Virus record (IMG/VR): IMGVR_UViG_3300038620_000113
Location: 1 to 60,912 of that record
Length of the DNA stretch: 60,912 bases
Origin: a virus
Lineage: Duplodnaviria > Caudoviricetes
Direction: 5' to 3' (one strand)
The notes under the pieces were generated by a model. That model ran no database searches, was not told where the DNA came from, and was given only the letters and a program-made list of their open reading frames with translations. Positions 1 through 60,912 of the stretch are shown piece after piece (the stretch's first letter is position 1; each line of letters begins with the position of its first letter). The position numbers and the translations under genes were made by a program.

Positions 1-327
1 AAAACCAATCCCACAAATATATTTTTTAACAGCTATTAAATATGGCTTTATTATGCTAACTAAGTCTCTTAGTTCTTTACGATCCAAATCAAACTTTATA
101 TCTACTTGATCTAATAAAGTTTTAACATTATAAAATTTTGAACTTTTTACATCCAAAAAACTTGAAGATGTCAGATAAGAACTAAAAGTGTTATAAACAT
201 ATTCAGAACTAACTGTAAGATTAGAAAGTTTTTCGTATTCACAAAAACCAGTAAACTGCATTTCGGCAGGTAAAGCAGTTGAATACAATATAAAACATTT
301 TTTTATACAATATTCTGTACGTGCCAT
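1..327 (-). CDS. hypothetical protein, partial (runs off window start)
   Basis: ATG at 327, open frame MARTEYCIKK... to position 1; absent from ORF track. Confidence 0.55.
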   Translation of the reverse strand, partial: MARTEYCIKKCFILYSTALPAEMQFTGFCEYEKLSNLTVSSEYVYNTFSSYLTSSSFLDVKSSKFYNVKTLLDQVDIKFDLDRKELRDLVSIIKPYLIAVKKYICGIGF

Positions 328-344
328 ATATTTTTTTCATATAA

Positions 345-629
345 TTAAAAAATGAAAGATAAACTTCCTAACCAATCGCCAACTGCTAATCCAGCCAATG
401 AACCAGTTGCAGATCCTAATGAGTGTATAAACTTGTCTCTCCAACTGCTTATTGCAATATTTGTGACGTTATAACACCAAACAAGACTTATAGCCAAACC
501 AACAAAAAATACAAGTGAGTAAACTTGTTGAGCTACTAAAGATGTATTTAATACCACTAAAAATACTTCCATAAAACCAGTTACATACAACTTGTATTTA
601 GGGGCTGTAAATAATTTTTTATTTAACAT
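345..629 (-). CDS. small membrane protein
   Basis: 94 aa, about three hydrophobic segments. Confidence 0.6.
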   Translation of the reverse strand: MLNKKLFTAPKYKLYVTGFMEVFLVVLNTSLVAQQVYSLVFFVGLAISLVWCYNVTNIAISSWRDKFIHSLGSATGSLAGLAVGDWLGSLSFIF

Positions 630-705
630 GTTTATTCTAATAAAAGTTTAACATTAATCAGTATCTAACAGGGAAGCAATTATTAAAAGCGAAAAGTTCC
701 AACAG

Positions 706-1395
706 TTATTTCTTTTTCATGAGTTTTTTGTTAACTACATCATAACCCTCTACTTCACCAACATTTTCATAGTCAAATCCTTCAAGAACCGCAATTTTTT
801 GTTCTGGAAAATAACCATAAGTAAAGTAGTAACAAGCTTGACCTACTATTTCAGTAAATAAAGCTGGAAGTGCATCATTAGGAGCTAACTTTGCATGTAA
901 GTTATACGCTTTTATTTCACCACGAGTTCCAAATGGATGGTTTCCCCCAATGTGCACAATATAATCATGAACAGTTCTAAAAACTATATTATCTTTTACT
1001 GAAAAAACTGGATGGTCACTATAATCCATAGATATCATTATTCTATTGTTTTCTTCATAATCTTTTTTCATTTCTTGTTGTGTTTCATATGGATCTTCAT
1101 GGTAAATAACTGAATATTTTTCCCCCATAATATCTATTTCCGAAGGATTATTTTTATACTTTTCCTTTGTTGATACAAAAATAACATCAATTTTAGAAGT
1201 TAATCTTTTAAAAAACGTATAACATGAGTCAGAAAGTGATTTCCAATGTTTAACAGCACTGGGATCATATTTTGGTGCATTATGGTATGCTTCAGCTACA
1301 AGTCTTTTATAATATTTGTATCTTTTTAACACTAATTTTTCATCAAGCTGATTTTTATTTTCGTTTAAGTATTCACTAAAAGTTCTTAATTTCAT
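706..1395 (-). CDS. putative head-packaged protein with possible metal-binding HDxxxH motif
   Basis: leader MKLRTFSEYLNE; FRTVHDYIVH...GE...H...ALFTE..GQ. Confidence 0.55.
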   Translation of the reverse strand: MKLRTFSEYLNENKNQLDEKLVLKRYKYYKRLVAEAYHNAPKYDPSAVKHWKSLSDSCYTFFKRLTSKIDVIFVSTKEKYKNNPSEIDIMGEKYSVIYHEDPYETQQEMKKDYEENNRIMISMDYSDHPVFSVKDNIVFRTVHDYIVHIGGNHPFGTRGEIKAYNLHAKLAPNDALPALFTEIVGQACYYFTYGYFPEQKIAVLEGFDYENVGEVEGYDVVNKKLMKKK

Positions 1396-1540
1396 AAAAT
1401 TTTTTTATATTTATTCTGTACAAAAAAATATTTACATATCAATTCAAAACTTAACAAAAAATTTCAAAAATTAGATTTTGCTGTCAATACCCAATTCTTT
1501 ACTTAATAAAATTGGGTTTTTTATTTTTTACGTAAATATA

Positions 1541-2200
1541 TTAAATTTTATTCAATATATCTTTAGTTTCTTCTGCTATTTCTTGGTCTGATTCTGCATC
1601 AATAGGAATTGATTTAACCACTTTATTTTCTTTTCCAGTTACAATATCAGGCCCATGCACGTCTAAAATCAAATCTACGCAAAATCCACTATCACTTTTC
1701 CTACCACAACTTCTTACAAGAACAGAAAAATGGTAAATGATTTCTTTAAGTTCACCTAAATAATAATTTTCATAATCTTCATCACTCATTTCATCTATAC
1801 TTATATCTGTTCCCATTTCTCTATTGTAAAGATCAATTAATTTTTCTTCAATTTCATCAATGTTAAGCTCCCTATCGAAAGCTGTAATTCCAGTTCCCAT
1901 ACCTGTAGTAGCAAACCAAGCAGCATCTTGCATAACCGCTATACCTGTGTATACACCATCAAACAATTGATGGGCTTTACCTTTACTACCTTCAAAGTCT
2001 TCATCTTGTGCTTCGATTTGAGTTACAAGCCTCTCATACAAATCCTCCAAACTGTTTTGGATTTTGGGATTTGCAAATAAGTCTTCTCCGATAGCTTCAT
2101 TCACTCTACCAGCCCGGCGGCTTTCGCGAATTGGAGTTCTTCTGTTTTTACGGCTTGTGCCTATGATAAATTCGTTAAATGTGGGTAGTTTGCTTTTCAT
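1541..2200 (-). CDS. putative internal head protein
   Basis: leader MKSKLPTFNEFI; upstream AATAAATA. Confidence 0.55.
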   Translation of the reverse strand: MKSKLPTFNEFIIGTSRKNRRTPIRESRRAGRVNEAIGEDLFANPKIQNSLEDLYERLVTQIEAQDEDFEGSKGKAHQLFDGVYTGIAVMQDAAWFATTGMGTGITAFDRELNIDEIEEKLIDLYNREMGTDISIDEMSDEDYENYYLGELKEIIYHFSVLVRSCGRKSDSGFCVDLILDVHGPDIVTGKENKVVKSIPIDAESDQEIAEETKDILNKI

Positions 2201-2235
2201 AATTATTGTTTTTTTATATTTATTTTAATAAAAAA

Positions 2236-2263
2236 AATCCCAAAAGCTTATGCTCTTGGGATT
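2236..2263 (-). terminator. intrinsic terminator
   Basis: AATCCCAA..TTGGGATT hairpin followed by T-run on minus strand. Confidence 0.6.
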
Positions 2264-2285
2264 GTACTTTTAATAGTTAACGTTT

Positions 2286-3506
2286 TTAAAAACCAACTGA
2301 CTGTTGAGCCATTCCAACTGCTTTAGATGGATCGCCGTTAGCCTTTTTCCACAGGTCTTTTGCCATTTTGTTGGCTTCGTCTGGATCATATTCATCATCG
2401 CTTGAAATTGCATCCCCAAGTAAATCATGAACATAAGCAAAAAATTCACGTTTGTTACTAATTTTTTTTCCAGTTCTACCAACGTCTTCGTTAATATACT
2501 TTAAATCATATTCTTTTTTTTTACTTTCTGAAATAGCACCGGCACTATCTAAAGTCCAAAGAACTGCATCTTCAACTTCAACACCAAACTTTCTTGATGC
2601 TTTTTTAGCATCTCGCATAATATTTTCAAATCTATCACCTTGATCAGAAAATACAATATTCCCCTTTCCATCTTGAATTTCAAGACTTTGATGATTTCTA
2701 TCAATGTCAACATCATAACCCTTTCTATAATACATGTTAGCAATAGTTTTAATATCGTCTTTCATGGGATTTGCCATTTCATTAGTTTTACTTTCTGATT
2801 TTCCATAAACTTCATCCTCACCAAATGTTATGGTTCCATCAGATGCATCCCTGAACATATTACCAGTTTCCCAATCATAATCATCTTCATCTTCTTCATA
2901 TTCTAAGTCTTCAGGGTCATCATCAAGCCCATCCATATCATCATCCCTATAATCTGGTTCTTCTGGATCGGAATCATAATCATTATCATAGTCTTCAAAA
3001 TCGTCATCCTCTAAATCGTCTTCAAGTTCATTTCTTACATCAATTACATCAGCATGAAAATCATGACCACTATCATAACTTTGTGTAGAAGCATCGGTAA
3101 AGTCATCAATAACTTCAAACTGATCGCGTCTCAATTCATAACTTCTAAGTGTATCATAATCTTCAACATTGTGAATTACTTGATCAAAAGCAATACTATA
3201 TAGACCACGATAACTACCTTCAACATAACCTGTTTTTCCTACCATATCTTTAGGAACATCAGAATTTTGAAGAACCCTTACACGAGAACCAATATGAATT
3301 TTATCGTATTCATTATTTGGATAAATGTTACCATCATATGTTTGAGGAAAACGCTTTTTGGCTTTATCCATAAAACGATCTGCTTGTTTGTCTTGATGGT
3401 GATCAAAGCTTCCAACCTGCGTAAAGCCTTCCAAACCAGTGTAGTTTTCTTTCAAATAATCACCGAATGTTTTTATTTTGTTGTGAATTCTTTTATTTCT
3501 AGACAT
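2286..3506 (-). CDS. putative internal head protein, acidic, multi-domain
   Basis: leader KIKTFGDYLKE; KOW/SH3-like IGSRVRV..GKTGYV; long D/E tract; internal ESKTNE. Confidence 0.55.
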   Translation of the reverse strand: MSRNKRIHNKIKTFGDYLKENYTGLEGFTQVGSFDHHQDKQADRFMDKAKKRFPQTYDGNIYPNNEYDKIHIGSRVRVLQNSDVPKDMVGKTGYVEGSYRGLYSIAFDQVIHNVEDYDTLRSYELRRDQFEVIDDFTDASTQSYDSGHDFHADVIDVRNELEDDLEDDDFEDYDNDYDSDPEEPDYRDDDMDGLDDDPEDLEYEEDEDDYDWETGNMFRDASDGTITFGEDEVYGKSESKTNEMANPMKDDIKTIANMYYRKGYDVDIDRNHQSLEIQDGKGNIVFSDQGDRFENIMRDAKKASRKFGVEVEDAVLWTLDSAGAISESKKKEYDLKYINEDVGRTGKKISNKREFFAYVHDLLGDAISSDDEYDPDEANKMAKDLWKKANGDPSKAVGMAQQSVGF

Positions 3507-3543
3507 AGTTTAGTTTTTTTTTTATTTATTTATTTATTAAAAA

Positions 3544-4221
3544 TTAACTATCATTTTCATTTGAGTTTTGTGTTTCAGAATTTTGAAATTGTCTTTTATA
3601 ATTTTCTTGAACACGTCTTTTTATTATTTCAGACTTTATTTCTGCATCTGTATTACCAGAGACACAATCTTTTTCAGAAACATTATTACCAAATATAATT
3701 CTTCCATCTCTACGTTCACGTTGTGGTTGATCTGGAGTTGTAACATTAGGTGGAGGTGCAGCTTCTTCTTGTTTATTTTGTAAGAATTTTTCTCTGGCTT
3801 GATTCTTTGGATTAAATCTCCCATCTTGATTTGCCTCCTTAACACGTTGAGATACATTTTCAAGAGAATCTTTATTTGTTAAATCCTGAGGTTCAACTAT
3901 AAAACTTTGTAGTTCCTGTTTTTCAGGCATAAAAAATATATCACCTTCATCTATTGCAAAAGGATTTGAATAGTTGTTAAAAGCAAGCATCATATCAGTA
4001 ATTTCATCCGTATCATAAATAGATTTTGATACAAGATCAGGTCTCATTTGCAAACGATCTGAAACAAAAACAATATTTTCTAAATCTGCAAGTCTATTTG
4101 GATTGTAAGTGCTTCTAGTCATATCCACTTTTCCAAATCCACGTTCATAAGTAGATTGTTGACCCTGATCTTCTGTTTGTCCTATAAATGGTTTTGCTTG
4201 AAGTATTCTAAAACTTAACAA
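3544..4221 (-). CDS. baseplate wedge protein, gp53/LysM-like
   Basis: RPDLVSKSIY..MMLAFNNYSNPFAIDEGDIFFMP. Confidence 0.6.
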   Translation of the reverse strand: MLSFRILQAKPFIGQTEDQGQQSTYERGFGKVDMTRSTYNPNRLADLENIVFVSDRLQMRPDLVSKSIYDTDEITDMMLAFNNYSNPFAIDEGDIFFMPEKQELQSFIVEPQDLTNKDSLENVSQRVKEANQDGRFNPKNQAREKFLQNKQEEAAPPPNVTTPDQPQRERRDGRIIFGNNVSEKDCVSGNTDAEIKSEIIKRRVQENYKRQFQNSETQNSNENDS

Positions 4222-4234
4222 CTTTTACTTTTTA

Positions 4235-4876
4235 TTATTTATTTTGTTTTTGTTTTTTAGTAGACTTTTTAGTTTTTTTAGAAGACTTACTAGACTTTTT
4301 AACTTGCTTTTTTGATTTATCTTTCTTTTCAGTTTCAATTTCATTTTGTACATTTAAATCACTTTCTTTTTGTTCATAACTTATCCAAGAAAAATTGTAA
4401 TCTTCTTCAAGTGAATTATATTCTTTAATACTGTCATCTGAATTTAACTTTCTAAACGAACTATTTTTACCTATTCTAGCATAATTTAATCTATTGTTTT
4501 TCCAAAGATATATCCACTTCACACGGGGGTGTTGCTTACTTATATATTGAATAAATTCTTTATCATCTGAACTTTCATAAACTTTGTAAGAACAAGATTC
4601 TGTTGATTCCTTTAAATCACGAATTTTGTAAATATTTGAATCAAAGTGATAAACTGGACTTTTCACGTGTAAACTTAATGTATGTTCAACGCCATGTGAA
4701 TTATTTAGTTGGAAAAGATCACCACAATTTAATAACTCGGAAATGTTAGATTTACTGTTCCAATAATATAACAAGCGTCTACCAGTATTCCATATATCAC
4801 CATCTGTTTCACAAAAAATGTAATATATCTTCCCCTTTTCAAGTTTTGCAATAATTGACTGTTCTTGAATTGGCAT
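4235..4876 (-). CDS. conserved phage hypothetical protein
   Basis: YIFCETDG..G..L..Y..LLNCGDL resembles the common phage IYCHWDGY-type family; Lys-rich tail. Confidence 0.45.
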   Translation of the reverse strand: MPIQEQSIIAKLEKGKIYYIFCETDGDIWNTGRRLLYYWNSKSNISELLNCGDLFQLNNSHGVEHTLSLHVKSPVYHFDSNIYKIRDLKESTESCSYKVYESSDDKEFIQYISKQHPRVKWIYLWKNNRLNYARIGKNSSFRKLNSDDSIKEYNSLEEDYNFSWISYEQKESDLNVQNEIETEKKDKSKKQVKKSSKSSKKTKKSTKKQKQNK

Positions 4877-4908
4877 AAAATTAGTTTTAATTAAATTGTA
4901 AATTATTA

Positions 4909-5643
4909 TTATTGAACTAGTTTGTAAAATCTTTTCAATCTTTCTTTAAAGTCAAGATACTTTTGTTCTAAGTCATTAGAATCAAGCTTGTATTGTTGAA
5001 CAGTATCATTTTTTTCATTTGCTATAACTATTAAAGCATAATCAACATTAATATCATACAAATTCATAACTGCTTTATAGTAAGCTGAAATTTGAAGTTT
5101 ATAATCTTCAACCCACTCTTCTTTTTTGGGTGCTCTTGCATTCTTCCAATCTAATAAAAGAGTTTTACCTTCAATATCCTCTACCATAAGATCAAATTTT
5201 CCAGCATACCCGTAAACATTACCATTTTTTTCTATTTTATTATAAACCGTTTTTTCACTCATTATATATCTTGAAATATCATTTTGTATGTTTGATGCCA
5301 TTACTTTATCAAAAAGTGATTTTGCAGATCTTGCTGCAACTGGCCGTTCAAATTCATCTAAATGATTTTTATTTAAGTACAACATAATTTCATTGAAGTC
5401 TTTAAAACCATTCTTAAAGAAGATTTCAAGCCAATCATGTAAATAAGTTCCTCTTTCAGTTGACTCCTTTAATATTTTATCTGCCTCCTTTTCGCCAACT
5501 CTTTCACGCCACCTTTTAATAAAAGTGTCATCTTTCGTAACACTAAGAATAGTTGTAACAGATGGAAGTTCAAATTCATCTGTACTATAAAATCGGACGG
5601 TATTACCGTCCGATAGTGTTCTTTTTACTGATCTTGGTTTCAT
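4909..5643 (-). CDS. PD-(D/E)xK exonuclease
   Basis: PSVTTIL, RGT.LH, YAGKFD, LLDWK, YKLQISAY. Confidence 0.85.
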   Translation of the reverse strand: MKPRSVKRTLSDGNTVRFYSTDEFELPSVTTILSVTKDDTFIKRWRERVGEKEADKILKESTERGTYLHDWLEIFFKNGFKDFNEIMLYLNKNHLDEFERPVAARSAKSLFDKVMASNIQNDISRYIMSEKTVYNKIEKNGNVYGYAGKFDLMVEDIEGKTLLLDWKNARAPKKEEWVEDYKLQISAYYKAVMNLYDINVDYALIVIANEKNDTVQQYKLDSNDLEQKYLDFKERLKRFYKLVQ

Positions 5644-5679
5644 AATTTTAGTTTTAAGTAAATTATAGGTGTTGCGCTA

Positions 5680-6075
5680 TTAGCTAATTGTCATATCATC
5701 ATACACTTCATCAATTCCAACGCCTCTAACAGTTACCGTATAGGTTCCAGTCTCACCAGCCAAATCAGTAACATCACCAGGAATTGTATAATCAGTATCT
5801 CCTTCACTTTCTTTAAATACCAAACCTTGATCAGATGCATTGGAATCAATATCTACATCAATTGTAAAGGTTCGATAAAATGTGTTAGGAATAGATTGAT
5901 AGTGCTCGTCTTCATCATAACTGTTAACGGTTCCCTTAACATATAAAACATTTTGCAAATTGATGCCATTAGGACCAATAACAGTAAGTTCTGGTTGCTT
6001 ACGACCAACTTCAATTGTTTTGCCGCTTAGTGCTGCTTGTGATAGTATTTCTTGTAATAGTGTGCTTCTAGCCAT
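5680..6075 (-). CDS. hypothetical protein, possibly virion-associated
   Basis: 131-aa ORF, beta-rich composition. Confidence 0.5.
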   Translation of the reverse strand: MARSTLLQEILSQAALSGKTIEVGRKQPELTVIGPNGINLQNVLYVKGTVNSYDEDEHYQSIPNTFYRTFTIDVDIDSNASDQGLVFKESEGDTDYTIPGDVTDLAGETGTYTVTVRGVGIDEVYDDMTIS

Positions 6076-6099
6076 AGTAGTATGTTTTTTTTATCTGTT

Positions 6100-6429
6100 T
6101 TATTTATTATTTTCCTTTAAAAGACCTGAGTCCAAAGAAAGCTTTTGCATAATTTGATAAACATTTTTGAATTTAAATTCACTAAGATATGTTGCAAGTG
6201 AATTTAAAAACTGAAGTGAATAACTTTCATAACCACCCGAAAGAACAGTTAAAAAATATGAGTGAAGTTGTACATCATTATTTGTTTTAAATTGAATTTC
6301 AGGATTTTTTTCAACATTTATAAATTCTAAGACTTCTTTTCTAAGACTTTCATCCATTTGATACATTTTTTGATCTTCGGGAACACTTTGTTGTTCTGCT
6401 TGTTGTTCTGTTACTTGTTCTTTTACCAT
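6100..6429 (-). CDS. hypothetical protein
   Basis: ORF with upstream TAAATA and A-rich leader. Confidence 0.55.
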   Translation of the reverse strand: MVKEQVTEQQAEQQSVPEDQKMYQMDESLRKEVLEFINVEKNPEIQFKTNNDVQLHSYFLTVLSGGYESYSLQFLNSLATYLSEFKFKNVYQIMQKLSLDSGLLKENNK

Positions 6430-6464
6430 AATTTTTACTTTTTTTGATTATTTATTTGATTTAT

Positions 6465-7547
6465 TTACTGAATATCACCTGTAGCCTCTTTATAAAGCTT
6501 GAGGCAAGAAGCTTTAATTTTTTCAGAAACGTTTCCAGATTCTGTTTCAAATTTTTTAGTGTTTTTGTCTACGTACTTATATATATAATCAATAACAGAA
6601 AAATTTTGTTCAATTGTTTGACTTTCGTTTAGTGCTTCAACTTCACTGGTTGCTGTGTCTGGTAAAATTTGTATTGATCTAGCACTTTTGAAAGTTTCAT
6701 TAAGATTTTCAATAGGTATATCTACCTCTTCAAAATTTTTAACTTTTATATCAACAAAATTATTATTAAAAAGTTCTTCTATTTCATCGGTTGTTTTACT
6801 TTTGTATTCATCATAAGTTATTTGAATATATTTAGGGCTTCTTTCATTTTTATAAAAGTAAATTTCATCTGTATCAAAATTTAGAATATGGTACCCTTTA
6901 GGATTATCAGCATCAGAACGTGTTAATTCATAAGGTGTTCCTAAAAACTTAATATTGTCATAATCTTGCTTAAAATGAATATGACCAGTAAGAACCTTCT
7001 TAAAATTTTTGAAAGCACTTTTATCTTTGCCTGTACTTATGTTAACATCTTTATTAAACTTAGCACCCTTAACATCACTATGGCAAAACAGGTAATCCCC
7101 ACTTAAACTTTTAAGAAGATTAACTTCTTGTTCATATGTGTTTTGCCAGCCCATGAGGCACAAAGTCTGTTCTTTACTACCAGTTAAATAATCATAGTTG
7201 TATATGATATTTATATTAGGTAAATTTTCTAATAGAACTAAAGAATTAATATCGTTTGATGCACTCTTGTATATATCATGATTTCCTATAACAATATAAA
7301 CAGGTAATAAAGAACTAAGCTTCTTAAAAATTTTCAAAGCCTCATTCATTACTAACAAATTAAGAGAATTTCTATTGTCAAAAACATCTCCACAGTGAAT
7401 AAGAGCGTCACCCTCTTGATAATTGTTTTCTAAGTCTGGAATAAAAGTATTCCAAAAGTAATCATTTTGTATTTTAACCCACTCGGTTTTATTACTTTTA
7501 ACCCCAAAGTGAGTATCAGTTATTATCCATGCTCTTTTAATTTTCAT
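6465..7547 (-). CDS. recombination endonuclease subunit (T4 gp47/Mre11/SbcD-like)
   Basis: DTHFG, GDVFD, GNHD, HSD, GHIH metallophosphoesterase motifs. Confidence 0.9.
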   Translation of the reverse strand: MKIKRAWIITDTHFGVKSNKTEWVKIQNDYFWNTFIPDLENNYQEGDALIHCGDVFDNRNSLNLLVMNEALKIFKKLSSLLPVYIVIGNHDIYKSASNDINSLVLLENLPNINIIYNYDYLTGSKEQTLCLMGWQNTYEQEVNLLKSLSGDYLFCHSDVKGAKFNKDVNISTGKDKSAFKNFKKVLTGHIHFKQDYDNIKFLGTPYELTRSDADNPKGYHILNFDTDEIYFYKNERSPKYIQITYDEYKSKTTDEIEELFNNNFVDIKVKNFEEVDIPIENLNETFKSARSIQILPDTATSEVEALNESQTIEQNFSVIDYIYKYVDKNTKKFETESGNVSEKIKASCLKLYKEATGDIQ

Positions 7548-7571
7548 AAAACGGAACTAAAAGTGAAACAA

Positions 7572-8051
7572 TTAAAATAAAGATCGAATTTTTTTCTTAG
7601 ATAAAACACCATACTTTTCATCTAATTCTTTAATAAGATTTTCTTTTTCATTTACGTGAATATATTCATAAAGTTTTTCATAACTTATATCAAAAATTTT
7701 TGTAATAGAATCGAAAATATCAATTTTTGAATGAAAAGTATTTGAAAACTGATTAACAACTTCTGAGTAAACTTCACCCATATAAGATTGATTAATTTTA
7801 TTTGATTTTAATCTAGGTGTATTTTCATTAGTTTCTTCATGATTTAAATCGGATGTACTAGTAACGATATATTCACCCCACTTAGAATCTATAAGATAGT
7901 TGTATATATCATTAATCAAATTTTGTTTTAATGTATATTCATCAAAGTTTTTTTCTTTTTCTAAAAATTCGCTTTCATAATTTGAATCTACAGAAGGCAT
8001 TGAATTGGAACCGGACTGCAAAAAGTCTTCGAATTGGTCTTCATTTGACAT
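7572..8051 (-). CDS. hypothetical protein
   Basis: ORF within replication operon. Confidence 0.6.
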   Translation of the reverse strand: MSNEDQFEDFLQSGSNSMPSVDSNYESEFLEKEKNFDEYTLKQNLINDIYNYLIDSKWGEYIVTSTSDLNHEETNENTPRLKSNKINQSYMGEVYSEVVNQFSNTFHSKIDIFDSITKIFDISYEKLYEYIHVNEKENLIKELDEKYGVLSKKKIRSLF

Positions 8052-8072
8052 AATTATTTTTTCTTTATTTAT

Positions 8073-9497
8073 TTAAGAAAATCCAAATGATTTTTCAATA
8101 TCAGCATGATCGTCATCTGAACCCAAATTTTCACCTTTGGAATTCGAATTATTAGAACTGGACGTTAAAGATGGCGTGGTCTGTGAACTCCATCTAACTT
8201 CATTTGTTTCTGTAAACCTTAAATGATTTTCTTGAAGTTTAAACATTGCTTTGGATTGCTTACTTCCCGAATCTCTTGTTTTTACAATTTGTAACCATGA
8301 TTCATTTTCATCGGCTTCTTCATCTGCTTGTTGTATTCCAATAAGGGTATCCGCTGTTGCAGCAACTCCAAATGATTCAGCAATATTAGTCATATCAATA
8401 GTTACTTTTTCACCAGATGACCTGTTAAGTTGTGTTGCTGTAACTACACAATAATTATTTTCAACACCTATGCCTCTTATTTCTTCAGATATTCCCTTTA
8501 CTTTTTCATACATTTGAGCCTTATCATTACCAGCATATCGCATAAGATTAATATAATCTAAAACCAAAACATCTATATTCACATTATTAACCTCTTCTAA
8601 CTTTTTAAGATACGATTCTAAGTTCAATGGGGTTGTTTTTGAAGTTGGAAATTGTTTAACAAATAAACTGCCAGGTGGTGTAAGTGGGTTACTTGTTTTT
8701 AATTGATGTAATTTATTTTTAACCTTATCAGTATCTTTAGACCATTCATCATAATTATAAATATCTACATTAAACAGATTCGATCCAACTCTTTTCATAA
8801 CTGTATGCTCTCCCATTTCTAAAGTGACATAAACACAATTTTTTCCACTTTTAATATAATTAGCAGTTATATTGCATAACCAGTTAGACTTTCCCACATT
8901 CGGAAGTCCTAAAAATAAATTAAGTGTACCCTTTGCAAACCCACCATTAAAAGCAGTATCAAGAAAATAAAATCCAGTTGGCAGTATTTCAGAATATTCA
9001 TCTGGTTTATGATCTTCAGCATTAAAAAAGTCTTTGCCGTAATCAAAACTTAAATCAATACTATAACCCTTCTCTAATTCGCGTTTTACATCCTCTTTTA
9101 ATTGTGATAAATTTTCAGGTGTTATTTCCCTGCTCTTTATTATTTCTATTGCATTTACAAAATGTTCATCAAAGTGGTTATATTCTATCCATGACTCTGC
9201 ATTTTCTTTGAGCCAATTTGGGTCTAACTGATTTAAGTCATATTCAAATATTTTTTCAATATGTGATTGATCAAGGTTTTTGTACTTATCTTTGCTTTTT
9301 TTAAGTTGTGTTACATAACGTATTGTTTGTTCTTTTGTTGGAATATTACGATACTTATAGTAAAATTTTTTATTAATACTGTAAGTCAATTTAATTTCTT
9401 CATCTTGAAAATAGTCTTCTTTAACATAATCAAAGTATTCTGGATTTTTACGTATGTAATGTAAAAAGATTTTTTCAAAATTTGTGTCACTTGTCAT
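8073..9497 (-). CDS. replicative helicase (T4 gp41/DnaB-like)
   Basis: GLPNVGKS Walker A, TLEM, LDYINL, TATQLNR, AESFG. Confidence 0.93.
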   Translation of the reverse strand: MTSDTNFEKIFLHYIRKNPEYFDYVKEDYFQDEEIKLTYSINKKFYYKYRNIPTKEQTIRYVTQLKKSKDKYKNLDQSHIEKIFEYDLNQLDPNWLKENAESWIEYNHFDEHFVNAIEIIKSREITPENLSQLKEDVKRELEKGYSIDLSFDYGKDFFNAEDHKPDEYSEILPTGFYFLDTAFNGGFAKGTLNLFLGLPNVGKSNWLCNITANYIKSGKNCVYVTLEMGEHTVMKRVGSNLFNVDIYNYDEWSKDTDKVKNKLHQLKTSNPLTPPGSLFVKQFPTSKTTPLNLESYLKKLEEVNNVNIDVLVLDYINLMRYAGNDKAQMYEKVKGISEEIRGIGVENNYCVVTATQLNRSSGEKVTIDMTNIAESFGVAATADTLIGIQQADEEADENESWLQIVKTRDSGSKQSKAMFKLQENHLRFTETNEVRWSSQTTPSLTSSSNNSNSKGENLGSDDDHADIEKSFGFS

Positions 9498-9629
9498 TTT
9501 ATCACTCCATTTATTTTTTAATAAGTTATGTAAAAATATTAATTTTATTTATCTTCAATTTCTTCTAAGTAAATATGAACATTAAATTTAACAGGTTCTG
9601 CTCTAAGTTCTGAACTTTCAAGTTTTGAA

Positions 9630-10520
9630 TTAAAGTATTTTATTCATTCTTAAAAGTTCTTGACAACGGGGATTAATCCATATAGATTCCGTTCTGGCAG
9701 CATGTTTTGTAGCTGATCCTTTTCCTTGTAATTTACTTCCTTTTATTTTTCCAGCCATACTAGAAGATGTTGCAAAATCAAATCTTTTCCAATTACAATC
9801 TTCTAGTTGTTTATAAATTTCATTATTGTAACCAGATAGGGTTACTGAACCTTCAACTTGTAAAATTAAGTTAATCAATTCTTGGTGGTGGTTGTTGGTC
9901 ATTTCGTGTTTATATTTTTCGCTTTTTCGTGTGGATTCAACATAAGGTGGATCAAGATAAAATACTGTATTTGGACTATCATATTTTCTAATAACTTCCA
10001 AAGCATCTTGATTGTACAAATAAGTATTATTTAATCTTTGGTGCCACTTTTCAAATAGATTTTGGTGAGCTGTCCATTTTGAAGATACTTCCGCCATATT
10101 TTTTGTAGAAGCTAATACGGCCCGACCCCAATCACCTTCACTTTTACAGTACATTCCACCAAACCCTTGGTTAAACATAATATAAAAAGCCCAAAAACGT
10201 TCTAACTCATTATTATAAAGTTCTTCATTCCAAAACCATTTCAAACATTTAGCAAATTCTTTACGTGAGTAAAAAGTTTGGTTAATGATCTTTTCCATCT
10301 TTTGATAGTCATCCCGTAAAATTCGATAAAGATTGATTATATCAGAATTAAGTTCATTAAGAATTTCGGTTTTTACTGGATTTCTATAAAGAAAAAGGTT
10401 GGCTGCACCTGCATAAGGTTCTACATAAACATTCGTTCGAGGAATGAATTTGTTTATCTTAGTCTTATGATTTCCTTTACCTCCCATATAGCCAAAAGGG
10501 GGAATTAAATCTTTTTTCAT
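9630..10520 (-). CDS. DNA adenine methyltransferase (Dam/D12 class), copy 1
   Basis: YMGGK, EPYAGAA, YLDPPY. Confidence 0.92.
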   Translation of the reverse strand: MKKDLIPPFGYMGGKGNHKTKINKFIPRTNVYVEPYAGAANLFLYRNPVKTEILNELNSDIINLYRILRDDYQKMEKIINQTFYSRKEFAKCLKWFWNEELYNNELERFWAFYIMFNQGFGGMYCKSEGDWGRAVLASTKNMAEVSSKWTAHQNLFEKWHQRLNNTYLYNQDALEVIRKYDSPNTVFYLDPPYVESTRKSEKYKHEMTNNHHQELINLILQVEGSVTLSGYNNEIYKQLEDCNWKRFDFATSSSMAGKIKGSKLQGKGSATKHAARTESIWINPRCQELLRMNKIL

Positions 10521-10523
10521 AGC

Positions 10524-11744
10524 CTATTCTTCAGGTTCATCACTTTCTTTAATTTCATCAACATCAAGTTCAAAACTTTCAGAAAAATCCTCAAATTCAA
10601 ACTTAGGCTTAATAGCTTTTTCATCTATCTTTTCAAGAACAACATCATTAAATACTTTTGGGTTAAAAAATCCTTTAGAATCATTTGTAGGTACAGTATC
10701 ACAAAGATGTTTAATAACAAAGTTTCTAGCATTTGGATTGGGTTCAAAACGATAAACTTCTTCAAGTTCACCAGTTTCTTCATTAAACATTTCAATTATC
10801 TTATCATCGTTAGGATCATAAGTTTCCATTTCTTTCTTTTTAAGTTTTTCAAGTTTTCCACGACCAATTCCACAAACATCCCAACTTACATAATCTTGAA
10901 GTCCAACATAAGGATTCATTCCTTCTGTAAAACTAACATGGATTTTAACAGTGCTAGGAATTGTTAGTCTTGACTTAAAAGGATTAACAGTTATAATAAC
11001 ACCTGTTTTTTGTTTATCAGAATCTTTTTGATATGCTTTACTCAGCATTCCAACAAAACTAGCAGGATAAATTGCACCATCACCACCTTTTATGGCACGT
11101 GGGTCGCCGTATGCATTCATGGAATTATAAACTTGATTTGTATAAATCATTGGTATTTCAAGATTAGCAAATCTTGAAACAGTCAAACGAAAAAGCTTTC
11201 TGATTTCTCTGGCAGGCGTAAAATCCTGTTTTGTTTCATTTTTTTGAACATCCTCAATTTCTTTTTCAGTTGCAAGTTGATTTAGTGAATCAAGAATAAC
11301 AACTGTTTTTAAGTCATCATTTGAAAGTTTGTTATCTTCTTTATGTTTTTCAAAAGTAGTTGCAAGACGTTCAAAATAATGATGGGCTTCCTTAAATGTA
11401 CCAACTAAAACATGCCTAAAACCTTCAAGATCAATACCGAACTTTTTAACTTGTTCGGGTTCAATGGCATTTTCAGAATCAACAAATATTACATAATATC
11501 CTTTATCTTGAAATTGCTTTGCTGCATTCAAACACAAAAAGGTTTTTCCTGTTTGGGGTTCACCCGCAAAAGAAACGAGTCTATTGCCCGGGTAGCCTCG
11601 AAATATACTGCCTGATATACAAGCATTAAGAAGATAATTTCCTGTATGAATGTATTCGCGAATTCCACGAATGTTAGACATGTTATCGCCTCTATCATCA
11701 AATTCTGAAACCAAACTGCTAATATTTTTGAAAGCGTTGCTCAT
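10524..11744 (-). CDS. uvsX: RecA-like recombinase
   Basis: GEPQTGKT, VDSENA, LDSL, TNQVY, GG.G..Y. Confidence 0.9.
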   Translation of the reverse strand: MSNAFKNISSLVSEFDDRGDNMSNIRGIREYIHTGNYLLNACISGSIFRGYPGNRLVSFAGEPQTGKTFLCLNAAKQFQDKGYYVIFVDSENAIEPEQVKKFGIDLEGFRHVLVGTFKEAHHYFERLATTFEKHKEDNKLSNDDLKTVVILDSLNQLATEKEIEDVQKNETKQDFTPAREIRKLFRLTVSRFANLEIPMIYTNQVYNSMNAYGDPRAIKGGDGAIYPASFVGMLSKAYQKDSDKQKTGVIITVNPFKSRLTIPSTVKIHVSFTEGMNPYVGLQDYVSWDVCGIGRGKLEKLKKKEMETYDPNDDKIIEMFNEETGELEEVYRFEPNPNARNFVIKHLCDTVPTNDSKGFFNPKVFNDVVLEKIDEKAIKPKFEFEDFSESFELDVDEIKESDEPEE

Positions 11745-11801
11745 AATTACTCTACTTTTTATTTATGTTTTACAATACTAATATAGAAAAAATACAATGA
11801 T

Positions 11802-12695
11802 TTACAAAATTTTATTCATTCCTAAAAGTTCTTGGCATCTTGGATTTATCCAGATAGATTCAGTTCTGGCAGCATGTTTTGTAGCTGATCCCTTTCCTTG
11901 TAATTTACTTCCTTTTATTCTTCCAGCCATGTATGAAGATGTTGCAAAATCAAATCTTTTCCAATTACAATCTTCTAGTTGTTTATAAATTTCATTATTA
12001 TAACCAGATAAAGTTACAGAGCCTTTACAGTTTAAAATTAAATCAATCAAGTTAGAATGGTGGCTATCAGTCATTTCATATTTGTACTCCTCTTTCTGGC
12101 GGGTAGAACGAACATAAGGAGGATCAAGATAAAAGACTGTACTCGGATTGTCGTATTGTTTAATAATTTCTAAAGCATCTTGGTTATGTAAGTAAGTATT
12201 TTTTAAGCGTTTGTTCCATGATTCAAACATATTTTGACGGAGTATCCATTTTGAAGATACTCCCGCCATGTTTTTTTTAGAAGTTAATATATTACGACTC
12301 CAACTACTATCACTTTTAATGTAGGTACCACTAAACCCTTTGTTAAACACTATATAAAAGGCCCAAAACCTTTCAAATTCATTACTATGTTCTTCTTCAT
12401 TCCAAAACCATTTCAAACATTTAGCAAGTTCTTTTCTAGAAAAAAAAGTTTGGTTAATGATCTTTTCCATCTTTTGATAGTCATCCCGTAAAATTCGATA
12501 AAGATTGATTATATCCAAATTAAGTTCATTAAGAACTTCAGTTTCTACAGGATTTCTATAAAAGAAAAGGTTAGCTGCACCTGCATAAGGTTCTACATAG
12601 ATAGATGTTCTAGGGATAAACTTGTTTATCTTAGTCTTATGATTTCCTTTTCCTCCCATATACTGAAAAGGGGGAATTAAATCATTCTTTTTCAT
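11802..12695 (-). CDS. DNA adenine methyltransferase, copy 2
   Basis: same motifs as copy 1. Confidence 0.92.
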   Translation of the reverse strand: MKKNDLIPPFQYMGGKGNHKTKINKFIPRTSIYVEPYAGAANLFFYRNPVETEVLNELNLDIINLYRILRDDYQKMEKIINQTFFSRKELAKCLKWFWNEEEHSNEFERFWAFYIVFNKGFSGTYIKSDSSWSRNILTSKKNMAGVSSKWILRQNMFESWNKRLKNTYLHNQDALEIIKQYDNPSTVFYLDPPYVRSTRQKEEYKYEMTDSHHSNLIDLILNCKGSVTLSGYNNEIYKQLEDCNWKRFDFATSSYMAGRIKGSKLQGKGSATKHAARTESIWINPRCQELLGMNKIL

Positions 12696-12698
12696 AAA

Positions 12699-13592
12699 TT
12701 AAAATATTTTATTGGAACCTAAAAGTTCTTGGCATCTTGAATTAATCCATATAGATTCGGTTCGGGGAGCATGTTTTGTAGCTGATCCTTTTCCTTGTAA
12801 TTTACTTCCTTTTATTCTTCCAGCCATACTAGAAGATGTTGCAAAATCAAATCTTTTCCAATTACAATCTTCTAGTTGTTTATAAATTTCATTATTATAA
12901 CCAGATAAAGTTACAGAGCCTTTACAGTTTAAAATTAAATCAATTAACTTTTGATGATGAGAATCAGACATTTCATGCTTATATTCCCCACTTTTTCGTG
13001 TGGATTCAACATAAGGTGGATCAAGATAAAATACTGTATCTGGGCTATCATATTTTTTAATTATATCTAAAGCATCTTGATTATATAAGTTTACATTCTT
13101 TAAGCGAGAATGCCATTCCGCAAAAAGGTTATTTCGGGTGCTACTTCTTGAAGTAGCACTAGCTCGATTATTTGTTGATGTTAATATTTCACGTCCCCAA
13201 CTACCATCACTTGTAACTTGAATTCCACCAAACCCCTGATTAAACATAGTATAAAAAGCCCAAAATCTTTCTAACTCATTATTATATTTTTTTTCATTCC
13301 AAAACCATTTTAAACATTTAGAAAATTCTTTACGAGAATAAAAAGTTAAGTTAATGATTTTTTCAATGTTTTGATAATCATCTCTAAGAATAGAGTAAAG
13401 GTTAAATATATCTGAATTTAATTCATTCAAAACTTCTGTTTCTACTGGTTGACGGTAAAAGAAAAGATTCGCAGCTCCAGCATATGGTTCTACATAGATA
13501 GATGTTCGAGGGATGAATTTATTAACTTGAACTTTATTACTTCCTTTTCCTCCCATATACCGAAAAGGAGGAATTAAATCTTTCTTTTTCAT
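12699..13592 (-). CDS. DNA adenine methyltransferase, copy 3
   Basis: same motifs as copy 1. Confidence 0.92.
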   Translation of the reverse strand: MKKKDLIPPFRYMGGKGSNKVQVNKFIPRTSIYVEPYAGAANLFFYRQPVETEVLNELNSDIFNLYSILRDDYQNIEKIINLTFYSRKEFSKCLKWFWNEKKYNNELERFWAFYTMFNQGFGGIQVTSDGSWGREILTSTNNRASATSRSSTRNNLFAEWHSRLKNVNLYNQDALDIIKKYDSPDTVFYLDPPYVESTRKSGEYKHEMSDSHHQKLIDLILNCKGSVTLSGYNNEIYKQLEDCNWKRFDFATSSSMAGRIKGSKLQGKGSATKHAPRTESIWINSRCQELLGSNKIF

Positions 13593-13595
13593 AAA

Positions 13596-14864
13596 TTAAA
13601 ATATTGAATTAAATACCACAAGAGAATCACTAAGTTCTGAATAACCCATAACCTTAATAAATCTGTTAATAGTATTAAGAAATGTTACTCGAAACATTGT
13701 ATCATAATCAAACTTAGGTGCAATCTCTTGAGGAAAATCGCCCACTTTATATGCAAATACATTAACTGCGTTACTGCTTAACTTTGTATCAACATTTGTA
13801 TGTATATAGTAATACTTAATTTTTTCACCAGATAATATAAACTGATATTTGTCTTTATACTTTGAGTTATAAAGTAAATAATTATAATAAGCTGCAGCTT
13901 TTAACTGAATGGGGGTTCCCTTGTGAATTTCTAACGCAGTAGTATCATTAATAATCCAGTTTTCATAGTTATTGCAACTCTTTGTAATAGCAATATCTTC
14001 TATATCGCAAAGCTTGTATTCTTTTTTAATTTCACTTATGTTTTTAACAAACTCATTTATAGAAAAGTTTTTAGAATTCTTAAATATATAAACAAGTTGT
14101 TCTTTAATTTTATCTCGAACAAACTTTGGGGTTTCACCTCTTACAAGTTCTACACCTTTTGATGAAAGATTGTCATAAGGGTTTTTGATAAGCTTTTCAA
14201 AATTTCTATTAAGCGATCCATCCGAATCAAAACCTGTAGGTTCCCACCTTGGAGCCAACACATACTTTTTCTTTGCAAGCCAAAGTCCGGTTACTGAATA
14301 AGCTTCTGGTTCAAAAACCTGATAAGGTTTGCCACGATTATTATAATATGGCACATAAAATTCATTAGAAAGTTTTTTAAGTTTATTTTCTATAACACCT
14401 TTTAATCTGTTATTATAAAGAGTTACTATATAATCAATTTCATCAGTATTATCAGGATTTATATTAGTACTTTTAAAAACTTGATCCAATTCAACATAGT
14501 TTGAATCTGTATCAATATAATTAACGACATTTTCTTTTATCGGCTTAACCTTTTCATGATTTATACCCATTGCAGTATGAAGTTCTTTATCTTTATGCCA
14601 TGCTTTCTTAAAGTAATTATCAATTACATGAGCCATTTCTTTAATTTGCTTTTGCCCTTGCAATGTTACAGCTTCTGCAACATTTTCATTGTAACATGTA
14701 AAATTTTTATAGCCAATGGTTCCATACATAGAATTAATAAGAATCTTAAATGCACTAGCTTGATTATCATAAAAATCTTTAAGATGTTTAAGACGTTTAA
14801 TTTCAGATTCTATTTCATCTTTAGTTGGATTTTCGGAAAGATTTGCATAATTGAATTCTTCCAT
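13596..14864 (-). CDS. family B DNA polymerase, C-terminal subunit (gp43B-like)
   Basis: KILINSMYG, YIDTDS, KKKY, KGVE; lacks exonuclease and DxxSLYP. Confidence 0.88.
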   Translation of the reverse strand: MEEFNYANLSENPTKDEIESEIKRLKHLKDFYDNQASAFKILINSMYGTIGYKNFTCYNENVAEAVTLQGQKQIKEMAHVIDNYFKKAWHKDKELHTAMGINHEKVKPIKENVVNYIDTDSNYVELDQVFKSTNINPDNTDEIDYIVTLYNNRLKGVIENKLKKLSNEFYVPYYNNRGKPYQVFEPEAYSVTGLWLAKKKYVLAPRWEPTGFDSDGSLNRNFEKLIKNPYDNLSSKGVELVRGETPKFVRDKIKEQLVYIFKNSKNFSINEFVKNISEIKKEYKLCDIEDIAITKSCNNYENWIINDTTALEIHKGTPIQLKAAAYYNYLLYNSKYKDKYQFILSGEKIKYYYIHTNVDTKLSSNAVNVFAYKVGDFPQEIAPKFDYDTMFRVTFLNTINRFIKVMGYSELSDSLVVFNSIF

Positions 14865-14906
14865 GTTTTATTAACTTTAGTTTTTTAATAATATAGTATT
14901 ATTATA

Positions 14907-15380
14907 CTAATTTAATTCATTTTTTATAAATTTAGAAACTTCTTTTATTTTGTTTTTTCTTACAATATGTTTCACAGTTTCAGAAAAAGAATCAAAAGAA
15001 AGATAAAAATTATTATTAATTGCATAATAAACATTGAATTGGTCAATATAATTATAAAATTCTTTATTAGTAACCGATAAACCATTCACAGCAGTAATAT
15101 AGCATGGCCCATCCGTTCTACTAAAAATACAAGCAGGAATAACTCTTAAAACTGAAGGTGAACGACCCGAAATATTATAAATACTACTAAAACAACCAAA
15201 GTAAAATTTAATAAAGTAATGGCTATTAACTGAAGATAGACGATAACCATAACAAAATCTTTCTAACTTTTTGTATTTAAAGTAACTTTCTTTTTGAAAA
15301 ATCTCATCAACACCAAAAATATAAAGTAAATCTTCATCTTTATAGAGTAAAAGCTTTCTAAACTTTTTATAATTTACCAT
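14907..15380 (-). CDS. hypothetical protein (MVNxKK/DGP paralog family)
   Basis: MVNYKKF start, SRTDGPC, C-terminal KNKIK. Confidence 0.55.
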   Translation of the reverse strand: MVNYKKFRKLLLYKDEDLLYIFGVDEIFQKESYFKYKKLERFCYGYRLSSVNSHYFIKFYFGCFSSIYNISGRSPSVLRVIPACIFSRTDGPCYITAVNGLSVTNKEFYNYIDQFNVYYAINNNFYLSFDSFSETVKHIVRKNKIKEVSKFIKNELN

Positions 15381-15552
15381 AGTTTATGTAAAGATTTTAA
15401 ATATGTTGAAATTACATTTTCCTTTTTTGAAGTATTATTAAGTACAACGTAACCTATTGTTATTGTTCTGTTAAAAGGGACCGTATTATAATACGATCCC
15501 GAATAACAATAGAAGTAAAATTGATTTTGAGTTTTTGTTGGTCTATTCATAG

Positions 15553-15960
15553 TTACTCTTTTTTTGATGGAATATGTGAAAGTTCGTTGGTTGTATCTCT
15601 ATTAAGGGCTTCATTTTCTGAAAACTCTCCTTTAGAATACCGCTTAGACAATTTATTTATATTCCATTCTAAAACATCTAAATAAGAATAGCCAAGCTCA
15701 TTTGCAGCCAATATGGAGTTATAAATAGCCCTACCAACTTCATAATACATTAACTCACGTTCTACTGAATCACTTTCTACCCGCTTTTGGGCAGAATAAT
15801 GATATATTCTATGAATGTTAGAACTACAATTGGAAATCGAATTAATGTTACTATAAAGCTCCCCAGATACTTTAGATTCTTTGACTTCACCAAAGTTAAA
15901 TTTTGTACTTAGGGTTTTAAGTGCCTTCTTTTGATAATCTTGAAATGTCATTGTTTGCAA
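15553..15960 (-). CDS. MazG-like protein with degenerate active site
   Basis: MTFQDYQKKALKT and NINKLSKRY..FSE..ALNRD ends; acidic core lost. Confidence 0.6.
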   Translation of the reverse strand: MQTMTFQDYQKKALKTLSTKFNFGEVKESKVSGELYSNINSISNCSSNIHRIYHYSAQKRVESDSVERELMYYEVGRAIYNSILAANELGYSYLDVLEWNINKLSKRYSKGEFSENEALNRDTTNELSHIPSKKE

Positions 15961-15983
15961 CGTTTTAGTTAAAAAATAAATTA

Positions 15984-16367
15984 TTATAGATCGGCTCTCA
16001 AGATATCATTAATGTAATCTCTAAGAGCAGATTCCATATCGAAGTTCATATCATCACAGAGTGTGCTAAGATACCAGTTAAAATCCCCAATTTCTTCAAT
16101 TAGATTTTTACTATCTAAATCTTTACCATAAAAAATAGACTTTTTAGTAGCATCTAACAATTCACCTGCTTCACTTTGCATTCCCATAACAGCATGGATT
16201 CCTTGTTCACTAACAAATCCATTTGAGTTGATTCTAGGATTTGATGTACTGTTATCAATAAACTTTTCAATATCAAACAAGTCATTGTAATGGCTATTTA
16301 CTTCATTGTTTGATTTTTTACTTAGCTCAATTACTTGTTGTTCTAGCTGTTCTACTGTTTTTGACAT
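15984..16367 (-). CDS. MazG-like NTP pyrophosphohydrolase core
   Basis: GMQSEAGELLD..KK..FYG..EEIGDFNWY. Confidence 0.8.
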   Translation of the reverse strand: MSKTVEQLEQQVIELSKKSNNEVNSHYNDLFDIEKFIDNSTSNPRINSNGFVSEQGIHAVMGMQSEAGELLDATKKSIFYGKDLDSKNLIEEIGDFNWYLSTLCDDMNFDMESALRDYINDILRADL

Positions 16368-16422
16368 AACGATTTTTTATTTTGATTGAAAAATATATTA
16401 CAGTTAAGTTAATACAAAACTG

Positions 16423-17385
16423 TTATTCAATTTGCATGTGAACCAAACTAAATCCATCTGTAGCAGTTTTAGATGTAAATAAGCCCATCATTACATCATT
16501 TTGGATTTCAGAAAAGCGAACAATAAAATCTTCACTTGTAAGCTTAGCAAAAACGTCAGATCTTACAGCAAGATTCATGCTGGATTCCGATTGCATTTGT
16601 AGAAGTTTACCTCCATCCAGTTCCCACTGATTGCTTGGCGATGCAAATTTTACTTTTTCGGTATTAATATCAAAACTTAAATTGAAATAATCTTCATCTG
16701 AAAAGCTTAACAAATGTTTAACTTGATCAACTTGACTCTTTTGAAAATCCATTACAAAACTAACATTGTTTTCAGTCATTTCCTTAACAGTAAAAATCTT
16801 TTCATCTGGAATGAATGTAATAAGACTTACATCAGCAGCATCTAAGTAAATACTAACATGATCATCCCAAAATCCAATTCTATCAACAAACATCCGTTCA
16901 TCTTCCTTACTAACAGATTTACCACTTTCTTTGTATTGATACTGATGCACATCACTTACTACACTAATATCAATGTTTATACTTTTTCCTGTAAAAAAGT
17001 TTTTCAATGCATCAGATGCTTTTTTCAAGTTAGACATTCCAAAAATTGCTGGAACATCAGTTCCTTCATTCATTTCACTATAAAGGTTATTAACCTTTTC
17101 TTCCGAAAATTCAATTTCCAAAGATGAAAGTTCATCTGGTGTTAGCGAGAGTGACTCATTTTTAATAAGGGACTTATGTTGATTTGTTGCATTGGTATAA
17201 ATGCTAAAATTGTCATTTGTTGAATCCTTTTCAAGCAAATCCTTAAATTGGATAATAGCCTCATTTTCAACTTTTTTAATAGAGTTAAAAAATGATTCTA
17301 GTTTCTTTTTTGGTACGTTTTGTATACGAGCTGTGTAGTCCATAATAATAGTGTTTTTGATTGATAAAATTAAATGAATGTTCAT
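16423..17385 (-). CDS. possible sliding clamp (gp45-like); start may be 17343
   Basis: size, acidic alpha/beta composition, position heading the replication operon; no diagnostic motif. Confidence 0.35.
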   Translation of the reverse strand: MNIHLILSIKNTIIMDYTARIQNVPKKKLESFFNSIKKVENEAIIQFKDLLEKDSTNDNFSIYTNATNQHKSLIKNESLSLTPDELSSLEIEFSEEKVNNLYSEMNEGTDVPAIFGMSNLKKASDALKNFFTGKSINIDISVVSDVHQYQYKESGKSVSKEDERMFVDRIGFWDDHVSIYLDAADVSLITFIPDEKIFTVKEMTENNVSFVMDFQKSQVDQVKHLLSFSDEDYFNLSFDINTEKVKFASPSNQWELDGGKLLQMQSESSMNLAVRSDVFAKLTSEDFIVRFSEIQNDVMMGLFTSKTATDGFSLVHMQIE

Positions 17386-17443
17386 TCAATAAGCATTTCT
17401 AAAACAAATATAATAACTGTTTTTTTACTATGCAATAGTTGAG

Positions 17444-18142
17444 TTGAATAAATATAAAAAAATGTTAGCAGGTATAGATTTTAGCCTTAACTCAACTGCA
17501 ATTAGCATAGCTAATGAAAACAATGAAATAATCTTTTTTAATTTGTATAATACAGTTAAACGATATAATGGAAAAAAAGATATAAATTTGAAAGAATTTA
17601 CTAGTAATTATTCAGAATTAAAAATTCTTAATGAAATAAATGGAGTTAACATAGTACCGTTTACCATTGAATGGAATAAAGGTAATAACTACAATAGTAA
17701 ACAACAAACCAAGTTTAATAAGTTCCAAGAACATGTACAAAATATAACAAATTGTTTTAGGGAGTCAATAGGAAGTAGACCAAACAATAAACTATTTGCA
17801 CTTGAAGGATATTCTTACAACTCACAAACTAAATCTTTAATTGATATAGCGGAATGCACATCACTTTTAAAACTGGAACTATCAATATATTCAACTGATA
17901 ACAATGTTAATATTTTCAGCCCGTCTGAAATTAAAAAGACTGCAACTGGAAAAGGAAACTCTCCAAAATTAAACTTATTTTATTCTTTCTTAGAGGAAAA
18001 AGATAAAAGAATTAAGTACCTTCAACAATCAATAAACAACAACTATAGTACATTTCTTAAAAGGGAAATAGTAACATCACCACTTGATGATTTAATTGAT
18101 AGTTACTATGTGTTAAGAACCTTAGAAAAAAGTATTAAATAG
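17444..18142 (+). CDS. RuvC-like Holliday junction resolvase
   Basis: GIDFS, LEGYSY, PSEIKK.ATGKGN, DDLIDSY. Confidence 0.8.
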   Translation: MNKYKKMLAGIDFSLNSTAISIANENNEIIFFNLYNTVKRYNGKKDINLKEFTSNYSELKILNEINGVNIVPFTIEWNKGNNYNSKQQTKFNKFQEHVQNITNCFRESIGSRPNNKLFALEGYSYNSQTKSLIDIAECTSLLKLELSIYSTDNNVNIFSPSEIKKTATGKGNSPKLNLFYSFLEEKDKRIKYLQQSINNNYSTFLKREIVTSPLDDLIDSYYVLRTLEKSIK

Positions 18143-18159
18143 TTTTTAATTGTTTTTAA

Positions 18160-18500
18160 CTGTTTCAAAACTTAAACCGTTTCAAAACCCCCAAACTGAT
18201 TTAAAATATTTCCCACCCAGTTTGAAACTTCGTTCCACTTCGTTTCACCCACCCTATAATAGAACTATTTTCAATGTTTGCTAAGCAACCATAATAGAAG
18301 GGCGTTTGAAACAGGTTTGTTGGTAGCAGTTTGAAGAAATTTTGAAATTTATGTTTGAACAGTTTGAAGTATAATTTGAGTTGCAGTTTGAAGGGTTTGA
18401 ATTGTTGTTTTTTCTTTTAACCAGTATAAAAGTTTGTTTAATAAATAATTTCCCATACAAAAAATTTTACTATGAACTTTCGCGTTTGAACAATGTTAGT
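18160..18500. repeat. cluster of GTTTGAA / TTCAAA repeats; candidate replication origin
   Basis: about ten direct TTTGAA-type copies plus two inverted TTTCAAAAC in a 420-bp intergenic region. Confidence 0.5.
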
Positions 18501-18564
18501 TAAATTGCAGTTGAATCATTGTTCATTTAAGCATTAGTAAATAAAACTAAAAAAAATAAGCACT

Positions 18565-21090
18565 ATGCACGTAATAAACAGAAGCGGCAACAAAGAAACC
18601 CTAAAATTCGATAAAATACACAACAGAATAAAAAAGCAAACATATGGTCTTAATAATAAGTACATAGATTCCCATTCCATAGCACTTAAAACTTTTGAGG
18701 GTCTTTATGATAATGTTAAAACTAAAGACGTAGATAACCTTGTTGCAAATGTTTGTGCAGGAAAGGTTACAACTCATCCAGATTATTCTAAGCTTGCTGC
18801 CAGAATATCAATAAGTTCTCTTCATAAAGAAACTAAAAAACAATTTAGTAAAGTTGTTAGCGATCTTTATGATTTTTACAATAACAAGACAGGTGAAAGA
18901 AATTCACTTATATCTGATAAGTTGTATGAAATTGTAAAAAATCATTCTGATCAAATTGAAGATGTTATTGATCACGATCGTGATTTTAATTTTGACTTTT
19001 TTGGTTACAAAGTTTTAGAACGTGCATACTTGCTAAAAATTAATGATGAAGTGGTTGAACGCCCTCAGCATCTTTATATGAGAGTGGCGTTAGGCATTTA
19101 TCAGGATAGAATTCTTGAGGATTCTAGTTACCTGAAAGATGCGTTTAATATTTATGAAAGAGTTTCCCGTGGTTACTTTAGTTTTGCAACCCCTACTATG
19201 TTTAATGCAGGAACGCGGCGCCCACAATTAGCTTCCTGTTTCCTTATGACTACTGAAGATTCTATTGATGGAATTTTTAAGAATGCTACTAGAAGTGCCC
19301 AAATATCAAAAAATTCAGGGGGTATTGGTATTGACTTTACTAACGTTAGGTCAAACGGTTCTTATATTAGAGGAACTGGTGGTGTATCAAATGGTATTGT
19401 TCCAATGCTCAGAGTTTTCAATGAAATTGGTAAATATGTAAATCAGGGTGGTAAGCGTAAAGGATCGATTGCAGCATACATTGAACCGTGGCATCCCGAA
19501 ATTGAGGATTTTCTTAACCTACGTAAAAATCACGGAAAAGAAGAACTTCGCGCTAGAGATATATTTACAGCTATTTGGGTTCCAGATTTGTTTTTTAAGC
19601 GCTTAGAAAATGATGAAAACTGGTCTTTATTTGATCCAGATCAAGCACCAGATTTACACGATCTTTATGATTCTCCGAACGATAAAGCTTTTACACGAAG
19701 GTATCTTGAACTTGAACAAGAAGGATGTGCCCGTCGCACTGTTTCTGCTAAACATATCTGGCATAAAATCTTTGAATCAATTATGGAAACTGGTGTTCCT
19801 TATATTTTGGCGAAAGACACTATAAATTATAAGTCAAACCAAAAAAATCTTGGTAGTATTCGGTGTTCTAATTTGTGCGCAGAAATAGTTCTTCATACCA
19901 ATGAAAATGAAATCGCAGTTTGTAATCTTTCATCTATCGCACTAAACAAGTTTGTAAAAACAAGTCATGAAACAGATTCTAGAGTTAAAAAAATTATTAA
20001 AGATAAGTGTGAAGCAGAACACGACAGCGTCGAACACGTATATGATTTTGATGAACTTTATAATGTTACTTATTCTGTTACTAAAGCAGTAAACCGCGTT
20101 ATAGATGAAAACTATTATCCCAATGAAGATGCAAAACGTTCTAATATGAAGCACCGCCCAGTTGGAATAGGTGTTCAAGGACTTGCAGACTTATTTGCTA
20201 AGTTAAAAGTTCCATTTAATTCAAAAACAGCTCGTGAGTTAAATTGGAAAATATCCGAAACAATGTATTATGCAAGTCTTAAAGCTAGTGTAGATTTAGC
20301 TAAAGTTGATGGTCCTTATTCTACCTTTAAAGGTTCTCCTGCATCGGAAGGAATTCTTCAGTTTGACTTATCTACACATAAAGAATTAAAAATTAACAAA
20401 AACAATATTGAAGTAACTGATGAGCGACCTGTTCAATTATCAGATCGGTATGACTGGGATTCTCTTAAAAAAGAAATAATGGAATATGGGCTTCATAATT
20501 CGCAACTACTTGCTAATATGCCTACTGTTTCAAGTGCTAAAATATCTGGCAATCATGATTCTTTCGAACCGTTTTCTAACAACATATTTTCACAGCGCAC
20601 AATAGCGGGTGAATTTAAGGTGTTGAATCAACATTTAGTTTATGATTTAGAAAGCTTAGGTCTTTGGTCTGAAGATATGCGAGATAAACTTATTTGGAAT
20701 AAAGGATCAGTTCAAAATATTGATAGTATTCCTGAAAATATTAAAAATGTTTATAAAACTGTTTGGGAATATAAGCTAAAAGATTTAATTGATATGGAAG
20801 CTGATCGGGGACACTTTATTTGTCAAACCCAATCATTTAATCTTTTCTTTGAAGAGCTTAGTCTTCCTAGATTGACAACTGCAATATTATATAGTTGGAA
20901 AAAAGGAAATAAAACTTTGATGTATTATGGTAGAACAAAACCAGCAACATCAGCATTAACTGGTTTAGGAACATCAAAGAAAAAATCGAATGATGTTAGT
21001 GAAAGTGAAAAACAAGAATACCAGAAATGGTTACAAGAGCAAAAAGAAAAGTCTGAAAACGGTGAAGACTGTGAAGCATGTACAACTTAA
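18565..21090 (+). CDS. nrdA: ribonucleotide reductase class Ia alpha subunit
   Basis: ATP cone, ATPTMFNAG, ASCF, SNLCAEI, VCNL, MPT, C-terminal CEAC. Confidence 0.97.
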   Translation: MHVINRSGNKETLKFDKIHNRIKKQTYGLNNKYIDSHSIALKTFEGLYDNVKTKDVDNLVANVCAGKVTTHPDYSKLAARISISSLHKETKKQFSKVVSDLYDFYNNKTGERNSLISDKLYEIVKNHSDQIEDVIDHDRDFNFDFFGYKVLERAYLLKINDEVVERPQHLYMRVALGIYQDRILEDSSYLKDAFNIYERVSRGYFSFATPTMFNAGTRRPQLASCFLMTTEDSIDGIFKNATRSAQISKNSGGIGIDFTNVRSNGSYIRGTGGVSNGIVPMLRVFNEIGKYVNQGGKRKGSIAAYIEPWHPEIEDFLNLRKNHGKEELRARDIFTAIWVPDLFFKRLENDENWSLFDPDQAPDLHDLYDSPNDKAFTRRYLELEQEGCARRTVSAKHIWHKIFESIMETGVPYILAKDTINYKSNQKNLGSIRCSNLCAEIVLHTNENEIAVCNLSSIALNKFVKTSHETDSRVKKIIKDKCEAEHDSVEHVYDFDELYNVTYSVTKAVNRVIDENYYPNEDAKRSNMKHRPVGIGVQGLADLFAKLKVPFNSKTARELNWKISETMYYASLKASVDLAKVDGPYSTFKGSPASEGILQFDLSTHKELKINKNNIEVTDERPVQLSDRYDWDSLKKEIMEYGLHNSQLLANMPTVSSAKISGNHDSFEPFSNNIFSQRTIAGEFKVLNQHLVYDLESLGLWSEDMRDKLIWNKGSVQNIDSIPENIKNVYKTVWEYKLKDLIDMEADRGHFICQTQSFNLFFEELSLPRLTTAILYSWKKGNKTLMYYGRTKPATSALTGLGTSKKKSNDVSESEKQEYQKWLQEQKEKSENGEDCEACTT

Positions 21091-21102
21091 AAATCAATAA
21101 CT

Positions 21103-21432
21103 ATGAGAATTAAAGAATTGCATAAGTATTTAAGTGATGGACTCACTTTTGATTTGAATAAAAAAGCAGTTGTAAATAAAAGTTATGTTACTTTTAGTGA
21201 ATGGCAACCTGATGTTGTAAGGGAACGAGCAGGCCATACTAATAGCTATTTTCCTCATTTAATACCAGTTGATGTGGGGGTTGGAATAACATGGAGTGAA
21301 TTAAAACGCCGACTCGAAGAAATTAAAAGTAACAACTATGCGTTGTATTGTTCATGTAATGTATTCTTTTTGAAAGAAAATGAAGATTGTAATGGAGAAT
21401 ATCACGTAGAAGAACTTTTTTTACAAAAATAA
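21103..21432 (+). CDS. hypothetical protein
   Basis: ORF following nrdA. Confidence 0.55.
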   Translation: MRIKELHKYLSDGLTFDLNKKAVVNKSYVTFSEWQPDVVRERAGHTNSYFPHLIPVDVGVGITWSELKRRLEEIKSNNYALYCSCNVFFLKENEDCNGEYHVEELFLQK

Positions 21433-21462
21433 ATAAATAAATAACAAAAAAAAACAATAATT

Positions 21463-22206
21463 ATGAGAAGCAAACTACCTACATTTAATGAATTTATCAA
21501 AGAAAGTAAAACCAATGAAAGTTTTAGTTTTTCTAATTTTGATGTTGATGAAGTAGCAACAGCTATAGCAGATAACGTAAACGATAGAGCACTTAAAATG
21601 GCTATGAAAGATGCAGCAGATGAACATAACATAAAATTTAAATCTACTGGAAATTTAGAAGAAGATTTAATTGGTCTGTTGGATGAAGCAGAAATTATGC
21701 GTGGAACTTCATTCAAAGAAAAAGTTATGAAACATATTATTGAAGTTGCCGAAACTAAAGATATGAATGGAGTAGAAGCTGCAGAAGAGGTTTTAGGGGA
21801 AAGTAAAACCAATGAAAGTTTTGAAGGTTTTAACTTGGATTATGACAGTATTAAACATGAGGGTAATATAGTAGAAGCCCTAGCAGATAATGTAAATGAT
21901 AAGGTTCTTAAAATGGCCATAAAAGATGCAGCAAGATTTTATGGTTTTGAATTTAAAGTCACGGGAAATGTAGAAACAGATTTATATAATATATTGGATG
22001 AAGCAGAAAATCCAAGTGTACCATCAGATTTAGACGGAGTTGAGTTTAAAACCCAAGTTCTTGAATACATTATTCAAACGGCTAAAAAGAAAGATATGAA
22101 TGGAGTAGAAGCAGCAGCAGATGATTTCAACGATAGTAAGAACTCAAACCCAGATAAGTACGATAAAGCTGAAAAGTTTGCTTTAAGGAACACAAGGATG
22201 CCATAA
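21463..22206 (+). CDS. putative internal head protein with duplicated domain
   Basis: leader MRSKLPTFNEFIKE; two ESKTNESF..ADNVND..KMA.KDAA..KDMNGVEAA repeats. Confidence 0.65.
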   Translation: MRSKLPTFNEFIKESKTNESFSFSNFDVDEVATAIADNVNDRALKMAMKDAADEHNIKFKSTGNLEEDLIGLLDEAEIMRGTSFKEKVMKHIIEVAETKDMNGVEAAEEVLGESKTNESFEGFNLDYDSIKHEGNIVEALADNVNDKVLKMAIKDAARFYGFEFKVTGNVETDLYNILDEAENPSVPSDLDGVEFKTQVLEYIIQTAKKKDMNGVEAAADDFNDSKNSNPDKYDKAEKFALRNTRMP

Positions 22207-22284
22207 TATACTTTATAGTTATTTCTGTAAGAGTGATGCAAAATAAGATATATTAGATAAATTCAAATTAAATAAAATATATAG

Positions 22285-22369
22285 AATCAAATTCTAAGCG
22301 GCTTTGAAAGCCGCTTTTTTTATTATTGAACTTTGTAACATTTTTAAATTTTTATCGTTATAAATATAG
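22285..22369 (+). repeat. terminator + promoter block, copy 1
   Basis: AAGCGGCTTT/AAAGCCGCTTTTTT hairpin, TGTAAC-N16-CGTTA and TATAAATA; near-identical to 23624-23707. Confidence 0.8.
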
Positions 22370-22395
22370 ATAAATTAAACAAAATATATAAAAAT

Positions 22396-23124
22396 ATGAG
22401 TAAATCAAATCACTACATATCTGGAGTAGAACTCTGGAAAGAAATGAAATACTGCAATCAACAGGGTGAACTTACAGATAAGGCAGTGGATATGTTTATA
22501 AAACTTTCAAAACATCTTATTGAAAATAAAAATTACTTTAATTTTTATAGTGATGACGATAAAGAAGATGGCATCCAAGGTGGAATTTTAGATGCTTATA
22601 GGTATTGGCAAAACTTTTTACCTTACAATAAAAACCTTATTAAGAAGCTTATAGAATTGGAACTTTGGAAATTCAATTATTATGAACTCTGTTCAAAAGG
22701 AAACTGCCCATCTAAATCAATGGCGCCAAAACGGTTATTTGTAAACAGCAATGAAATTGATAATTCGTTAACAGAACTATGGAGATATGATAACAAAAAT
22801 ACTAATGAAGTTCGTTATTATAATAATTTTTATGATATTGATTGGTATGTAGAAGATGTTTACCCTTTAATTGTTTGGTCTAATGAACAAGAAAATGTTA
22901 GAAAACAACTTTATGAAAATGATAACATTCAAGTAATATCTGAAATACCAGATGATATTAAAAGTGAGTTTAATACAGTTACTAGTATTAAAAGTAATGC
23001 TTTTGCTTATTTTAGTCAAGTTATTAAGTTTGGAATAACAAAACAATGGAAAACTATTTACAATATTCGTTCTAATAAAAAGATTTCGCTTTCAACTGAA
23101 GATGATTATACTTTACAAATTTAA
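22396..23124 (+). CDS. late-transcription sigma factor (T4 gp55-like) with insertion
   Basis: NHYI, EDGIQ.G..D..RYWQNF, NAFAYFSQVI. Confidence 0.75.
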   Translation: MSKSNHYISGVELWKEMKYCNQQGELTDKAVDMFIKLSKHLIENKNYFNFYSDDDKEDGIQGGILDAYRYWQNFLPYNKNLIKKLIELELWKFNYYELCSKGNCPSKSMAPKRLFVNSNEIDNSLTELWRYDNKNTNEVRYYNNFYDIDWYVEDVYPLIVWSNEQENVRKQLYENDNIQVISEIPDDIKSEFNTVTSIKSNAFAYFSQVIKFGITKQWKTIYNIRSNKKISLSTEDDYTLQI

Positions 23125-23162
23125 TTTTTTTTTAATAAATAAATAACAAAAAAACAATAATT

Positions 23163-23579
23163 TTGAGAAGTAAACTACCTACATTCAATCAATTTATCAA
23201 AGAAAGTAAATCCATCTATTTAAAAGAGGATATTTCTGCGTCTGATATTGATCCCATGTTAAAAGAATTTGTAAAAAAATCAGAAGACTTTCAAGAAATA
23301 CTTAAAAAATACGGTGCTCCAGATGCTGAGTCAGAAGAAGCAGTTATGATTGCCATGCAAAAACTTATTAATAAACATTTTCGTGGAAAAGCAGAAATTT
23401 TAGCAACGTTTATGCTTGATGGTAGAGAAAAAAGTATACCACTTGCTAGAGTTATAGAAAAAGAAGCAAAAAATTATAGTAGTTCAATTGGTCTTGCATC
23501 AATACATCCTTCCACAATGGAGAAGTTAGCTAAAGAGTTACTTGATGGTCTTAAACATTATATTGCGTCTAACTATTGA
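23163..23579 (+). CDS. putative internal head protein (TTG start)
   Basis: leader MRSKLPTFNQFIKE; 5' DNA nearly identical to the 21463 gene. Confidence 0.6.
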   Translation: MRSKLPTFNQFIKESKSIYLKEDISASDIDPMLKEFVKKSEDFQEILKKYGAPDAESEEAVMIAMQKLINKHFRGKAEILATFMLDGREKSIPLARVIEKEAKNYSSSIGLASIHPSTMEKLAKELLDGLKHYIASNY

Positions 23580-23623
23580 ACCGGAAGAACTAAACAAAAC
23601 CTTGTTAAATTAAACACCCACAA

Positions 23624-23707
23624 AATCAAATTTTAAGCGGCTTTTAAGCCGCTTTTTTTATTATTAAACTTTGTAACATTTTTAAATTTTTATCGTTATA
23701 AATATAG
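23624..23707 (+). repeat. terminator + promoter block, copy 2
   Basis: near-identical to 22285-22369. Confidence 0.8.
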
Positions 23708-23739
23708 GAAATAAATACATTAAATAAAACAGACTTATA

Positions 23740-24555
23740 TTGGAAGAAAAAAATGATAAAAAAACACAAGAAAATGTTGCCAGTCAGTTAGACAACATTC
23801 TTAAAGAAACTGAAATCGAAGGGCAACAATCCAGTTCTGGTGAAATTGTAGATAATTCTGAACTTGTTCAAAAGTTTGAAAATGAAACACAAGAGCAAAA
23901 AGATAAAGCTGGTGAAAAAGCTAAAAGCACAATTATAAGTATTGCTAAGCTGTATTTTACAGAAGAACTGTTAAACTCTTATCCAAGCATTTATGAAAAA
24001 ATGCAAATTGATATTGATTCTTTAGCTGAACTATTATATCAAATGGATTCTATAAGTTCTGTAGTAGAAATGATGCGTAGGTTAATACAACTGGGAGAAG
24101 CAACACAACCCAGATTTTTTGAAGTGTTTACAAATTCTATTAAAGAATCAAAAGATCTTTCGGTTCAAAAGTCCGAATTTATATCTTCAGTTGAACATTC
24201 ATATCAAAAACTTCGAGATGAAATAAAAGAACAAAGAGAGTTAGAAGGAAATTACGAAATTAATGCGGTTGAAAACTATGAAAATCAAAAACGTAAAATT
24301 CAAGTTAGCAGTGTTAAAGAACTTGCTGAATTAATTAAGGAGGGTGATGAAAGTAGTATTAAAGGGCGTTTCAAAAAACTTGAAAAAGGTAAACCTAGAG
24401 ATCCATCGGTTAAGTCATCGGAAAATAAACAGGCACCAACAGAATATGTTGAAGAAATGAAAAAAAGAAACGAAGAAGAACGTGATGATGAATCATATAT
24501 AGAAAGCGAGATTGATGACTATTTTAATAAATCAAGTTCCGAATTTACAGACTAA
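23740..24555 (+). CDS. putative terminase small subunit (gp16-like)
   Basis: QPRFFEV motif; immediately upstream of TerL fragment. Confidence 0.55.
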   Translation: MEEKNDKKTQENVASQLDNILKETEIEGQQSSSGEIVDNSELVQKFENETQEQKDKAGEKAKSTIISIAKLYFTEELLNSYPSIYEKMQIDIDSLAELLYQMDSISSVVEMMRRLIQLGEATQPRFFEVFTNSIKESKDLSVQKSEFISSVEHSYQKLRDEIKEQRELEGNYEINAVENYENQKRKIQVSSVKELAELIKEGDESSIKGRFKKLEKGKPRDPSVKSSENKQAPTEYVEEMKKRNEEERDDESYIESEIDDYFNKSSSEFTD

Positions 24556-25111
24556 AAAAAGTAAAAAATTGAAATCAAATATTTATAAAAGTGATAGGAA
24601 TGATGAAGAAAAGAATAAAAACAGGATATGGACAACCGAAGAAGTTAATAATTTAATTCACTTAATAAGAGATAAAGGTTATAATCCTAAAAACCATCCG
24701 TTTTTTGAAGGGAATCCAAACTGGAAAGCTCCGGGTATTAATTATGAATACACTGAAGAAGAATTTATTGAATGTATAAAGTGTAGCAGGGATGTTGTAT
24801 ATTTTGCAAACAACTATGCTTATTCTATGACTGATGAAGGTGTTAGACAACTAAACCTTCGAGACTATCAGGAAGATGTTTTAGAAACATATCAAAATTA
24901 TCAACACATTGTATTTCTTTCATCTAGACAAATGGGAAAATGCATTGATGGACTTGAAACACTAATGCTTAAAAACATTAATAATCGAATGGAAATCGAA
25001 TTACCGATATTTGAATTATTTTATCAAGAAAAACAAAAACATAAAAAATTAAATATTTTTGATAAAATAGTTTATAATTTGTATAATCTACTTTTTAAAC
25101 TAAATAAATAA
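24512..25111 (+). CDS. terminase large subunit N-terminal fragment fused to probable split-intein N-half
   Basis: KCSRDVVYF..Y, LRDYQ, SRQMGK followed by C(24941)IDGLETL.. and stop after 56 aa. Confidence 0.8.
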   Translation: MMTILINQVPNLQTKKSKKLKSNIYKSDRNDEEKNKNRIWTTEEVNNLIHLIRDKGYNPKNHPFFEGNPNWKAPGINYEYTEEEFIECIKCSRDVVYFANNYAYSMTDEGVRQLNLRDYQEDVLETYQNYQHIVFLSSRQMGKCIDGLETLMLKNINNRMEIELPIFELFYQEKQKHKKLNIFDKIVYNLYNLLFKLNK

Positions 25112-25122
25112 CATAAAAAAAT

Positions 25123-26133
25123 ATGTCAGATCAAAACCAAGATTTTTATCGCAATATCGCAGAGCAAAAAGAAAATGAAGGAAAACAACAATCCCAGTCA
25201 GAACAAGACCTTGGATATGTTGATCCACAGCACCAACAAAAAGGAATGGAAGAAAAGGCTAAAGAAATAGATCAAAGGGTTGAATATACTGTAGGAACAC
25301 AACCCGTGAATATGGACGATCTTCCATCAAAGGGATATTTTTATCCGAAAGAAACACAAATTGGAATTAAAGCTGCAACAACAGAAGAAATTCGCCACTT
25401 TTCATCAATGGATGAAACCGATAGTGTTGATTTTATGAATAAGCTTAATATGATTCTTAACAAGTGTGTTGAAATGTGGGTTAATGGAAGTAAAGTTAGC
25501 TATAAAAACTTATTGGAAGTAGATCGTTTTTATTTGGTTTTTGCAGTACGTGATTTTACTTTTAAGGATAAGCCTAATAAATTAACAATTAAAGGTGATG
25601 ATGGTTCAGGTAGTACGTTTGATATTGAATTGACTTCAGCGATATTTCCAACACTTGAAATTCCCGAAAAACTAAAACCTTTTTATAGTGAACAAGAAAG
25701 ATGCTTTGTTTTTAAGTCTAAGCATGAAGAGGTTGGAGAATTTAGAATATATGTTCCACAAGTTGGTTCAGGTCAATCACTCGTTGATTATATGCGAGAA
25801 AAACAGCGAAATAATGAATCTTATGATGCGTCTGCATTAAAGTATGTTCCTTACATCGCTAAGCATTATAAAGAAATATCTACAAATGATAAAATTGAAA
25901 TGAAAATGGGTGAGGTTAAAGGATGGTCATACAAAAAAGAACAGTATATCCTTGATGCAGTTCAACATTTAGAAGAATCCTATATGGATCTTGGTTATAT
26001 TATTACAGATGAAGAAGGCCGTCCACCACACCATAAAAACTTCAGCGGTGAAGAGGTCCGCACCCCAATATCGTTTCCGAGGGGATTCAAGGCTCTATTT
26101 ATCGAAGAGGATGCACTATCAGAGTTTGAATAA
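25123..26133 (+). CDS. baseplate hub protein (T4 gp26-like)
   Basis: LPSKGYFYP, DRFYLVFAVRDFTF. Confidence 0.65.
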   Translation: MSDQNQDFYRNIAEQKENEGKQQSQSEQDLGYVDPQHQQKGMEEKAKEIDQRVEYTVGTQPVNMDDLPSKGYFYPKETQIGIKAATTEEIRHFSSMDETDSVDFMNKLNMILNKCVEMWVNGSKVSYKNLLEVDRFYLVFAVRDFTFKDKPNKLTIKGDDGSGSTFDIELTSAIFPTLEIPEKLKPFYSEQERCFVFKSKHEEVGEFRIYVPQVGSGQSLVDYMREKQRNNESYDASALKYVPYIAKHYKEISTNDKIEMKMGEVKGWSYKKEQYILDAVQHLEESYMDLGYIITDEEGRPPHHKNFSGEEVRTPISFPRGFKALFIEEDALSEFE

Positions 26134-26172
26134 TATTACTGATCTGGAATGGCAGCTTATAAGTTGCTTTCA

Positions 26173-26449
26173 AATGTTTCAATTCGATATTACTACCCTT
26201 GAAAAAAACATATTTCAAATTAGTAAATATGTTGAAGGTATGAATCCCAATACATTTGAAAAATGGCCGTTTTGGCGAGTTCAAATGTTTTGGGATAATA
26301 CAAAAGAAGCTATTGAAGAAGAAAAACGTCAACGCGATGAACAAGAAAAACAACAAAATACAAAAAGCGCTGATTCCGAGCGGCGTAAGCAAATGAGTGA
26401 TGCTAAAAAGTCTATGCCTTCCATGCCAAAAACACCAAAAATCAAGTGA
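26173..26449 (+). CDS. baseplate hub assembly protein (gp51-like); likely real start within ORF 25991..26449
   Basis: FEKWPFWRVQMF followed by coiled coil; follows gp26-like gene. Confidence 0.5.
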
Positions 26450-26477
26450 GGTTCCAAAAAATCTCACTTGATTTTTT
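26439..26477. terminator. bidirectional terminator between convergent genes
   Basis: AAATCAAGTGAG..CTCACTTGATTT hairpin with A/T tails. Confidence 0.7.
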
Positions 26478-26503
26478 ATGTTTAAGATTTTTTATTTTTT
26501 CCT

Positions 26504-26870
26504 TTAATATATTTTTTTAAATGTTTTTCTATATGATGTTTTAAAATCAGTCATAATTATATAGTCTATAAAAGCTATAGCATAGGGAATATTAGAATAT
26601 GTGTTTATTGAATAATACTCTAAATTCACTGGATCATCGATTCTTTCATGCTTGAAATGAAATCTAAATTCATCTATTTTTTTATTGTGATATAGATATA
26701 TAAAATCTAAATGTGAAAACTTATTAATACATTTATTATTAACCATATAAGTTAATGATTTTGGCATAAAATATGAGCTTGAATTGTCAATATTTTTTAG
26801 AATAAAGTTATTGTATTTTTTTGTTTTTTTGCAAAAAATTTCCGAACATATATTTTTTTGTGTTTACCAT
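26504..26870 (-). pseudogene. MVNxKK/DGP paralog, frameshifted in A-runs
   Basis: MVNTKK start at 26870; other frame KYNNFIL..ERIDDPVNLE aligns with the 26883 protein. Confidence 0.5.
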
Positions 26871-26882
26871 TTTAATTAAATT

Positions 26883-27323
26883 TTATTTGTGTGGGTTAAT
26901 ACTAGTTTTATTTAATGTGTTTGTATTGAATACTTTTTTTGTTTTTTGTTTTATAACTTCTTGTATAAGCTGATTTCTGGTTAATTCATTAATATAAGAA
27001 ATATTACTTGCAAGATAAAATTTATGGGATATAGAAATGTGAAATTCTAAAGTTACTGGTCCGTCTATTTTTGGTTTATTAAATTCAATTAAAATTTCAA
27101 CTAGCTCTGCACGGTGAACTTTACCCCCTGAATACTTATATCTTAACTTTGAAAGTTTTTTCGGATGATTTATAGATTTTAAAATGTTAAAGTTGCTTAC
27201 ATGACTATACATTTTATTGCAACTCATGTTTTTATCATAAACACTGCGTAAAATATAGTTATTATACTTTTCTTTTTGTTTATTAACATAACTTAAAAAT
27301 ATTTCTTTTTTGTTGTTTACCAT
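26883..27323 (-). CDS. hypothetical protein (MVNxKK/DGP family)
   Basis: MVNNKK, KIDGPVTLE. Confidence 0.55.
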   Translation of the reverse strand: MVNNKKEIFLSYVNKQKEKYNNYILRSVYDKNMSCNKMYSHVSNFNILKSINHPKKLSKLRYKYSGGKVHRAELVEILIEFNKPKIDGPVTLEFHISISHKFYLASNISYINELTRNQLIQEVIKQKTKKVFNTNTLNKTSINPHK

Positions 27324-27325
27324 TT

Positions 27326-27772
27326 TTAATTGTTTTTGTTTGTTAATAAAGCTTTTTTAATTTTTAACCTTTTAACCATACTAATAAATTCTGACTTTGT
27401 AACTTGGTTAAAACGGTTAACTTGACTTATTGGTTTTGATAAAAAATCATAATATTTTACTTTTTGAACTTCGGGTATGTCATTATTTTCATTAGATACC
27501 AAATGGACTTCGGCAGGTCTTTCCAAGTCATAGTTAAATACATGATAATATAGAATCACCTTACTTTGATTTAAGTAATCGTTCATGTACTGAATATAAA
27601 TAGGTTTATGTAACACTTTAAATTTATTTATACTTGATTTATTGGTATAACTTTCATAATAACACGGTGGAACCTTTGATAACTCCAACTCACGAAACGT
27701 GATTGTATCAATAATATTTTTTTTTACTATTATTCCGTTGTACGTAATCTTCCTACTTTTTTTGTTTATCAT
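27326..27772 (-). CDS. hypothetical protein (likely same family)
   Basis: MINKK, LERPAEV, C-terminal RLKIKKAL. Confidence 0.5.
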   Translation of the reverse strand: MINKKSRKITYNGIIVKKNIIDTITFRELELSKVPPCYYESYTNKSSINKFKVLHKPIYIQYMNDYLNQSKVILYYHVFNYDLERPAEVHLVSNENNDIPEVQKVKYYDFLSKPISQVNRFNQVTKSEFISMVKRLKIKKALLTNKNN

Positions 27773-27820
27773 AGTTTCTTTATTTTATTGTAAATAAATA
27801 AAGAAAGAAAAGTAACAATT

Positions 27821-28537
27821 ATGAAAATTAAGTCATTTTATGAATTTGTTAATGAAAACTCAAGTTTTAATAACATTAATGATGAGTATGGAATTGTTTA
27901 TAATGTAGTTTTGCATATTGAAAACGATGCAAAAGATTTAAAAAAATTTTCATCTTTAAAAGATGCAAAGAAATTTGTTGACAATCTTAAACGTAAAGAA
28001 TTAAGTCTTGATGATAGATATCATAATGATACTGTAACAGTAACAATAGAAAAAACTGAATTGGAAAATGATGGAGATATCATAGATTCTGAAGAAGTTT
28101 ATAGTAAAAATTTTCCACCTGTTAATTATAAAAGTGATAAATTATTAGATGAGTTCAGAATAAAGTTTGTTGATAAATATTATGGTGGCAGATCTAGAAA
28201 TTATTATGATAACTATTTTGAAATTGATTTATTTACTGATGTTTATGATTATGACATAGATGTAGATAATGACGTATCTGTTGAAGTTAGAATTTCTGAC
28301 CATAGTGAAAATCCTGACAACATAGATCGCTACGGAATTCCACCAGATTATCACATATCAATTGTTATTGCAGATAAAGATATAACATTTGATAAATTTT
28401 ATTTGTCTAATACGTTAGACAAAAAACAAACTGAAGTGCAAGTTTGGTTTGATTCGGATTCAACAGTTAACGAAATAATGGACTGGTTAAAAAATACCTT
28501 TAACAAAATTAAAAAAATTGAAACAAGTGAAAAATAA
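27821..28537 (+). CDS. putative internal head protein
   Basis: leader MKIKSFYEFVNE; VRISDH motif. Confidence 0.6.
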   Translation: MKIKSFYEFVNENSSFNNINDEYGIVYNVVLHIENDAKDLKKFSSLKDAKKFVDNLKRKELSLDDRYHNDTVTVTIEKTELENDGDIIDSEEVYSKNFPPVNYKSDKLLDEFRIKFVDKYYGGRSRNYYDNYFEIDLFTDVYDYDIDVDNDVSVEVRISDHSENPDNIDRYGIPPDYHISIVIADKDITFDKFYLSNTLDKKQTEVQVWFDSDSTVNEIMDWLKNTFNKIKKIETSEK

Positions 28538-29528
28538 ACTAGTTACATTTAGTCAGTTTGTTAATGAAAAACGAAGAAACCCAGAGTTTAATAAAAAAGA
28601 AAATTTTATTGAATTTTTGCAAAGAGTTATAGGAGATGATCCAACTAATTGGTACATTTCTTTTAGAAACGAAGACAATGTTACTTTTACAAATCCTTTT
28701 ACTAAGTATGCTACACCTGCTGGGTATTATGCTTATCCCCTTTATGTTCATTCCCACCATAAAGAATCACTATACCAGACTTTAATTAATGCATGGAAGA
28801 GGCTTAATGATCCTAGCTTAGAATATGAAGAATCATTGGATTTAGAAAACAATCTTGAGCATTTTTATATTTATATAGCCGATATAATGCCTTATATATC
28901 ACCCGATCCAAAAGTTGTCCATCTATTAAAAACAAATGAAGAATCAGTCATTTTAACAGAAAGAACTCCTTACAGAGAAATTAAAAAGTATTTAGATAAG
29001 TTATTAAGTATCGTCAAAGAGTTTGATAATGAAATAAGAGATAGCTTCTATAAACTTTATACATTACTTTTTTATGGGTATGAAGGTTTTAATAAAGAAT
29101 ATAAAAATTTTCTTGAAGAAGAAGATTTAGATGAATTTGATGACGTCGATGAAGCTTTTGATATGTTATTCAACGTCCTTGATAAAAATATTAAAATGAT
29201 AGAAGATGTAAGTGAAGAAAGAAAAAATATAATTTATGGAATACTAGAAGATTATGAAAAAAACCCAAAATTTAAACATAAAAATTATGTGGGAGTATTA
29301 TTTAATTTAGTTATAGCATTGTCTATAATGAAGAAAGGGAAAACTGCGCCAAGACTATCTACAAATCTCTTTAAGAAATTGGGGATAGATGGATTTGTAG
29401 ATACTTTACATTCTTTTAATTATATTCATTCCGCAGAAGAACAACAAGCTGTCTTCTTTACTAGAAAAGTAATAGATGAATTAGAATCTAAAGACTTAAA
29501 ATTGGTACTTTATGGAAGTTACGAATAA
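28518..29528 (+). CDS. putative head-packaged ADP-ribosyltransferase-like protein, paralog 1
   Basis: TFSQFVNE-KRRNP; WYISFR, TPAGYYAYP, GIDGFVD, IHSAEEQQAVF. Confidence 0.5.
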   Translation: MKQVKNKLVTFSQFVNEKRRNPEFNKKENFIEFLQRVIGDDPTNWYISFRNEDNVTFTNPFTKYATPAGYYAYPLYVHSHHKESLYQTLINAWKRLNDPSLEYEESLDLENNLEHFYIYIADIMPYISPDPKVVHLLKTNEESVILTERTPYREIKKYLDKLLSIVKEFDNEIRDSFYKLYTLLFYGYEGFNKEYKNFLEEEDLDEFDDVDEAFDMLFNVLDKNIKMIEDVSEERKNIIYGILEDYEKNPKFKHKNYVGVLFNLVIALSIMKKGKTAPRLSTNLFKKLGIDGFVDTLHSFNYIHSAEEQQAVFFTRKVIDELESKDLKLVLYGSYE

Positions 29529-29549
29529 TAAATAGAAAAAACAATAATT

Positions 29550-30743
29550 ATGAAGATTAAGTCATTTTATGAATTTGTTAATGAAAGTTATAAATCGAGT
29601 GGTGAAAATCTTTCAGATTCTAAAGATTTCCAAAAAACACTTCCTAAAGAAATTAAGGATTTGGCTAATTTATTTGAAAAGCATGGTCATGAATTAATGG
29701 TAGTTGGTGGCGCGGTTCGCGATTTTCTTATGGGAAAAGAACCTAAGGATTATGATTTGGCTACTGATGCTAAACCCGATGAAATTGAAAACATACTTTC
29801 AAAACATTATAAAACGCTGGATGTTGGGAAACAGTTCGGTGTTATAGTTGCAGTTATTCCAAATTTTCCTGAAGGTGTTGAAATTGCTACTTATAGAGAA
29901 GATGTTTATTCAGATAATGATAAGGATTCCAGAAATCCGAGTTCCATAAAATATTCCACAATTGAAAAAGATGTTAGGCGTCGAGACTTAACACTAAATG
30001 CACTTTTTTATGATGTTGGTAAAAATCAATTTGTTGATTTAGTTGGTGGTAAAGAAGATATTGCTAATAAAGTAGTTGATACGGTTGGTAAAGCAGAAGA
30101 ACGATTTGAAGAAGATCCCCTACGAAAACTTCGTGCTATTCGGTTCACTGCAATAATGAAAGGCGATCTTAAAGATCATGTAAGTCGTGCTATTAAAAAG
30201 AACAACTTACTAACAGATGTTTCTAGGGAAAGAATTATAGAAGAATTTAGAAAAGGAATCGAAAAGTCAAAATCAACTGAATATTACTTGGAGCTTTTGG
30301 ATGAACATGGATTTTTAAGTCAGATATTTGTTGGTTATGAAACCAATAAAAACTTTATTGAATCTAATAAGTGGCGAATTGTTATGGCTGCTTTATTAAC
30401 TGATATAGATTCAGAACAACGTCTTAATATACTAAAAAAGATGAAACTTTCAAAACAAGATTTTAAGAGTATTGACTTATTAGCATCTTTAAAACATTTT
30501 GACCCCAAAGAAATTTATAGTTTCAAAAGAGCATTAGATAAAGTAAATGTTTCAAAATCTGAAGTTAACGAATTTGTAAAGAAGGTGGGTGGCAATAAAA
30601 ACATGATTATAAAAGCATTTGAATATGAATTGTCTATTGAACCTGAAAAGTTAATTCAAAAAGGTTATGAAAAACAAGAAATTGGTAAAAAACTAAAAGA
30701 ACTTGAATATCAAAACTTTTTGAAGTATTTAAAAAATAAATAA
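29550..30743 (+). CDS. cca: CCA-adding tRNA nucleotidyltransferase (class II) with head-targeting leader
   Basis: VGGAVRD, DYD, RRDLTLNAL, EDPLRKLRAIRF, SRERI. Confidence 0.9.
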   Translation: MKIKSFYEFVNESYKSSGENLSDSKDFQKTLPKEIKDLANLFEKHGHELMVVGGAVRDFLMGKEPKDYDLATDAKPDEIENILSKHYKTLDVGKQFGVIVAVIPNFPEGVEIATYREDVYSDNDKDSRNPSSIKYSTIEKDVRRRDLTLNALFYDVGKNQFVDLVGGKEDIANKVVDTVGKAEERFEEDPLRKLRAIRFTAIMKGDLKDHVSRAIKKNNLLTDVSRERIIEEFRKGIEKSKSTEYYLELLDEHGFLSQIFVGYETNKNFIESNKWRIVMAALLTDIDSEQRLNILKKMKLSKQDFKSIDLLASLKHFDPKEIYSFKRALDKVNVSKSEVNEFVKKVGGNKNMIIKAFEYELSIEPEKLIQKGYEKQEIGKKLKELEYQNFLKYLKNK

Positions 30744-30758
30744 AAAAAAAACAAAGCC

Positions 30759-31220
30759 ATGAAAAGTAAGCTACCAACATTTAATGAATTTATAAGTGAA
30801 CAGTTAAATGAAGCTTCATCAAAACCGACAAGTAAACAATTAAAAATGATTAAACTACTTGGTGGTGATAAAAGTGATGTAGAAACAAAAAAAGATGCAA
30901 GTGAAAAAATAAAGTCATTAAAAAGTGATATAGTAACAAATCCTGTTAGTATATTTTATTACGAAGGAGAAACACTTGATAGAAGTTCTGTTTTACTGGC
31001 AACACCTAAAATGCTTGGTTTAGATAAAAAAAATATGCCTGAATTTCTACAAGTTACAAATAGGTACGGTTATGATTATCTTTATCAACTTTTTGATGGT
31101 TCTCAAGGAAGTTATAATCCTCCTAAAGTTGGTGAATGGCGGTACAAGTTAATAGGTCCTAAAAATAAGTTTAAGCCACCCTTAGAAGTTAGTGTCAGAT
31201 GGAATCCATCAGAAAATTAA
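30759..31220 (+). CDS. putative internal head protein
   Basis: leader MKSKLPTFNEFISE. Confidence 0.6.
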   Translation: MKSKLPTFNEFISEQLNEASSKPTSKQLKMIKLLGGDKSDVETKKDASEKIKSLKSDIVTNPVSIFYYEGETLDRSSVLLATPKMLGLDKKNMPEFLQVTNRYGYDYLYQLFDGSQGSYNPPKVGEWRYKLIGPKNKFKPPLEVSVRWNPSEN

Positions 31221-31225
31221 ACCTA

Positions 31226-31289
31226 AATCAAATCTAAATAATGATTAACACAACGATTGTAATCTTCCATTACTTGATTCAAGAACCTT
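31226..31289 (-). mobile_element. remnant of tnpB 5' coding region
   Basis: 60/64 nt identical to 36446-36509. Confidence 0.8.
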
Positions 31290-31450
31290 TTCAAACTTTA
31301 GGCTTTACTGTTTTAACCCCGGATGGTTTTTATACAACTATTCTCACGGAATCAATTTAATTTAATTTTATAATATTTTAAAATTCTTGTCGTTTTAAAA
31401 GCGTAGAAACAGTAACTAAAAATTGTTGATCTAATAGAATAATTATACTT

Positions 31451-31822
31451 ATGTCAAAAAGAAAATTCACATCTGCATGTTTTGCGCATCCCGGATGGTT
31501 TTTATACAACTATCCACATGGAACTAATAAGTTCTTTTGCATTTCAAAAATGCCATCTGGTAATTATACTGTATTGTACGGTAGAATTTTCACCACTAAC
31601 AATTTTTTAGAACCATTTAATTTACTTTATAAGATTTGTAAAAGGTTAGGGCTTTTGGGTAAGTGGAAACTATCTAAGAGATATCCAAGTCAAAGTGAAG
31701 TTTTTGATACTATGCCTAATATTTTTTGGGAAACTACTTACAGTTGGGATGTGTATGATAAAACCAATAGTTTATCTTATGACAATGTTATACAGGATAA
31801 AATAAACGAGTTAGAAAATTGA
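31451..31822 (+). CDS. hypothetical protein
   Basis: ORF; part duplicated at 31318-31341. Confidence 0.55.
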   Translation: MSKRKFTSACFAHPGWFLYNYPHGTNKFFCISKMPSGNYTVLYGRIFTTNNFLEPFNLLYKICKRLGLLGKWKLSKRYPSQSEVFDTMPNIFWETTYSWDVYDKTNSLSYDNVIQDKINELEN

Positions 31823-31833
31823 CTAAATTTTAC

Positions 31834-31864
31834 TTGACAATACCGTTTTAATTTGTTATATTAG
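31834..31864 (+). promoter_or_regulatory. early promoter
   Basis: TTGACA-N17-TATATTAG. Confidence 0.75.
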
Positions 31865-31889
31865 TGGTAAGAAGTTAAACGATTAATAT

Positions 31890-32453
31890 ATGACTATGAA
31901 TTGGGAAAACGTAATTGAAACCGCACCAATTTCCCTCTTGAATTTATTGAAGGAAACTTCAAAGATTTACGAACGTCCTGATTACCATCCCGAAGAATCC
32001 ACTAGGGTTCATATTGAAGTGGTAACACGACGGTTAGAAGTTACAAACGACCCTGATCTTATCATGGCGGGGTTTATCCATGACCTAGGTAAATGGCCAC
32101 ATAATCAAAAAGGTGCTGGTAAAGATGGTTGGCCAACCGCGCCTGGACATGCAAATTATGCTAGGGCATTGGTTGAAAATAACCAAGATATTTGGGATTG
32201 GATTAAATCGTGGGGTGCAAATCCCCAAGTGGTGGCTGAAATTAGTGGACACCACATGAAGATTAAAAACTTTGATAGTGAAAAGCCAAAGCGTCAAAGA
32301 AAGATGAAAAACCAAGTTTCCCCAAAATCTTGGATAAAGCTTCAAGTGTTTACGGAGGCTGATAACATGCTTCGCCCCTTCTACTATGAAGGTGTTTCTA
32401 ACGAAAAGGCTGAAGTCCTTTTGAGTATTTCATCCAAGCAACGCTTTCTATAA
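31890..32453 (+). CDS. HD-domain phosphohydrolase
   Basis: YHPE..H, IHDLGK, GHA, HM, AD. Confidence 0.8.
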   Translation: MTMNWENVIETAPISLLNLLKETSKIYERPDYHPEESTRVHIEVVTRRLEVTNDPDLIMAGFIHDLGKWPHNQKGAGKDGWPTAPGHANYARALVENNQDIWDWIKSWGANPQVVAEISGHHMKIKNFDSEKPKRQRKMKNQVSPKSWIKLQVFTEADNMLRPFYYEGVSNEKAEVLLSISSKQRFL

Positions 32454-32471
32454 CTTTAAACTTATTTCATT

Positions 32472-32879
32472 ATGAACGGTGATCTTTTCATATTGCGTGG
32501 TGTTCCAGGTTGTGGCAAGTCCACTGTAGCTGAAACCATTGCAGCACAAGGTGGTAAAGTCATAAGTGCTGATAACTTCTTTATAAAAGAAGATGGAACT
32601 TATGATTTTGATATTAACAAGCTAGGTGATGCACATAATTGGGCACAATCCGAGGCTGAAAAAGCTTTGAGTTCTGGTATTGCTAAAGTTGTAATAGCCA
32701 ATACAAACTCTCGTGAAAAAGAAATGAAGCCCTATCAAAAGATGGGTGAAAAGTATAATTACCGTGTGCATGTTCTAGTAGTAGAGAATCGACATGGATC
32801 AAATGATATCCATAGTGTTCCCAGTGAAGCGAAAGAAAGAATGGAAAATAGTATTCGCAACAGCTTGAAATTAAAATAA
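32472..32879 (+). CDS. P-loop polynucleotide kinase-like protein (AAA_33)
   Basis: LRGVPGCGKST, SADNFF, NTN, HSVP. Confidence 0.8.
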   Translation: MNGDLFILRGVPGCGKSTVAETIAAQGGKVISADNFFIKEDGTYDFDINKLGDAHNWAQSEAEKALSSGIAKVVIANTNSREKEMKPYQKMGEKYNYRVHVLVVENRHGSNDIHSVPSEAKERMENSIRNSLKLK

Positions 32880-32889
32880 ACTATACATT

Positions 32890-33669
32890 CTAGTAAGAAA
32901 AATTCTTAAATAATCTGTTAAAGTTTTTTTGTAAAATAAAGACTTCATAAAGCATATTTCCAGACCGAAAAGGAAAATTCTTTTCAAAAACATCAATTAA
33001 GTTTTTATCTGAATTGTTCAAACTTTCAAGTGCTTTTTCTTTTTCATATGGAGCACTTCTAGCTTTGTAAAAACTTTTAAGATCTACACAGTGTTTATTA
33101 ACGAAACTAGGAAGCCTTTGCTCACCACCTAAAATTTTTAGAAAAGCGTTCCACGACTTAGAACTATCTTCTGCAATAAAGTTAATTTCAGCATTGTTGT
33201 TAAGTTTATGCCATTGGGTTAACCAGCTTGTAAGTTCTCTGCAAACTTGTTCTTTTTCACCAACAATTTCTACATTTCTTACAAACTTGTCAAAACCTGA
33301 ATTTTGAAAAGCATAATTGTTTGCATAATCATTTGCAACTCTTTGAAAAGCATTAGACATTGCATTTTGATATCTACGAGCGATATTCACTTCATCATAA
33401 GTAGTTGAATGGTTCATAGGTAAATCTGTTCCGACTCCTAGGTTAGGTTTATTAAGTTGATGGTAATTACTCATTACTGTATCCTGTCTGGTTGGTCCAA
33501 CAAATTTCATGTTACATGAACATTCTTGAACTTTTTTTTGTTCGTAATTTTTATCAAAGTCATACAATTCAGCATAAAAGTAATTTTGATTTTCATTCAT
33601 AACACAAATAGATAGTGGGTGGGAATCTGGAGCATATCCCGCGTTTTCTGCACTAATAAAAAAGTTCAT
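32890..33669 (-). CDS. degenerate DEDD 3'-5' exonuclease-like protein
   Basis: FFISAENAG..LSI....FYAE resembles DxE motif with Asp lost. Confidence 0.35.
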   Translation of the reverse strand: MNFFISAENAGYAPDSHPLSICVMNENQNYFYAELYDFDKNYEQKKVQECSCNMKFVGPTRQDTVMSNYHQLNKPNLGVGTDLPMNHSTTYDEVNIARRYQNAMSNAFQRVANDYANNYAFQNSGFDKFVRNVEIVGEKEQVCRELTSWLTQWHKLNNNAEINFIAEDSSKSWNAFLKILGGEQRLPSFVNKHCVDLKSFYKARSAPYEKEKALESLNNSDKNLIDVFEKNFPFRSGNMLYEVFILQKNFNRLFKNFSY

Positions 33670-33722
33670 AGTTATTTTTTATTATTTATTTAGTTAAAAA
33701 ATAATAAATAGAAAAAGTAGTA

Positions 33723-34622
33723 ATGAAAACTAAACTACCCACATTTAACCAGTTTATTAATGAATCTTTAGTTAATGAAAAGCTTTATGATGAACCCGTA
33801 GAAGTAAATGGAAAGGTTTTAGTTATACGATTTTCAGATGATATTCAAAATGATATTAAAAGGGGGTATAGCACTTGGAATCTGGGTGGGGATCACTCAG
33901 AAATTCCCGGAGTTTTTAATAGTTTAAAATCGGCTGTTCTTGGGCTTTTTAGTGATTCTCAATACGCCGCCCTTTTTAATTATGATGGTGTTGTTTGGCG
34001 TATTCAATATGACTTTATTAATGATTATATTGATTCTGACAATTTAAAGGGTTTTTATAATTACTTAAAAAAACATAAAGATCGTTATCTGTTAGATATG
34101 TTTAATAAAGTTAAAGATTATGAAGAATTTGAAGAGGAATTAAATAATGACTTGGAAGACATTAAAAATTATTACGGAAAAACGTCTGAAGGGTGGATTG
34201 AATTTTTAAGCAGGTTTGATTTGCGTCCTGATAGAATGCTGGAGGAAATGTTTGAAAATAATTGGGAAAGCGCAAAGTATTATGTTTTAAATATTATTAA
34301 AGAAATGGACAAAACAGGTGGTAAAACTTGTATTGAAGATATAAGATATAATAAAAATTATAATAGTTGGGGTATAGTGCATCACGAAGGACTTTCTTGT
34401 TTTCTTGCTCCCTTTGACAATATAGAGAAAAACTTTGAAATGGCTAAAGATATAGCAAATGATTTGTTAGGCTCTAGTTTCGGTTATGTTGCTATAGGTG
34501 ATGTAGAGGTTTATAAAAGCATGAAAATTAAAATGCATAATGATACAGTTAATATGCACTTTTTACTTTGTGATTCCGTTGAAGAAGAAGAATGTGGAGA
34601 GCCTGTTCATTATACAGATTAG
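33723..34622 (+). CDS. putative internal head protein
   Basis: leader MKTKLPTFNQFINE; upstream TAAATA. Confidence 0.6.
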   Translation: MKTKLPTFNQFINESLVNEKLYDEPVEVNGKVLVIRFSDDIQNDIKRGYSTWNLGGDHSEIPGVFNSLKSAVLGLFSDSQYAALFNYDGVVWRIQYDFINDYIDSDNLKGFYNYLKKHKDRYLLDMFNKVKDYEEFEEELNNDLEDIKNYYGKTSEGWIEFLSRFDLRPDRMLEEMFENNWESAKYYVLNIIKEMDKTGGKTCIEDIRYNKNYNSWGIVHHEGLSCFLAPFDNIEKNFEMAKDIANDLLGSSFGYVAIGDVEVYKSMKIKMHNDTVNMHFLLCDSVEEEECGEPVHYTD

Positions 34623-34681
34623 TTTTACAAAGTTTGATAACATATAAAACTACTATTTTTTAATATAAGCAATAAAAAACT

Positions 34682-35299
34682 ATGAACACCACTTTGTGTG
34701 GTTGTAATTTTTCAAACGAAAGTCCAAAAATTCTTTTTTTTATTGAGCAAGTAGATTATCAAACTGCAATGAAAATTGTAATTGATAATCACTATTTGCA
34801 CAGAAAGCCACCTTGTAGCAGAGCTTATGGAATTTTTTGTAATTCCTGTCAAAAGATATTAGGAGTAGTGGTGTATGGTGTTTCTTGCAGTAACACTTTA
34901 TTAAGAGGAATTTGTGGTGAAGATGAAGCAAACAGCGTTTATGAACTTACAAGACTATGGATAAAGGATGGAACACCAAGAAATACTGAAAGTTATCTTA
35001 TAGGAAATACATTAAAGTTACTTGATAAGGAAATAATAGTTTCGTTTTCCGAAATAGCACAGGGGCATATTGGAACAGTTTACCAAGCCACAAATTTTTT
35101 ATATTGTGGATTGAGTGCAAAATTCAGAGACCCAAAAGTTAAAGGACTTGAACACCAACACCATGCAACCTATGCTAGAAATATGACTATGAAGCAAGTC
35201 AAGGAAAAGTATGGAGAAGAAAACGTTTACTATGTAGATAGACCAAGAAAGCACCGATATATTTTTTTTAACGGAAAAAGGAACTTTTTAAAAAGTTAA
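34682..35299 (+). CDS. Mom-like adenine-modification (GNAT) enzyme, C-terminus disrupted
   Basis: HYLH, ELTRLW, HIGTVYQATNFLYCG, KHRY. Confidence 0.8.
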   Translation: MNTTLCGCNFSNESPKILFFIEQVDYQTAMKIVIDNHYLHRKPPCSRAYGIFCNSCQKILGVVVYGVSCSNTLLRGICGEDEANSVYELTRLWIKDGTPRNTESYLIGNTLKLLDKEIIVSFSEIAQGHIGTVYQATNFLYCGLSAKFRDPKVKGLEHQHHATYARNMTMKQVKEKYGEENVYYVDRPRKHRYIFFNGKRNFLKS

Positions 35300-35315
35300 A
35301 GTATGATGTTCTACC

Positions 35316-36686
35316 GTTACAACAACAAATGAAATTCTTTGAATTTATTTTTGCTGTTTTTCGTGGCGAAAGGTACGGTAACAGCCTTTCCGGTCGATAT
35401 TCAATGCCGCATTATAATCGGCATTAGTTGAATATCCACAATCAATACATCTAAACCGCTCTTGAGAGGAACGATTTTCACGATGCAATGAACCACAATT
35501 AGAGCAAGTCTGACTAGTATAAGCCGGTGAAACCTTCATCAACTTGATACCAGTTTCACTACAAACTTGCTCTAGTTTCTTTATAGTTTTAGCGTAAGAC
35601 CAGTATTGAAGTTTGTTGTTAGTCTTTTTGCCTAACTTGGATTTATGCTTGACTTGTTTGAGGTCTTCGATAGAAAGCAATTCCACACCGTTTAGGTCTA
35701 ATTTTTGGTTAATACAATAATTGATTAAATTATCTCGTTGAATCAGTTTCCGCTTGTAAGCCTTAGAGCCGCGTTGTTTACGGGTGATTTGTTCATAGAG
35801 GCTATCAAATTCTTGACCTATTGATTGATTATCACTAGTCTGAATAAAGACCTTCTGACCTAAGTCAATTCCTATATGAGAACAATCGGGATTAGCCATT
35901 GGCTGCGGGGCATTCTTCTCCCAAAACAAGTTAATAAATGTCTTACCTGATTTTCTTTGTACTTGAATAGTATTTTTGAGTTGATACTGGCTATTGAGTA
36001 ACTGATTGGAATGACGGTGTTGTTTAAGTGGTAGATGAATGGTATAATAACGGTTTTTAGTATTGTAGTTGCGGTAGGGAGTGGTTATTTTAACGAAGTT
36101 ATCAAAATGATTTCCCCTTCTTATGTTACAAAGAGCACTCTCTAGGCTTAAATTAACATTATTCAAATTAGGCTTAGTAAAATATTTGCTTAAATGAACC
36201 GGCTTGAGATTGAGTTTTTTGAATCGCTTTTGTAAGAATGGATGATTGGGCTTATGTTTTATCAAGTAAGCATAAACCTTTTGATAGCGCTTATAACGGC
36301 GCTGGTTGGCTTTGGAACTTTGAGATCGAATGATTTCGGATGCCTGTTTATAGGCGGCTTTCCGATACTTAGAATGCTCAATGTTACAAACAATAGGTAA
36401 ATTAGAATTGCCTAGAGTGGCCCGCAAAGGCAATTGATTGGCTAGAATCAAATCTAAGTAATGATTAACACAACGAGTATAATCTTCCATTACTTGATTC
36501 AGGAACCTTAACTTACCTTGATTGGTTATCCGAGTAATGCTATGCCGTGAGGTTTTAATCAAAAGAAAAAATCTTTTTCCTACTTTATTTATTTAGTTGA
36601 ATAAAGAGAAATGATTGACTTAATTAATTTTCATTTCATTTCACTTTTTAGCAAAGAATTTCAAATTATAGTTTTTGCTGTTGTAA
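35316..36686 (-). mobile_element. non-autonomous IS607-like element carrying only tnpB
   Basis: bounded by CC cores (35314-15, 36687-88); GTTACAACA/TGTTGTAAC inverted ends; excision restores VLPYPKNQ*. Confidence 0.8.
35345..36562 (-). CDS. tnpB: RNA-guided endonuclease TnpB
   Basis: GIDLG, IEDL, PAYTSQTCSNC, CIDC, NADYNAALNI. Confidence 0.92.
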   Translation of the reverse strand: MIKTSRHSITRITNQGKLRFLNQVMEDYTRCVNHYLDLILANQLPLRATLGNSNLPIVCNIEHSKYRKAAYKQASEIIRSQSSKANQRRYKRYQKVYAYLIKHKPNHPFLQKRFKKLNLKPVHLSKYFTKPNLNNVNLSLESALCNIRRGNHFDNFVKITTPYRNYNTKNRYYTIHLPLKQHRHSNQLLNSQYQLKNTIQVQRKSGKTFINLFWEKNAPQPMANPDCSHIGIDLGQKVFIQTSDNQSIGQEFDSLYEQITRKQRGSKAYKRKLIQRDNLINYCINQKLDLNGVELLSIEDLKQVKHKSKLGKKTNNKLQYWSYAKTIKKLEQVCSETGIKLMKVSPAYTSQTCSNCGSLHRENRSSQERFRCIDCGYSTNADYNAALNIDRKGCYRTFRHEKQQK

Positions 36687-36773
36687 CCCTATCCAAAAAA
36701 CCAATAAATGTAAATCTGTAAAACTTTTATAGATTTATTTTTTGTAATTTTTTAACACAAACAATAAAAAACT

Positions 36774-37220
36774 ATGAACAACACCATTAAAGTGAACAGG
36801 GGTGACTATAATTTAACCACTATGATTTTTCACGCCAAAGAAGATAATTTTCAACATCTTCTAGATAATATAATTAATAGTTTAGAAGAAGTTGAAGTTT
36901 ATATTAATGACGAAGCCTTACAAAGAGGAATAAATATCAAATCTGTAAATTGGGTCAGTAATACTGATGAAACCAAACCAGAAGGACCTACATTAATGAT
37001 TGAGTTTGACAAAAAGAAAAAAGAAAAAATGTTTCTTTTTTGGACTGTAGAATATAATTTAGGAGTAAAACTTTACTTTGAAAATCAAAGCAGTAGCAGA
37101 AATGTTTTTAATAATTACGTTTTAAAAGGTCAATTCACACATGATTCATGGACTTTTGAATTAACGACCAAAAAAATGTGGGACACGTATCTAAAAGTAG
37201 CTTTTGATGAATATTTTTAA
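36774..37220 (+). CDS. hypothetical protein
   Basis: ORF with A-rich leader. Confidence 0.55.
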   Translation: MNNTIKVNRGDYNLTTMIFHAKEDNFQHLLDNIINSLEEVEVYINDEALQRGINIKSVNWVSNTDETKPEGPTLMIEFDKKKKEKMFLFWTVEYNLGVKLYFENQSSSRNVFNNYVLKGQFTHDSWTFELTTKKMWDTYLKVAFDEYF

Positions 37221-37260
37221 TTTCGGTAATACTATATTGTTATAAATAAATTACAATTCT

Positions 37261-37452
37261 ATGGAAATTACAAGTCAAATGATTCACACAGTGGGCCTTA
37301 TTGTGGGAATACAAATTCTAGGTTCTATAATTGGGGAAATGTTAAACCCCCTTCGTAAAAAACCAAAGACATGGCTTAAAATAATTGAGATTATAATTTT
37401 TGTTCTGGTATTAACAACCACGTTGTTTAATGGTTACATGCTATTTACTTAA
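37261..37452 (+). CDS. small two-helix membrane protein
   Basis: two hydrophobic segments. Confidence 0.55.
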   Translation: MEITSQMIHTVGLIVGIQILGSIIGEMLNPLRKKPKTWLKIIEIIIFVLVLTTTLFNGYMLFT

Positions 37453-37495
37453 AATAATAAAGCACAGCCTAACCATTAAAATTTTAAATTTGTTC

Positions 37496-37524
37496 TTGCT
37501 AAGTATTCAGTTATGTGTTATATT
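37496..37524 (+). promoter_or_regulatory. early promoter
   Basis: TTGCTA-N17-TATATT. Confidence 0.5.
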
Positions 37525-37563
37525 TATATTATACTAGTATTCAAACTTTAATCTTAAAATATT

Positions 37564-37842
37564 ATGGACTCGGAAATCACAAACCAAGTAAAAGACCTCC
37601 TTGATGAAGAAATAAACATCTATATAAATGATGATTATTCTGGGAGAGGAATGTTTGGAGAAAAAACAAGTGCTTTAGTTGTTAATGAGCATGGCTTTAA
37701 AGGAATTTTAATGCTAATTCATTTTCTTACGGAAAGAGTAAAAATAAATGATTTAAGTCATGAAGAATTTCTTTCTATTATAGAAGAAGTTAGTTCTGCC
37801 CGGCTTGATGAAATGGGTAAAGATGGTATTGTAATTTATTAA
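37564..37842 (+). CDS. conserved phage hypothetical protein
   Basis: YSGRGMFG..DEMG..IVIY motif. Confidence 0.6.
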   Translation: MDSEITNQVKDLLDEEINIYINDDYSGRGMFGEKTSALVVNEHGFKGILMLIHFLTERVKINDLSHEEFLSIIEEVSSARLDEMGKDGIVIY

Positions 37843-37888
37843 AAATAAGTAAAACTTATTTACAGAATGCTAAGCTTAAAACTGTAAT

Positions 37889-37978
37889 GGAGGGGCAAGC
37901 AGACTTGGTGACTGCGTCCGACTTGAAATCGGTTCGGGTTAGTAGCCCTTGGAGGTTCGATCCCCTCCCTCTCCGCCA
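37889..37978 (+). tRNA. tRNA-Ser(TGA), CCA encoded
   Basis: GGAGGGG/CCTCTCC acceptor, CT-TGA-AA loop, long variable arm, TTCGATC. Confidence 0.85.
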
Positions 37979-38020
37979 CATTACTTTTTAAGATCTAGTT
38001 TAATTTTTTCATCTCATCTT

Positions 38021-38051
38021 TTGACAACGAAAGATAAAAGCATTAAATTAG
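38021..38051 (+). promoter_or_regulatory. early promoter
   Basis: TTGACA-N17-TAAATTAG. Confidence 0.7.
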
Positions 38052-38091
38052 AGGATAGAAAAATTGTATAACTTAATAAAGAAAGTATTGT

Positions 38092-38268
38092 ATGTTCATG
38101 TATTGTGAAGATTGTGGTTATGATTCAGGCGACGAAGGCAATAATAAAGAGTTGCTAAAAAAGGTCAAATCTGACTACAAAGAAGAACAAAAAGAAGAAC
38201 CAAGCTTTGACAGTTTTAGGGATGCAAAGTGCCCTAAGTGTAAAAGTTTTAATCTAAATGTTGATTAA
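38092..38268 (+). CDS. small zinc-ribbon protein (58 aa)
   Basis: CEDC...CPKC; below ORF-track cut-off. Confidence 0.65.
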   Translation: MFMYCEDCGYDSGDEGNNKELLKKVKSDYKEEQKEEPSFDSFRDAKCPKCKSFNLNVD

Positions 38269-38336
38269 AATCTTTATGAAGAACTTTGGGGCTTTTAGCT
38301 TAAACGGTTAGAATAACTATAACTAACAATGAGGTA

Positions 38337-38410
38337 GGGCCTGTGGTCTAATTGGTTAAGGCATCGCTCTCATAAAGCGAAAATTCTCGGTTCGATTCCG
38401 AGCAGGCCCA
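38337..38410 (+). tRNA. tRNA with CAT anticodon (Met or Ile2), no CCA
   Basis: GGGCCTG/CAGGCCC, TCGCT-CTCATAA-AGCGA, TTCGATT. Confidence 0.9.
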
Positions 38411-38436
38411 CTTAAACAATAAATTATTTAACAAAT

Positions 38437-38766
38437 ATGAACAAGCATGAAAGAATAAAAGCAGTTGCTAAACAGTTAAAAAATGATGGTTGGGATGTTA
38501 GAGCTTCTAATATAGAAGGATTTGATCCCCCCGATATGATTGAAGGTTATGTTCCAAGTATTGTTGCTTATAAAAATACGCACAAAAGAATTATTGAAAT
38601 AGAGCAAAAGAAACCAAAAATTTTTAATAAATTTATATTTTCAAAATTTCGATTTACAAATAAAAAAGAAAAAATAGAAGCATTTAAAAAAAGTGCCCAA
38701 CGACAAAGCAATACTACTGTTTGGGTCTTTTATGCAGGTGGTAAAACTCTTCAAATGGTAAGTTAG
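38437..38766 (+). CDS. small restriction-endonuclease-fold-like protein
   Basis: H....VA..L...GWDV..YVPSIVA....IIEIE. Confidence 0.45.
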   Translation: MNKHERIKAVAKQLKNDGWDVRASNIEGFDPPDMIEGYVPSIVAYKNTHKRIIEIEQKKPKIFNKFIFSKFRFTNKKEKIEAFKKSAQRQSNTTVWVFYAGGKTLQMVS

Positions 38767-38784
38767 TTTACCCTGTAGAAACAA

Positions 38785-38857
38785 CCGTCAGTAGCTCAGT
38801 TGGCAGAGCAACAGACTTTTAATCTGTGGGTCGGGGGTTCGAATCCTCCCTGACGGA
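38785..38857 (+). tRNA. tRNA-Lys(TTT), no CCA
   Basis: CCGTCAG/CTGACGG, ACAGA-CTTTTAA-TCTGT, TTCGAAT. Confidence 0.93.
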
Positions 38858-39114
38858 CTATAAAACAAAATTGAATATGGTTGATAATACTTTTAACTTT
38901 TTTCTAATCCATAGTAAAGATTATGGCTGCTTATTTGCGTTTTGAGCTTCTGTAATTTTTATGGGATTTATATCTGTTAAAATTCACTTTCATAATTTGA
39001 ATTATCGAGGAAAAATATATTCCCTAAAATATTAAATTATACAATACTTGTTGGATGTAATTTTATCTTTTATTTTTATTGTTTCTATAGTTGTTCCACT
39101 AATTTTGATAATAT

Positions 39115-39369
39115 ATGATTATTCCTAGTTACGAAGAAGTGAAAAAGTATGTTCAAACTCAAGGTGAAGACTTTGAACCTGTAATGACAGACAATCCTTA
39201 TCTTAACTTTATGATGGAGGTTGCTATTCAGGAACTTTACTTTCCTGGTGAAGATGACAACTATACCTTGGAGGATTGGAGAAAAGAAGAAAGTGATTTT
39301 GTTCGAGAAGTAGAAGCAGTAGGTAAAGAAAATCTTTACCCTATGGAAGAAATTTTCCCTAACACTTGA
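39115..39369 (+). CDS. hypothetical acidic protein
   Basis: 84-aa ORF. Confidence 0.55.
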   Translation: MIIPSYEEVKKYVQTQGEDFEPVMTDNPYLNFMMEVAIQELYFPGEDDNYTLEDWRKEESDFVREVEAVGKENLYPMEEIFPNT

Positions 39370-39396
39370 CAATTGTTAAATATTACTTTACCTTAG
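39366..39396 (+). promoter_or_regulatory. early promoter ahead of tRNA-like RNA and array 1
   Basis: TTGACA-N17-TACCTTAG. Confidence 0.65.
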
Positions 39397-39417
39397 TGGT
39401 ATAATACAATGAAAAAG

Positions 39418-39499
39418 AGTTAAAAAAGAAGACTCTGGTGAGTGCTTATTCCGCACCCCGGGAATAAGTGGGGGTTCGATTCCTTCCCTTTTTTTAACT
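39418..39499 (+). ncRNA. tRNA-like RNA with non-canonical anticodon arm
   Basis: terminal A/T stem, ACTC-TGGT-GAGT D-like arm, 9-bp hairpin, GGGGG-TTCGATT-CCTTC T-arm. Confidence 0.6.
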
Positions 39500-39500
39500 T

Positions 39501-39660
39501 GATCAAGCCACTTCCTTACATTTAGCATTTGGACGGGGATATTTAGTGGCCATCTTATTTTTCATTGTTTATTAAAACTAGCCAAGAAACTTCCTTTATG
39601 CTAATTGGAATTTAGAAATAGTTTCCGCTAGTTGTTTATTTTTAGGTCAAAGAAGTTCCT
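39501..39660 (+). ncRNA. hairpin array 1 (A1 39501-39554, B1 39576-39633, truncated C1 from 39644)
   Basis: stem-CAA-stem-TTCCT-loop-TA-stem-C-stem units. Confidence 0.75.
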
Positions 39661-39679
39661 TTTTTAATTGATTATTGCT

Positions 39680-39814
39680 ATGCTTATTGCAGTTGGGGAC
39701 GTTCACGGCAAGTATAAAGAATTCACGCAGGCCTGTTCGCACTTGGAAAATCTTTACCTTTTTCAAGTGGGCGATTGGGGTGTAGGCTTCCGATGGTCAA
39801 AACCACCCTCTTAA
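39680..39814 (+). pseudogene. metallophosphoesterase N-terminal fragment (44 aa)
   Basis: VGDVHG...QVGDWGVGF then stop. Confidence 0.7.
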
Positions 39815-39894
39815 ATGAACTGGAGTTGGCGGTGAGCCGCTTTTGAATAGGCGAATCAGCCGCTATTTTTCTAATCCAAATTAAACTTTCAACT

Positions 39895-40080
39895 ATGAAT
39901 AATAAACCTTTCGATATTAACAAACAGATAGAAAGAGATCAAAAAGAACAAGAATTCTGGAATCAGGAACTTGAGAATGTGGAATACAAAAAAGACAAAG
40001 AACGTTTAGAAAAAGAAGAACAAGATGAAATTGAACAGCAGATGATAGAAGAACAAATGCTTGAAGAGGAAAGTGATTGA
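39895..40080 (+). CDS. small acidic coiled-coil protein
   Basis: E/Q-rich 61-aa ORF. Confidence 0.5.
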   Translation: MNNKPFDINKQIERDQKEQEFWNQELENVEYKKDKERLEKEEQDEIEQQMIEEQMLEEESD

Positions 40081-40220
40081 CTTAAAGGAAAACTATAATT
40101 TGAAAATGATTCTTTTGTACTTTTTCTATCCGTTAGGAAAAAGCATTACATTGAATAACAGTTAATTGATATTTTGTAACTTTTAATCTTCCTATTTCGT
40201 TAAGGGAGTAGGAGGAACAA

Positions 40221-40306
40221 GGAAAGGCAAGCAGATTGGCGACTGTTCCCGACTTGAAATCGGGCGAGGTTAACAGCCCTTGGGGGTTCGAATCCCTCCC
40301 TTTCCG
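40221..40306 (+). tRNA. tRNA-Ser(TGA), no CCA
   Basis: GGAAAGG/CCTTTCC, CCCGA-CTTGAAA-TCGGG, long variable arm. Confidence 0.88.
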
Positions 40307-40314
40307 CTAAACGC

Positions 40315-40501
40315 GAGATCAAACCACTTCCTTTATAAATTCGATAATCAGTTAATATAGTGGTCATCTCCGGAATTAGATTCTAGCCAAGAAACTTCCT
40401 CAAAACGCTTTAGAAGAGCAATTAGTTTAGTTTCCGCTGTTTAATTTTAAGGTCAAAGAAGTTCCTTATTTTTTTAAAAGCCGATTATTACTTCCCACCT
40501 T
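40315..40501 (+). ncRNA. hairpin array 2 (A2 40315-40370, B2 40384-40439, C2 40449-40501)
   Basis: three complete units with the same structure and different loops. Confidence 0.8.
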
Positions 40502-40516
40502 TAATTTTTATTAGCT

Positions 40517-42394
40517 ATGACTATCACACAAAACACCATTAACAAATCTTTAGAATACTTTAAGGTTCTGCCTGTAACTCAAGACGTACAAAATGTAAAT
40601 TCTAAAAGTGATTTTACACCACAAAAATTACACAATCTTTTGGCGAAAGGATTGGTTCCAACTTCTCGGGCATTACCTTACATTGATTGGATAAAAGATT
40701 ATGCTCTACAGTGTATTAGTGGAAATGACCTAAGCAAAACATTTTATCGGCGCTGGAATGATTTATTTTCCCGTTCGGAAGATGAACGCTTAGCCGATCA
40801 GTTATATCACTATCTTACCACCTATGGCGCTGAAAGTTTGGGTATTTACCGTCCTGAATTGGTATATCTTCCTGCTAACTTAGAAAAGAATACAAAAGAA
40901 GAAAACCAGCTACCCGTTCAGATAATTGACATAGAAGATCAAGAAAAAGTTATTGAACGGGCCTATAAAATGCTAGATTCGGGAATGCCGCTGGCTAGCC
41001 AAACCGTAAGTGATTTACTCGATATTCTCGATGGTTTGGGTTATAAATTTACAGAAAATAAATTAGCTAATAAGGAAGCACGAGCACGGATTGCTTCTGA
41101 AAAAGGAGTTTGGCCTGAAGAAGCAGATGATATTTTAAGAGTGTTAATTTATCAGGCTACAGGACGAACTCTAGTTATTAAAGATCGAGAAACTATATCG
41201 GCCTTAGAAAATTCTAATTACACCCTGCCCCAACTTTCTAATCAAGCGGAAAAGAAAATTGCTACCCACAATTTTAATCGTCATAAAAAATTGTTGGTAG
41301 CTTTTAAAAAAGCCCATTCGGATAATAAACCTATTATCAACCGAATAGCTCGAAAAAGCAAAAGCCTTCATCAACCCCAAAAGCAAAAAATCTTAGACAA
41401 TCTAACGAATGGAGATTATAGTTACGATGAGGTAACTCGAGCTATAATAAAAGAATCTACTTTTCGTGTTATTTCAGCCTTAAATGCTATTCGTGAAAGA
41501 TTAAAAGATCAAGAACATCCAGTTCGTATTTACAAAATACGCAATGGAAAAACATTTGCTAAAGAAGATTCTACTAATAATCGAGAAACTAGAAAGTATC
41601 AAATCTATGAAAGTATATTAATTAGTAATCTTTTGTTTCGTTTAAAAGATCAAAAGATTTACATTCCTTCTCATATTGATTATGCCCTTCCTAAATCGGA
41701 AAAAGATTTTGTGGGAGAAATTCCGGCGGGTAGTTCTTTTTCTCTCTCCGCTGACCAAGAAGGTTTATGTATCGGAGTCTATTGGCACGAAAAAAATAAT
41801 ATAGTAGATTTAGACCTCAGTGCCTTAACCAAAGATAGATGTAATAATTTTACCAAAGTAGGATGGAATAGTGATTGGGTTGATGATGATTTGGGGCTTT
41901 CTTTTTCGGGTGATATAACCCGAGCGCCCCAGGGTGCTTGTGAATATCTAACTTGGCAACCTGGGGTTGAATGGGAGGCTTTGGTTCTAACTAACCTTTT
42001 TGATGGAGAATTGAATTCATCTTACTATATATTAGGTGGTTACCCTCGCAACTTTAAGAGAGAGGGATTAATCCAAACCGAAAATCTCCAGTTTGCACTG
42101 CCAATGACCATGTCTAAAAAGCAAAAAATTACTGGATTGATTGTTCAAGATTCAGAAACGAGTAAATTTTATTTGTATGATGGTGATTTTGGTAACCTGC
42201 CAGTTTCTGATACTAACGGTAAAAGCATAAAAGCTATGAATGCTCTAAAACAAAAGCTAAAAAGCCAAATGACTCTTAGGGAATTACTACAAACTGGAAA
42301 AAATAACTTTTTAGTAGAAAGCCCTGAAGATGCTGATATCGATTTATCGCTGCAAAATCTAAATCAAGATGCTTTTTTAAATCTTTTTAATTAG
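40517..42394 (+). CDS. 625-aa conserved protein with TerD-like C-terminal domain; candidate RNA-binding partner of the arrays
   Basis: DQLYHYLTTYG; GVYW..VDLDLSAL..FSGDITRAPQGACEY. Confidence 0.6.
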   Translation: MTITQNTINKSLEYFKVLPVTQDVQNVNSKSDFTPQKLHNLLAKGLVPTSRALPYIDWIKDYALQCISGNDLSKTFYRRWNDLFSRSEDERLADQLYHYLTTYGAESLGIYRPELVYLPANLEKNTKEENQLPVQIIDIEDQEKVIERAYKMLDSGMPLASQTVSDLLDILDGLGYKFTENKLANKEARARIASEKGVWPEEADDILRVLIYQATGRTLVIKDRETISALENSNYTLPQLSNQAEKKIATHNFNRHKKLLVAFKKAHSDNKPIINRIARKSKSLHQPQKQKILDNLTNGDYSYDEVTRAIIKESTFRVISALNAIRERLKDQEHPVRIYKIRNGKTFAKEDSTNNRETRKYQIYESILISNLLFRLKDQKIYIPSHIDYALPKSEKDFVGEIPAGSSFSLSADQEGLCIGVYWHEKNNIVDLDLSALTKDRCNNFTKVGWNSDWVDDDLGLSFSGDITRAPQGACEYLTWQPGVEWEALVLTNLFDGELNSSYYILGGYPRNFKREGLIQTENLQFALPMTMSKKQKITGLIVQDSETSKFYLYDGDFGNLPVSDTNGKSIKAMNALKQKLKSQMTLRELLQTGKNNFLVESPEDADIDLSLQNLNQDAFLNLFN

Positions 42395-42427
42395 AGACTC
42401 GCTTCCAGATCAAAATAATTCAAAATT

Positions 42428-42919
42428 ATGCAACCACATTTAATTAATTTTTTATCATACAAAAATGAAAAATTAAAAAAACAACTACATAGTATATCAA
42501 TGGACTTAATCTCATCCGATGATCCTCTCATGAAAGAGTATAATAAAACACATAGTTTTATAAGTAAACTAAACAGATTAATTGAATGGTTAACTTTGGC
42601 TCATGAGGTTATTTGTATTTTTTATGGATCTGATGGACCTAATCGTCATTTCTATGTTTTAGATAAATCTAAAAAATATGTATTGTGGGATTTAGAATTG
42701 GAACACGAAGTAGATGAAAAACATGTCTTCTCATTTATTTCTATGGTGGTTTTATGTCATAGAAAGCTTGTAGGCGATATGAGAATACCACTTTCTGAAA
42801 GGTATTGTGGCGAATATAAGCCCAATCCCCAAAAAGTGAAATTTTGTGTTAAAGATTTAGAAAATATTTTTTTAAATTTTGAGAAAAAAAATTTAAAAAA
42901 AATTAAAGAAAATTTTTAG
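42428..42919 (+). CDS. hypothetical protein
   Basis: 163-aa ORF. Confidence 0.55.
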   Translation: MQPHLINFLSYKNEKLKKQLHSISMDLISSDDPLMKEYNKTHSFISKLNRLIEWLTLAHEVICIFYGSDGPNRHFYVLDKSKKYVLWDLELEHEVDEKHVFSFISMVVLCHRKLVGDMRIPLSERYCGEYKPNPQKVKFCVKDLENIFLNFEKKNLKKIKENF

Positions 42920-43001
42920 TTGATTGGGTTAATAATAAAACTTTACAAGAAAATAAATCGTATCTGTAATAAGATGAAATACTGTAATAAATAAGTTAGA
43001 T

Positions 43002-44087
43002 ATGTCCGCCACAAAAGTTAATTCAACTAGTAAAAAACGTATAATATTAAATAAAAAAGATTGGATTAAAGCCATCAAGAAAATAGATGGTTCTTGGCGG
43101 TATAGAAAACAACATAATTTATTCTGGCTAGACTGCCTAAAAAACAATAACTTAATTTTTTCTATTAATGTAAAAGCAACTTTTAAATCAGATTTTCAAG
43201 ACTTTATTACTAACTTTGAAAAATTAGAAAATATTCCAAAAGAAGTAGATTACTTAAACTTAAAAGATGGTTATATTTCAGAACACACAGAAAATATTTT
43301 AGAAAACAAAATAAGTTATAGAAAAATTGATAAACCTTACCAATATGATGGAAGTGTTTTTATAGATTCTAATGTTTTAGATAAAGTATACCCTTTCACA
43401 ACAATAGATAACACTCGTCCAGCTTGCCAAAACGTTTACTTTAGTGTAGATAATAATAAAGTTGTTGTGGGCGCTACAGATGGACAAAAGTTGCGTCTAA
43501 TAACAGAATATCAAAAAACACCAATAGACAATAAAACAAGTTTTATTATACCCAAAAAAGATATAAATAAAATAAGGGCTAAAGCAAAAGAAAAGATTTA
43601 TTTGTACTGGAATAGTAACTGCACTCCTTTAAATTGGTTAATTCAATCTTTCCCTTATCAATGGAGCAATATTTCCAGTAGTTATAAGTATCCCCCTATT
43701 GAATCTTTTACTAACATCAATCTTTCAACTTCTATAAAATTGAGTTCCAAAAAGTTAAAAGAAGCTTTACAGCTTTTGTTGCCTTACTTAGATTCTACTC
43801 TTTACTTAGTAGAACTAAAACTTTATAACAACAAGTTAGAAATGAGACCGGGGCTATATTCTAGACACACACACTTTTATTATTCTTCTTTTATTCCTAT
43901 ATTAGAAGTTGATACTTCTTTTAATGGAATTTCATTTAATGGAAAACATATTTTAGAACTTTTGAAAAAAGAAAATAACTTAGAACAAATAACTTTTTAT
44001 CTATCTAACAATAAAAAGCAAGTTTACACTACAACTTCATATTTTCAACAAGACCTAATAATATTTCAAAATTACTATGAACACTGA
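43002..44087 (+). CDS. DNA polymerase III beta-clamp-like protein (divergent)
   Basis: TRPACQNVYF, VGATDGQKLR, FIIPKK, ISFNGKHILELL. Confidence 0.65.
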   Translation: MSATKVNSTSKKRIILNKKDWIKAIKKIDGSWRYRKQHNLFWLDCLKNNNLIFSINVKATFKSDFQDFITNFEKLENIPKEVDYLNLKDGYISEHTENILENKISYRKIDKPYQYDGSVFIDSNVLDKVYPFTTIDNTRPACQNVYFSVDNNKVVVGATDGQKLRLITEYQKTPIDNKTSFIIPKKDINKIRAKAKEKIYLYWNSNCTPLNWLIQSFPYQWSNISSSYKYPPIESFTNINLSTSIKLSSKKLKEALQLLLPYLDSTLYLVELKLYNNKLEMRPGLYSRHTHFYYSSFIPILEVDTSFNGISFNGKHILELLKKENNLEQITFYLSNNKKQVYTTTSYFQQDLIIFQNYYEH

Positions 44088-44898
44088 AATCAACATACCA
44101 GAAGTAGAAAAAGAGATGCCTAGACTCATATTAACATCAGGCGGAGAAACAAGTGCTTTTCTTACTTATCAATTTTTATTAGCAGGGCTTAGAGAAAATG
44201 ATCATATAGTTTTTACGAATACTGGCTTTGAAGATCCCAAAACTTTAGAATTTTTGCATAAGCAAGAAGAATATTGGGGGTTACCACTACGCTGGCTTGA
44301 ATATGATCCAGAATGTGAAAACAGTTTTAGGGAAGTGGACTATCATACTGCATCGGTGAAAGGTGATCCTTTTAAGAAAATGATTGAAGAAAATGCCTAC
44401 CTTCCCAATCCTAAGCATCGAATCTGTACTCAAAAGTTAAAAGTTGAAACCGCTCAACGTTTCATGAAAAGTTTTGGTTATGATGAATGGCAGAAAGTTG
44501 TGGGCCTCCGTTCAGACGAACCCACTAGAAAATCTAAGTTAAGTAAGTTTGATACTGATTTAGAACAACTGGTTTTGCCGCTCTTTTATTCTAACGTTGA
44601 TAAAAGTTATATTGAATCGTTCTGGGAAAAACAAAACTTTCGTTTAGAAACCGATGAATTATTAAAGAATTGTAATCTTTGTTTCTTAAAAGGAAAAGGA
44701 AAAATACTAAGTATTATGTCGCAATATCCTGAAGTGGCAAACGAATGGATAGGGTTGGAAAATAAAGTAGGAAGAACTTTTAACAAAGATCATAGTTTAG
44801 AAAATTTGAAAATACTTGCTGAAAACATGCTTTTTCCAGGTGAAGATATATTTTCAACAGATCAACTGGATGTTGATTGTGTTTGTGGTGGAGATTAA
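44077..44898 (+). CDS. PAPS reductase family (PP-loop) protein
   Basis: SGGETS, NTGFE, RICTQKLK, GLRSDE, NCNLCFLKG, CVC. Confidence 0.8.
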   Translation: MNTEINIPEVEKEMPRLILTSGGETSAFLTYQFLLAGLRENDHIVFTNTGFEDPKTLEFLHKQEEYWGLPLRWLEYDPECENSFREVDYHTASVKGDPFKKMIEENAYLPNPKHRICTQKLKVETAQRFMKSFGYDEWQKVVGLRSDEPTRKSKLSKFDTDLEQLVLPLFYSNVDKSYIESFWEKQNFRLETDELLKNCNLCFLKGKGKILSIMSQYPEVANEWIGLENKVGRTFNKDHSLENLKILAENMLFPGEDIFSTDQLDVDCVCGGD

Positions 44899-44981
44899 AA
44901 GTTATTTTAAGTAAAAGTTACACCGAAAACTGGCTTGGTGTAATAGAAATGTCTGGTTTTTAAAATTTTTGGTTCCATCGC

Positions 44982-45046
44982 TTGACAAACATTTTCTTTT
45001 TGCTTAAATTAGAAGGTAGAAAGTTGGCGGAGCTAAAAAGGCCAAC
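44982..45046 (+). promoter_or_regulatory. early promoter with leader hairpin
   Basis: TTGACA-N17-TAAATTAG, GGTAGAAAGTTGG..CCAAC. Confidence 0.7.
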
Positions 45047-45077
45047 AATAATTTCTAACATCTAACCATCATTTATT

Positions 45078-45272
45078 ATGATTACCGCGTTAATTATTTG
45101 TATTTCTATTGTAGTTTGGTTTTTCCAACAAGTCATATGGGGCATCTTATTAAACTATGCTGACATACAAAGTGATATTGTTTCTTGGGTAATTTCGGTT
45201 ATTGCTTATATATCTTTTACTGTAGCAATTGTTATTGCTGCAATTTTGGCAATTCAACATTTTACCTCTTAA
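45078..45272 (+). CDS. small membrane protein
   Basis: two hydrophobic helices. Confidence 0.55.
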   Translation: MITALIICISIVVWFFQQVIWGILLNYADIQSDIVSWVISVIAYISFTVAIVIAAILAIQHFTS

Positions 45273-45487
45273 CAAACATTCTCTACTTGGACGCTATTTA
45301 CTTTAGGAATAACGGCTCCTTACACCGCAAAGCAGAAATCATTGTTAATGGTGCAGAAAGGGATAACAACTATCAGGGTTATATTTCCTTAGAACAATTC
45401 TAAGCAGTGCAAGAAGTTGCCCGCCAAAAGCACCAAGAATTGAGCACTCCGGGTTTACAACTTAAAGGATAGGTGCACCTGTTTTTA

Positions 45488-45522
45488 TTCCCCCGTCTAA
45501 CTCAGTCGGGGGATTTTTTTTA
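45488..45522 (+). terminator. intrinsic terminator
   Basis: TCCCCCG..CGGGGGA followed by T-run. Confidence 0.7.
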
Positions 45523-45686
45523 TCTTTCCACCCGCCTCAAAAATTAACTTTTAACGATTAACTTATCATAAGTTTAGTGCGAGGGAATTTTAACATCTAA
45601 TCCTTTTAGCGAAGCTTTTGAGGGGTTTTTTTATGGTCAAAATTAAGTTTTAAGAAAAGAAAATTAAAATTTTCTGGAACCACCTC

Positions 45687-45747
45687 TTGACTCCTGTTTT
45701 CTTTTTACCTATATTAGGGGTAGAAAGTTGGTAGGAAAAAAACCAAC
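45687..45747 (+). promoter_or_regulatory. early promoter with leader hairpin
   Basis: TTGACT-N17-TATATTAG, GGTAGAAAGTTGG..CCAAC. Confidence 0.7.
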
Positions 45748-45905
45748 CAATGAGAAATCAAGATTTGTTTAACCACCATTCTAGGTGGTTAAACAGAAGA
45801 GGCTGCAGATGCTACTTTAAGCAAGTACCTCTAATAATGTTTTAATACCAACCTCAGTGTAGGTTGGGGTTCTTTTTATTAGTTAAACCACAATTCAAAA
45901 CAGCT

Positions 45906-46145
45906 ATGTTTACCAGTAACGAAGCCACAAAAAACGAAGGAAATATCTTCAGCCATAAAAAAGCTGAAGACACATTAAATAAAATGGCAAACAATAATGA
46001 TGATTTGTCATTCGATACCACAATTGATGGATATACTTGTCTTCGTGCAACAGATGGCTGGACTTATGTTCTTTTGCCTTTACGCCCCGGTCATGCTGCT
46101 ATTGTAGCATATGATGAAGATAACAACGTGGTAGGCAAAATTTAA
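45906..46145 (+). CDS. hypothetical protein (ATG 45906 preferred over TTG 45864)
   Basis: A-rich leader before ATG. Confidence 0.5.
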   Translation: MFTSNEATKNEGNIFSHKKAEDTLNKMANNNDDLSFDTTIDGYTCLRATDGWTYVLLPLRPGHAAIVAYDEDNNVVGKI

Positions 46146-46172
46146 AAAAATAAATAAGTAAAACTATTCTTA

Positions 46173-47010
46173 ATGAAAATTATAAGCTTTTACGAATATT
46201 TATCTGAAAAACGCAGACGCCCAGATTTAAATGTATTAGAAAAAGAAGATTTGGGCAGTTTTTTAAAACGCTATATAAAAGATGATCCCACTAATTGGTA
46301 TCTTTCTTTTCGCGAAAAAAAAAACTGTAACTTTTACAAATCCTTTTACTGCATATGACACGCCCGCTGGATACTATTGTTATCCTTTAGACGCAATAAA
46401 ACACGGTTCAAAAACAATTTATCAAGAGTTGTTAGATCTTTCTAAAAAATATGATAAAGATTTTGATATTCATAGTAGAGTATTTCCTTATGGACCTGGT
46501 AATATAATTCAAATTATAAAAGTAAAAAGTAATGCTAATATATTATCTTGGAATACAAGTTTTAAAGATGTAAAATATTATTTAAACAAGCTTTATAAAC
46601 ATTTAGAAAGTAATAATATTACAAATGACGAAAATGTTTTTAGTTTTATTGAGTACGCTATTAATTACTATAATGATTCAGAAAATAAAGATAATCTTCG
46701 ATCTATAATAAATTCAAATAACTTTATTGAATTAGATAAAAAATATAAAAGACAGCTTTTTGACATTATTCATTATGATGGAGAATTAGCTGGTAATGCT
46801 GTTTGGTTTTTTGTACTAGCATCACTAAATGCTATAAATAAAGACGATCCTAAAAAAATAACAAACACTTTTGTTAAATTAGGAATCGATGGATTTAGAG
46901 ATTCTGAAAATAAAAAATGGTTTATTCATCCCAATGAAGAATTACAAGCTGTACTTTTCAAAAAAAGTATAATTGAAGAATCCTATTCTTATATTCAAAC
47001 AAATAAATAA
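46173..47010 (+). pseudogene. ART-like head-packaged paralog 2, frameshifted at A10 run (46315-46324)
   Basis: joining both frames gives SFYEYLSE-KRRRP..WYLSFR..TPAGYYCYP..GIDGFRD..IHPNEELQA. Confidence 0.7.
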
Positions 47011-47028
47011 AAAAAAAAACATAAAATT

Positions 47029-47400
47029 ATGAATAATAAACATGCCAAACTAGAAGACGGTAAAATTCCATCACTTAATAAATTTAGTAAACTTACTGAA
47101 AGTAATAATCAAAAAGTTCAACTCAACCGAAAAGATAAGTATAACGTATTTATGCGGGTATCGGATAATCAAGGAACTCGTGGAATGCGAGTATCTAAGG
47201 ATAACTTAACTTTAGGTAAACTTCTTCAGTTATTCCGTAGTTATGATAAAGCATCTGGTTCTCCGATGGGTGGGGGATTAGAAAAATGGGTGAATAGTAT
47301 AGTTTTAACTACCACCTATGGTCAAGAAGTGGATATATCTCATAAAGATATTCCCTTGTTGAAAGATATGAAAGTTAAAGAATTTCCTAAAGAAGGGTGA
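47029..47400 (+). CDS. putative internal head protein
   Basis: leader KLEDGKIPSLNKFSKLTE, similar to 52479 protein. Confidence 0.55.
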   Translation: MNNKHAKLEDGKIPSLNKFSKLTESNNQKVQLNRKDKYNVFMRVSDNQGTRGMRVSKDNLTLGKLLQLFRSYDKASGSPMGGGLEKWVNSIVLTTTYGQEVDISHKDIPLLKDMKVKEFPKEG

Positions 47401-47532
47401 ATTAAAATGAAAATAGAACTTTTTCAAGAATAAACAAGATAGTATAAAAGTTCAAGTTTTAAATTTCTTTAAGGCTCCAAGCAAAGTTAGCCGTAATTAG
47501 AACGTCAACATCGGATTGGAAATAAATTATAA

Positions 47533-47618
47533 GGAGGAGTGGCCGAGTGGTCGAAGGCGCCTGCCTGCTAAGCAGGTGTGGTTAATAGCCACCGTAGGTT
47601 CGAATCCTACCTCCTCCG
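47533..47618 (+). tRNA. tRNA-Ser(GCT), no CCA
   Basis: GGAGGAG/CTCCTCC, CCTGC-CTGCTAA-GCAGG, long variable arm. Confidence 0.95.
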
Positions 47619-47692
47619 CATTAGCTTTTAATTTGATTCAAACAACAATAATAAAAAATTTAATTCTCACTAAGTCGTAAAATTAAATAGCT

Positions 47693-48994
47693 ATGAATAA
47701 CAACACAGTAAAAAATTTTTGTAACAAGTTACAAAAGTGGTATTCAGAATCTTACAATAAAGTAACAGTTTCAAATAATCTAAACACTGAAGATATTCTT
47801 ACTGAAATTATTATTCAGTGTACTTACTTATGGTTTTTGAAGGAATTAAAAATTATTTCAAGCGACTTATTTGATAAACAAAAGATTTATACTATTTTAA
47901 AGGCTAGTAGTAATGATACTGGTTATTTTAACGGAATTTTACAAAATGTATTTTTTAATGGGATGAAAACAAATCTTAGTGAATATGCTATAGTTCAAAG
48001 TAAAGACTTGTTTTTAGATATTGAAAATTTTGAAAGCTTGTTAAACAAAATACCTTATTTAGATACAGAACTTTTTAATAATTCAAAGTTTCTTTATGAT
48101 AACCCATCAGAACTAGATTCTACACATATTCCAAATACACTGTTTTTCAATGATAACAAAAGTGGTATCATTGACTTGCTCAGTCAATATTCTTTTTTAA
48201 CAAATGAAAAAGAAGTATCACAATCAGATTCTGAATTAGACCCAGAAGTACTAGGAACCGTTTTTGAAAATTTACTAGCACAGTATAATCCCGAAACAAA
48301 GACAACCGCTAGGAAACAGTCTGGTTCTTTCTATACCCCCAAAGAAATTGTAAATTATATGGTAAATGAATCAATTGTTAAACAACTTTCTGAAAAAACA
48401 AGTTATCATGAAGATTCTATTAGAAATTTAGTTGTACATGAAAAAGTTGATAGTTTTAAAAATGAAAATAATAAAGAAGAATTAGTAAGAATAATAAGTA
48501 GGTTAAAAATTCTTGATCCTGCTTGTGGTTCTGGTGCTTTTCCTATTGGAGTTATTCAAAGACTTGTTAAGGTTCTTAAAGTTCTTGATTCTGATAATAC
48601 ACTATGGAAAAGGTGTCAACAGGAAATAGCCGAAGGATATGATAAAGATTTTCCAGAACCCACAAGTTTAGATATTGATAAAAGATTAAACTTAATTGAA
48701 GAAACTTTTAACCAAAATAATAAAAGTTTAGATTATTCAAGAAAGTTTTTTATTTTAGTAAACAATTTATATGGTATAGATATTCAGCCGATGGCAGTTC
48801 AAATTTGTAAACTTAGATTTTATCTTTCTTTGCTTATAGAACAAGAAATTGATTATAATGAAATAAATTATGGAATATCTTATTTTCCAGACTTAAGCCA
48901 AACTTTTATTGTTGAAAATGCTTTAACAATGGACATGAATGATAAAAATTCTAAAAAGCCAAAAGGTCATATTGGAATAGATGATATAATGTAG
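47693..48994 (+). CDS. type IIG/Eco57I-like adenine methyltransferase, N-terminal part
   Basis: LGTVFENLL, GSFYTP, ILDPACGSGAF, YGIDI. Confidence 0.85.
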   Translation: MNNNTVKNFCNKLQKWYSESYNKVTVSNNLNTEDILTEIIIQCTYLWFLKELKIISSDLFDKQKIYTILKASSNDTGYFNGILQNVFFNGMKTNLSEYAIVQSKDLFLDIENFESLLNKIPYLDTELFNNSKFLYDNPSELDSTHIPNTLFFNDNKSGIIDLLSQYSFLTNEKEVSQSDSELDPEVLGTVFENLLAQYNPETKTTARKQSGSFYTPKEIVNYMVNESIVKQLSEKTSYHEDSIRNLVVHEKVDSFKNENNKEELVRIISRLKILDPACGSGAFPIGVIQRLVKVLKVLDSDNTLWKRCQQEIAEGYDKDFPEPTSLDIDKRLNLIEETFNQNNKSLDYSRKFFILVNNLYGIDIQPMAVQICKLRFYLSLLIEQEIDYNEINYGISYFPDLSQTFIVENALTMDMNDKNSKKPKGHIGIDDIM

Positions 48995-49003
48995 AACAAT
49001 TTT

Positions 49004-50413
49004 ATGAATAAGTTAAAAGTAAACAGTTTTGATATAGTGATCGGAAATCCCCCATATATAAGGACAAAAGACATTCCTCAATACACAAAGCAACATTTAA
49101 GTTCCTCTTACGAATCAGCGACAAACTCCTATGACATCTACGTCTGCTTTATTGAAAGGAGCATGAGGCTTTTGGATAATACAGGGGATCTTGTATTTAT
49201 ACTACCGACCAAATTTTTTAATGCAGACTATGGCTTGGGTATACGCAAGTTGATATGGAGGAATCGATGGCTATATAAGGTGCTTGATTTCAAGGCTGCC
49301 CAAATGTTTGAGTCCTCAACAAATTATACCTGTATTCTTCATCTCAAAAGCTCCTCTCAAAACAGCTATCAATATACAAGCTTCGGCAGCAATCCTTCAA
49401 AAGAAACCTTTATTGCCTATATCAATGACGCTCGTATTGATCATCAAACTATAGAAGAATTTACTGATAATACTTCTAAGCTGACAGAGGGCTATTGGTA
49501 CTTTATTCCTCCTGATAAGAGGCCCGTGTTTAGCAAGATGGAAAGAATGGGAGTTACCTTAGAGGGATTAACCGATGATATTTTTGTGGGACTCCAAACG
49601 AGTGCAGACCCTATATATATACTAGAAAAGACAAAGCAAGGGTATTATTATTCGAAATACCTGGAAGCCCATGTAGCACTGGAAGACGAATTTATGCGCC
49701 CCTTGCTTCGGGGCGGCGAGATTCAACGCTACAAAGTAGATTTTCAGAATCAGTGCATTATTTTTCCCTACCATATCAATGGCAACCGCGCCAGTTTGAT
49801 CCCGGCAAATGAGCTCCAGCAAAACTATCCGTTTGTATGGGATTATCTGTGCCGCTGCGAAGAGAAACTACGAGGCCGCGAGCAAGGGAAAATGGATCAT
49901 GAAGGCTGGTATGGGTTTGGTAGGACACAAAACATTGCGGCTTTTGGTCAATCTAAAATCATGACACAGGTGTTGGCCAGGGGAGCAGCGATGGTGCCGG
50001 ATAGAGAGGGGATGTACCGCTTCGTAGGGGGTGGCAACGCAGGCGGGTATGGCATCGTACTAAGACAGGATGCGGGTATTTCCTATGAATGTTTGGTAGC
50101 GCTGCTTAATAGCAAATTGCTGGAAACCTATCTACAGTATCATTCTAGCCTATTCCGGGGTGGCTATTATTCTTACTCAAAGCGGTACTTGAAGGAACTG
50201 CCTATAGTTATTCCAAACGAGGAGCTACAGGCTTATCTAGCAGCTCGTGTCAATAGCATACTTACCAAAAAGACACAAGATCGTGATACAACTGCCGAAG
50301 AACAAGAGATCGACCGCTTAGTCTACCAGCTCTATAGGCTGACTTATGATGAAGTTTTGGTAATTGATCCCGAACCGCCCTTTAGCCGGGAAGCATACAA
50401 CAACAATAATTAA
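49004..50413 (+). CDS. methyltransferase C-terminal part with target-recognition domain
   Basis: FDIVIGNPPY; TaqI-C-like LNSKL..YY.Y..YL..LPI; higher GC than flanks. Confidence 0.85.
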   Translation: MNKLKVNSFDIVIGNPPYIRTKDIPQYTKQHLSSSYESATNSYDIYVCFIERSMRLLDNTGDLVFILPTKFFNADYGLGIRKLIWRNRWLYKVLDFKAAQMFESSTNYTCILHLKSSSQNSYQYTSFGSNPSKETFIAYINDARIDHQTIEEFTDNTSKLTEGYWYFIPPDKRPVFSKMERMGVTLEGLTDDIFVGLQTSADPIYILEKTKQGYYYSKYLEAHVALEDEFMRPLLRGGEIQRYKVDFQNQCIIFPYHINGNRASLIPANELQQNYPFVWDYLCRCEEKLRGREQGKMDHEGWYGFGRTQNIAAFGQSKIMTQVLARGAAMVPDREGMYRFVGGGNAGGYGIVLRQDAGISYECLVALLNSKLLETYLQYHSSLFRGGYYSYSKRYLKELPIVIPNEELQAYLAARVNSILTKKTQDRDTTAEEQEIDRLVYQLYRLTYDEVLVIDPEPPFSREAYNNNN

Positions 50414-50444
50414 TCATAAATAAATATGAAAAGAATCCAAAAAT

Positions 50445-50981
50445 TTGAGTTCCAAAAGCCAAACAAATCCAAACCCCCCTAAAAAGTTTGGAAATACCAA
50501 ACAAGGATATTTCCATCCCGAAAACCCCGATAAGTATATTGGTGAAAAAAATAATATAATTTTTCGTTCCAGTTGGGAACATCGGTTCATGCGTTATGTT
50601 GATAAACATCCACGTGTTATTGCATGGACTTCGGAACCAGATCTTCAAATAAAGTATTTTCATCCTATAAAAAAGAAAGAAGCTAAATACTATCCAGACT
50701 TTTTAATGCGTGTTCAATATGATGATGGTAATACACAAGATTACCTAGTTGAAATTAAACCGAAAAAGTATTATCCTCACACATTACCAAATGGCAAAAT
50801 TTACAAACCAGTTTTTGAAGGTCGAAAAACAAAAAAGAAACTTGAAAATTACAATTATCAATTAGAACAATATCTTATCAACAATGAAAAAATGAAAGCA
50901 GCTAAAGCCCTATGCAATAGAATGGGCAAAGAGTTTCTTATTGTTGATGAAGACTGGATTGAAAATCATTCACTAAATTAA
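50445..50981 (+). CDS. head completion nuclease (T4 gp4/TnsA-like)
   Basis: NPDKYIG, FRSSWE, YYPDF, VEIKP. Confidence 0.8.
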
Positions 50982-51001
50982 AAAAATCAACTACTAAAAT
51001 T

Positions 51002-52006
51002 ATGAAAATGACACAAGACAACAAACCAAAAATTTTACAAGAAAATAAAGATCGATTTGTAATCTTTCCAATCAAACATTACGACATATGGGATTATTAT
51101 AAGCGCCAAACTGCTGCATTCTGGACTGCTGAAGAACTTGATTTAGAAACCGATGTAAAAGATTGGCGTGAAAAACTTAATGACAATGAACGTTATTTTA
51201 TAAAACATATACTTGCCTTTTTTGCAGCATCTGATGGAATCGTTAATGAAAACCTTGCTGTAAACTTTTACAATGAAGTCCAGTATCCTGAAGCCCGTAA
51301 TTTTTATGCTTCACAAATTTTTATTGAGGGAATTCATGGTGAAGTATATTCACTGTTCATAGATACATACATAGAAGAAGAAAACGAAAAACAACAACTC
51401 TATCAAGCACTTGAAAACATTGATTCTGTTCAGAAAAAAGGAAATTGGGCAATTAAATGGATTGAAAGCGAAAACTTCATTGAACGATTAATTGCATTTG
51501 CAGTTGTAGAGGGTATATTTTTCTCAGGTAGTTTCTGTTCAATCTTTTGGATGAAACAACGTGGATTGCTACCTGGGTTGGCACAAGCTAATGAGCTTAT
51601 ATCACGTGATGAAGGACTACATGCAAGTTTTGCTTGTATGCTTTACAATAATCATATTGAAGATGAATTTAAGCTACCAAAATCTCGAATTCATGAAATT
51701 GTTTCAGAAGCTGTTGAAATTGAAAAAGAATTTATCAGCGAGTCACTTCCAGTTAATTTGATTGGCATGAATGCCAAATTAATGAAACAATACATTGAAT
51801 TTGTAACTGACAGGCTTTTGGATGATCTTAACTTGGAACCAATGTTCGGATCTAAAAATCCATTTGACTTTATGGAAAACATCGGACTCGAAGGCAAAAC
51901 AAACTTCTTTGAGCGCCGCGTAACAGAATACAAAGTTTTTGACCCTGATAATGCTACAGGCAAAAATTCTGAATCTGAAGAAGAAGGAATGGTTGAGGAT
52001 TTTTAA
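51002..52006 (+). CDS. nrdB: ribonucleotide reductase class Ia beta subunit
   Basis: [38 protein letters not shown]. Confidence 0.96.
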
Positions 52007-52032
52007 GTAAAACTAATTTTAATGTCATTTGC

Positions 52033-52090
52033 AAACCCCACTTTAGTAGTGGGGTTTTATTTTGTGAAATAAATAAATAAAAAAACTATT
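52033..52090 (+). terminator. terminator + late promoter block (repeated at 53538-53597)
   Basis: AAACCCCAC..GTGGGGTTTT, then ATTTTGTGAAA..AATAAATA. Confidence 0.75.
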
Positions 52091-52438
52091 ATGAATAGAA
52101 AAACAAAATTACCTACATTTAACCAATTTATTAGTGAAAATCGTCATTTTGGACCTGATTCATTTCATTCAGGTTTTAAAAGCTATTTTGAAATGAATGT
52201 TGGAACAGATTATGGTTCTTTTGAATATAAGAGTGAGAAAGATCTTGCTTTTGATTTAGATATAAGAGTAGATGCAGTTAAAAAAATGGTTGACTATCTT
52301 TTAGAACTTGTTGATAGCAATAAAGCAGTTAAAAGTAAAGAGGCGCGTGTTATCGCATTAAATTACTTAGCGGATCTCGATGAAGATAGTCTGGATAGAT
52401 TAATAGACAAAGCTTACTTTTCAGATATTAAACTTTAA
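52091..52438 (+). CDS. putative internal head protein
   Basis: leader TKLPTFNQFISE. Confidence 0.6.
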   Translation: MNRKTKLPTFNQFISENRHFGPDSFHSGFKSYFEMNVGTDYGSFEYKSEKDLAFDLDIRVDAVKKMVDYLLELVDSNKAVKSKEARVIALNYLADLDEDSLDRLIDKAYFSDIKL

Positions 52439-52478
52439 CAATTTTTAAATAAATAAATAAAAAAAAAAAACAACAATT

Positions 52479-53504
52479 ATGAATAGAAACACAAAATTAC
52501 AAGAAGGTAAAATTCCATCATTTACTGAATTTACTAAAATGAATGAAAATTTTATGGATAAACCTATTGATAAATTAGTAGATGCTATTTATTCTGCTGC
52601 AGGGGGTTATCTTCATCTTCCAGAACGGAAACGTATTAAAATAGATGGTGAATATTATGGTGTTAATCAACCCCTTTCTTTGAATGAAAATGTCCTTGAG
52701 GCGTTAACTATGTTTATATATCGTCAAATAGACACCGTAGAAAGAAATATAGAAAGTGTACTGGATGCTTATTTGTTATCACAATTTATTTATATAAGAA
52801 CTAACTACCTATATAATATAGCTGAAGAGGGAAAAACTAAATCTGAATTAAAAGAGATACGTGAATTTGTAAAAGAAAAAAGAAATCGTTTTCGTATTCA
52901 AGATGCAAAAATAAGCAAGAAGAATACTCTTGATGACATTGCGAGACATGATAAAATGAGACATGATAAAATTAAGCGCCAGCTAAACAGCCCCGGGATT
53001 TCTCGTAAAAGCAAGCGTGCTGGTGGAAATGCCTTTAGTAAAAAATATTTACTAGGTAAAAATTTTTGGGATGATAGGCTTTCTAAATATAATGAAAAAG
53101 AAGTTGAAGTAAAACCAAGTTTTATTAAAGATGAATTAGGAATAAGTATACTATCCGACTATGCTGCACCCAATCCTAAAATAGGTCCAGAACAAGGTGA
53201 AAAATTCGATTATTTTATAACAGGTAAGGTAGTTCTTGAAAACAAGAAAGGAGATAAATCATCTTACAACTTTGATGGTGAATTTATTAAAATGCCTTTT
53301 GAAGATTACCTCCCAGAAGATCAAAAAGCAACCCTTAGTATAACATCTGCATACCCCTTTGTAAAAGAGTTAGTAGTATTCGGTATAGAAACCGACAACT
53401 TCGGTACAAAGAATACCATTGTAGACGCTCTGGTAGGGGTAGCTAGAGAATACGAAGAAAAAATAATGAATACATTTTTAGATGAATATAATGTAGAAAC
53501 ATAA
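52479..53504 (+). CDS. putative internal head protein
   Basis: leader GKIPSFTEFTKMNE. Confidence 0.6.
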   Translation: MNRNTKLQEGKIPSFTEFTKMNENFMDKPIDKLVDAIYSAAGGYLHLPERKRIKIDGEYYGVNQPLSLNENVLEALTMFIYRQIDTVERNIESVLDAYLLSQFIYIRTNYLYNIAEEGKTKSELKEIREFVKEKRNRFRIQDAKISKKNTLDDIARHDKMRHDKIKRQLNSPGISRKSKRAGGNAFSKKYLLGKNFWDDRLSKYNEKEVEVKPSFIKDELGISILSDYAAPNPKIGPEQGEKFDYFITGKVVLENKKGDKSSYNFDGEFIKMPFEDYLPEDQKATLSITSAYPFVKELVVFGIETDNFGTKNTIVDALVGVAREYEEKIMNTFLDEYNVET

Positions 53505-53537
53505 TAATAGTTAGATACCAACTTTAGTATAAGCCAT

Positions 53538-53597
53538 AAACCCCATTATTAAAGTGGGGTTTTTTATTTTGTGAAAAAAATAAATAAAAAAACTTTT
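53538..53597 (+). terminator. terminator + late promoter block, copy 2
   Basis: AAACCCCAT..GTGGGGTTTT, ATTTTGTGAAA..AATAAATA. Confidence 0.75.
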
Positions 53598-54243
53598 ATG
53601 AATTACTATAAACTAAAAACTTTTACAGAGTTTGTTAATGAAAGTAATACATCATCTCTTTTAAAAAATAAAAAACAAGAATTTCTTAAAAACGAATACT
53701 TAAAAAAACTTTTTAATGAACTCAATGAAAAATATTAGAATGGTAAATTAGAGATGCCAGTAAAGGGGTTTAAAGTTGGTTCTATGAAAAATATACTTGC
53801 TTACACAAGACCAAGAGGAAATCAAAATGTACAATTTAGATCCCAAATATAGACATTGGCATATTAGTAATATAGAATTTAGTGATGACAAGTTAAAAAA
53901 ACCAAGACTTGTTATTGTAATGGAACCAAATAAAGATGGATATGATATTTTATTGGGTCAAATTAATTATGAAAAAGCAAAAGAATTATCAAATTTACAT
54001 AAGATAATGTCTATAGTAGAAAATCTTAAGAAAAAAAATAAAAATTCTGAATTCACACTTTATAAATCATGGGAAGGTCAACTCTCTAAATATCCACTTC
54101 AAAGAACTGTAAATCAATTAAAGCTTTTCAAAGCTCATAATGACAAAACTTTATAGAAAAATTTTTATGAAAATTCTGAAAAAGTATCATTAGAAGAACT
54201 TAAAAAAGATGCAAAAATTTCAGGAAAGGGCTCTATAAAATAA
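53598..54243 (+). pseudogene. decayed internal-head-protein gene
   Basis: leader MNYYKLKTFTEFVNE, two premature TAGs and a frameshift; includes ORF 53797..54156. Confidence 0.55.
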
Positions 54244-54259
54244 AACAATTTTTTAATAC

Positions 54260-54290
54260 TTGACATTGGCTTTATTATTTTTTATCTTTG
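54260..54290 (+). promoter_or_regulatory. early promoter
   Basis: TTGACA-N17-TATCTTTG. Confidence 0.7.
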
Positions 54291-54326
54291 ATTTCAACAA
54301 GTTAAAAATCAATTACACACAGGTTT

Positions 54327-55466
54327 ATGCTAAACATACAAAAGCTTATTCAAGAGAAAGGAATTGATGAAGCAACTAGTGAGTTGGGAGTTGAATATCG
54401 AGATTACGGGCACAAGATTATACTTGCCTATAATCAACTTGAATCGGACTTTGATAATCCAGCAACTCATGAGTGTCGTGGATTGGTTCTTGAAAAGGAA
54501 ACATTAAATGTGATGTCCTTTCCACTTTATAAATTTTTTAATGCTGGTGAAAAACATGCTGCTACTTTGGATTGGAGTAGTGTAAGTGTTTTGAAAAAGT
54601 ATGATGGAACAATGATTCATATTTACTATGATTGGATTATTGATGATTGGTGTGTAGCAACCACTCGAACTGCCAATGCTGAAGGTGCATCTACTAACTT
54701 TTCTTCTTTTGAAAGTCTTTTTAAGTACGCTCTTGAAAGGATGGGTCTCTCATGGAACAGCCTAAAAAATGAAAAGTTACAAAAAGGATATACCTATGTA
54801 TTTGAGCTTTGTACACCTTACAATATTATTGTAACACCGCACCCCACTTCACAAGTTTATCTTTTAACAATAAGAGATTTGTTTAACAATCAAGAACAAA
54901 ATCTTGAAATTGTTAGGCATGTAGCAGAAATAGATCTGGGAGTTTATCCTCCTGCTTCTTATGATTTGTTAAATCGTCAAGAAATTGAACAGGCAGCATC
55001 CAATCTTCCTTTTGATGATGAAGGATATGTAGTTGTTGACAAAAACTTTGACAGGGTAAAGATAAAAAATCCAGCCTATGTTGCCACTCATCATCTCACT
55101 ACTTCTCAGGCTGAATGGCGAATTATGGATATTGTTAAACAGGGAGAAGTTGAAGAATTCATTGCTTGTTTTCCTGAAAGGCAAAATGAAATTCGTAAAT
55201 TAGAAAACTATTACAATTGGCTAGTTGAAACTTTAGAACGGGTTTTAGAGGAAGTTTATCATACATCCGAATATGCTCAATGGATAGATAAACCCAGTCG
55301 CAAACCTTTAGCCCTTTGGCTTAAAGAACGCTTGAATCGCGAAGGTTTAATATCTTGGATGGGAATTATCTTTTCTATTTTAGACGGCAAAAACAGTAAA
55401 AGCATCAAGCAACAGGTTAGAGAACAGAACAGTCGGGATATTTACAAGTTCTTAAAATCTTTTTAA
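54327..55466 (+). CDS. RNA ligase (T4 Rnl1-like)
   Basis: ECRGLV, KFFN, KYDGT, FE, EGYVV, RVKIK. Confidence 0.9.
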   Translation: MLNIQKLIQEKGIDEATSELGVEYRDYGHKIILAYNQLESDFDNPATHECRGLVLEKETLNVMSFPLYKFFNAGEKHAATLDWSSVSVLKKYDGTMIHIYYDWIIDDWCVATTRTANAEGASTNFSSFESLFKYALERMGLSWNSLKNEKLQKGYTYVFELCTPYNIIVTPHPTSQVYLLTIRDLFNNQEQNLEIVRHVAEIDLGVYPPASYDLLNRQEIEQAASNLPFDDEGYVVVDKNFDRVKIKNPAYVATHHLTTSQAEWRIMDIVKQGEVEEFIACFPERQNEIRKLENYYNWLVETLERVLEEVYHTSEYAQWIDKPSRKPLALWLKERLNREGLISWMGIIFSILDGKNSKSIKQQVREQNSRDIYKFLKSF

Positions 55467-55489
55467 CATTAAAAATATATATGTAAAAA

Positions 55490-55729
55490 ATGTTTAGTAT
55501 AATACTAACCATAATCGGAATCTACTTTATTATTGGAATTTCAATGTTTTTTCATAATTTATACACCGTTATAAGGGATTGGATATTCCACCCAAATGAA
55601 AAAACTAATCATAACTTGATTTATATAGCCGAAGATATAAAGAATAAGAACTTAATAAAGTCACCTTCTTTTTGGTTAGACTCTATTTTACTTGTTCCTT
55701 TTTGGATTTTAACTTTTATTAAAATTTAA
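55490..55729 (+). CDS. small membrane protein
   Basis: hydrophobic termini. Confidence 0.5.
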   Translation: MFSIILTIIGIYFIIGISMFFHNLYTVIRDWIFHPNEKTNHNLIYIAEDIKNKNLIKSPSFWLDSILLVPFWILTFIKI

Positions 55730-55797
55730 GCTATACTGCTAGACACACAAAATTTCATTATTACATTAATTTAATTTCCATTAACTAAAAGAATAGT

Positions 55798-55902
55798 ATG
55801 ATATTTTACCACGAAACATTATTATTAATAGTAGTATCTATTGTTGGTTTAGCTGTAGTAATCAAAATACTTTTAACTATATTTAAAAACAAAAACAAAT
55901 AA
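55798..55902 (+). CDS. possible 34-aa single-helix membrane peptide
   Basis: MIFYHETLLLIVVSIVGLAVVIKILL.. Confidence 0.35.
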   Translation: MIFYHETLLLIVVSIVGLAVVIKILLTIFKNKNK

Positions 55903-55907
55903 CTTTT

Positions 55908-56300
55908 ATGATTAATAAGCACATTGAAAATTTAGAAAATGAATTAAAAAGACAAATAGAAAAGTGGGGGATAAAAGATCATCCTTCTACAACTTCAGGT
56001 AGAAATATTGAAAAAGATAGAATTCATAATTATTATGAAATTCCTTCTGAAGAAAGAGCAAAATATCTTCTTGGTAAAGCTGAAAAAGAGGGAAATCTAT
56101 CATGGTCGCACATAGCTATTGAAGAATTATCAGAAGCTATTGCAGAACCTGATCCATCTAAAAGATATGAAGAAGTTTGTCAACTTGCTTGTGTTTGTTT
56201 AAATTGGATGGATAGTATTTTTAGAAAAGAAATACCCGATTCTGAAAAAGAATTTAATCAAAACACAAATAACAATCTTCCATTAGAGCCTAACTGCTAA
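55908..56300 (+). CDS. MazG-like all-alpha NTP pyrophosphohydrolase
   Basis: WSHIAIEELSEA..EEVCQLACVC..W. Confidence 0.6.
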   Translation: MINKHIENLENELKRQIEKWGIKDHPSTTSGRNIEKDRIHNYYEIPSEERAKYLLGKAEKEGNLSWSHIAIEELSEAIAEPDPSKRYEEVCQLACVCLNWMDSIFRKEIPDSEKEFNQNTNNNLPLEPNC

Positions 56301-56551
56301 ATTTAATCAGATTACTGTTTTACACTTTCAGTTCATTGAAAAGTAATATTGTAGTATTTTTGCTGAAAAAGAAATTCTAAATTGGAAAAAAGAAGATAAT
56401 CTTTATGTATTTGGAAATTACGACAATGATAAAAGTTCACTAAAAGATAGTATTGACCTTTCAAAAATTAATGGTCAAAATGGAAATACTGACTATGATG
56501 AAGATGCAGTTTTAGAAGACGAAGATGATAATGGAGATATAACTTTTTAAG

Positions 56552-58039
56552 TTACCCATAATTTGCAATATTTACAACCTGTCTTTCTTCTACTATATCA
56601 CTGCTTAAAAAGAGTGCTTGTGATGGCTCATTTGGATGGATAAATGATTCTTCATCTCCGTAGTCTATAAAGCCATTTATTCCTGCTTTCTTAAAAACAC
56701 TTGAACTGATTCGACTTACGGGACTATTGGATTCCACATAATGACTAACTAACATGACGGCTGTGTACAAAAACGGAACATAGTATTCATCTTCACCGTT
56801 TTCAATATTTTCAATGAGATCATGAAGCTTTTCATAAATATAGGGCAACTTAAAGTTATGAGCAACAGGTTCAAAACTTTCTAATCTTCTAATAGTGGTT
56901 TTAAATTCTTCAGATATAGGGTCATCTATATAATTTAAAAAGTTAGGATCGAATTCATAATCTTTTTTTGAAAGTTCTTTAGAAATTTTGTTTAAATAAT
57001 TTTTAACGGTTTCTTTATCTGAACCATATGATATAATTGAATCATCTTTTTTAATTTTTATAAATTCTATGTAATTTGAACTGGGAACAAAAGGAAATAC
57101 ATCTGATGCCACATAATCAAAGAAAAATCTGTTAATTAATTTTGATGATAATATTTTAATAACTTTTTCATTCAAATTAAAATAGTTTTGGATTACATCA
57201 AAATAATCTTTGATAATCTTTTTATAACTTTTTTTTAAATTTCGACTTATACCTTTCTGTCTTTCATGTAAGCTATAAGTCTTATCAAAATAAAGTTTTA
57301 ACAGAAATAGATTTGGAATTCCTGTATAATCATCATATGGATAACTTGATACAAAAACTTTTTCATTATCTTCAGTTGTTATGTGAAAACTTATTTCACA
57401 ACTAAAATTTGAAAAGTCTAAATCTTTTAAGTTGGCAGTTAAATATTTACGTTTACCACCTAAACTTTGTATTTCTTTATAAAGATTTCTTTTCCTAGAG
57501 TTTGTACTGGTATCTTCAAAATTTAATATATTTAAGGTTTTTTTATAATCTTCAAGTAAAGTTTTATACAAATCTTTATATGGAGAAACCCCTTTTATTT
57601 TTAATACTTCATTTTGGAAGTTCTCATAAACTTCACTTAAAATATTATCTATATTTTTTATTTCTAATAAGTTTACTTCTGGTACTTGCTTAATAACTTT
57701 TGAATTTGGTTCAATAAGTTTTTTAGGAACTAATTCATATCCTTTTATTACATTATAAATATCTATAAACGGTTTTAGACTTAAATTTTTGTCTACTCCA
57801 GTCTCTCTTAAATAGTTTACCGCTGGATATGAATAGTATCCCGCTGGTGTGTTATATGCTGTATTGTAATTTATAAAATTGGTGGTCAGTTTATCCCTAA
57901 ATGATAAAAACCAGTTTTTCAAATTATCTTCTAAATTTATTTTTTGAATAATATCAACAATACTTACTTTATCTTGTACATTTTTATCGGGGTTTCTTCG
58001 CTTTTCTGCTATGTAATTTTCAAAACTTTTAATTTTCAT
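56552..58039 (-). CDS. ART-like head-packaged paralog 3
   Basis: SFENYIAE-KRRNP, WFLSFR, TPAGYYSYP, GINGFID, IHPNEPSQA. Confidence 0.5.
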   Translation of the reverse strand: MKIKSFENYIAEKRRNPDKNVQDKVSIVDIIQKINLEDNLKNWFLSFRDKLTTNFINYNTAYNTPAGYYSYPAVNYLRETGVDKNLSLKPFIDIYNVIKGYELVPKKLIEPNSKVIKQVPEVNLLEIKNIDNILSEVYENFQNEVLKIKGVSPYKDLYKTLLEDYKKTLNILNFEDTSTNSRKRNLYKEIQSLGGKRKYLTANLKDLDFSNFSCEISFHITTEDNEKVFVSSYPYDDYTGIPNLFLLKLYFDKTYSLHERQKGISRNLKKSYKKIIKDYFDVIQNYFNLNEKVIKILSSKLINRFFFDYVASDVFPFVPSSNYIEFIKIKKDDSIISYGSDKETVKNYLNKISKELSKKDYEFDPNFLNYIDDPISEEFKTTIRRLESFEPVAHNFKLPYIYEKLHDLIENIENGEDEYYVPFLYTAVMLVSHYVESNSPVSRISSSVFKKAGINGFIDYGDEESFIHPNEPSQALFLSSDIVEERQVVNIANYG

Positions 58040-58051
58040 AGTTGTTTTTTT

Positions 58052-59458
58052 TTATTGAGTTACTATTAGACCTTCAACATCAGAAACAGCTTCAACATCT
58101 TTTTTTCTAAAATCTTTAGGATTCATAGAACAATCAAAGTAACCCCCGACCTTTTTAGGTGCACCTTCAAGGGATCTTAAATCGTTACGCCTACAGTTAA
58201 AATTACCTCCGACTTTTTCGGGTGCACCTTGAAGAGTTGTTAATCTATTGTCTTCACAAAAAAAATCATTTTTAATTTCTTTAGGCATACCTTTAAGAGA
58301 ACTTATTTTGTTCTGGGTGCAATCAAACCTACCCCCAATCTTTTTAGGAGCACCTTCAAGTGATTCTAGTTTGTTGTCAGCACAACTAAAACGTTCGCCA
58401 ACTTTTTTAGGGGTACCCTCAAGAGTTTTTAGATTATTTTCAATACAGTGAAAATCACCACTAACATATCCAAATTTATAGTTTTTTGTAATTTTTTTAA
58501 AAACTTCAGGTTGGTTTGATAAATTAACAGTTCCTTTAACATTAATTGTATTTCCATCTATTTCAAAAGTTCCCTCAACAAAATCACTTAATACAGTTTT
58601 AATTGGAGTATCTGGATTATATGCACATCTTCCCTCATCATACAGTCCTTTAAGCTGTTCGTATCTAGTTTTACTTAGTTTTTGATTCTTTTCAAGCCAT
58701 GCATCAACTGTCTCTTTAAAGCCATTAACAGGGGTTCCTTTAATTTCATTATCATAATCCCTAAATAAAGCAATTTCTTCACTGTCTTCACTGACGTATG
58801 GTTTTATTAAAACCCGTGCAACGGGGTTATTAATGTTCAAATCATCTTTTTTAATTAAATAAGCTATAATTGTTCCCTTTTTAACATCTTCCATTATATA
58901 AAATTTTTGACTTCCAGTATTTAAATTCATGCATGAAGTCCAACCTCTTTCATCTTCTTCACCGTATAAATGGGTGCTCATTCCTGCAATGTCGTATGGA
59001 TGGCGTGAAATAACTACAAGATAATCACTTTTATCTCTTTGAGTTGATTTCTTATTAAGTTCTTTTTCGTAATCACTTTTTAACTTTTGAACATTTATAT
59101 CACTCTTTTTAAGACCACTATCTTTCATTAAAACTTTTACAATACTTGTTGTTCTTTTATCCGAAACTGCTAGGTTTTGGTTAAAATCTTCAACTTCATA
59201 ATTTGTATATTCTAAGGCTTTTTTAATTCTATCCCTAACATCTTTACTTATCTTTTGTTTTTGTTCTTCGGATTCTTTAAGTTCTAAGTAAAGTCTGTAT
59301 TTGGGTTTTCCATTTTCCTTCTTTCCAAATATATCCTGATAGAATTTTTCACCTCCAGCTTCTTTCCATGCTTTAATATAAGATTTAGCTTGACTTGGAT
59401 GGAGTGCTTCATCAATGGAACTCGAATTAATGTATTCTTGGAAAGATTTTAAGCGCAT
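58052..59458 (-). CDS. putative head-packaged protein with C-terminal 22-aa LRR-like repeats
   Basis: MRLKSFQEY; ISRHPYDIAGMS..WTSCM; five N.L..LEGAPKKVGG.F.C repeats. Confidence 0.65.
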   Translation of the reverse strand: MRLKSFQEYINSSSIDEALHPSQAKSYIKAWKEAGGEKFYQDIFGKKENGKPKYRLYLELKESEEQKQKISKDVRDRIKKALEYTNYEVEDFNQNLAVSDKRTTSIVKVLMKDSGLKKSDINVQKLKSDYEKELNKKSTQRDKSDYLVVISRHPYDIAGMSTHLYGEEDERGWTSCMNLNTGSQKFYIMEDVKKGTIIAYLIKKDDLNINNPVARVLIKPYVSEDSEEIALFRDYDNEIKGTPVNGFKETVDAWLEKNQKLSKTRYEQLKGLYDEGRCAYNPDTPIKTVLSDFVEGTFEIDGNTINVKGTVNLSNQPEVFKKITKNYKFGYVSGDFHCIENNLKTLEGTPKKVGERFSCADNKLESLEGAPKKIGGRFDCTQNKISSLKGMPKEIKNDFFCEDNRLTTLQGAPEKVGGNFNCRRNDLRSLEGAPKKVGGYFDCSMNPKDFRKKDVEAVSDVEGLIVTQ

Positions 59459-59499
59459 TGTTAGTTTCTATATTTATTTATAACTCGACAAATTCAAAA

Positions 59500-59868
59500 C
59501 TACTTCTTAACCACCACACCAAATTTATTGTGTTCTTGAATTTGAACATTAATATAAACTGCATTTGTAAGACGGGCTGGATCTATTGCATTAACAGTTA
59601 TATTTACGGGGTACTTAGAAGCTAGTGGTAAATAAAAATTAATTTGTGATTCTATTTCATTTTCAATTCTACTAAGTGTCATGCTTTGCATAGCGTTAAA
59701 GAGATAATCTAATATTCCTGTTCCATATTCAGGTGTTCCAAGAACTTCTCCACGTTCTGTAAAAATTAACATATTGATTTGTTGTGTAAGCATTTCAATT
59801 TCATCGGTTTCTTCTAACTTGACAACATATGATGGATCATTTTCTGTTCTAGCGTATACATCTTCCAT
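59500..59868 (-). CDS. baseplate wedge subunit (gp25-like)
   Basis: IFTERGEVLGTPEYGTGILDYLF. Confidence 0.8.
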   Translation of the reverse strand: MEDVYARTENDPSYVVKLEETDEIEMLTQQINMLIFTERGEVLGTPEYGTGILDYLFNAMQSMTLSRIENEIESQINFYLPLASKYPVNITVNAIDPARLTNAVYINVQIQEHNKFGVVVKK

Positions 59869-59901
59869 TTACAGATATTACTTTTTTATTATATTTATTC
59901 T

Positions 59902-60339
59902 TTATAATGAAATATTTTCTATTTTATGAAGTTTCTTTTTTAATTTTAATTTTTTCAAATAATCATAACTTACTTCTGTTTGTTCACCATTTTCAGAAAA
60001 GAAGTATCTAATAATTTCTTTAGAATATCTAGGAGAAAATGAAATAATAGCGGGTCCTGATAATCTATGTGGCAATCCTGTAAGACAATTAACAACACCG
60101 GTATCAGTTCCAAATTTATCTAAATACAAGTATTCGTATTCAATGTCCATCATTTGAATTAATTCATCCCAATTATCAACTTTTTGAAAAAATAATGTAT
60201 GTGGTTTTGATGAATTATTACAACATTTTAAAAATATAGGATTCTTAGATTCCCTTCTTATTCCTAAAACCGAGTAAAAAATTTCGTGTTTTAAAGTTTC
60301 CCAGTACACCATTATTTTAAACTTTTTATAATTTACCAT
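59902..60339 (-). CDS. hypothetical protein (MVNxKK/DGP family)
   Basis: MVNYKKF, HRLSGPA, KLKLKKKL. Confidence 0.55.
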   Translation of the reverse strand: MVNYKKFKIMVYWETLKHEIFYSVLGIRRESKNPIFLKCCNNSSKPHTLFFQKVDNWDELIQMMDIEYEYLYLDKFGTDTGVVNCLTGLPHRLSGPAIISFSPRYSKEIIRYFFSENGEQTEVSYDYLKKLKLKKKLHKIENISL

Positions 60340-60380
60340 AATTAGGTTTAATTAGTCAATCACTAAATAAATACAAAAAA

Positions 60381-60680
60381 ATGCATAAAACAGTTAAAAA
60401 GTGGGATGCCACAAAGAAAAAGCATGTTTTTCATAATGATAATGATTCACCATCATTTATAACATTTTATAAAAACGGTAACACTAAAAAAGAAATCTAT
60501 TATAAAAATGGTTTTATACACAGAATGGAAGGACCTGCGGTTATAGAATATGACAAAAGTGGTAATATTACAAAAGAAAGTTACTTTATAGAAGGTTCAA
60601 AACTAACTAAGCGCGAATTCAATTTTTGGAAGTTAAAAAGAATTATCTTGAATACGGACTTTAGTAAAATTAACTACTAA
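60381..60680 (+). CDS. HRxxGPA-repeat protein
   Basis: YKNGFIHRMEGPAVIEY. Confidence 0.6.
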   Translation: MHKTVKKWDATKKKHVFHNDNDSPSFITFYKNGNTKKEIYYKNGFIHRMEGPAVIEYDKSGNITKESYFIEGSKLTKREFNFWKLKRIILNTDFSKINY

Positions 60681-60912
60681 GCATCATAAAGCTTAATTCA
60701 CCAAGACAAACCGCGCGAGTATTTCTAATGTAGATATCGCTGTTTTTATGAAAATGTCCATACATCCAAAATGATGGTTCATTTCCAGTGTCAATTAACC
60801 ATTCATAAACATACTGTAAAAAGTTTCTTTCTCTGTCCATATCTTTTTTTAGTGAATGTGCATCATAAGAAAACTTTTTTAGAAAGTAAATAGTAACCTG
60901 CACGAATGGAAA
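60670..60912 (-). CDS. metallophosphoesterase, C-terminal part (runs off window end)
   Basis: WMYGHFH motif. Confidence 0.6.
   Translation of the reverse strand, partial: FPFVQVTIYFLKKFSYDAHSLKKDMDRERNFLQYVYEWLIDTGNEPSFWMYGHFHKNSDIYIRNTRAVCLGELSFMMLSS

What the first reader, a model, noticed from the sequence alone, without database searches (positions are those of the whole stretch)
29550..30743. CCA-adding enzyme carrying a capsid-targeting leader
Seen: a full class II nucleotidyltransferase begins MKIKSFYEFVNE, identical to the leader of ORF 27821, behind TAAATA; four of five tRNAs in the window lack encoded CCA. Inference: the enzyme is packaged and injected, allowing tRNA 3' maturation or repair before phage gene expression, e.g. 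against CCA-end-attacking defences.
Basis: partly seen in the sequence, partly recalled or inferred. Interest (0 to 1): 0.78.

Follow-up and report, generated by a model that had tools for sequence, protein, structure and literature searches.

The report
Phage CCA enzyme with head-loading tag
An uncultured giant phage makes an ordinary-looking tRNA CCA-adding enzyme with a 12-residue N-terminal tag that closely matches the one phage T4 uses to load proteins into its head and then clip off, so the enzyme is probably carried in the virus particle and injected with the DNA, although this has not been measured.

Summary
ORF 29550-30743 is a complete class II tRNA nucleotidyltransferase. Fold, loop length and motifs fit CCA-adding enzymes better than poly(A) polymerase.

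Its first 12 residues are identical to those of ORF 27821. The same kind of leader heads 11 of 81 ORFs in the window, against about 0.1-0.3 expected by chance. Four of five tRNA genes lack an encoded CCA.

The leader keeps all four positions that mutagenesis defined in the T4 IPIII capsid targeting sequence: two aromatic residues for targeting and [IV]-x-E for cleavage. It is conserved as peptide, not as DNA, and is disordered in the model.

Most distinct N-terminal regions of homologous phage enzymes (134 of 148) carry an N-terminal extension. A [LIVMN]-x-E site usually lies 8-11 residues before the core, even when the enzyme sits inside 729-2463-residue fusion proteins.

Five of five large related contigs encode a T4 gp21-type head protease. 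The window itself is only about 23% of a genome and holds no head genes.

Packaging, cleavage, injection and any counter-defence role remain inferred. No cultured relative or RNA data were found. This scan has already noted the same thing on other DNA (e1-6040291, e1-5826867). I found no publication of it.

The parts
29550..30743 (+). Gene for the precursor of a class II (CCA-type) tRNA nucleotidyltransferase, 397 aa
   Evidence: Motifs GGAVRD..DYD, RRDLTLNA and EEDPLRKLRAIRF are invariant in a 28-sequence alignment. AF2 model has mean pLDDT 89.8. Best Foldseek matches are CCA-adding enzymes 6qy6, 1miv and 4x4w.
29550..29585 (+). Leader, residues 1-12 (MKIKSFYEFVNE); proposed head-targeting propeptide with proposed cleavage after Glu-12
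   Evidence: Identical to ORF 27821. Matches the T4 IPII/IPIII N-terminus at the four mapped determinant positions. pLDDT about 48.
29586..29639 (+). Linker, residues 13-30 (SYKSSGENLSDSKDFQKT) between the leader and the first core helix
   Evidence: Low confidence at residues 14-19. About 10 residues longer than in homologs: Glu lies 20 residues before the invariant Pro, against 8-11 in 121 of 136 homologs.
29527..29534 (+). AATAAATA, a T4-late-promoter-like box 15 nt before the ATG
   Evidence: ATAAATA lies within 60 nt upstream of 13 of 14 leader ORFs and 13 of 67 other ORFs.
27821..28537 (+). Leader ORF (238 aa, no family match) with the identical 12-residue leader
28518..29528 (+). Leader ORF (336 aa from TTG; ..KLVTFSQFVNE|KRRNPE..), paralog of 46173/46282 and 56552
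30759..31220 (+). Leader ORF (153 aa; MKSKLPTFNEFISE..)
33723..34622 (+). Leader ORF (299 aa; MKTKLPTFNQFINE..)
21463..22206 (+). Leader ORF (247 aa; MRSKLPTFNEFIKE..)
52091..52438 (+). Leader ORF (115 aa; ..KTKLPTFNQFISE..)
52479..53504 (+). Looser leader ORF (341 aa; ..GKIPSFTEFTKMNE..)
53598..53738 (+). Small leader ORF (46 aa; ..KLKTFTEFVNE..)
56552..58039 (-). Leader ORF (495 aa; MKIKSFENYIAE|KRRNPD..)
   Evidence: no match in the phage collection
58052..59458 (-). Looser leader ORF (468 aa; MRLKSFQEYINS..)
706..1395 (-). Leader ORF (229 aa; MKLRTFSEYLNE..)
1541..2200 (-). Leader-like ORF (219 aa; MKSKLPTFNEFIIG.., lacks the final Glu)
2286..3506 (-). Leader ORF (406 aa; ..KIKTFGDYLKE..)
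31890..32453 (+). HD-domain protein without leader; likely the partner phosphohydrolase of the CCA enzyme
   Evidence: Pfam HD 0.0014. Weak match (9.2e-4) to the HD part of the E. coli-type multifunctional CCA/repair protein. HD is fused to the enzyme in relatives. Aeromonas phage 65 has the same gene order.
32472..32879 (+). AAA_33 P-loop kinase without leader; fused to the enzyme in a relative
   Evidence: 2.3e-13; L019 fusion: AAA_33 + PolyA_pol + HD + CTP_transf_like
54327..55466 (+). T4 Rnl1-type RNA ligase (context: RNA repair genes)
   Evidence: phrog_562 3.3e-50; TIGR02308 2.3e-22, below its cut-off
38337..38411 (+). tRNA-Met without encoded CCA; one of four such genes (also 38785-38858, 40221-40307, 47533-47619)

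Best explanation
The gene encodes a class II tRNA nucleotidyltransferase of the CCA-adding type, made as a precursor with a portable 12-residue N-terminal propeptide of the T4 capsid-targeting-sequence (CTS) kind. Shown here: the enzyme identity; the sharing of the leader with at least 10 other unrelated ORFs of the contig; the match to the T4 tag; and the conservation of such leaders on this enzyme family. Inferred: late in infection the leader binds the scaffolding core of the assembling prohead. A gp21-family prohead protease then cuts after Val-Asn-Glu-12. The roughly 385-residue mature enzyme stays in the DNA-filled head and enters the next cell with the DNA. There it can add or rebuild CCA on 3'-OH tRNA ends before any phage gene is expressed. 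The substrates would be host tRNAs whose tails are damaged, and later the phage's own four CCA-less tRNAs. The HD protein and kinase two to three genes downstream and the Rnl1 ligase carry no leader, so they would act only after expression.
For: (1) Enzyme. Pfam, PHROG and NCBIfam matches. Catalytic motifs are invariant in 28 aligned homologs. The AF2 model has pLDDT 89.8 and pTM 0.84. Its best structural matches are CCA-adding enzymes at TM 0.64-0.72, against 0.52-0.54 for E. coli poly(A) polymerase. At the site where PAP reads GRRFRL, the window reads GKQFGV and CCA enzymes read G..HGT. The loop length is that of CCA enzymes, not the longer PAP loop.
(2) Leader versus T4. T4 IPII and IPIII start MKTYQEFIAE. 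A review states that targeting depends mainly on residues 4 and 7 and processing on residues 8 and 10 (passages of PMC9026906). Aligned on EF[IV]xE, the window has Phe, Phe, Val and Glu at those four positions. In T4 itself the DNA pattern for [FY]xEF[IV]xE occurs 3 times in 168,903 bp, and every hit is at residues 4-10 of an ORF: ipII, ipIII and 61.1.
(3) Recurrence. 11 of 81 ORFs carry the motif, against 0.08-0.26 expected.
(4) Peptide-level selection. Among five KLPTFN[EQ]FI leaders there are 34 synonymous and 33 non-synonymous pairwise codon differences. The next 14 codons show 6 and 130.
(5) The leader is outside the fold (pLDDT 48-49 for residues 1-20). Leaderless homologs start where the predicted cut would leave the mature end.
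(6) Family-wide pattern. Of 148 distinct N-terminal regions (120 database homologs plus 78 of 80 viral loci), 112 have a 9-35-residue extension, 22 a longer one and 14 none. 111 of the 112 hold [LIVMN]xE. In 121 of 136 regions long enough to hold a site, the Glu lies 8-11 residues before the invariant Pro, including inside fusion proteins.
(7) Protease. PF03420 (T4 gp21 family) scores over its cut-off in 5 of 5 large related viral records. In one of them (G002), five leader-type ORFs lie directly downstream of the protease and major head protein genes.
Against: There is no direct evidence of packaging, cleavage or ejection. The window holds no head gene or protease (PF03420: 0 of 1), because it is about 23% of a genome. 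The relatives used are only 38-47% identical in this enzyme. The nearest database phages are uncultured huge phages and Lak phages at 32-42% identity, so the T4 rules are extrapolated over a long distance. In this enzyme the Glu lies 20 residues before the invariant Pro, an outlier among homologs. The [LIVMN]xE regex is permissive, and I estimate roughly 40% of stretches this long would hold one by chance; this figure is my own estimate, not a computed control. The ATAAATA box also precedes 13 of 67 non-leader ORFs, among them uvsX. In relatives it precedes only 8 of 32 short-leader genes, so 'late gene' is weakly supported. gp55 is only a weak match (1.8e-4). If a fifth of the genes are cargo, that is many more than in T4. 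The HD and kinase partners lack the tag. Two related earlier findings of this scan are marked 'part of it fell', and I could not see which part.
Confidence: 0.5

Rival explanations
1. The leader is a functional peptide tag, but not for the capsid. It could be recognised by a phage chaperone, an assembly factor outside the head, a timing or degradation system, or another intracellular address shared by a set of late proteins. The enzyme would then work only inside the cell where it is made.
For: The tag is on about 14 ORFs in 61 kb, all but one without any family match, so nothing independently says they are virion proteins. The window has no head genes. There is no virion proteome for any relative.
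Against: All four residues that define targeting and cleavage in T4 are matched. The motif is specific to ORF N-termini in T4, including both proven cases. The [LIVMN]xE site sits at a fixed distance from the core and is also kept at internal module borders. Leader ORFs sit beside the protease and capsid genes in G002.
Confidence: 0.18
2. The leader does nothing for this enzyme. It is a by-product of cassette shuffling through a conserved 36-bp start sequence, or of selection for an A/T-rich, unstructured translation start. The enzyme is an ordinary cytoplasmic phage CCA-adding enzyme that matures the phage's CCA-less tRNAs.
For: Leaders 27821 and 29550 are 35 of 36 bases identical, with similarity ending at the leader border, as recent recombination would give. 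Phage tRNA nucleotidyltransferases without any leader are common: 501 phage records match, and Aeromonas phage 65 is one leaderless example. Four of five tRNA genes need CCA addition.
Against: Among other leader copies, synonymous changes are as frequent as non-synonymous ones, while the downstream sequence is unrelated. That points to selection on the peptide. 134 of 148 distinct N-terminal regions of homologs, in contigs of 27-41% G+C, keep an extension, nearly all with the site.
Confidence: 0.2
3. The enzyme is not a full CCA-adding enzyme. It could be a poly(A) polymerase, or an A-adding or CC-adding enzyme.
For: NCBIfam scores for the CCA model (178.6 bits) and pcnB (166.4 bits) are close, and both are below their cut-offs. 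By sequence, E. coli PAP is almost as good a PDB hit as CCA enzymes (3.2e-31 against 1.5e-32). All four CCA-less tRNA genes already encode C74.
Against: The full-length fold fits CCA enzymes better. The PAP-type GRRFRL stretch and the long PAP loop are absent, and the flexible loop aligns with that of Bacillus-type CCA enzymes. The A-adding model scores only 50.6 bits.
Confidence: 0.12

Closest known systems
Phage T4 internal proteins IPII/IPIII (and IPI, Alt) with the capsid targeting sequence, cut by prohead protease gp21
   Same: A short tag directly after Met-Lys. Aromatic residues at the two targeting positions and [IV]-x-Glu at the processing positions. The tag is shared by otherwise unrelated proteins of one phage. 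The genes are dispersed in the genome. In T4, any protein given the tag is packaged and delivered (passages of PMC9026906).
   Different: The cargo is a 45-kDa RNA-processing enzyme, not a small basic protein or an ADP-ribosyltransferase. The phage is very distant from T4. The tag is two residues longer before the first aromatic. There are far more tagged ORFs. Packaging has not been measured.
Leaderless phage tRNA nucleotidyltransferases, e.g. Aeromonas phage 65 ST65p392, with an HD phosphohydrolase gene two ORFs downstream
   Same: Same enzyme family (28% identity). Same local gene order: enzyme, two small ORFs, HD protein.
   Different: The Aeromonas enzyme starts MKTYLVGGAVRD, directly at the core, with no leader.
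Bacterial class II CCA-adding enzymes (Planococcus 6qy6/6ibp, Geobacillus stearothermophilus 1miv) and the E. coli multifunctional CCA/repair protein with a fused HD domain
   Same: Motifs A, B and D, the flexible loop, and the head-neck-body-tail fold. HD activity is encoded nearby.
   Different: 24-25% identity in the structural alignments. A 30-residue N-terminal extension. HD is a separate gene here and is fused in some relatives.
Earlier notes of this scan on other genomes (e1-6040291, CCA enzyme with virion-targeting leader; e1-5826867, cargo polyprotein with CCA-adding, HD and other modules)
   Same: The same reading of the same kind of leader on the same enzyme family.
   Different: Other DNA. 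These are AI notes, not independent evidence. I saw the fusion proteins and the leader survey in my own calls (29, 32, 54, 79).

Membership tests
Class II tRNA nucleotidyltransferase (CCA-adding enzyme) | Motif A GGxVRD with the DxD carboxylates | tested here: met
   GGAVRD at residues 53-58 and DYD at 67-69, invariant in 28 aligned sequences.
Class II tRNA nucleotidyltransferase (CCA-adding enzyme) | Motif B RRDxxxNA and motif D EDxxRxxRxxRF (the amino-acid template for CTP/ATP). The motif names are recalled; the residues come from the calls. | tested here: met
   RRDLTLNA at 144-151 and EEDPLRKLRAIRF at 187-199, invariant columns; aligned to the same residues of 6ibp and 1miv.
Class II tRNA nucleotidyltransferase (CCA-adding enzyme) | Flexible loop between motifs A and B, of CCA-enzyme length | tested here: met
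   YREDVYSDNDKDSRNPSSIKY aligns with FRTESSYSDN-RRPDSVEF of 6ibp. PAP needs extra insertions at this point.
Class II tRNA nucleotidyltransferase (CCA-adding enzyme) | Whole-length head, neck, body and tail fold | tested here: met
   Foldseek E 5.9e-16 to 9e-16, TM 0.64-0.72 to 6qy6, 1miv, 4x4w and 7oqx over 378-411 columns.
Class II tRNA nucleotidyltransferase (CCA-adding enzyme) | Builds exactly C-C-A on tRNA 3' ends | not testable with these tools
   The NCBIfam CCA equivalog scores 178.6 bits, below its cut-off of 290. A biochemical assay is needed.
T4-type capsid targeting sequence (CTS) propeptide | Lies at the extreme N-terminus and is shared by unrelated proteins of the phage | tested here: met
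   11 of 81 ORFs, against 0.08-0.26 expected. Identical 12 residues on 27821 and 29550.
T4-type capsid targeting sequence (CTS) propeptide | Targeting determinants (IPIII residues 4 and 7) and processing determinants (residues 8 and 10) | tested here: met
   T4 has Y4, F7, I8 and E10 (roles). The window has F6, F9, V10 and E12 when aligned on EF[IV]xE.
T4-type capsid targeting sequence (CTS) propeptide | The phage encodes a gp21-family prohead protease | tested here: inconclusive
   Not in the window (0 of 1), but the contig is about 23% of a genome. Present over the cut-off in 5 of 5 large related records.
T4-type capsid targeting sequence (CTS) propeptide | The protein is found in virions with the propeptide removed, and is delivered into the host | not testable with these tools
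   No cultured relative. No RNA or proteome data.
Bacterial poly(A) polymerase I (PcnB) | PAP-specific basic stretch after motif A (GRRFRL in E. coli PAP) and the long loop before motif B | tested here: not met
   The window reads GKQFGV. The PAP alignment needs gaps in the query loop. TM to PAP is 0.52-0.54. That this stretch is a PAP signature is recalled from the literature, not read here.

The most novel reading that the evidence does not exclude
A whole clade of uncultured T4-related giant phages delivers tRNA 3'-end repair as virion cargo. This phage injects a ready-made CCA-adding enzyme. Relatives load kinase, CCA-enzyme, HD and cytidylyltransferase-like polyproteins that the head protease cuts at [LIV]-x-Glu joints. 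tRNA tails removed by host immunity, such as the recently described tRNA-tail-cleaving Cas12a3, could then be rebuilt from the first second of infection, before any phage transcription.
Probability: 0.2. Interest if true: 0.85.

Novelty: new variant of a known kind. Interest (0 to 1): 0.55.

Why it matters
Known T4-type head cargo consists of small anti-restriction proteins and an ADP-ribosyltransferase. A packaged RNA-repair enzyme would add translation-apparatus maintenance to what phages bring with them.

It would also offer a candidate answer to a question left open in the Cas12a3 paper. That paper states that tRNA-tail cleavage cannot readily be circumvented by viral tRNAs and that viruses would need other, as yet unknown, means of resistance (Discussion passage of PMC12851939).

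The leader gives a simple sequence rule for predicting virion cargo in uncultured giant phages. It is also a natural tag that could be tested in the existing T4 packaging system.

If the leader turns out not to target the head, the finding reduces to an ordinary phage CCA-adding enzyme with a curious shared N-terminus.

Tried and rejected
- Close relatives in viral contigs using the single protein: 3 pattern hits, none confirmed. The alignment-based scan worked instead.
- Head protease in the window: none, but the contig is a fragment.
- Cultured relative with a virion proteome: none found. The best phage-collection matches for the enzyme, UvsX and a relative's protease are uncultured 460-735 kb phages and Lak phages. 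The 495-aa leader ORF has no match at all.
- Earlier notes of this scan mention a cultured relative whose virion proteome fits such tags. They do not name it. My guess, Tenacibaculum PTm1, gave nothing in the notes. The papers listed were not opened.
- XacN1 paper (PMC5852040, passages read): it lists a CCA nucleotidyltransferase gene and a virion proteome, but the passages do not place the enzyme in virions. Its supplementary tables were not seen.
- Literature searches linking the enzyme to virions or to anti-phage defence and on CTS beyond T-even phages found no report of a CTS-bearing CCA enzyme.
- 'Late promoter' as a family-wide feature: not supported in relatives.
- The exact 12-residue pattern across IMG/VR: only 9 stretches, all on other small proteins, so the exact spacing is rare while the looser form is common.
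- Sequencing runs: no RNA holder listed.
- Complex prediction was not used. The window has no protease or scaffold, and an enzyme-substrate pair from a relative would not have changed my odds.
Full report
**What the window is.** The 60,912-base window is a whole IMG/VR virus record, linear and about 23% complete by CheckV. Its G+C content is 30%. It carries T4-type replication and recombination genes: an SbcD/gp47-like nuclease, a DnaB-like helicase, UvsX, DNA polymerase, a weak gp55-like late sigma factor and a T4 Rnl1-type RNA ligase. It also carries five tRNA genes. Its nearest database relatives are uncultured 460-735 kb phages and Lak phages at 32-42% protein identity. It is therefore a fragment of an uncultured giant phage only distantly related to T4. 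DNA runs that hold the stretch are labelled tidal flat metagenome, and no RNA run is listed.

**The observation.** ORF 29550-30743 (397 aa) and ORF 27821-28537 both begin MKIKSFYEFVNE.
- At DNA level the two leaders differ by one synonymous base in 36. Similarity stops exactly after the Glu-12 codon, and the 5' flanks differ.
- An in-frame stop lies at 29529-29531. The next in-frame Met is residue 49, inside the catalytic core, so the leader is necessarily part of the primary product.
- AATAAATA lies 15 nt before the ATG.
- Only one of the five tRNA genes encodes CCA.

All parts of the observation are confirmed.

**The enzyme.** All lines of evidence point to the CCA-adding type.
- Pfam finds the PolyA_pol head (2.4e-33) and the RNA-binding domain. 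PHROGs gives 'tRNA nucleotidyltransferase' at 1.1e-54.
- NCBIfam ranks a CCA tRNA nucleotidyltransferase model first (178.6 bits) and pcnB second (166.4 bits). Both are below their cut-offs.
- In an alignment of 28 homologs, GGxVRD, DxD, RRDLTxNA and RFxEDxLRxLRxxRF are invariant.
- An AlphaFold2 model built on that alignment is confident: mean pLDDT 89.8 and pTM 0.84. The exceptions are residues 1-20 (48-49) and the flexible loop.
- Foldseek against the PDB puts CCA-adding enzymes first (6qy6, 1miv, 4x4w, 7oqx; TM 0.64-0.72 over the whole length). E. coli poly(A) polymerase is lower (TM 0.52-0.54).
- In the HMMER alignments the window reads GKQFGV where PAP reads GRRFRL and CCA enzymes read G..HGT. 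Its loop before motif B has the CCA-enzyme length.

CCA-adding activity is the best reading. Specificity cannot be proven by computation.

**The leader is a recurrent module.**
- A strict motif, [FY]x[EQND][FYW][VILT]xE within the first 22 residues, is met by 11 of 81 ORFs. The internal rate of the same proteins predicts 0.26, and 500 shuffles gave a mean of 0.08 and a maximum of 2. One of the 11 (60670-60840) lacks the Met-Lys start and may be chance.
- Six further ORFs carry looser copies.
- Four consecutive genes (27821, 28518, the enzyme, 30759) carry the leader, and 33723 follows soon after.
- Apart from the enzyme, none of the 15 other tagged ORFs reaches a Pfam cut-off, and none has a family of known function. 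Ten were also run against PHROGs, where two matched families of unknown function.
- Among five KLPTFN[EQ]FI leaders, synonymous codon differences (34) equal non-synonymous ones (33). The next 14 codons are unrelated (6 against 130). The constraint is therefore on the peptide, not on a DNA or RNA element.

**Likeness to the T4 capsid targeting sequence.**
- From the T4 record, IPII and IPIII begin MKTYQEFIAE and IPI begins MKTFKEFT.
- I read passages of the review PMC9026906. They say that only the first 10 residues of IPIII are needed for incorporation into the head. Targeting depends mainly on residues 4 and 7, and processing on residues 8 and 10. Foreign proteins given the tag are packaged and delivered into the host. 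[quoted passage not shown]
- Passages of PMC5694885 state that all T4 internal head proteins reach the core through such a sequence, and that gp21 removes N-terminal propeptides by cutting after Glu, as at ITE-6 and LTE-619 of Alt.
- Aligned on EF[IV]xE, the window leader has Phe-6, Phe-9, Val-10 and Glu-12 at the four determinant positions.
- As a specificity control, the DNA pattern for [FY]xEF[IV]xE matches T4's 168,903 bases only three times. Each match is at residues 4-10 of an ORF: ipII, ipIII and the uncharacterised 54-residue gp61.1.

**The enzyme family.** A database search gave 2,770 proteins at E <= 0.001 among 8,000 scored candidates. The best 120 are 38-47% identical. An alignment-based scan of viral contigs confirmed 576 of 585 candidate stretches and kept the best 80 loci; 78 of these gave an enzyme ORF.
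- Collapsed to 148 distinct N-terminal regions, 112 carry a 9-35-residue extension, 22 a longer one and 14 none. 111 of the 112 contain [LIVMN]xE.
- In 121 of 136 regions long enough to hold a site, the nearest such Glu lies 8-11 residues before the invariant Pro of the core.
- Typical forms are MQLKTFTEFQMVNE|AQ, MKLKNISEFKLVNE|AQ and MIKNYTEFILLLE|AQ. One group starts ..KTFKEFTE, sharing KTFKEFT with T4 IPI.
- Leaderless homologs start within a few residues of where the cut would leave the mature end.
- In 729-2463-residue fusion proteins the same motif precedes the enzyme module internally, as in ..TIDE|AKQKLKLNIP..EINE|NKITLNVP and ..LINE|AKQLLKIP. Those fusions combine an AAA_33 kinase, the enzyme, an HD domain and a cytidylyltransferase-like domain.
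- The window's enzyme is an outlier, with a linker about 10 residues longer (Glu at Pro-20).
- ORF starts in this survey are simply the first ATG, so a few 'long' cases (L004, L058) are probably mis-called short leaders.

**The protease.** The window has none. Pfam PF03420 (Peptidase_S77, the T4 gp21 family) scores over its cut-off in 5 of 5 large related records.
- I fetched two of these records whole. The leader-type regex finds 5 of 208 ORFs in G004 and 11 of 310 in G002, the enzyme among them in both.
- In G002 the head maturation protease (phrog_207, 2.4e-39) and the major head protein (phrog_138) are followed directly by five leader-type ORFs. The capsid protein itself starts MKLINEQ..IIES.

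**Context for function.**
- Two genes downstream of the enzyme lie an HD protein and an AAA_33 kinase. The HD protein gives a weak match to the HD part of the E. coli multifunctional CCA/repair protein.
- An Rnl1-type ligase lies at 54327.
- Aeromonas phage 65 has the same order: enzyme, two small ORFs, HD protein. There the enzyme starts directly at the core. The enzyme-plus-HD module is therefore old, and the leader is the addition.
- None of the window's HD, kinase or ligase genes carries a leader.
- A comparative review of jumbo phages lists CCA-adding enzymes among phage RNA-repair functions (passage of PMC7824862).
- A 2026 paper shows that Cas12a3 blocks phage by cutting tRNA 3' CCA tails.

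**Weak points.**
- Packaging, cutting and ejection are all inferred from a distant model phage.
- The ATAAATA box precedes 13 of 14 leader ORFs but also 13 of 67 others, including uvsX. In relatives it precedes only 8 of 32 short-leader genes.
- The gp55 match is weak.
- A fifth of the genes as cargo is a great deal.
- No cultured relative, RNA data or proteome was within reach.
- Earlier notes of this scan reach the same reading on other genomes, including one on a CCA enzyme (e1-6040291) and one on a polyprotein with CCA-adding and HD modules (e1-5826867). Two related notes are marked 'part of it fell'. These are leads, not evidence, and I could not see what fell.
- My literature searches found the tag concept for T-even phages but no report of a tagged CCA-adding enzyme.

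**Verdict.** The gene is a CCA-type tRNA nucleotidyltransferase bearing a portable T4-CTS-like propeptide. About even odds that it is loaded into the head, clipped after Glu-12 and injected. A role against tRNA-tail-cutting immunity is possible but untested. I rate it a new variant of a known kind (new cargo for a known loading system), of moderate to good interest, already seen by this scan on other DNA.

Noticed in passing
window 38337-38411, 38785-38858, 40221-40307, 47533-47619: All four CCA-less tRNA genes encode a C directly after the discriminator base, followed by T or A. C makes up 14.9% of the + strand, so four of four by chance is about 5e-4. This may reflect how their 3' ends are processed, or which nucleotides the phage enzyme has to add.
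   Followed up: partly
window 34682-35299 (+) and 35345-36490 (-): A Mom-family DNA-modification protein (PF25680, 7.6e-40) lies next to a TnpB/Cas12f1-like protein (TNB domain, 5.9e-21) inside the phage contig.
   Followed up: no
window 9630-10520, 11802-12695, 12699-13592 (-): Three paralogous genes of about 297 aa with near-identical N-termini (MKK.DLIPPF.YMGGKG) flank uvsX. They were not run against any family library here.
   Followed up: no
window 46173-46358 and 46282-47010 (+): A 61-aa leader ORF (MKIISFYEYLSEKRRRPD..) overlaps a 242-aa ORF in another frame. Together they resemble the paralogs 28518-29528 and 56552-58039. This looks like a frameshifted or slipped copy.
   Followed up: no
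L111 667-831 (phage T4 gene 61.1, NC_000866 18966-19130): T4's hypothetical 54-residue gp61.1 starts MKTFKEFIKE. It is the only T4 ORF besides ipII and ipIII that matches the [FY]xEF[IV]xE pattern, so it may be an unrecognised head-targeted peptide.
   Followed up: partly
L019 8828-16219, L040 9452-14557, L050, L057, L060, L068 and others: Relatives encode 729-2463-residue proteins that string together an AAA_33 kinase, the CCA-type enzyme, an HD domain and a cytidylyltransferase-like domain. [LIV]xE motifs precede the enzyme module, and several start with a ..LTEWL.KPL.E leader.
   Followed up: partly
L084 1447-3360 (G004) and L100 2671-4692 (G002): The gp21-type protease domain of these relatives sits in 638-673-residue ORFs. 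The G004 ORF also matches the T4-type prohead core scaffold region, so it looks like a protease-scaffold fusion.
   Followed up: no
window, 5' regions of leader ORFs (e.g. 21433-21462, 52449-52478): Leader ORFs share not only ATAAATA repeats but also an A-run and ..CAATAATT directly before the ATG, with no Shine-Dalgarno-like purine box. This suggests a common, SD-independent start context.
   Followed up: no

Follow-up and report, generated by a model that had tools for sequence, protein, structure and literature searches.

Do the small hairpin units that stand in two arrays before the gene for a 625-residue protein make, together with that protein, an RNA–protein system, and if so, of what kind? 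The locus lies in a stretch of 60,912 nucleotides of phage DNA, which we analyzed as a whole and refer to as the window. The reading that we favor, with a probability of about 0.6, is that of a ribonucleoprotein of RNA repair or tRNA conflict, analogous, and not homologous, to Ro60 with its Y RNAs. The relevant features of the window are given below; R1 is the covariance model described further on.

29550..30743, + strand: gene for a CCA-adding-enzyme-like nucleotidyltransferase (PF01743, E 2.4e-33, and PF12627)
39422..39494, + strand: truncated tRNA-like remnant, with a long variable-arm hairpin and a T-arm, preceding array 1 (tRNA-Sec model 19.3 bits, E 0.8)
39497..39558, + strand: unit A1, with helix 1, CAA bulge, 6-bp helix 2, UCCU, 27-nt loop and C bulge (R1 20.9 bits, E 0.0016)
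39576..39633, + strand: unit B1 (R1 44.8 bits)
39643..39660, + strand: unit C1, 5' half only (AGGT-CAA-AGAAG-TTCCT; pattern match, aligns with C2)
39680..39814, + strand: 44-codon ORF (translation MLIAVGDVHG...GDWG...)
40221..40307, + strand: tRNA-Ser(UGA) (ARAGORN; Rfam tRNA 33.5 bits)
40313..40372, + strand: unit A2 (R1 36.8 bits)
40381..40442, + strand: unit B2 (R1 34.7 bits)
40447..40503, + strand: unit C2 (R1 34.5 bits)
40517..42394, + strand: ORF for the partner protein, P0001, 625 aa
41741..42247, + strand: predicted TerD-fold domain of P0001, residues 409-577 (structural match to the predicted model)
54327..55466, + strand: gene for an Rnl1-family RNA ligase of the same phage, 12 kb downstream (PF09511, E 7.8e-18)

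Five complete units and a truncated one occupy positions 39497-40503, all on the + strand. The pattern CAA-N5-TTCCT starts at 39504, 39583, 39648, 40320, 40388 and 40454, exactly where a preliminary description of this DNA had placed six unit starts, and the lengths it gave for the complete loops (27, 23, 25, 27 and 22 nt) were correct. Over the whole window, the pattern scan returned seven matches on the + strand and two on the – strand, compared with one and one in a backwards-read control. The two-helix fold described for the units was returned by RNAfold for five of the six (C1 is without its 3' half). However, helix 2 comprises 6 bp rather than the 5 bp first described, since the initial T of TTCCT forms a pair with the A in the TA that follows the loop. 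The 3-nt bulge, given as CAA, is likewise real, but its C is atypical, A being the first bulge base in at least 90% of the family. As single sequences, the six units have unremarkable folding energies, with z-scores of -0.75, -2.86 (B1), +0.72, -2.03 (A2), -1.26 and -0.52, that is, below -2 in just two cases.

Alignment of the two arrays revealed a segmental duplication of a tRNA T-arm followed by A, B and C, in which the scaffolds were retained and the loops diverged completely. The element before array 1, on which ARAGORN made no tRNA call, and the 3' part of the tRNA-Ser at 40221-40307 are paralogues, and the element aligns with the T-arm of that tRNA. Of the tRNA or tRNA-like element said to precede each array, array 2 thus has a real one, the 3' end of tRNA-Ser(UGA) lying 8 nt before unit A2, and array 1 only a truncated copy. 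Within the loop of B1, CUAA and UUAG form the stem of a small hairpin whose own loop is UUGGAAU. The 3' half of C1 is replaced by the start of the 44-codon ORF, and C1 does not fold as a unit. This ORF had no match in Pfam. Its translation seems to resemble the metallophosphatase motif, and array 1 may once have stood before a metallophosphoesterase gene of which this ORF is what remains. The window DNA occurs in four sequencing runs, all of them of DNA.

Across the family, the anatomy of the units is well defined. Helix 1, of 4-7 bp and as a rule closed by C-G, leads on the 5' side into the 3-nt bulge, A-N-A in the family and C-A-A in the window, and from there into a helix 2 of 6 bp whose terminal U-A pair is invariant. 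The distal loop opens with an invariant UCCU (usually UCCUAUA) and ends in an A/U-rich sequence with a U at the close, and the 3' strand of the unit carries a single bulged C. The consensus of 107 units reads nnnAGGCAAAGGnAGTTCCTATAAAA...TACTnCTCGCCT. A strict pattern scan, covering the window and 80 viral loci with homologues of the protein gene, found 183 matches on the gene strand and 2 on the opposite one.

The model R1 was built from 107 training rows, mostly of other phages; B1, A2 and B2 are among these rows, and C2 and A1 are outside them. When run over the window with its filters off, R1 recovered the five complete units at the scores listed above; it did not find C1, nor anything beyond the five at E<0.01. 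The alignment of the 107 units has 91% of its cells paired, with both partners changing in 12 of 13 pairs. Its covariation score reaches 0.728, compared with 0.259 when shuffled and 0.12-0.19 in slid controls. For a second, independent alignment, made of 83 units from bacteria and cyanophages, none of them used for training, the corresponding values were 92.5% paired cells and 0.663 against 0.261. Both alignments lean towards structure, because the first was preselected for pairing in helix 2 and in four of the five inner helix-1 pairs and the second was fitted to the model. Even so read, they point to strong covariation in both helices, the outcome expected when a covariance model of the units upstream of homologues was first proposed.

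Searches of Rfam 15 over the window and 12 related loci returned, at the gathering score, only tRNA and tmRNA. Scans at E<=10 of window positions 39300-40600, and of positions 2560-2900 of a Chryseobacterium locus (L269), gave only noise over the units, and none of the Rfam Y RNA models matched them. The units, which had not been recognized as a named family, match none in Rfam. They are probably genes for small structured RNAs that would be transcribed into stable molecules and that form a large family absent from that database.

The linkage of the units to the protein gene is exclusive and strand-specific. R1 gave 203 matches in 74 of 80 viral loci and 194 in all of 80 bacterial loci, every one of them on the gene (+) strand. 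Of the six viral loci without a match, four hold less than 130 nt upstream, and the other two (L141 and L147, with full flanks) have no unit within 4 kb. Taken together, 154 of 160 loci have the motif next to homologues whose identity is as low as 27-35%, a result that upholds the proposed partnership between a conserved RNA structure and the downstream protein. Five whole bacterial genomes (4.4-6.3 Mb) contain two to three matches each, all at the locus and none elsewhere. The pair is found in T4-like cyanophages, in jumbo phages and in many Bacteroidota. The cultured phages S-CRM01 and S-CBWM1 have units beside g174 and gp22, respectively.

These data make it extremely improbable that the units are a DNA-level repeat without RNA function, such as a REP- or MITE-like element, a terminator or a promoter. 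It is true that they are short, tandem, hairpin-forming and intergenic, and that a TnpB-like ORF lies 3 kb upstream on the other strand. However, such elements would not account for 397 of 397 model matches falling on the gene strand, for the confinement to one gene family at two to three copies per 4-6 Mb genome, or for the tolerance of G-U pairs (for example, 33 at a single helix-1 pair of the 83-unit set); moreover, the units have no U-tract and the spacing within the loop varies.

The arrays, of one to five units, lie directly beside the protein gene, mostly upstream and always on its strand. The distance from the end of the last unit to the start codon is 10-25 nt in most loci: 14 nt in the window, where the ATG is at 40517, and 17 nt in the Chryseobacterium locus, where the array follows a terminator-like hairpin of the upstream gene. 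This placement would suit a cis-regulatory leader. The hairpins would then be operators in the 5' UTR of the protein's mRNA; the protein or a damage signal would bind them and so regulate the protein's own translation or its stability, without any free small RNAs being produced. We regard this as unlikely, since at least 10 viral loci, and also S-CRM01, have units immediately downstream of the gene, one unit of S-CBWM1 is located 2.5 kb upstream among tRNAs, and array 1 of the window precedes a gene remnant. Furthermore, some units contain tRNA-like domains or sit within tRNA-like genes having their own ends, neither of which an operator needs. Leader and ribonucleoprotein are, in any case, compatible and not mutually exclusive.

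Judging from their sequences, the distal loops are variable modules, not spacers. Stand-alone hairpins account for 252 of 311 distinct units, and TGG occurs in 63 of these 252 short loops (shuffle mean, 11). Some loops carry stable hairpins, 14 exceed 60 nt, and a T-loop-like motif is present in 24 of the 311 units. In the long loops there are tRNA-like domains of permuted order, the T arm coming first, then a closed acceptor stem and finally the D arm; the acceptor stems are closed by tetraloops or long hairpins and have no CCA. At one locus (L164) a whole tRNA resides within a unit loop and, conversely, in 14 tRNA-like genes a circularly permuted unit replaces the anticodon loop. The five loops of the window itself contain neither a tRNA-like domain nor a T-loop-like motif.

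The preliminary description had likened the loops to spacers acting as guides or decoys. A guide-RNA array, with loops that pair with nucleic-acid targets, would fit the complete divergence of the loops between paralogous window units that keep their scaffolds, yet it is very improbable. Throughout the family the loops open with UCCU-AUA and have recurring submotifs such as TGG, as well as structured modules, and for none of the window loops does a match to the rest of the window exceed 13 nt. In bacteria, two to three units are kept next to a chromosomal gene, with no sign of acquisition, and no cas-like or Argonaute-like genes are nearby, the TnpB-like ORF being the only cas-related match. 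A CRISPR array proper was rejected, as it had been from the start: the unit stems differ in sequence and no CRISPR repeat family reaches threshold. A decoy role is possible.

The 14 tRNA-like genes raise a different prospect, namely that the motif marks inserts which the TerD-fold protein removes from tRNA precursors, permuted tRNA-like transcripts and leaders, the exons then being joined by RtcB or Rnl-type ligases. If it existed in phages and Bacteroidota, such an excision pathway would be the first protein-based tRNA splicing outside archaea and eukaryotes, and it would perhaps hide phage tRNAs from host anticodon nucleases until maturation. The genes in question lie beside the protein gene and carry a permuted-unit insert of 32-53 nt in the anticodon loop, and several have normal acceptor ends with CCA. 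When the sequences were read by eye, the second base after the 5' anticodon-stem strand was U in 12 of 13 cases and the two bases before the 3' strand were purine-A in 14 of 14, so that joining would leave a 7-nt loop. RtcB, a known tRNA-splicing ligase, is adjacent to the pair in 46 loci.

We nevertheless consider excision quite unlikely. In two near-identical genes (L130 and L159) the putative anticodon varies, AGG in one and AUG in the other, whereas the adjacent GGA is kept; this GGA looks structural rather than part of an anticodon, because it can pair with the UCC of the motif in 10 of 14 cases. The permuted domains with closed acceptor stems and no CCA have the architecture of the YrlA mimic, the 252 stand-alone hairpins have no exons to join, and structure searches with P0001 revealed no recognizable nuclease fold. 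The likeness to bulge-helix-bulge introns and permuted tRNA genes extends to a bulged helix in the anticodon loop, to permutations of tRNA and motif, and to a nearby RtcB. However, the bulges of a unit, one of 3 nt and the other of 1 nt, lie opposite each other at one junction, beyond which comes a helix of 6 bp, whereas the bulge-helix-bulge has two 3-nt bulges on opposite strands with 4 bp between them. Unlike with archaeal and eukaryal tRNA introns, the anticodons of the insert-bearing genes are not conserved, and no splicing endonuclease homologue is present with the units.

P0001 was predicted (model pLDDT 84.9) to consist of a helical N-terminal domain, from residue 1 to about 400, a TerD-like β-sandwich and a short helical C-terminal tail. 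The segment of residues 409-577 could be superposed on TerD structures, with a Z of 8.8 for 2qz7_B (146 residues, rmsd 3.6) and of 8.6 for 2kxt, and Foldseek assigned the domain a probability of 1.00 with a TM by target of 0.52-0.58. The protein had been called TerD-like, and as regards the predicted fold of its C-terminal domain this description is apt. Neither Pfam (E<=0.01) nor PHROG contains a family for P0001, and none of 38 family members matched Pfam TerD (PF02342) or TROVE (PF05731) at E<=0.05. The family is large nonetheless, with 1261 cluster representatives at E<=0.001 (clusters at 50% identity). Its DLDLS and SGD motifs are nearly invariant and presumably correspond to the Ca-binding sites of TerD.

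For the N-terminal domain, the best structural match had a Z of 6.8 over 69 residues, and structure searches against known folds matched no RNA-binding fold. Foldseek and VIA-align, run with the whole model and with the N-terminal domain, listed no Ro60 chain, which does not by itself exclude the Ro60 fold, a ring of HEAT-like repeats with a vWA domain. P0001 was rejected as a member of NF041916, the MXAN_6230/SCO0854 RING-domain family: it scores 23.8 bits (E 1.2e-5, residues 301-478 only) against a curated cut-off of 600 bits, and it has no RING part. Given this score and an Atlas structural TM of 0.73 by query, we class it as a distant relative.

The neighbors of the pair point to RNA repair. 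RtcB adjoins the pair in 46 of 163 loci, on the upstream side in Chryseobacterium and on the downstream side in Algibacter, and it does so in one viral locus (L165) as well; about 40 of the 46 are from Chryseobacterium, so the number of independent linkage events is small, and RtcB is nearby in only 1 of 80 viral loci. WYL regulators adjoin the pair in 36 loci, RlaP in 12+7 and Rnl1 in 5; Rnl1 with Pnk is among the neighbors of the bacterial pair, and a Pnk-phosphatase (Kordia) and a Pnkp-type ligase (Marivirga) each occur in the one locus annotated. No Band-7 gene was found among the annotated neighbors, and no Ter genes near the pair. In viruses, 38 of 80 loci have tRNAs within about 4 kb (245 tRNAs, all on the gene strand). 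Being tRNA-led, as the arrays were first described, is thus not what defines them, and in the Chryseobacterium locus that we read in detail the array is preceded by RtcB and the terminator-like hairpin.

A comparative-genomic survey by Burroughs and Aravind in 2016 reportedly described scaffold cofactors of RNA repair, namely Rot/TROVE proteins with Y RNAs and SPFH/Band-7 proteins with a tRNA-like RNA. The present pair resembles that scheme in combining a non-enzymatic protein with a cognate noncoding RNA, in the interchangeability of RtcB and ATP-grasp ligases, and in the adjoining RlaP nucleotidyltransferases and end-healing enzymes. To our knowledge, Ro60 with Y RNAs has so far been the sole well-studied bacterial scaffold protein whose dedicated RNAs, encoded in operons of RNA repair, mimic tRNA.

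The rsr-yrlBA-rtcBA operon of Salmonella and tRNA mimicry by YrlA provide the precedent (PMC7790460, PMC4201824). Ro60 with YrlA, YrlB or Yrn1, as described there, shares with our system small structured RNAs beside, and on the strand of, the gene for a 500-600-aa protein; a modular RNA made of a conserved bulged stem, presumed to bind the protein, and a variable module; a module that in some copies is tRNA-like (T arm, closed acceptor stem, D arm), with the anticodon stem entering the binding stem; and an association with RtcB and other RNA-repair genes, also in phages. The parts differ. The new protein has no TROVE domain, and a TerD fold is predicted where Ro60 has its vWA domain. Bacterial Y RNA carries near its 5' end the Rsr-binding motif GNCGAAN0-1G (Chen et al. 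2014); the 107-unit consensus does not, and has UCCU and the A-N-A/C internal loop instead. The units also differ from Y RNAs in forming tandem arrays of up to five, mostly without a tRNA-like part, and in having permuted copies within tRNA-like genes; a tRNA-like domain in at least one RNA per locus is not what we found, T-loop-like motifs being limited to the 24 units mentioned. TROVE/Ro60 genes are present elsewhere in two of five genomes carrying the system, and because the two coexist, it is not a simple replacement of Ro60. With respect to the TerD of tellurite-resistance (Ter) clusters, what is apparently shared is the β-sandwich; in P0001 that domain is fused to a 400-residue helical one, and its genomic surroundings speak of RNA repair and tRNA instead of membrane stress.

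In the ribonucleoprotein that we favor, P0001 would bind the conserved scaffold, that is, the bulges and UCCU. The variable distal module, whether a short A/U-rich loop (often with UGG), a hairpin of high stability, an elbow domain resembling that of tRNA or an entire tRNA body, would present tRNA-like surfaces. Such surfaces may anchor the particle to enzymes of tRNA handling or of repair or, alternatively, be a decoy for nucleases that cut tRNA. The partners of the pair would be RNA ligase repair cassettes in bacteria and the phage's own tRNA cluster in phages. In its logic, the particle would match Ro60 and its Y RNAs, although its parts are unrelated to theirs.

If so, a second such pair would indicate that the design is a recurrent solution, and cultured Chryseobacterium strains, together with S-CRM01 and S-CBWM1 on Synechococcus, would offer tractable models for the role of such particles in tRNA damage and in phage–host tRNA conflict. 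The units provide a new RNA family for annotation, as well as a first functional context for a large protein family without a Pfam model. They also account for some of the tRNA calls in phage clusters that look odd or 'intron-containing', and in S-CRM01 the ORF g173c overlaps three of them.

The decisive evidence for the hairpin motif came from relatives of the 625-aa protein encoded downstream of array 2 (40517..42394, + strand). A search with this single sequence returned no viral relatives and a homologue alignment was needed to retrieve them; with 38 aligned family members, we fetched 80 viral loci whose encoded homologues show 26-35% identity. In the three viral loci read first, the motif lay directly upstream of the gene. 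We scanned the window and the 80 viral loci with a strict pattern, in which N5-TTCCT and 8-129 nt are followed by TA, the N5 complement and C, with a flanking helix also required. The gene strand had 183 matches, the opposite strand 2. A 14-base exact pattern taken from unit B was discarded, as it gave more than 116 unrelated matches in viral contigs; loci L009-L124 were left out.

In an alignment of 107 distinct short-loop units, U-UCCU, U-A and the bulged C were invariant, and the C-G pair closing helix 1, the two bulge A's and the G-C pair before U-A were nearly so. The count is partly circular, since units had been selected on helix 2 and on four of the five inner pairs of helix 1, but 91% of positions were paired, both sides changed in 12 of 13 pairs, and the covariation score was 0.728, compared with 0.259 for shuffles (0 of 500 reached 0.728) and 0.12-0.19 for slid partners. 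Because of this partial circularity, we built a covariance model from the 107 units (R1) and ran it on unseen sequences. Over the 80 viral loci, R1 found 203 matches in 74 loci, on the gene strand throughout. Of the six unmatched loci, four have less than 130 nt of upstream sequence; the other two, L141 and L147, have no unit within 4 kb, a true absence.

A further 80 loci came from a scan of species-representative bacterial genomes, mostly Bacteroidota: many Chryseobacterium, and also Algibacter, Kordia, Tenacibaculum, Marivirga, Pedobacter, Saprospiraceae and other metagenome-assembled genomes. R1 matched all 80 (194 matches), every time upstream of the gene and on its strand. We also aligned 83 matches from bacteria and cyanophages; they had no part in R1 training, although the rows were fitted to R1. 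This alignment was 92.5% paired, with a covariation score of 0.663 versus 0.261. In five whole genomes (4.4-6.3 Mb), the two or three units at the locus were the sole R1 matches when the top 150 first-look candidates of each genome were scored. Units upstream of homologues and covarying helices, both anticipated by the preliminary description, were thus found; its remark that the RNA was not recognised as a named family agrees with Rfam 15, which has no family for the units at the gathering score or at E<=10.

Two cultured cyanophages have both the units and the gene. S-CRM01 has four units upstream of g174 and one downstream, and S-CBWM1 has one upstream of gp22 and another 2.5 kb off among tRNAs; two "tRNA-pseudo" features downstream of gp22 are without the motif. 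The upstream arrays may also act in cis as regulators, which would be compatible with a ribonucleoprotein. The annotated hypothetical ORF g173c of S-CRM01 (L205 4716-4862, - strand), on the strand opposite to g174, overlaps three of the upstream units and is probably not a gene.

Within the window, all six CAA-N5-TTCCT starts (three per array) were found where they had been described. Across the window, the + strand has 7 matches to this pattern and the - strand 2; a backwards-read control has 1 and 1. Five units fold as originally drawn, while C1 has lost its 3' half. In folding energy alone the units are unremarkable: z-scores lie between -2.86 and +0.72, just two of them below -2. R1 recovered C2 (34.5 bits) and A1 (20.9 bits), both outside its training rows, and nothing else in the window at E<0.01 other than units. 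The tRNA or tRNA-like element described before each array is a real tRNA-Ser(UGA) at array 2, but a truncated copy of it at array 1. A segment comprising tRNA T-arm, A, B and C has been duplicated in tandem to give the two arrays; its scaffold halves are near-identical between the copies and its loops unalignable. A role of the units as a repeat acting at the DNA level is unlikely. Directly after the truncated C1 lies a short reading frame:

39680-39814, + strand: 44-codon ORF (MLIAVGDVHG...GDWG), into which C1 runs

A Pfam search with this ORF gave no match. We take it to resemble the first two metallophosphoesterase motifs, which suggests that array 1 formerly stood ahead of an end-healing phosphatase gene. 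A TTGACA...TATAAT promoter read before array 1 was dropped, since its spacer is 28 nt; a promoter scan was at chance level (19 found, 13.4 +/- 4.2 expected).

The loops had been likened to spacers, but they do not behave as such. Viral loci, with the window and the two cultured cyanophages among them, supplied 165 of the 311 distinct units compared, and bacterial loci the other 146; loops measured up to 30 nt in 252 cases, 31-60 nt in 45 and more than 60 nt in 14. Most short loops have A-U-A right after UCCU, and 63 of the 252 contain TGG (mean of 1,000 shuffles 11, maximum 21). Middle-sized loops hold added stable hairpins capped by UUCG or GAAA. The long loops contain tRNA-like domains, in the order T arm, loop-closed acceptor-like stem and D arm, whose anticodon-like stem opens into the unit scaffold; the literature describes the same architecture for YrlA Y RNAs. 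In L164 an entire tRNA sits within one unit. The window's own loops gave no match longer than 13 nt to the rest of the window. Loops that differ between the two arrays are what an array of guide RNAs would show, yet with these recurrent and structured elements in the loops such a role is unlikely.

Fourteen tRNA-like genes beside the protein gene have the anticodon loop replaced by a 32-53-nt insert. Each insert is a unit in circular permutation, which runs from TA through the 3' strand of helix 2, C, helix 1 with a small closing loop, A-N-A and the 5' strand of helix 2 to UUCCU. An excision signal at this site would make the motif splicing-like, the boldest reading and, in our judgment, an improbable one. 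In 10 of the 14 genes, GGA stands directly before the 3' anticodon-stem strand and can, by eye, pair with the UCC of the motif; this pairing and the difference between L130 and L159 led us to downgrade the idea of true intron-containing tRNAs. ARAGORN reads the insert-bearing gene of L148 (939-1053) as a UAA suppressor, anticodon UUA, and one register of L138 3681-3794 yields this too; both readings are probably due to the insert and reflect no real suppressor. Directly downstream of the TerD-fold protein gene, tmRNA genes occur in L148 (3530-3806; Rfam tmRNA, 52.2 bits) and L137 (about 5654; ARAGORN).

By sequence, the 625-aa protein had no Pfam, PHROG or solved-structure match, and the family profile likewise matched no solved structure. 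The family gave 269 matches among the candidates scored and, at E<=0.001, 1,261 representatives of 50%-identity clusters (731 at E<=1e-30). The proposed likeness to TerD was borne out by an AlphaFold model (pLDDT 84.9, pTM 0.85), in which residues 409-577 are predicted to adopt a TerD fold (2qz7_B, Z 8.8, rmsd 3.6 over 146 residues; 2kxt, Z 8.6; Foldseek probability 1.00), while none of 38 family members reached the Pfam TerD or TROVE profiles. The top whole-model Foldseek PDB rows, botulinum-neurotoxin-complex chains, were meaningless (TM 0.09-0.12, rmsd >29). Modelled alone (pLDDT 84.1), the N-terminal 400 residues gave no Foldseek match at E<=0.001 and no convincing fold match; the best VIA-align hit was a ribosomal protein uL29-like helical hairpin (Z 6.8). 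Full-length structural relatives occur in Campylobacter virus IBB35, Lactobacillus phage LpeD and an uncultured siphovirus. The Actinomycetota RING-domain family MXAN_6230/SCO0854 (~990 aa) is related by predicted structure (595 residues aligned, TM 0.73 by query), and NCBIfam NF041916 weakly matches residues 301-478. Arg, Lys, Asn and His abound among the invariant residues of the family, a composition that would suit nucleic-acid binding but is no proof of it alone.

A tRNA or tmRNA gene lies within ~4 kb in 38 of the 80 viral loci (245 genes in total, all on the strand of the protein gene), and in S-CRM01 and S-CBWM1 the partner gene is inside a tRNA cluster. For 163 loci we clustered the neighbouring ORFs and annotated one representative per cluster. 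RtcB accompanies the pair in 46 loci, 45 bacterial plus viral locus L165, upstream in Chryseobacterium and downstream in Algibacter; because one genus dominates this count, it represents few independent associations. WYL/WCX regulators were found in 36 loci, RlaP nucleotidyltransferases in 12 and 7 (four viral ones included), and Rnl1-type ligases in 5 (Kordia, Tenacibaculum and viral locus L182). In Kordia a T4-type polynucleotide kinase-phosphatase adjoins the ligase, and in Marivirga a Pnkp-type ligase is near the pair. A stronger signal than the RtcB count is that ligase systems of different kinds recur from genus to genus. In the literature, RlaP is described as a repair nucleotidyltransferase acting on cleaved tRNA, and is linked with RNA ligases in jumbo phages.

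The order in Chryseobacterium sp. KCF3-3 is a divergent WYL regulator, a HopJ-family gene, RtcB, a terminator-like hairpin, three units and the gene. Such a HopJ-family gene (PF08888) separates RtcB from the WYL regulator in 41 Chryseobacterium loci (L222-L286; e.g., L269 702-1037, - strand). In Marivirga lumbricoides (L270), two DUF5677 genes (1475-2521 and 4674-5360) flank the array-plus-gene module, between the Pnkp-type ligase and two RlaP genes, and may be a further component of the repair cluster.

The exclusive, strand-specific and near-universal linkage of units to gene, the conserved bulges and UCCU, the helices free to vary under a pairing constraint, the tRNA-like modules, and the contexts of RNA-repair genes and tRNA clusters lead to a candidate ribonucleoprotein in which the partner protein would bind the conserved unit scaffold. 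In logic, Ro60 and its Y RNAs in rsr-yrlBA-rtcBA operons come closest among known systems; for the tRNA-like domain there, tethering and decoy roles have both been proposed in the literature. TROVE genes occur elsewhere in two of the five genomes with the new pair. As the pair differed from the Ro60/Y RNA family in every molecular criterion that could be tested, it is an analogue and not a member. The kind of system is known: in RNA-repair contexts, a scaffold protein is paired with RNAs of its own that mimic tRNA; new here are the RNA and protein families, both undescribed as far as checked. In the full-text literature searched, neither appears; supplements and the comparative genomics of Burroughs and Aravind (2016), which may bear on the protein family, lie outside that scope.

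The viral record is an estimated ~23% complete at 60.9 kb, so this fragment originates from a large phage. A DNA search of a phage collection with the window showed no close relative, the only similarity being the tRNA-Ser. Four sequencing runs contained window DNA, all DNA runs of tidal-flat metagenomes with no RNA data set among them; one of the four may be where this DNA originated, and DNA contigs are unable to show expression. PADLOC gave nothing beyond a weak pPIWI_RE_Z match (E 0.009), which we discounted. Near the hairpin arrays there are five tRNA genes, and the window also encodes a ribonucleotide reductase, DNA methyltransferases, an Rnl1-type RNA ligase and a CCA-adding-like enzyme, along with the following:

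34682-35299, + strand: Mom-family gene
35345-36562, - strand: TnpB-like transposon nuclease ORF, 405 aa (Cas12f1-like TNB domain PF07282, E 6.4e-21), 3 kb upstream of the arrays
44077-44898, + strand: PAPS-reductase-like gene (phrog_424)

The PAPS-reductase-like, Mom-family and several DNA methyltransferase genes suggest that this phage modifies its DNA extensively.
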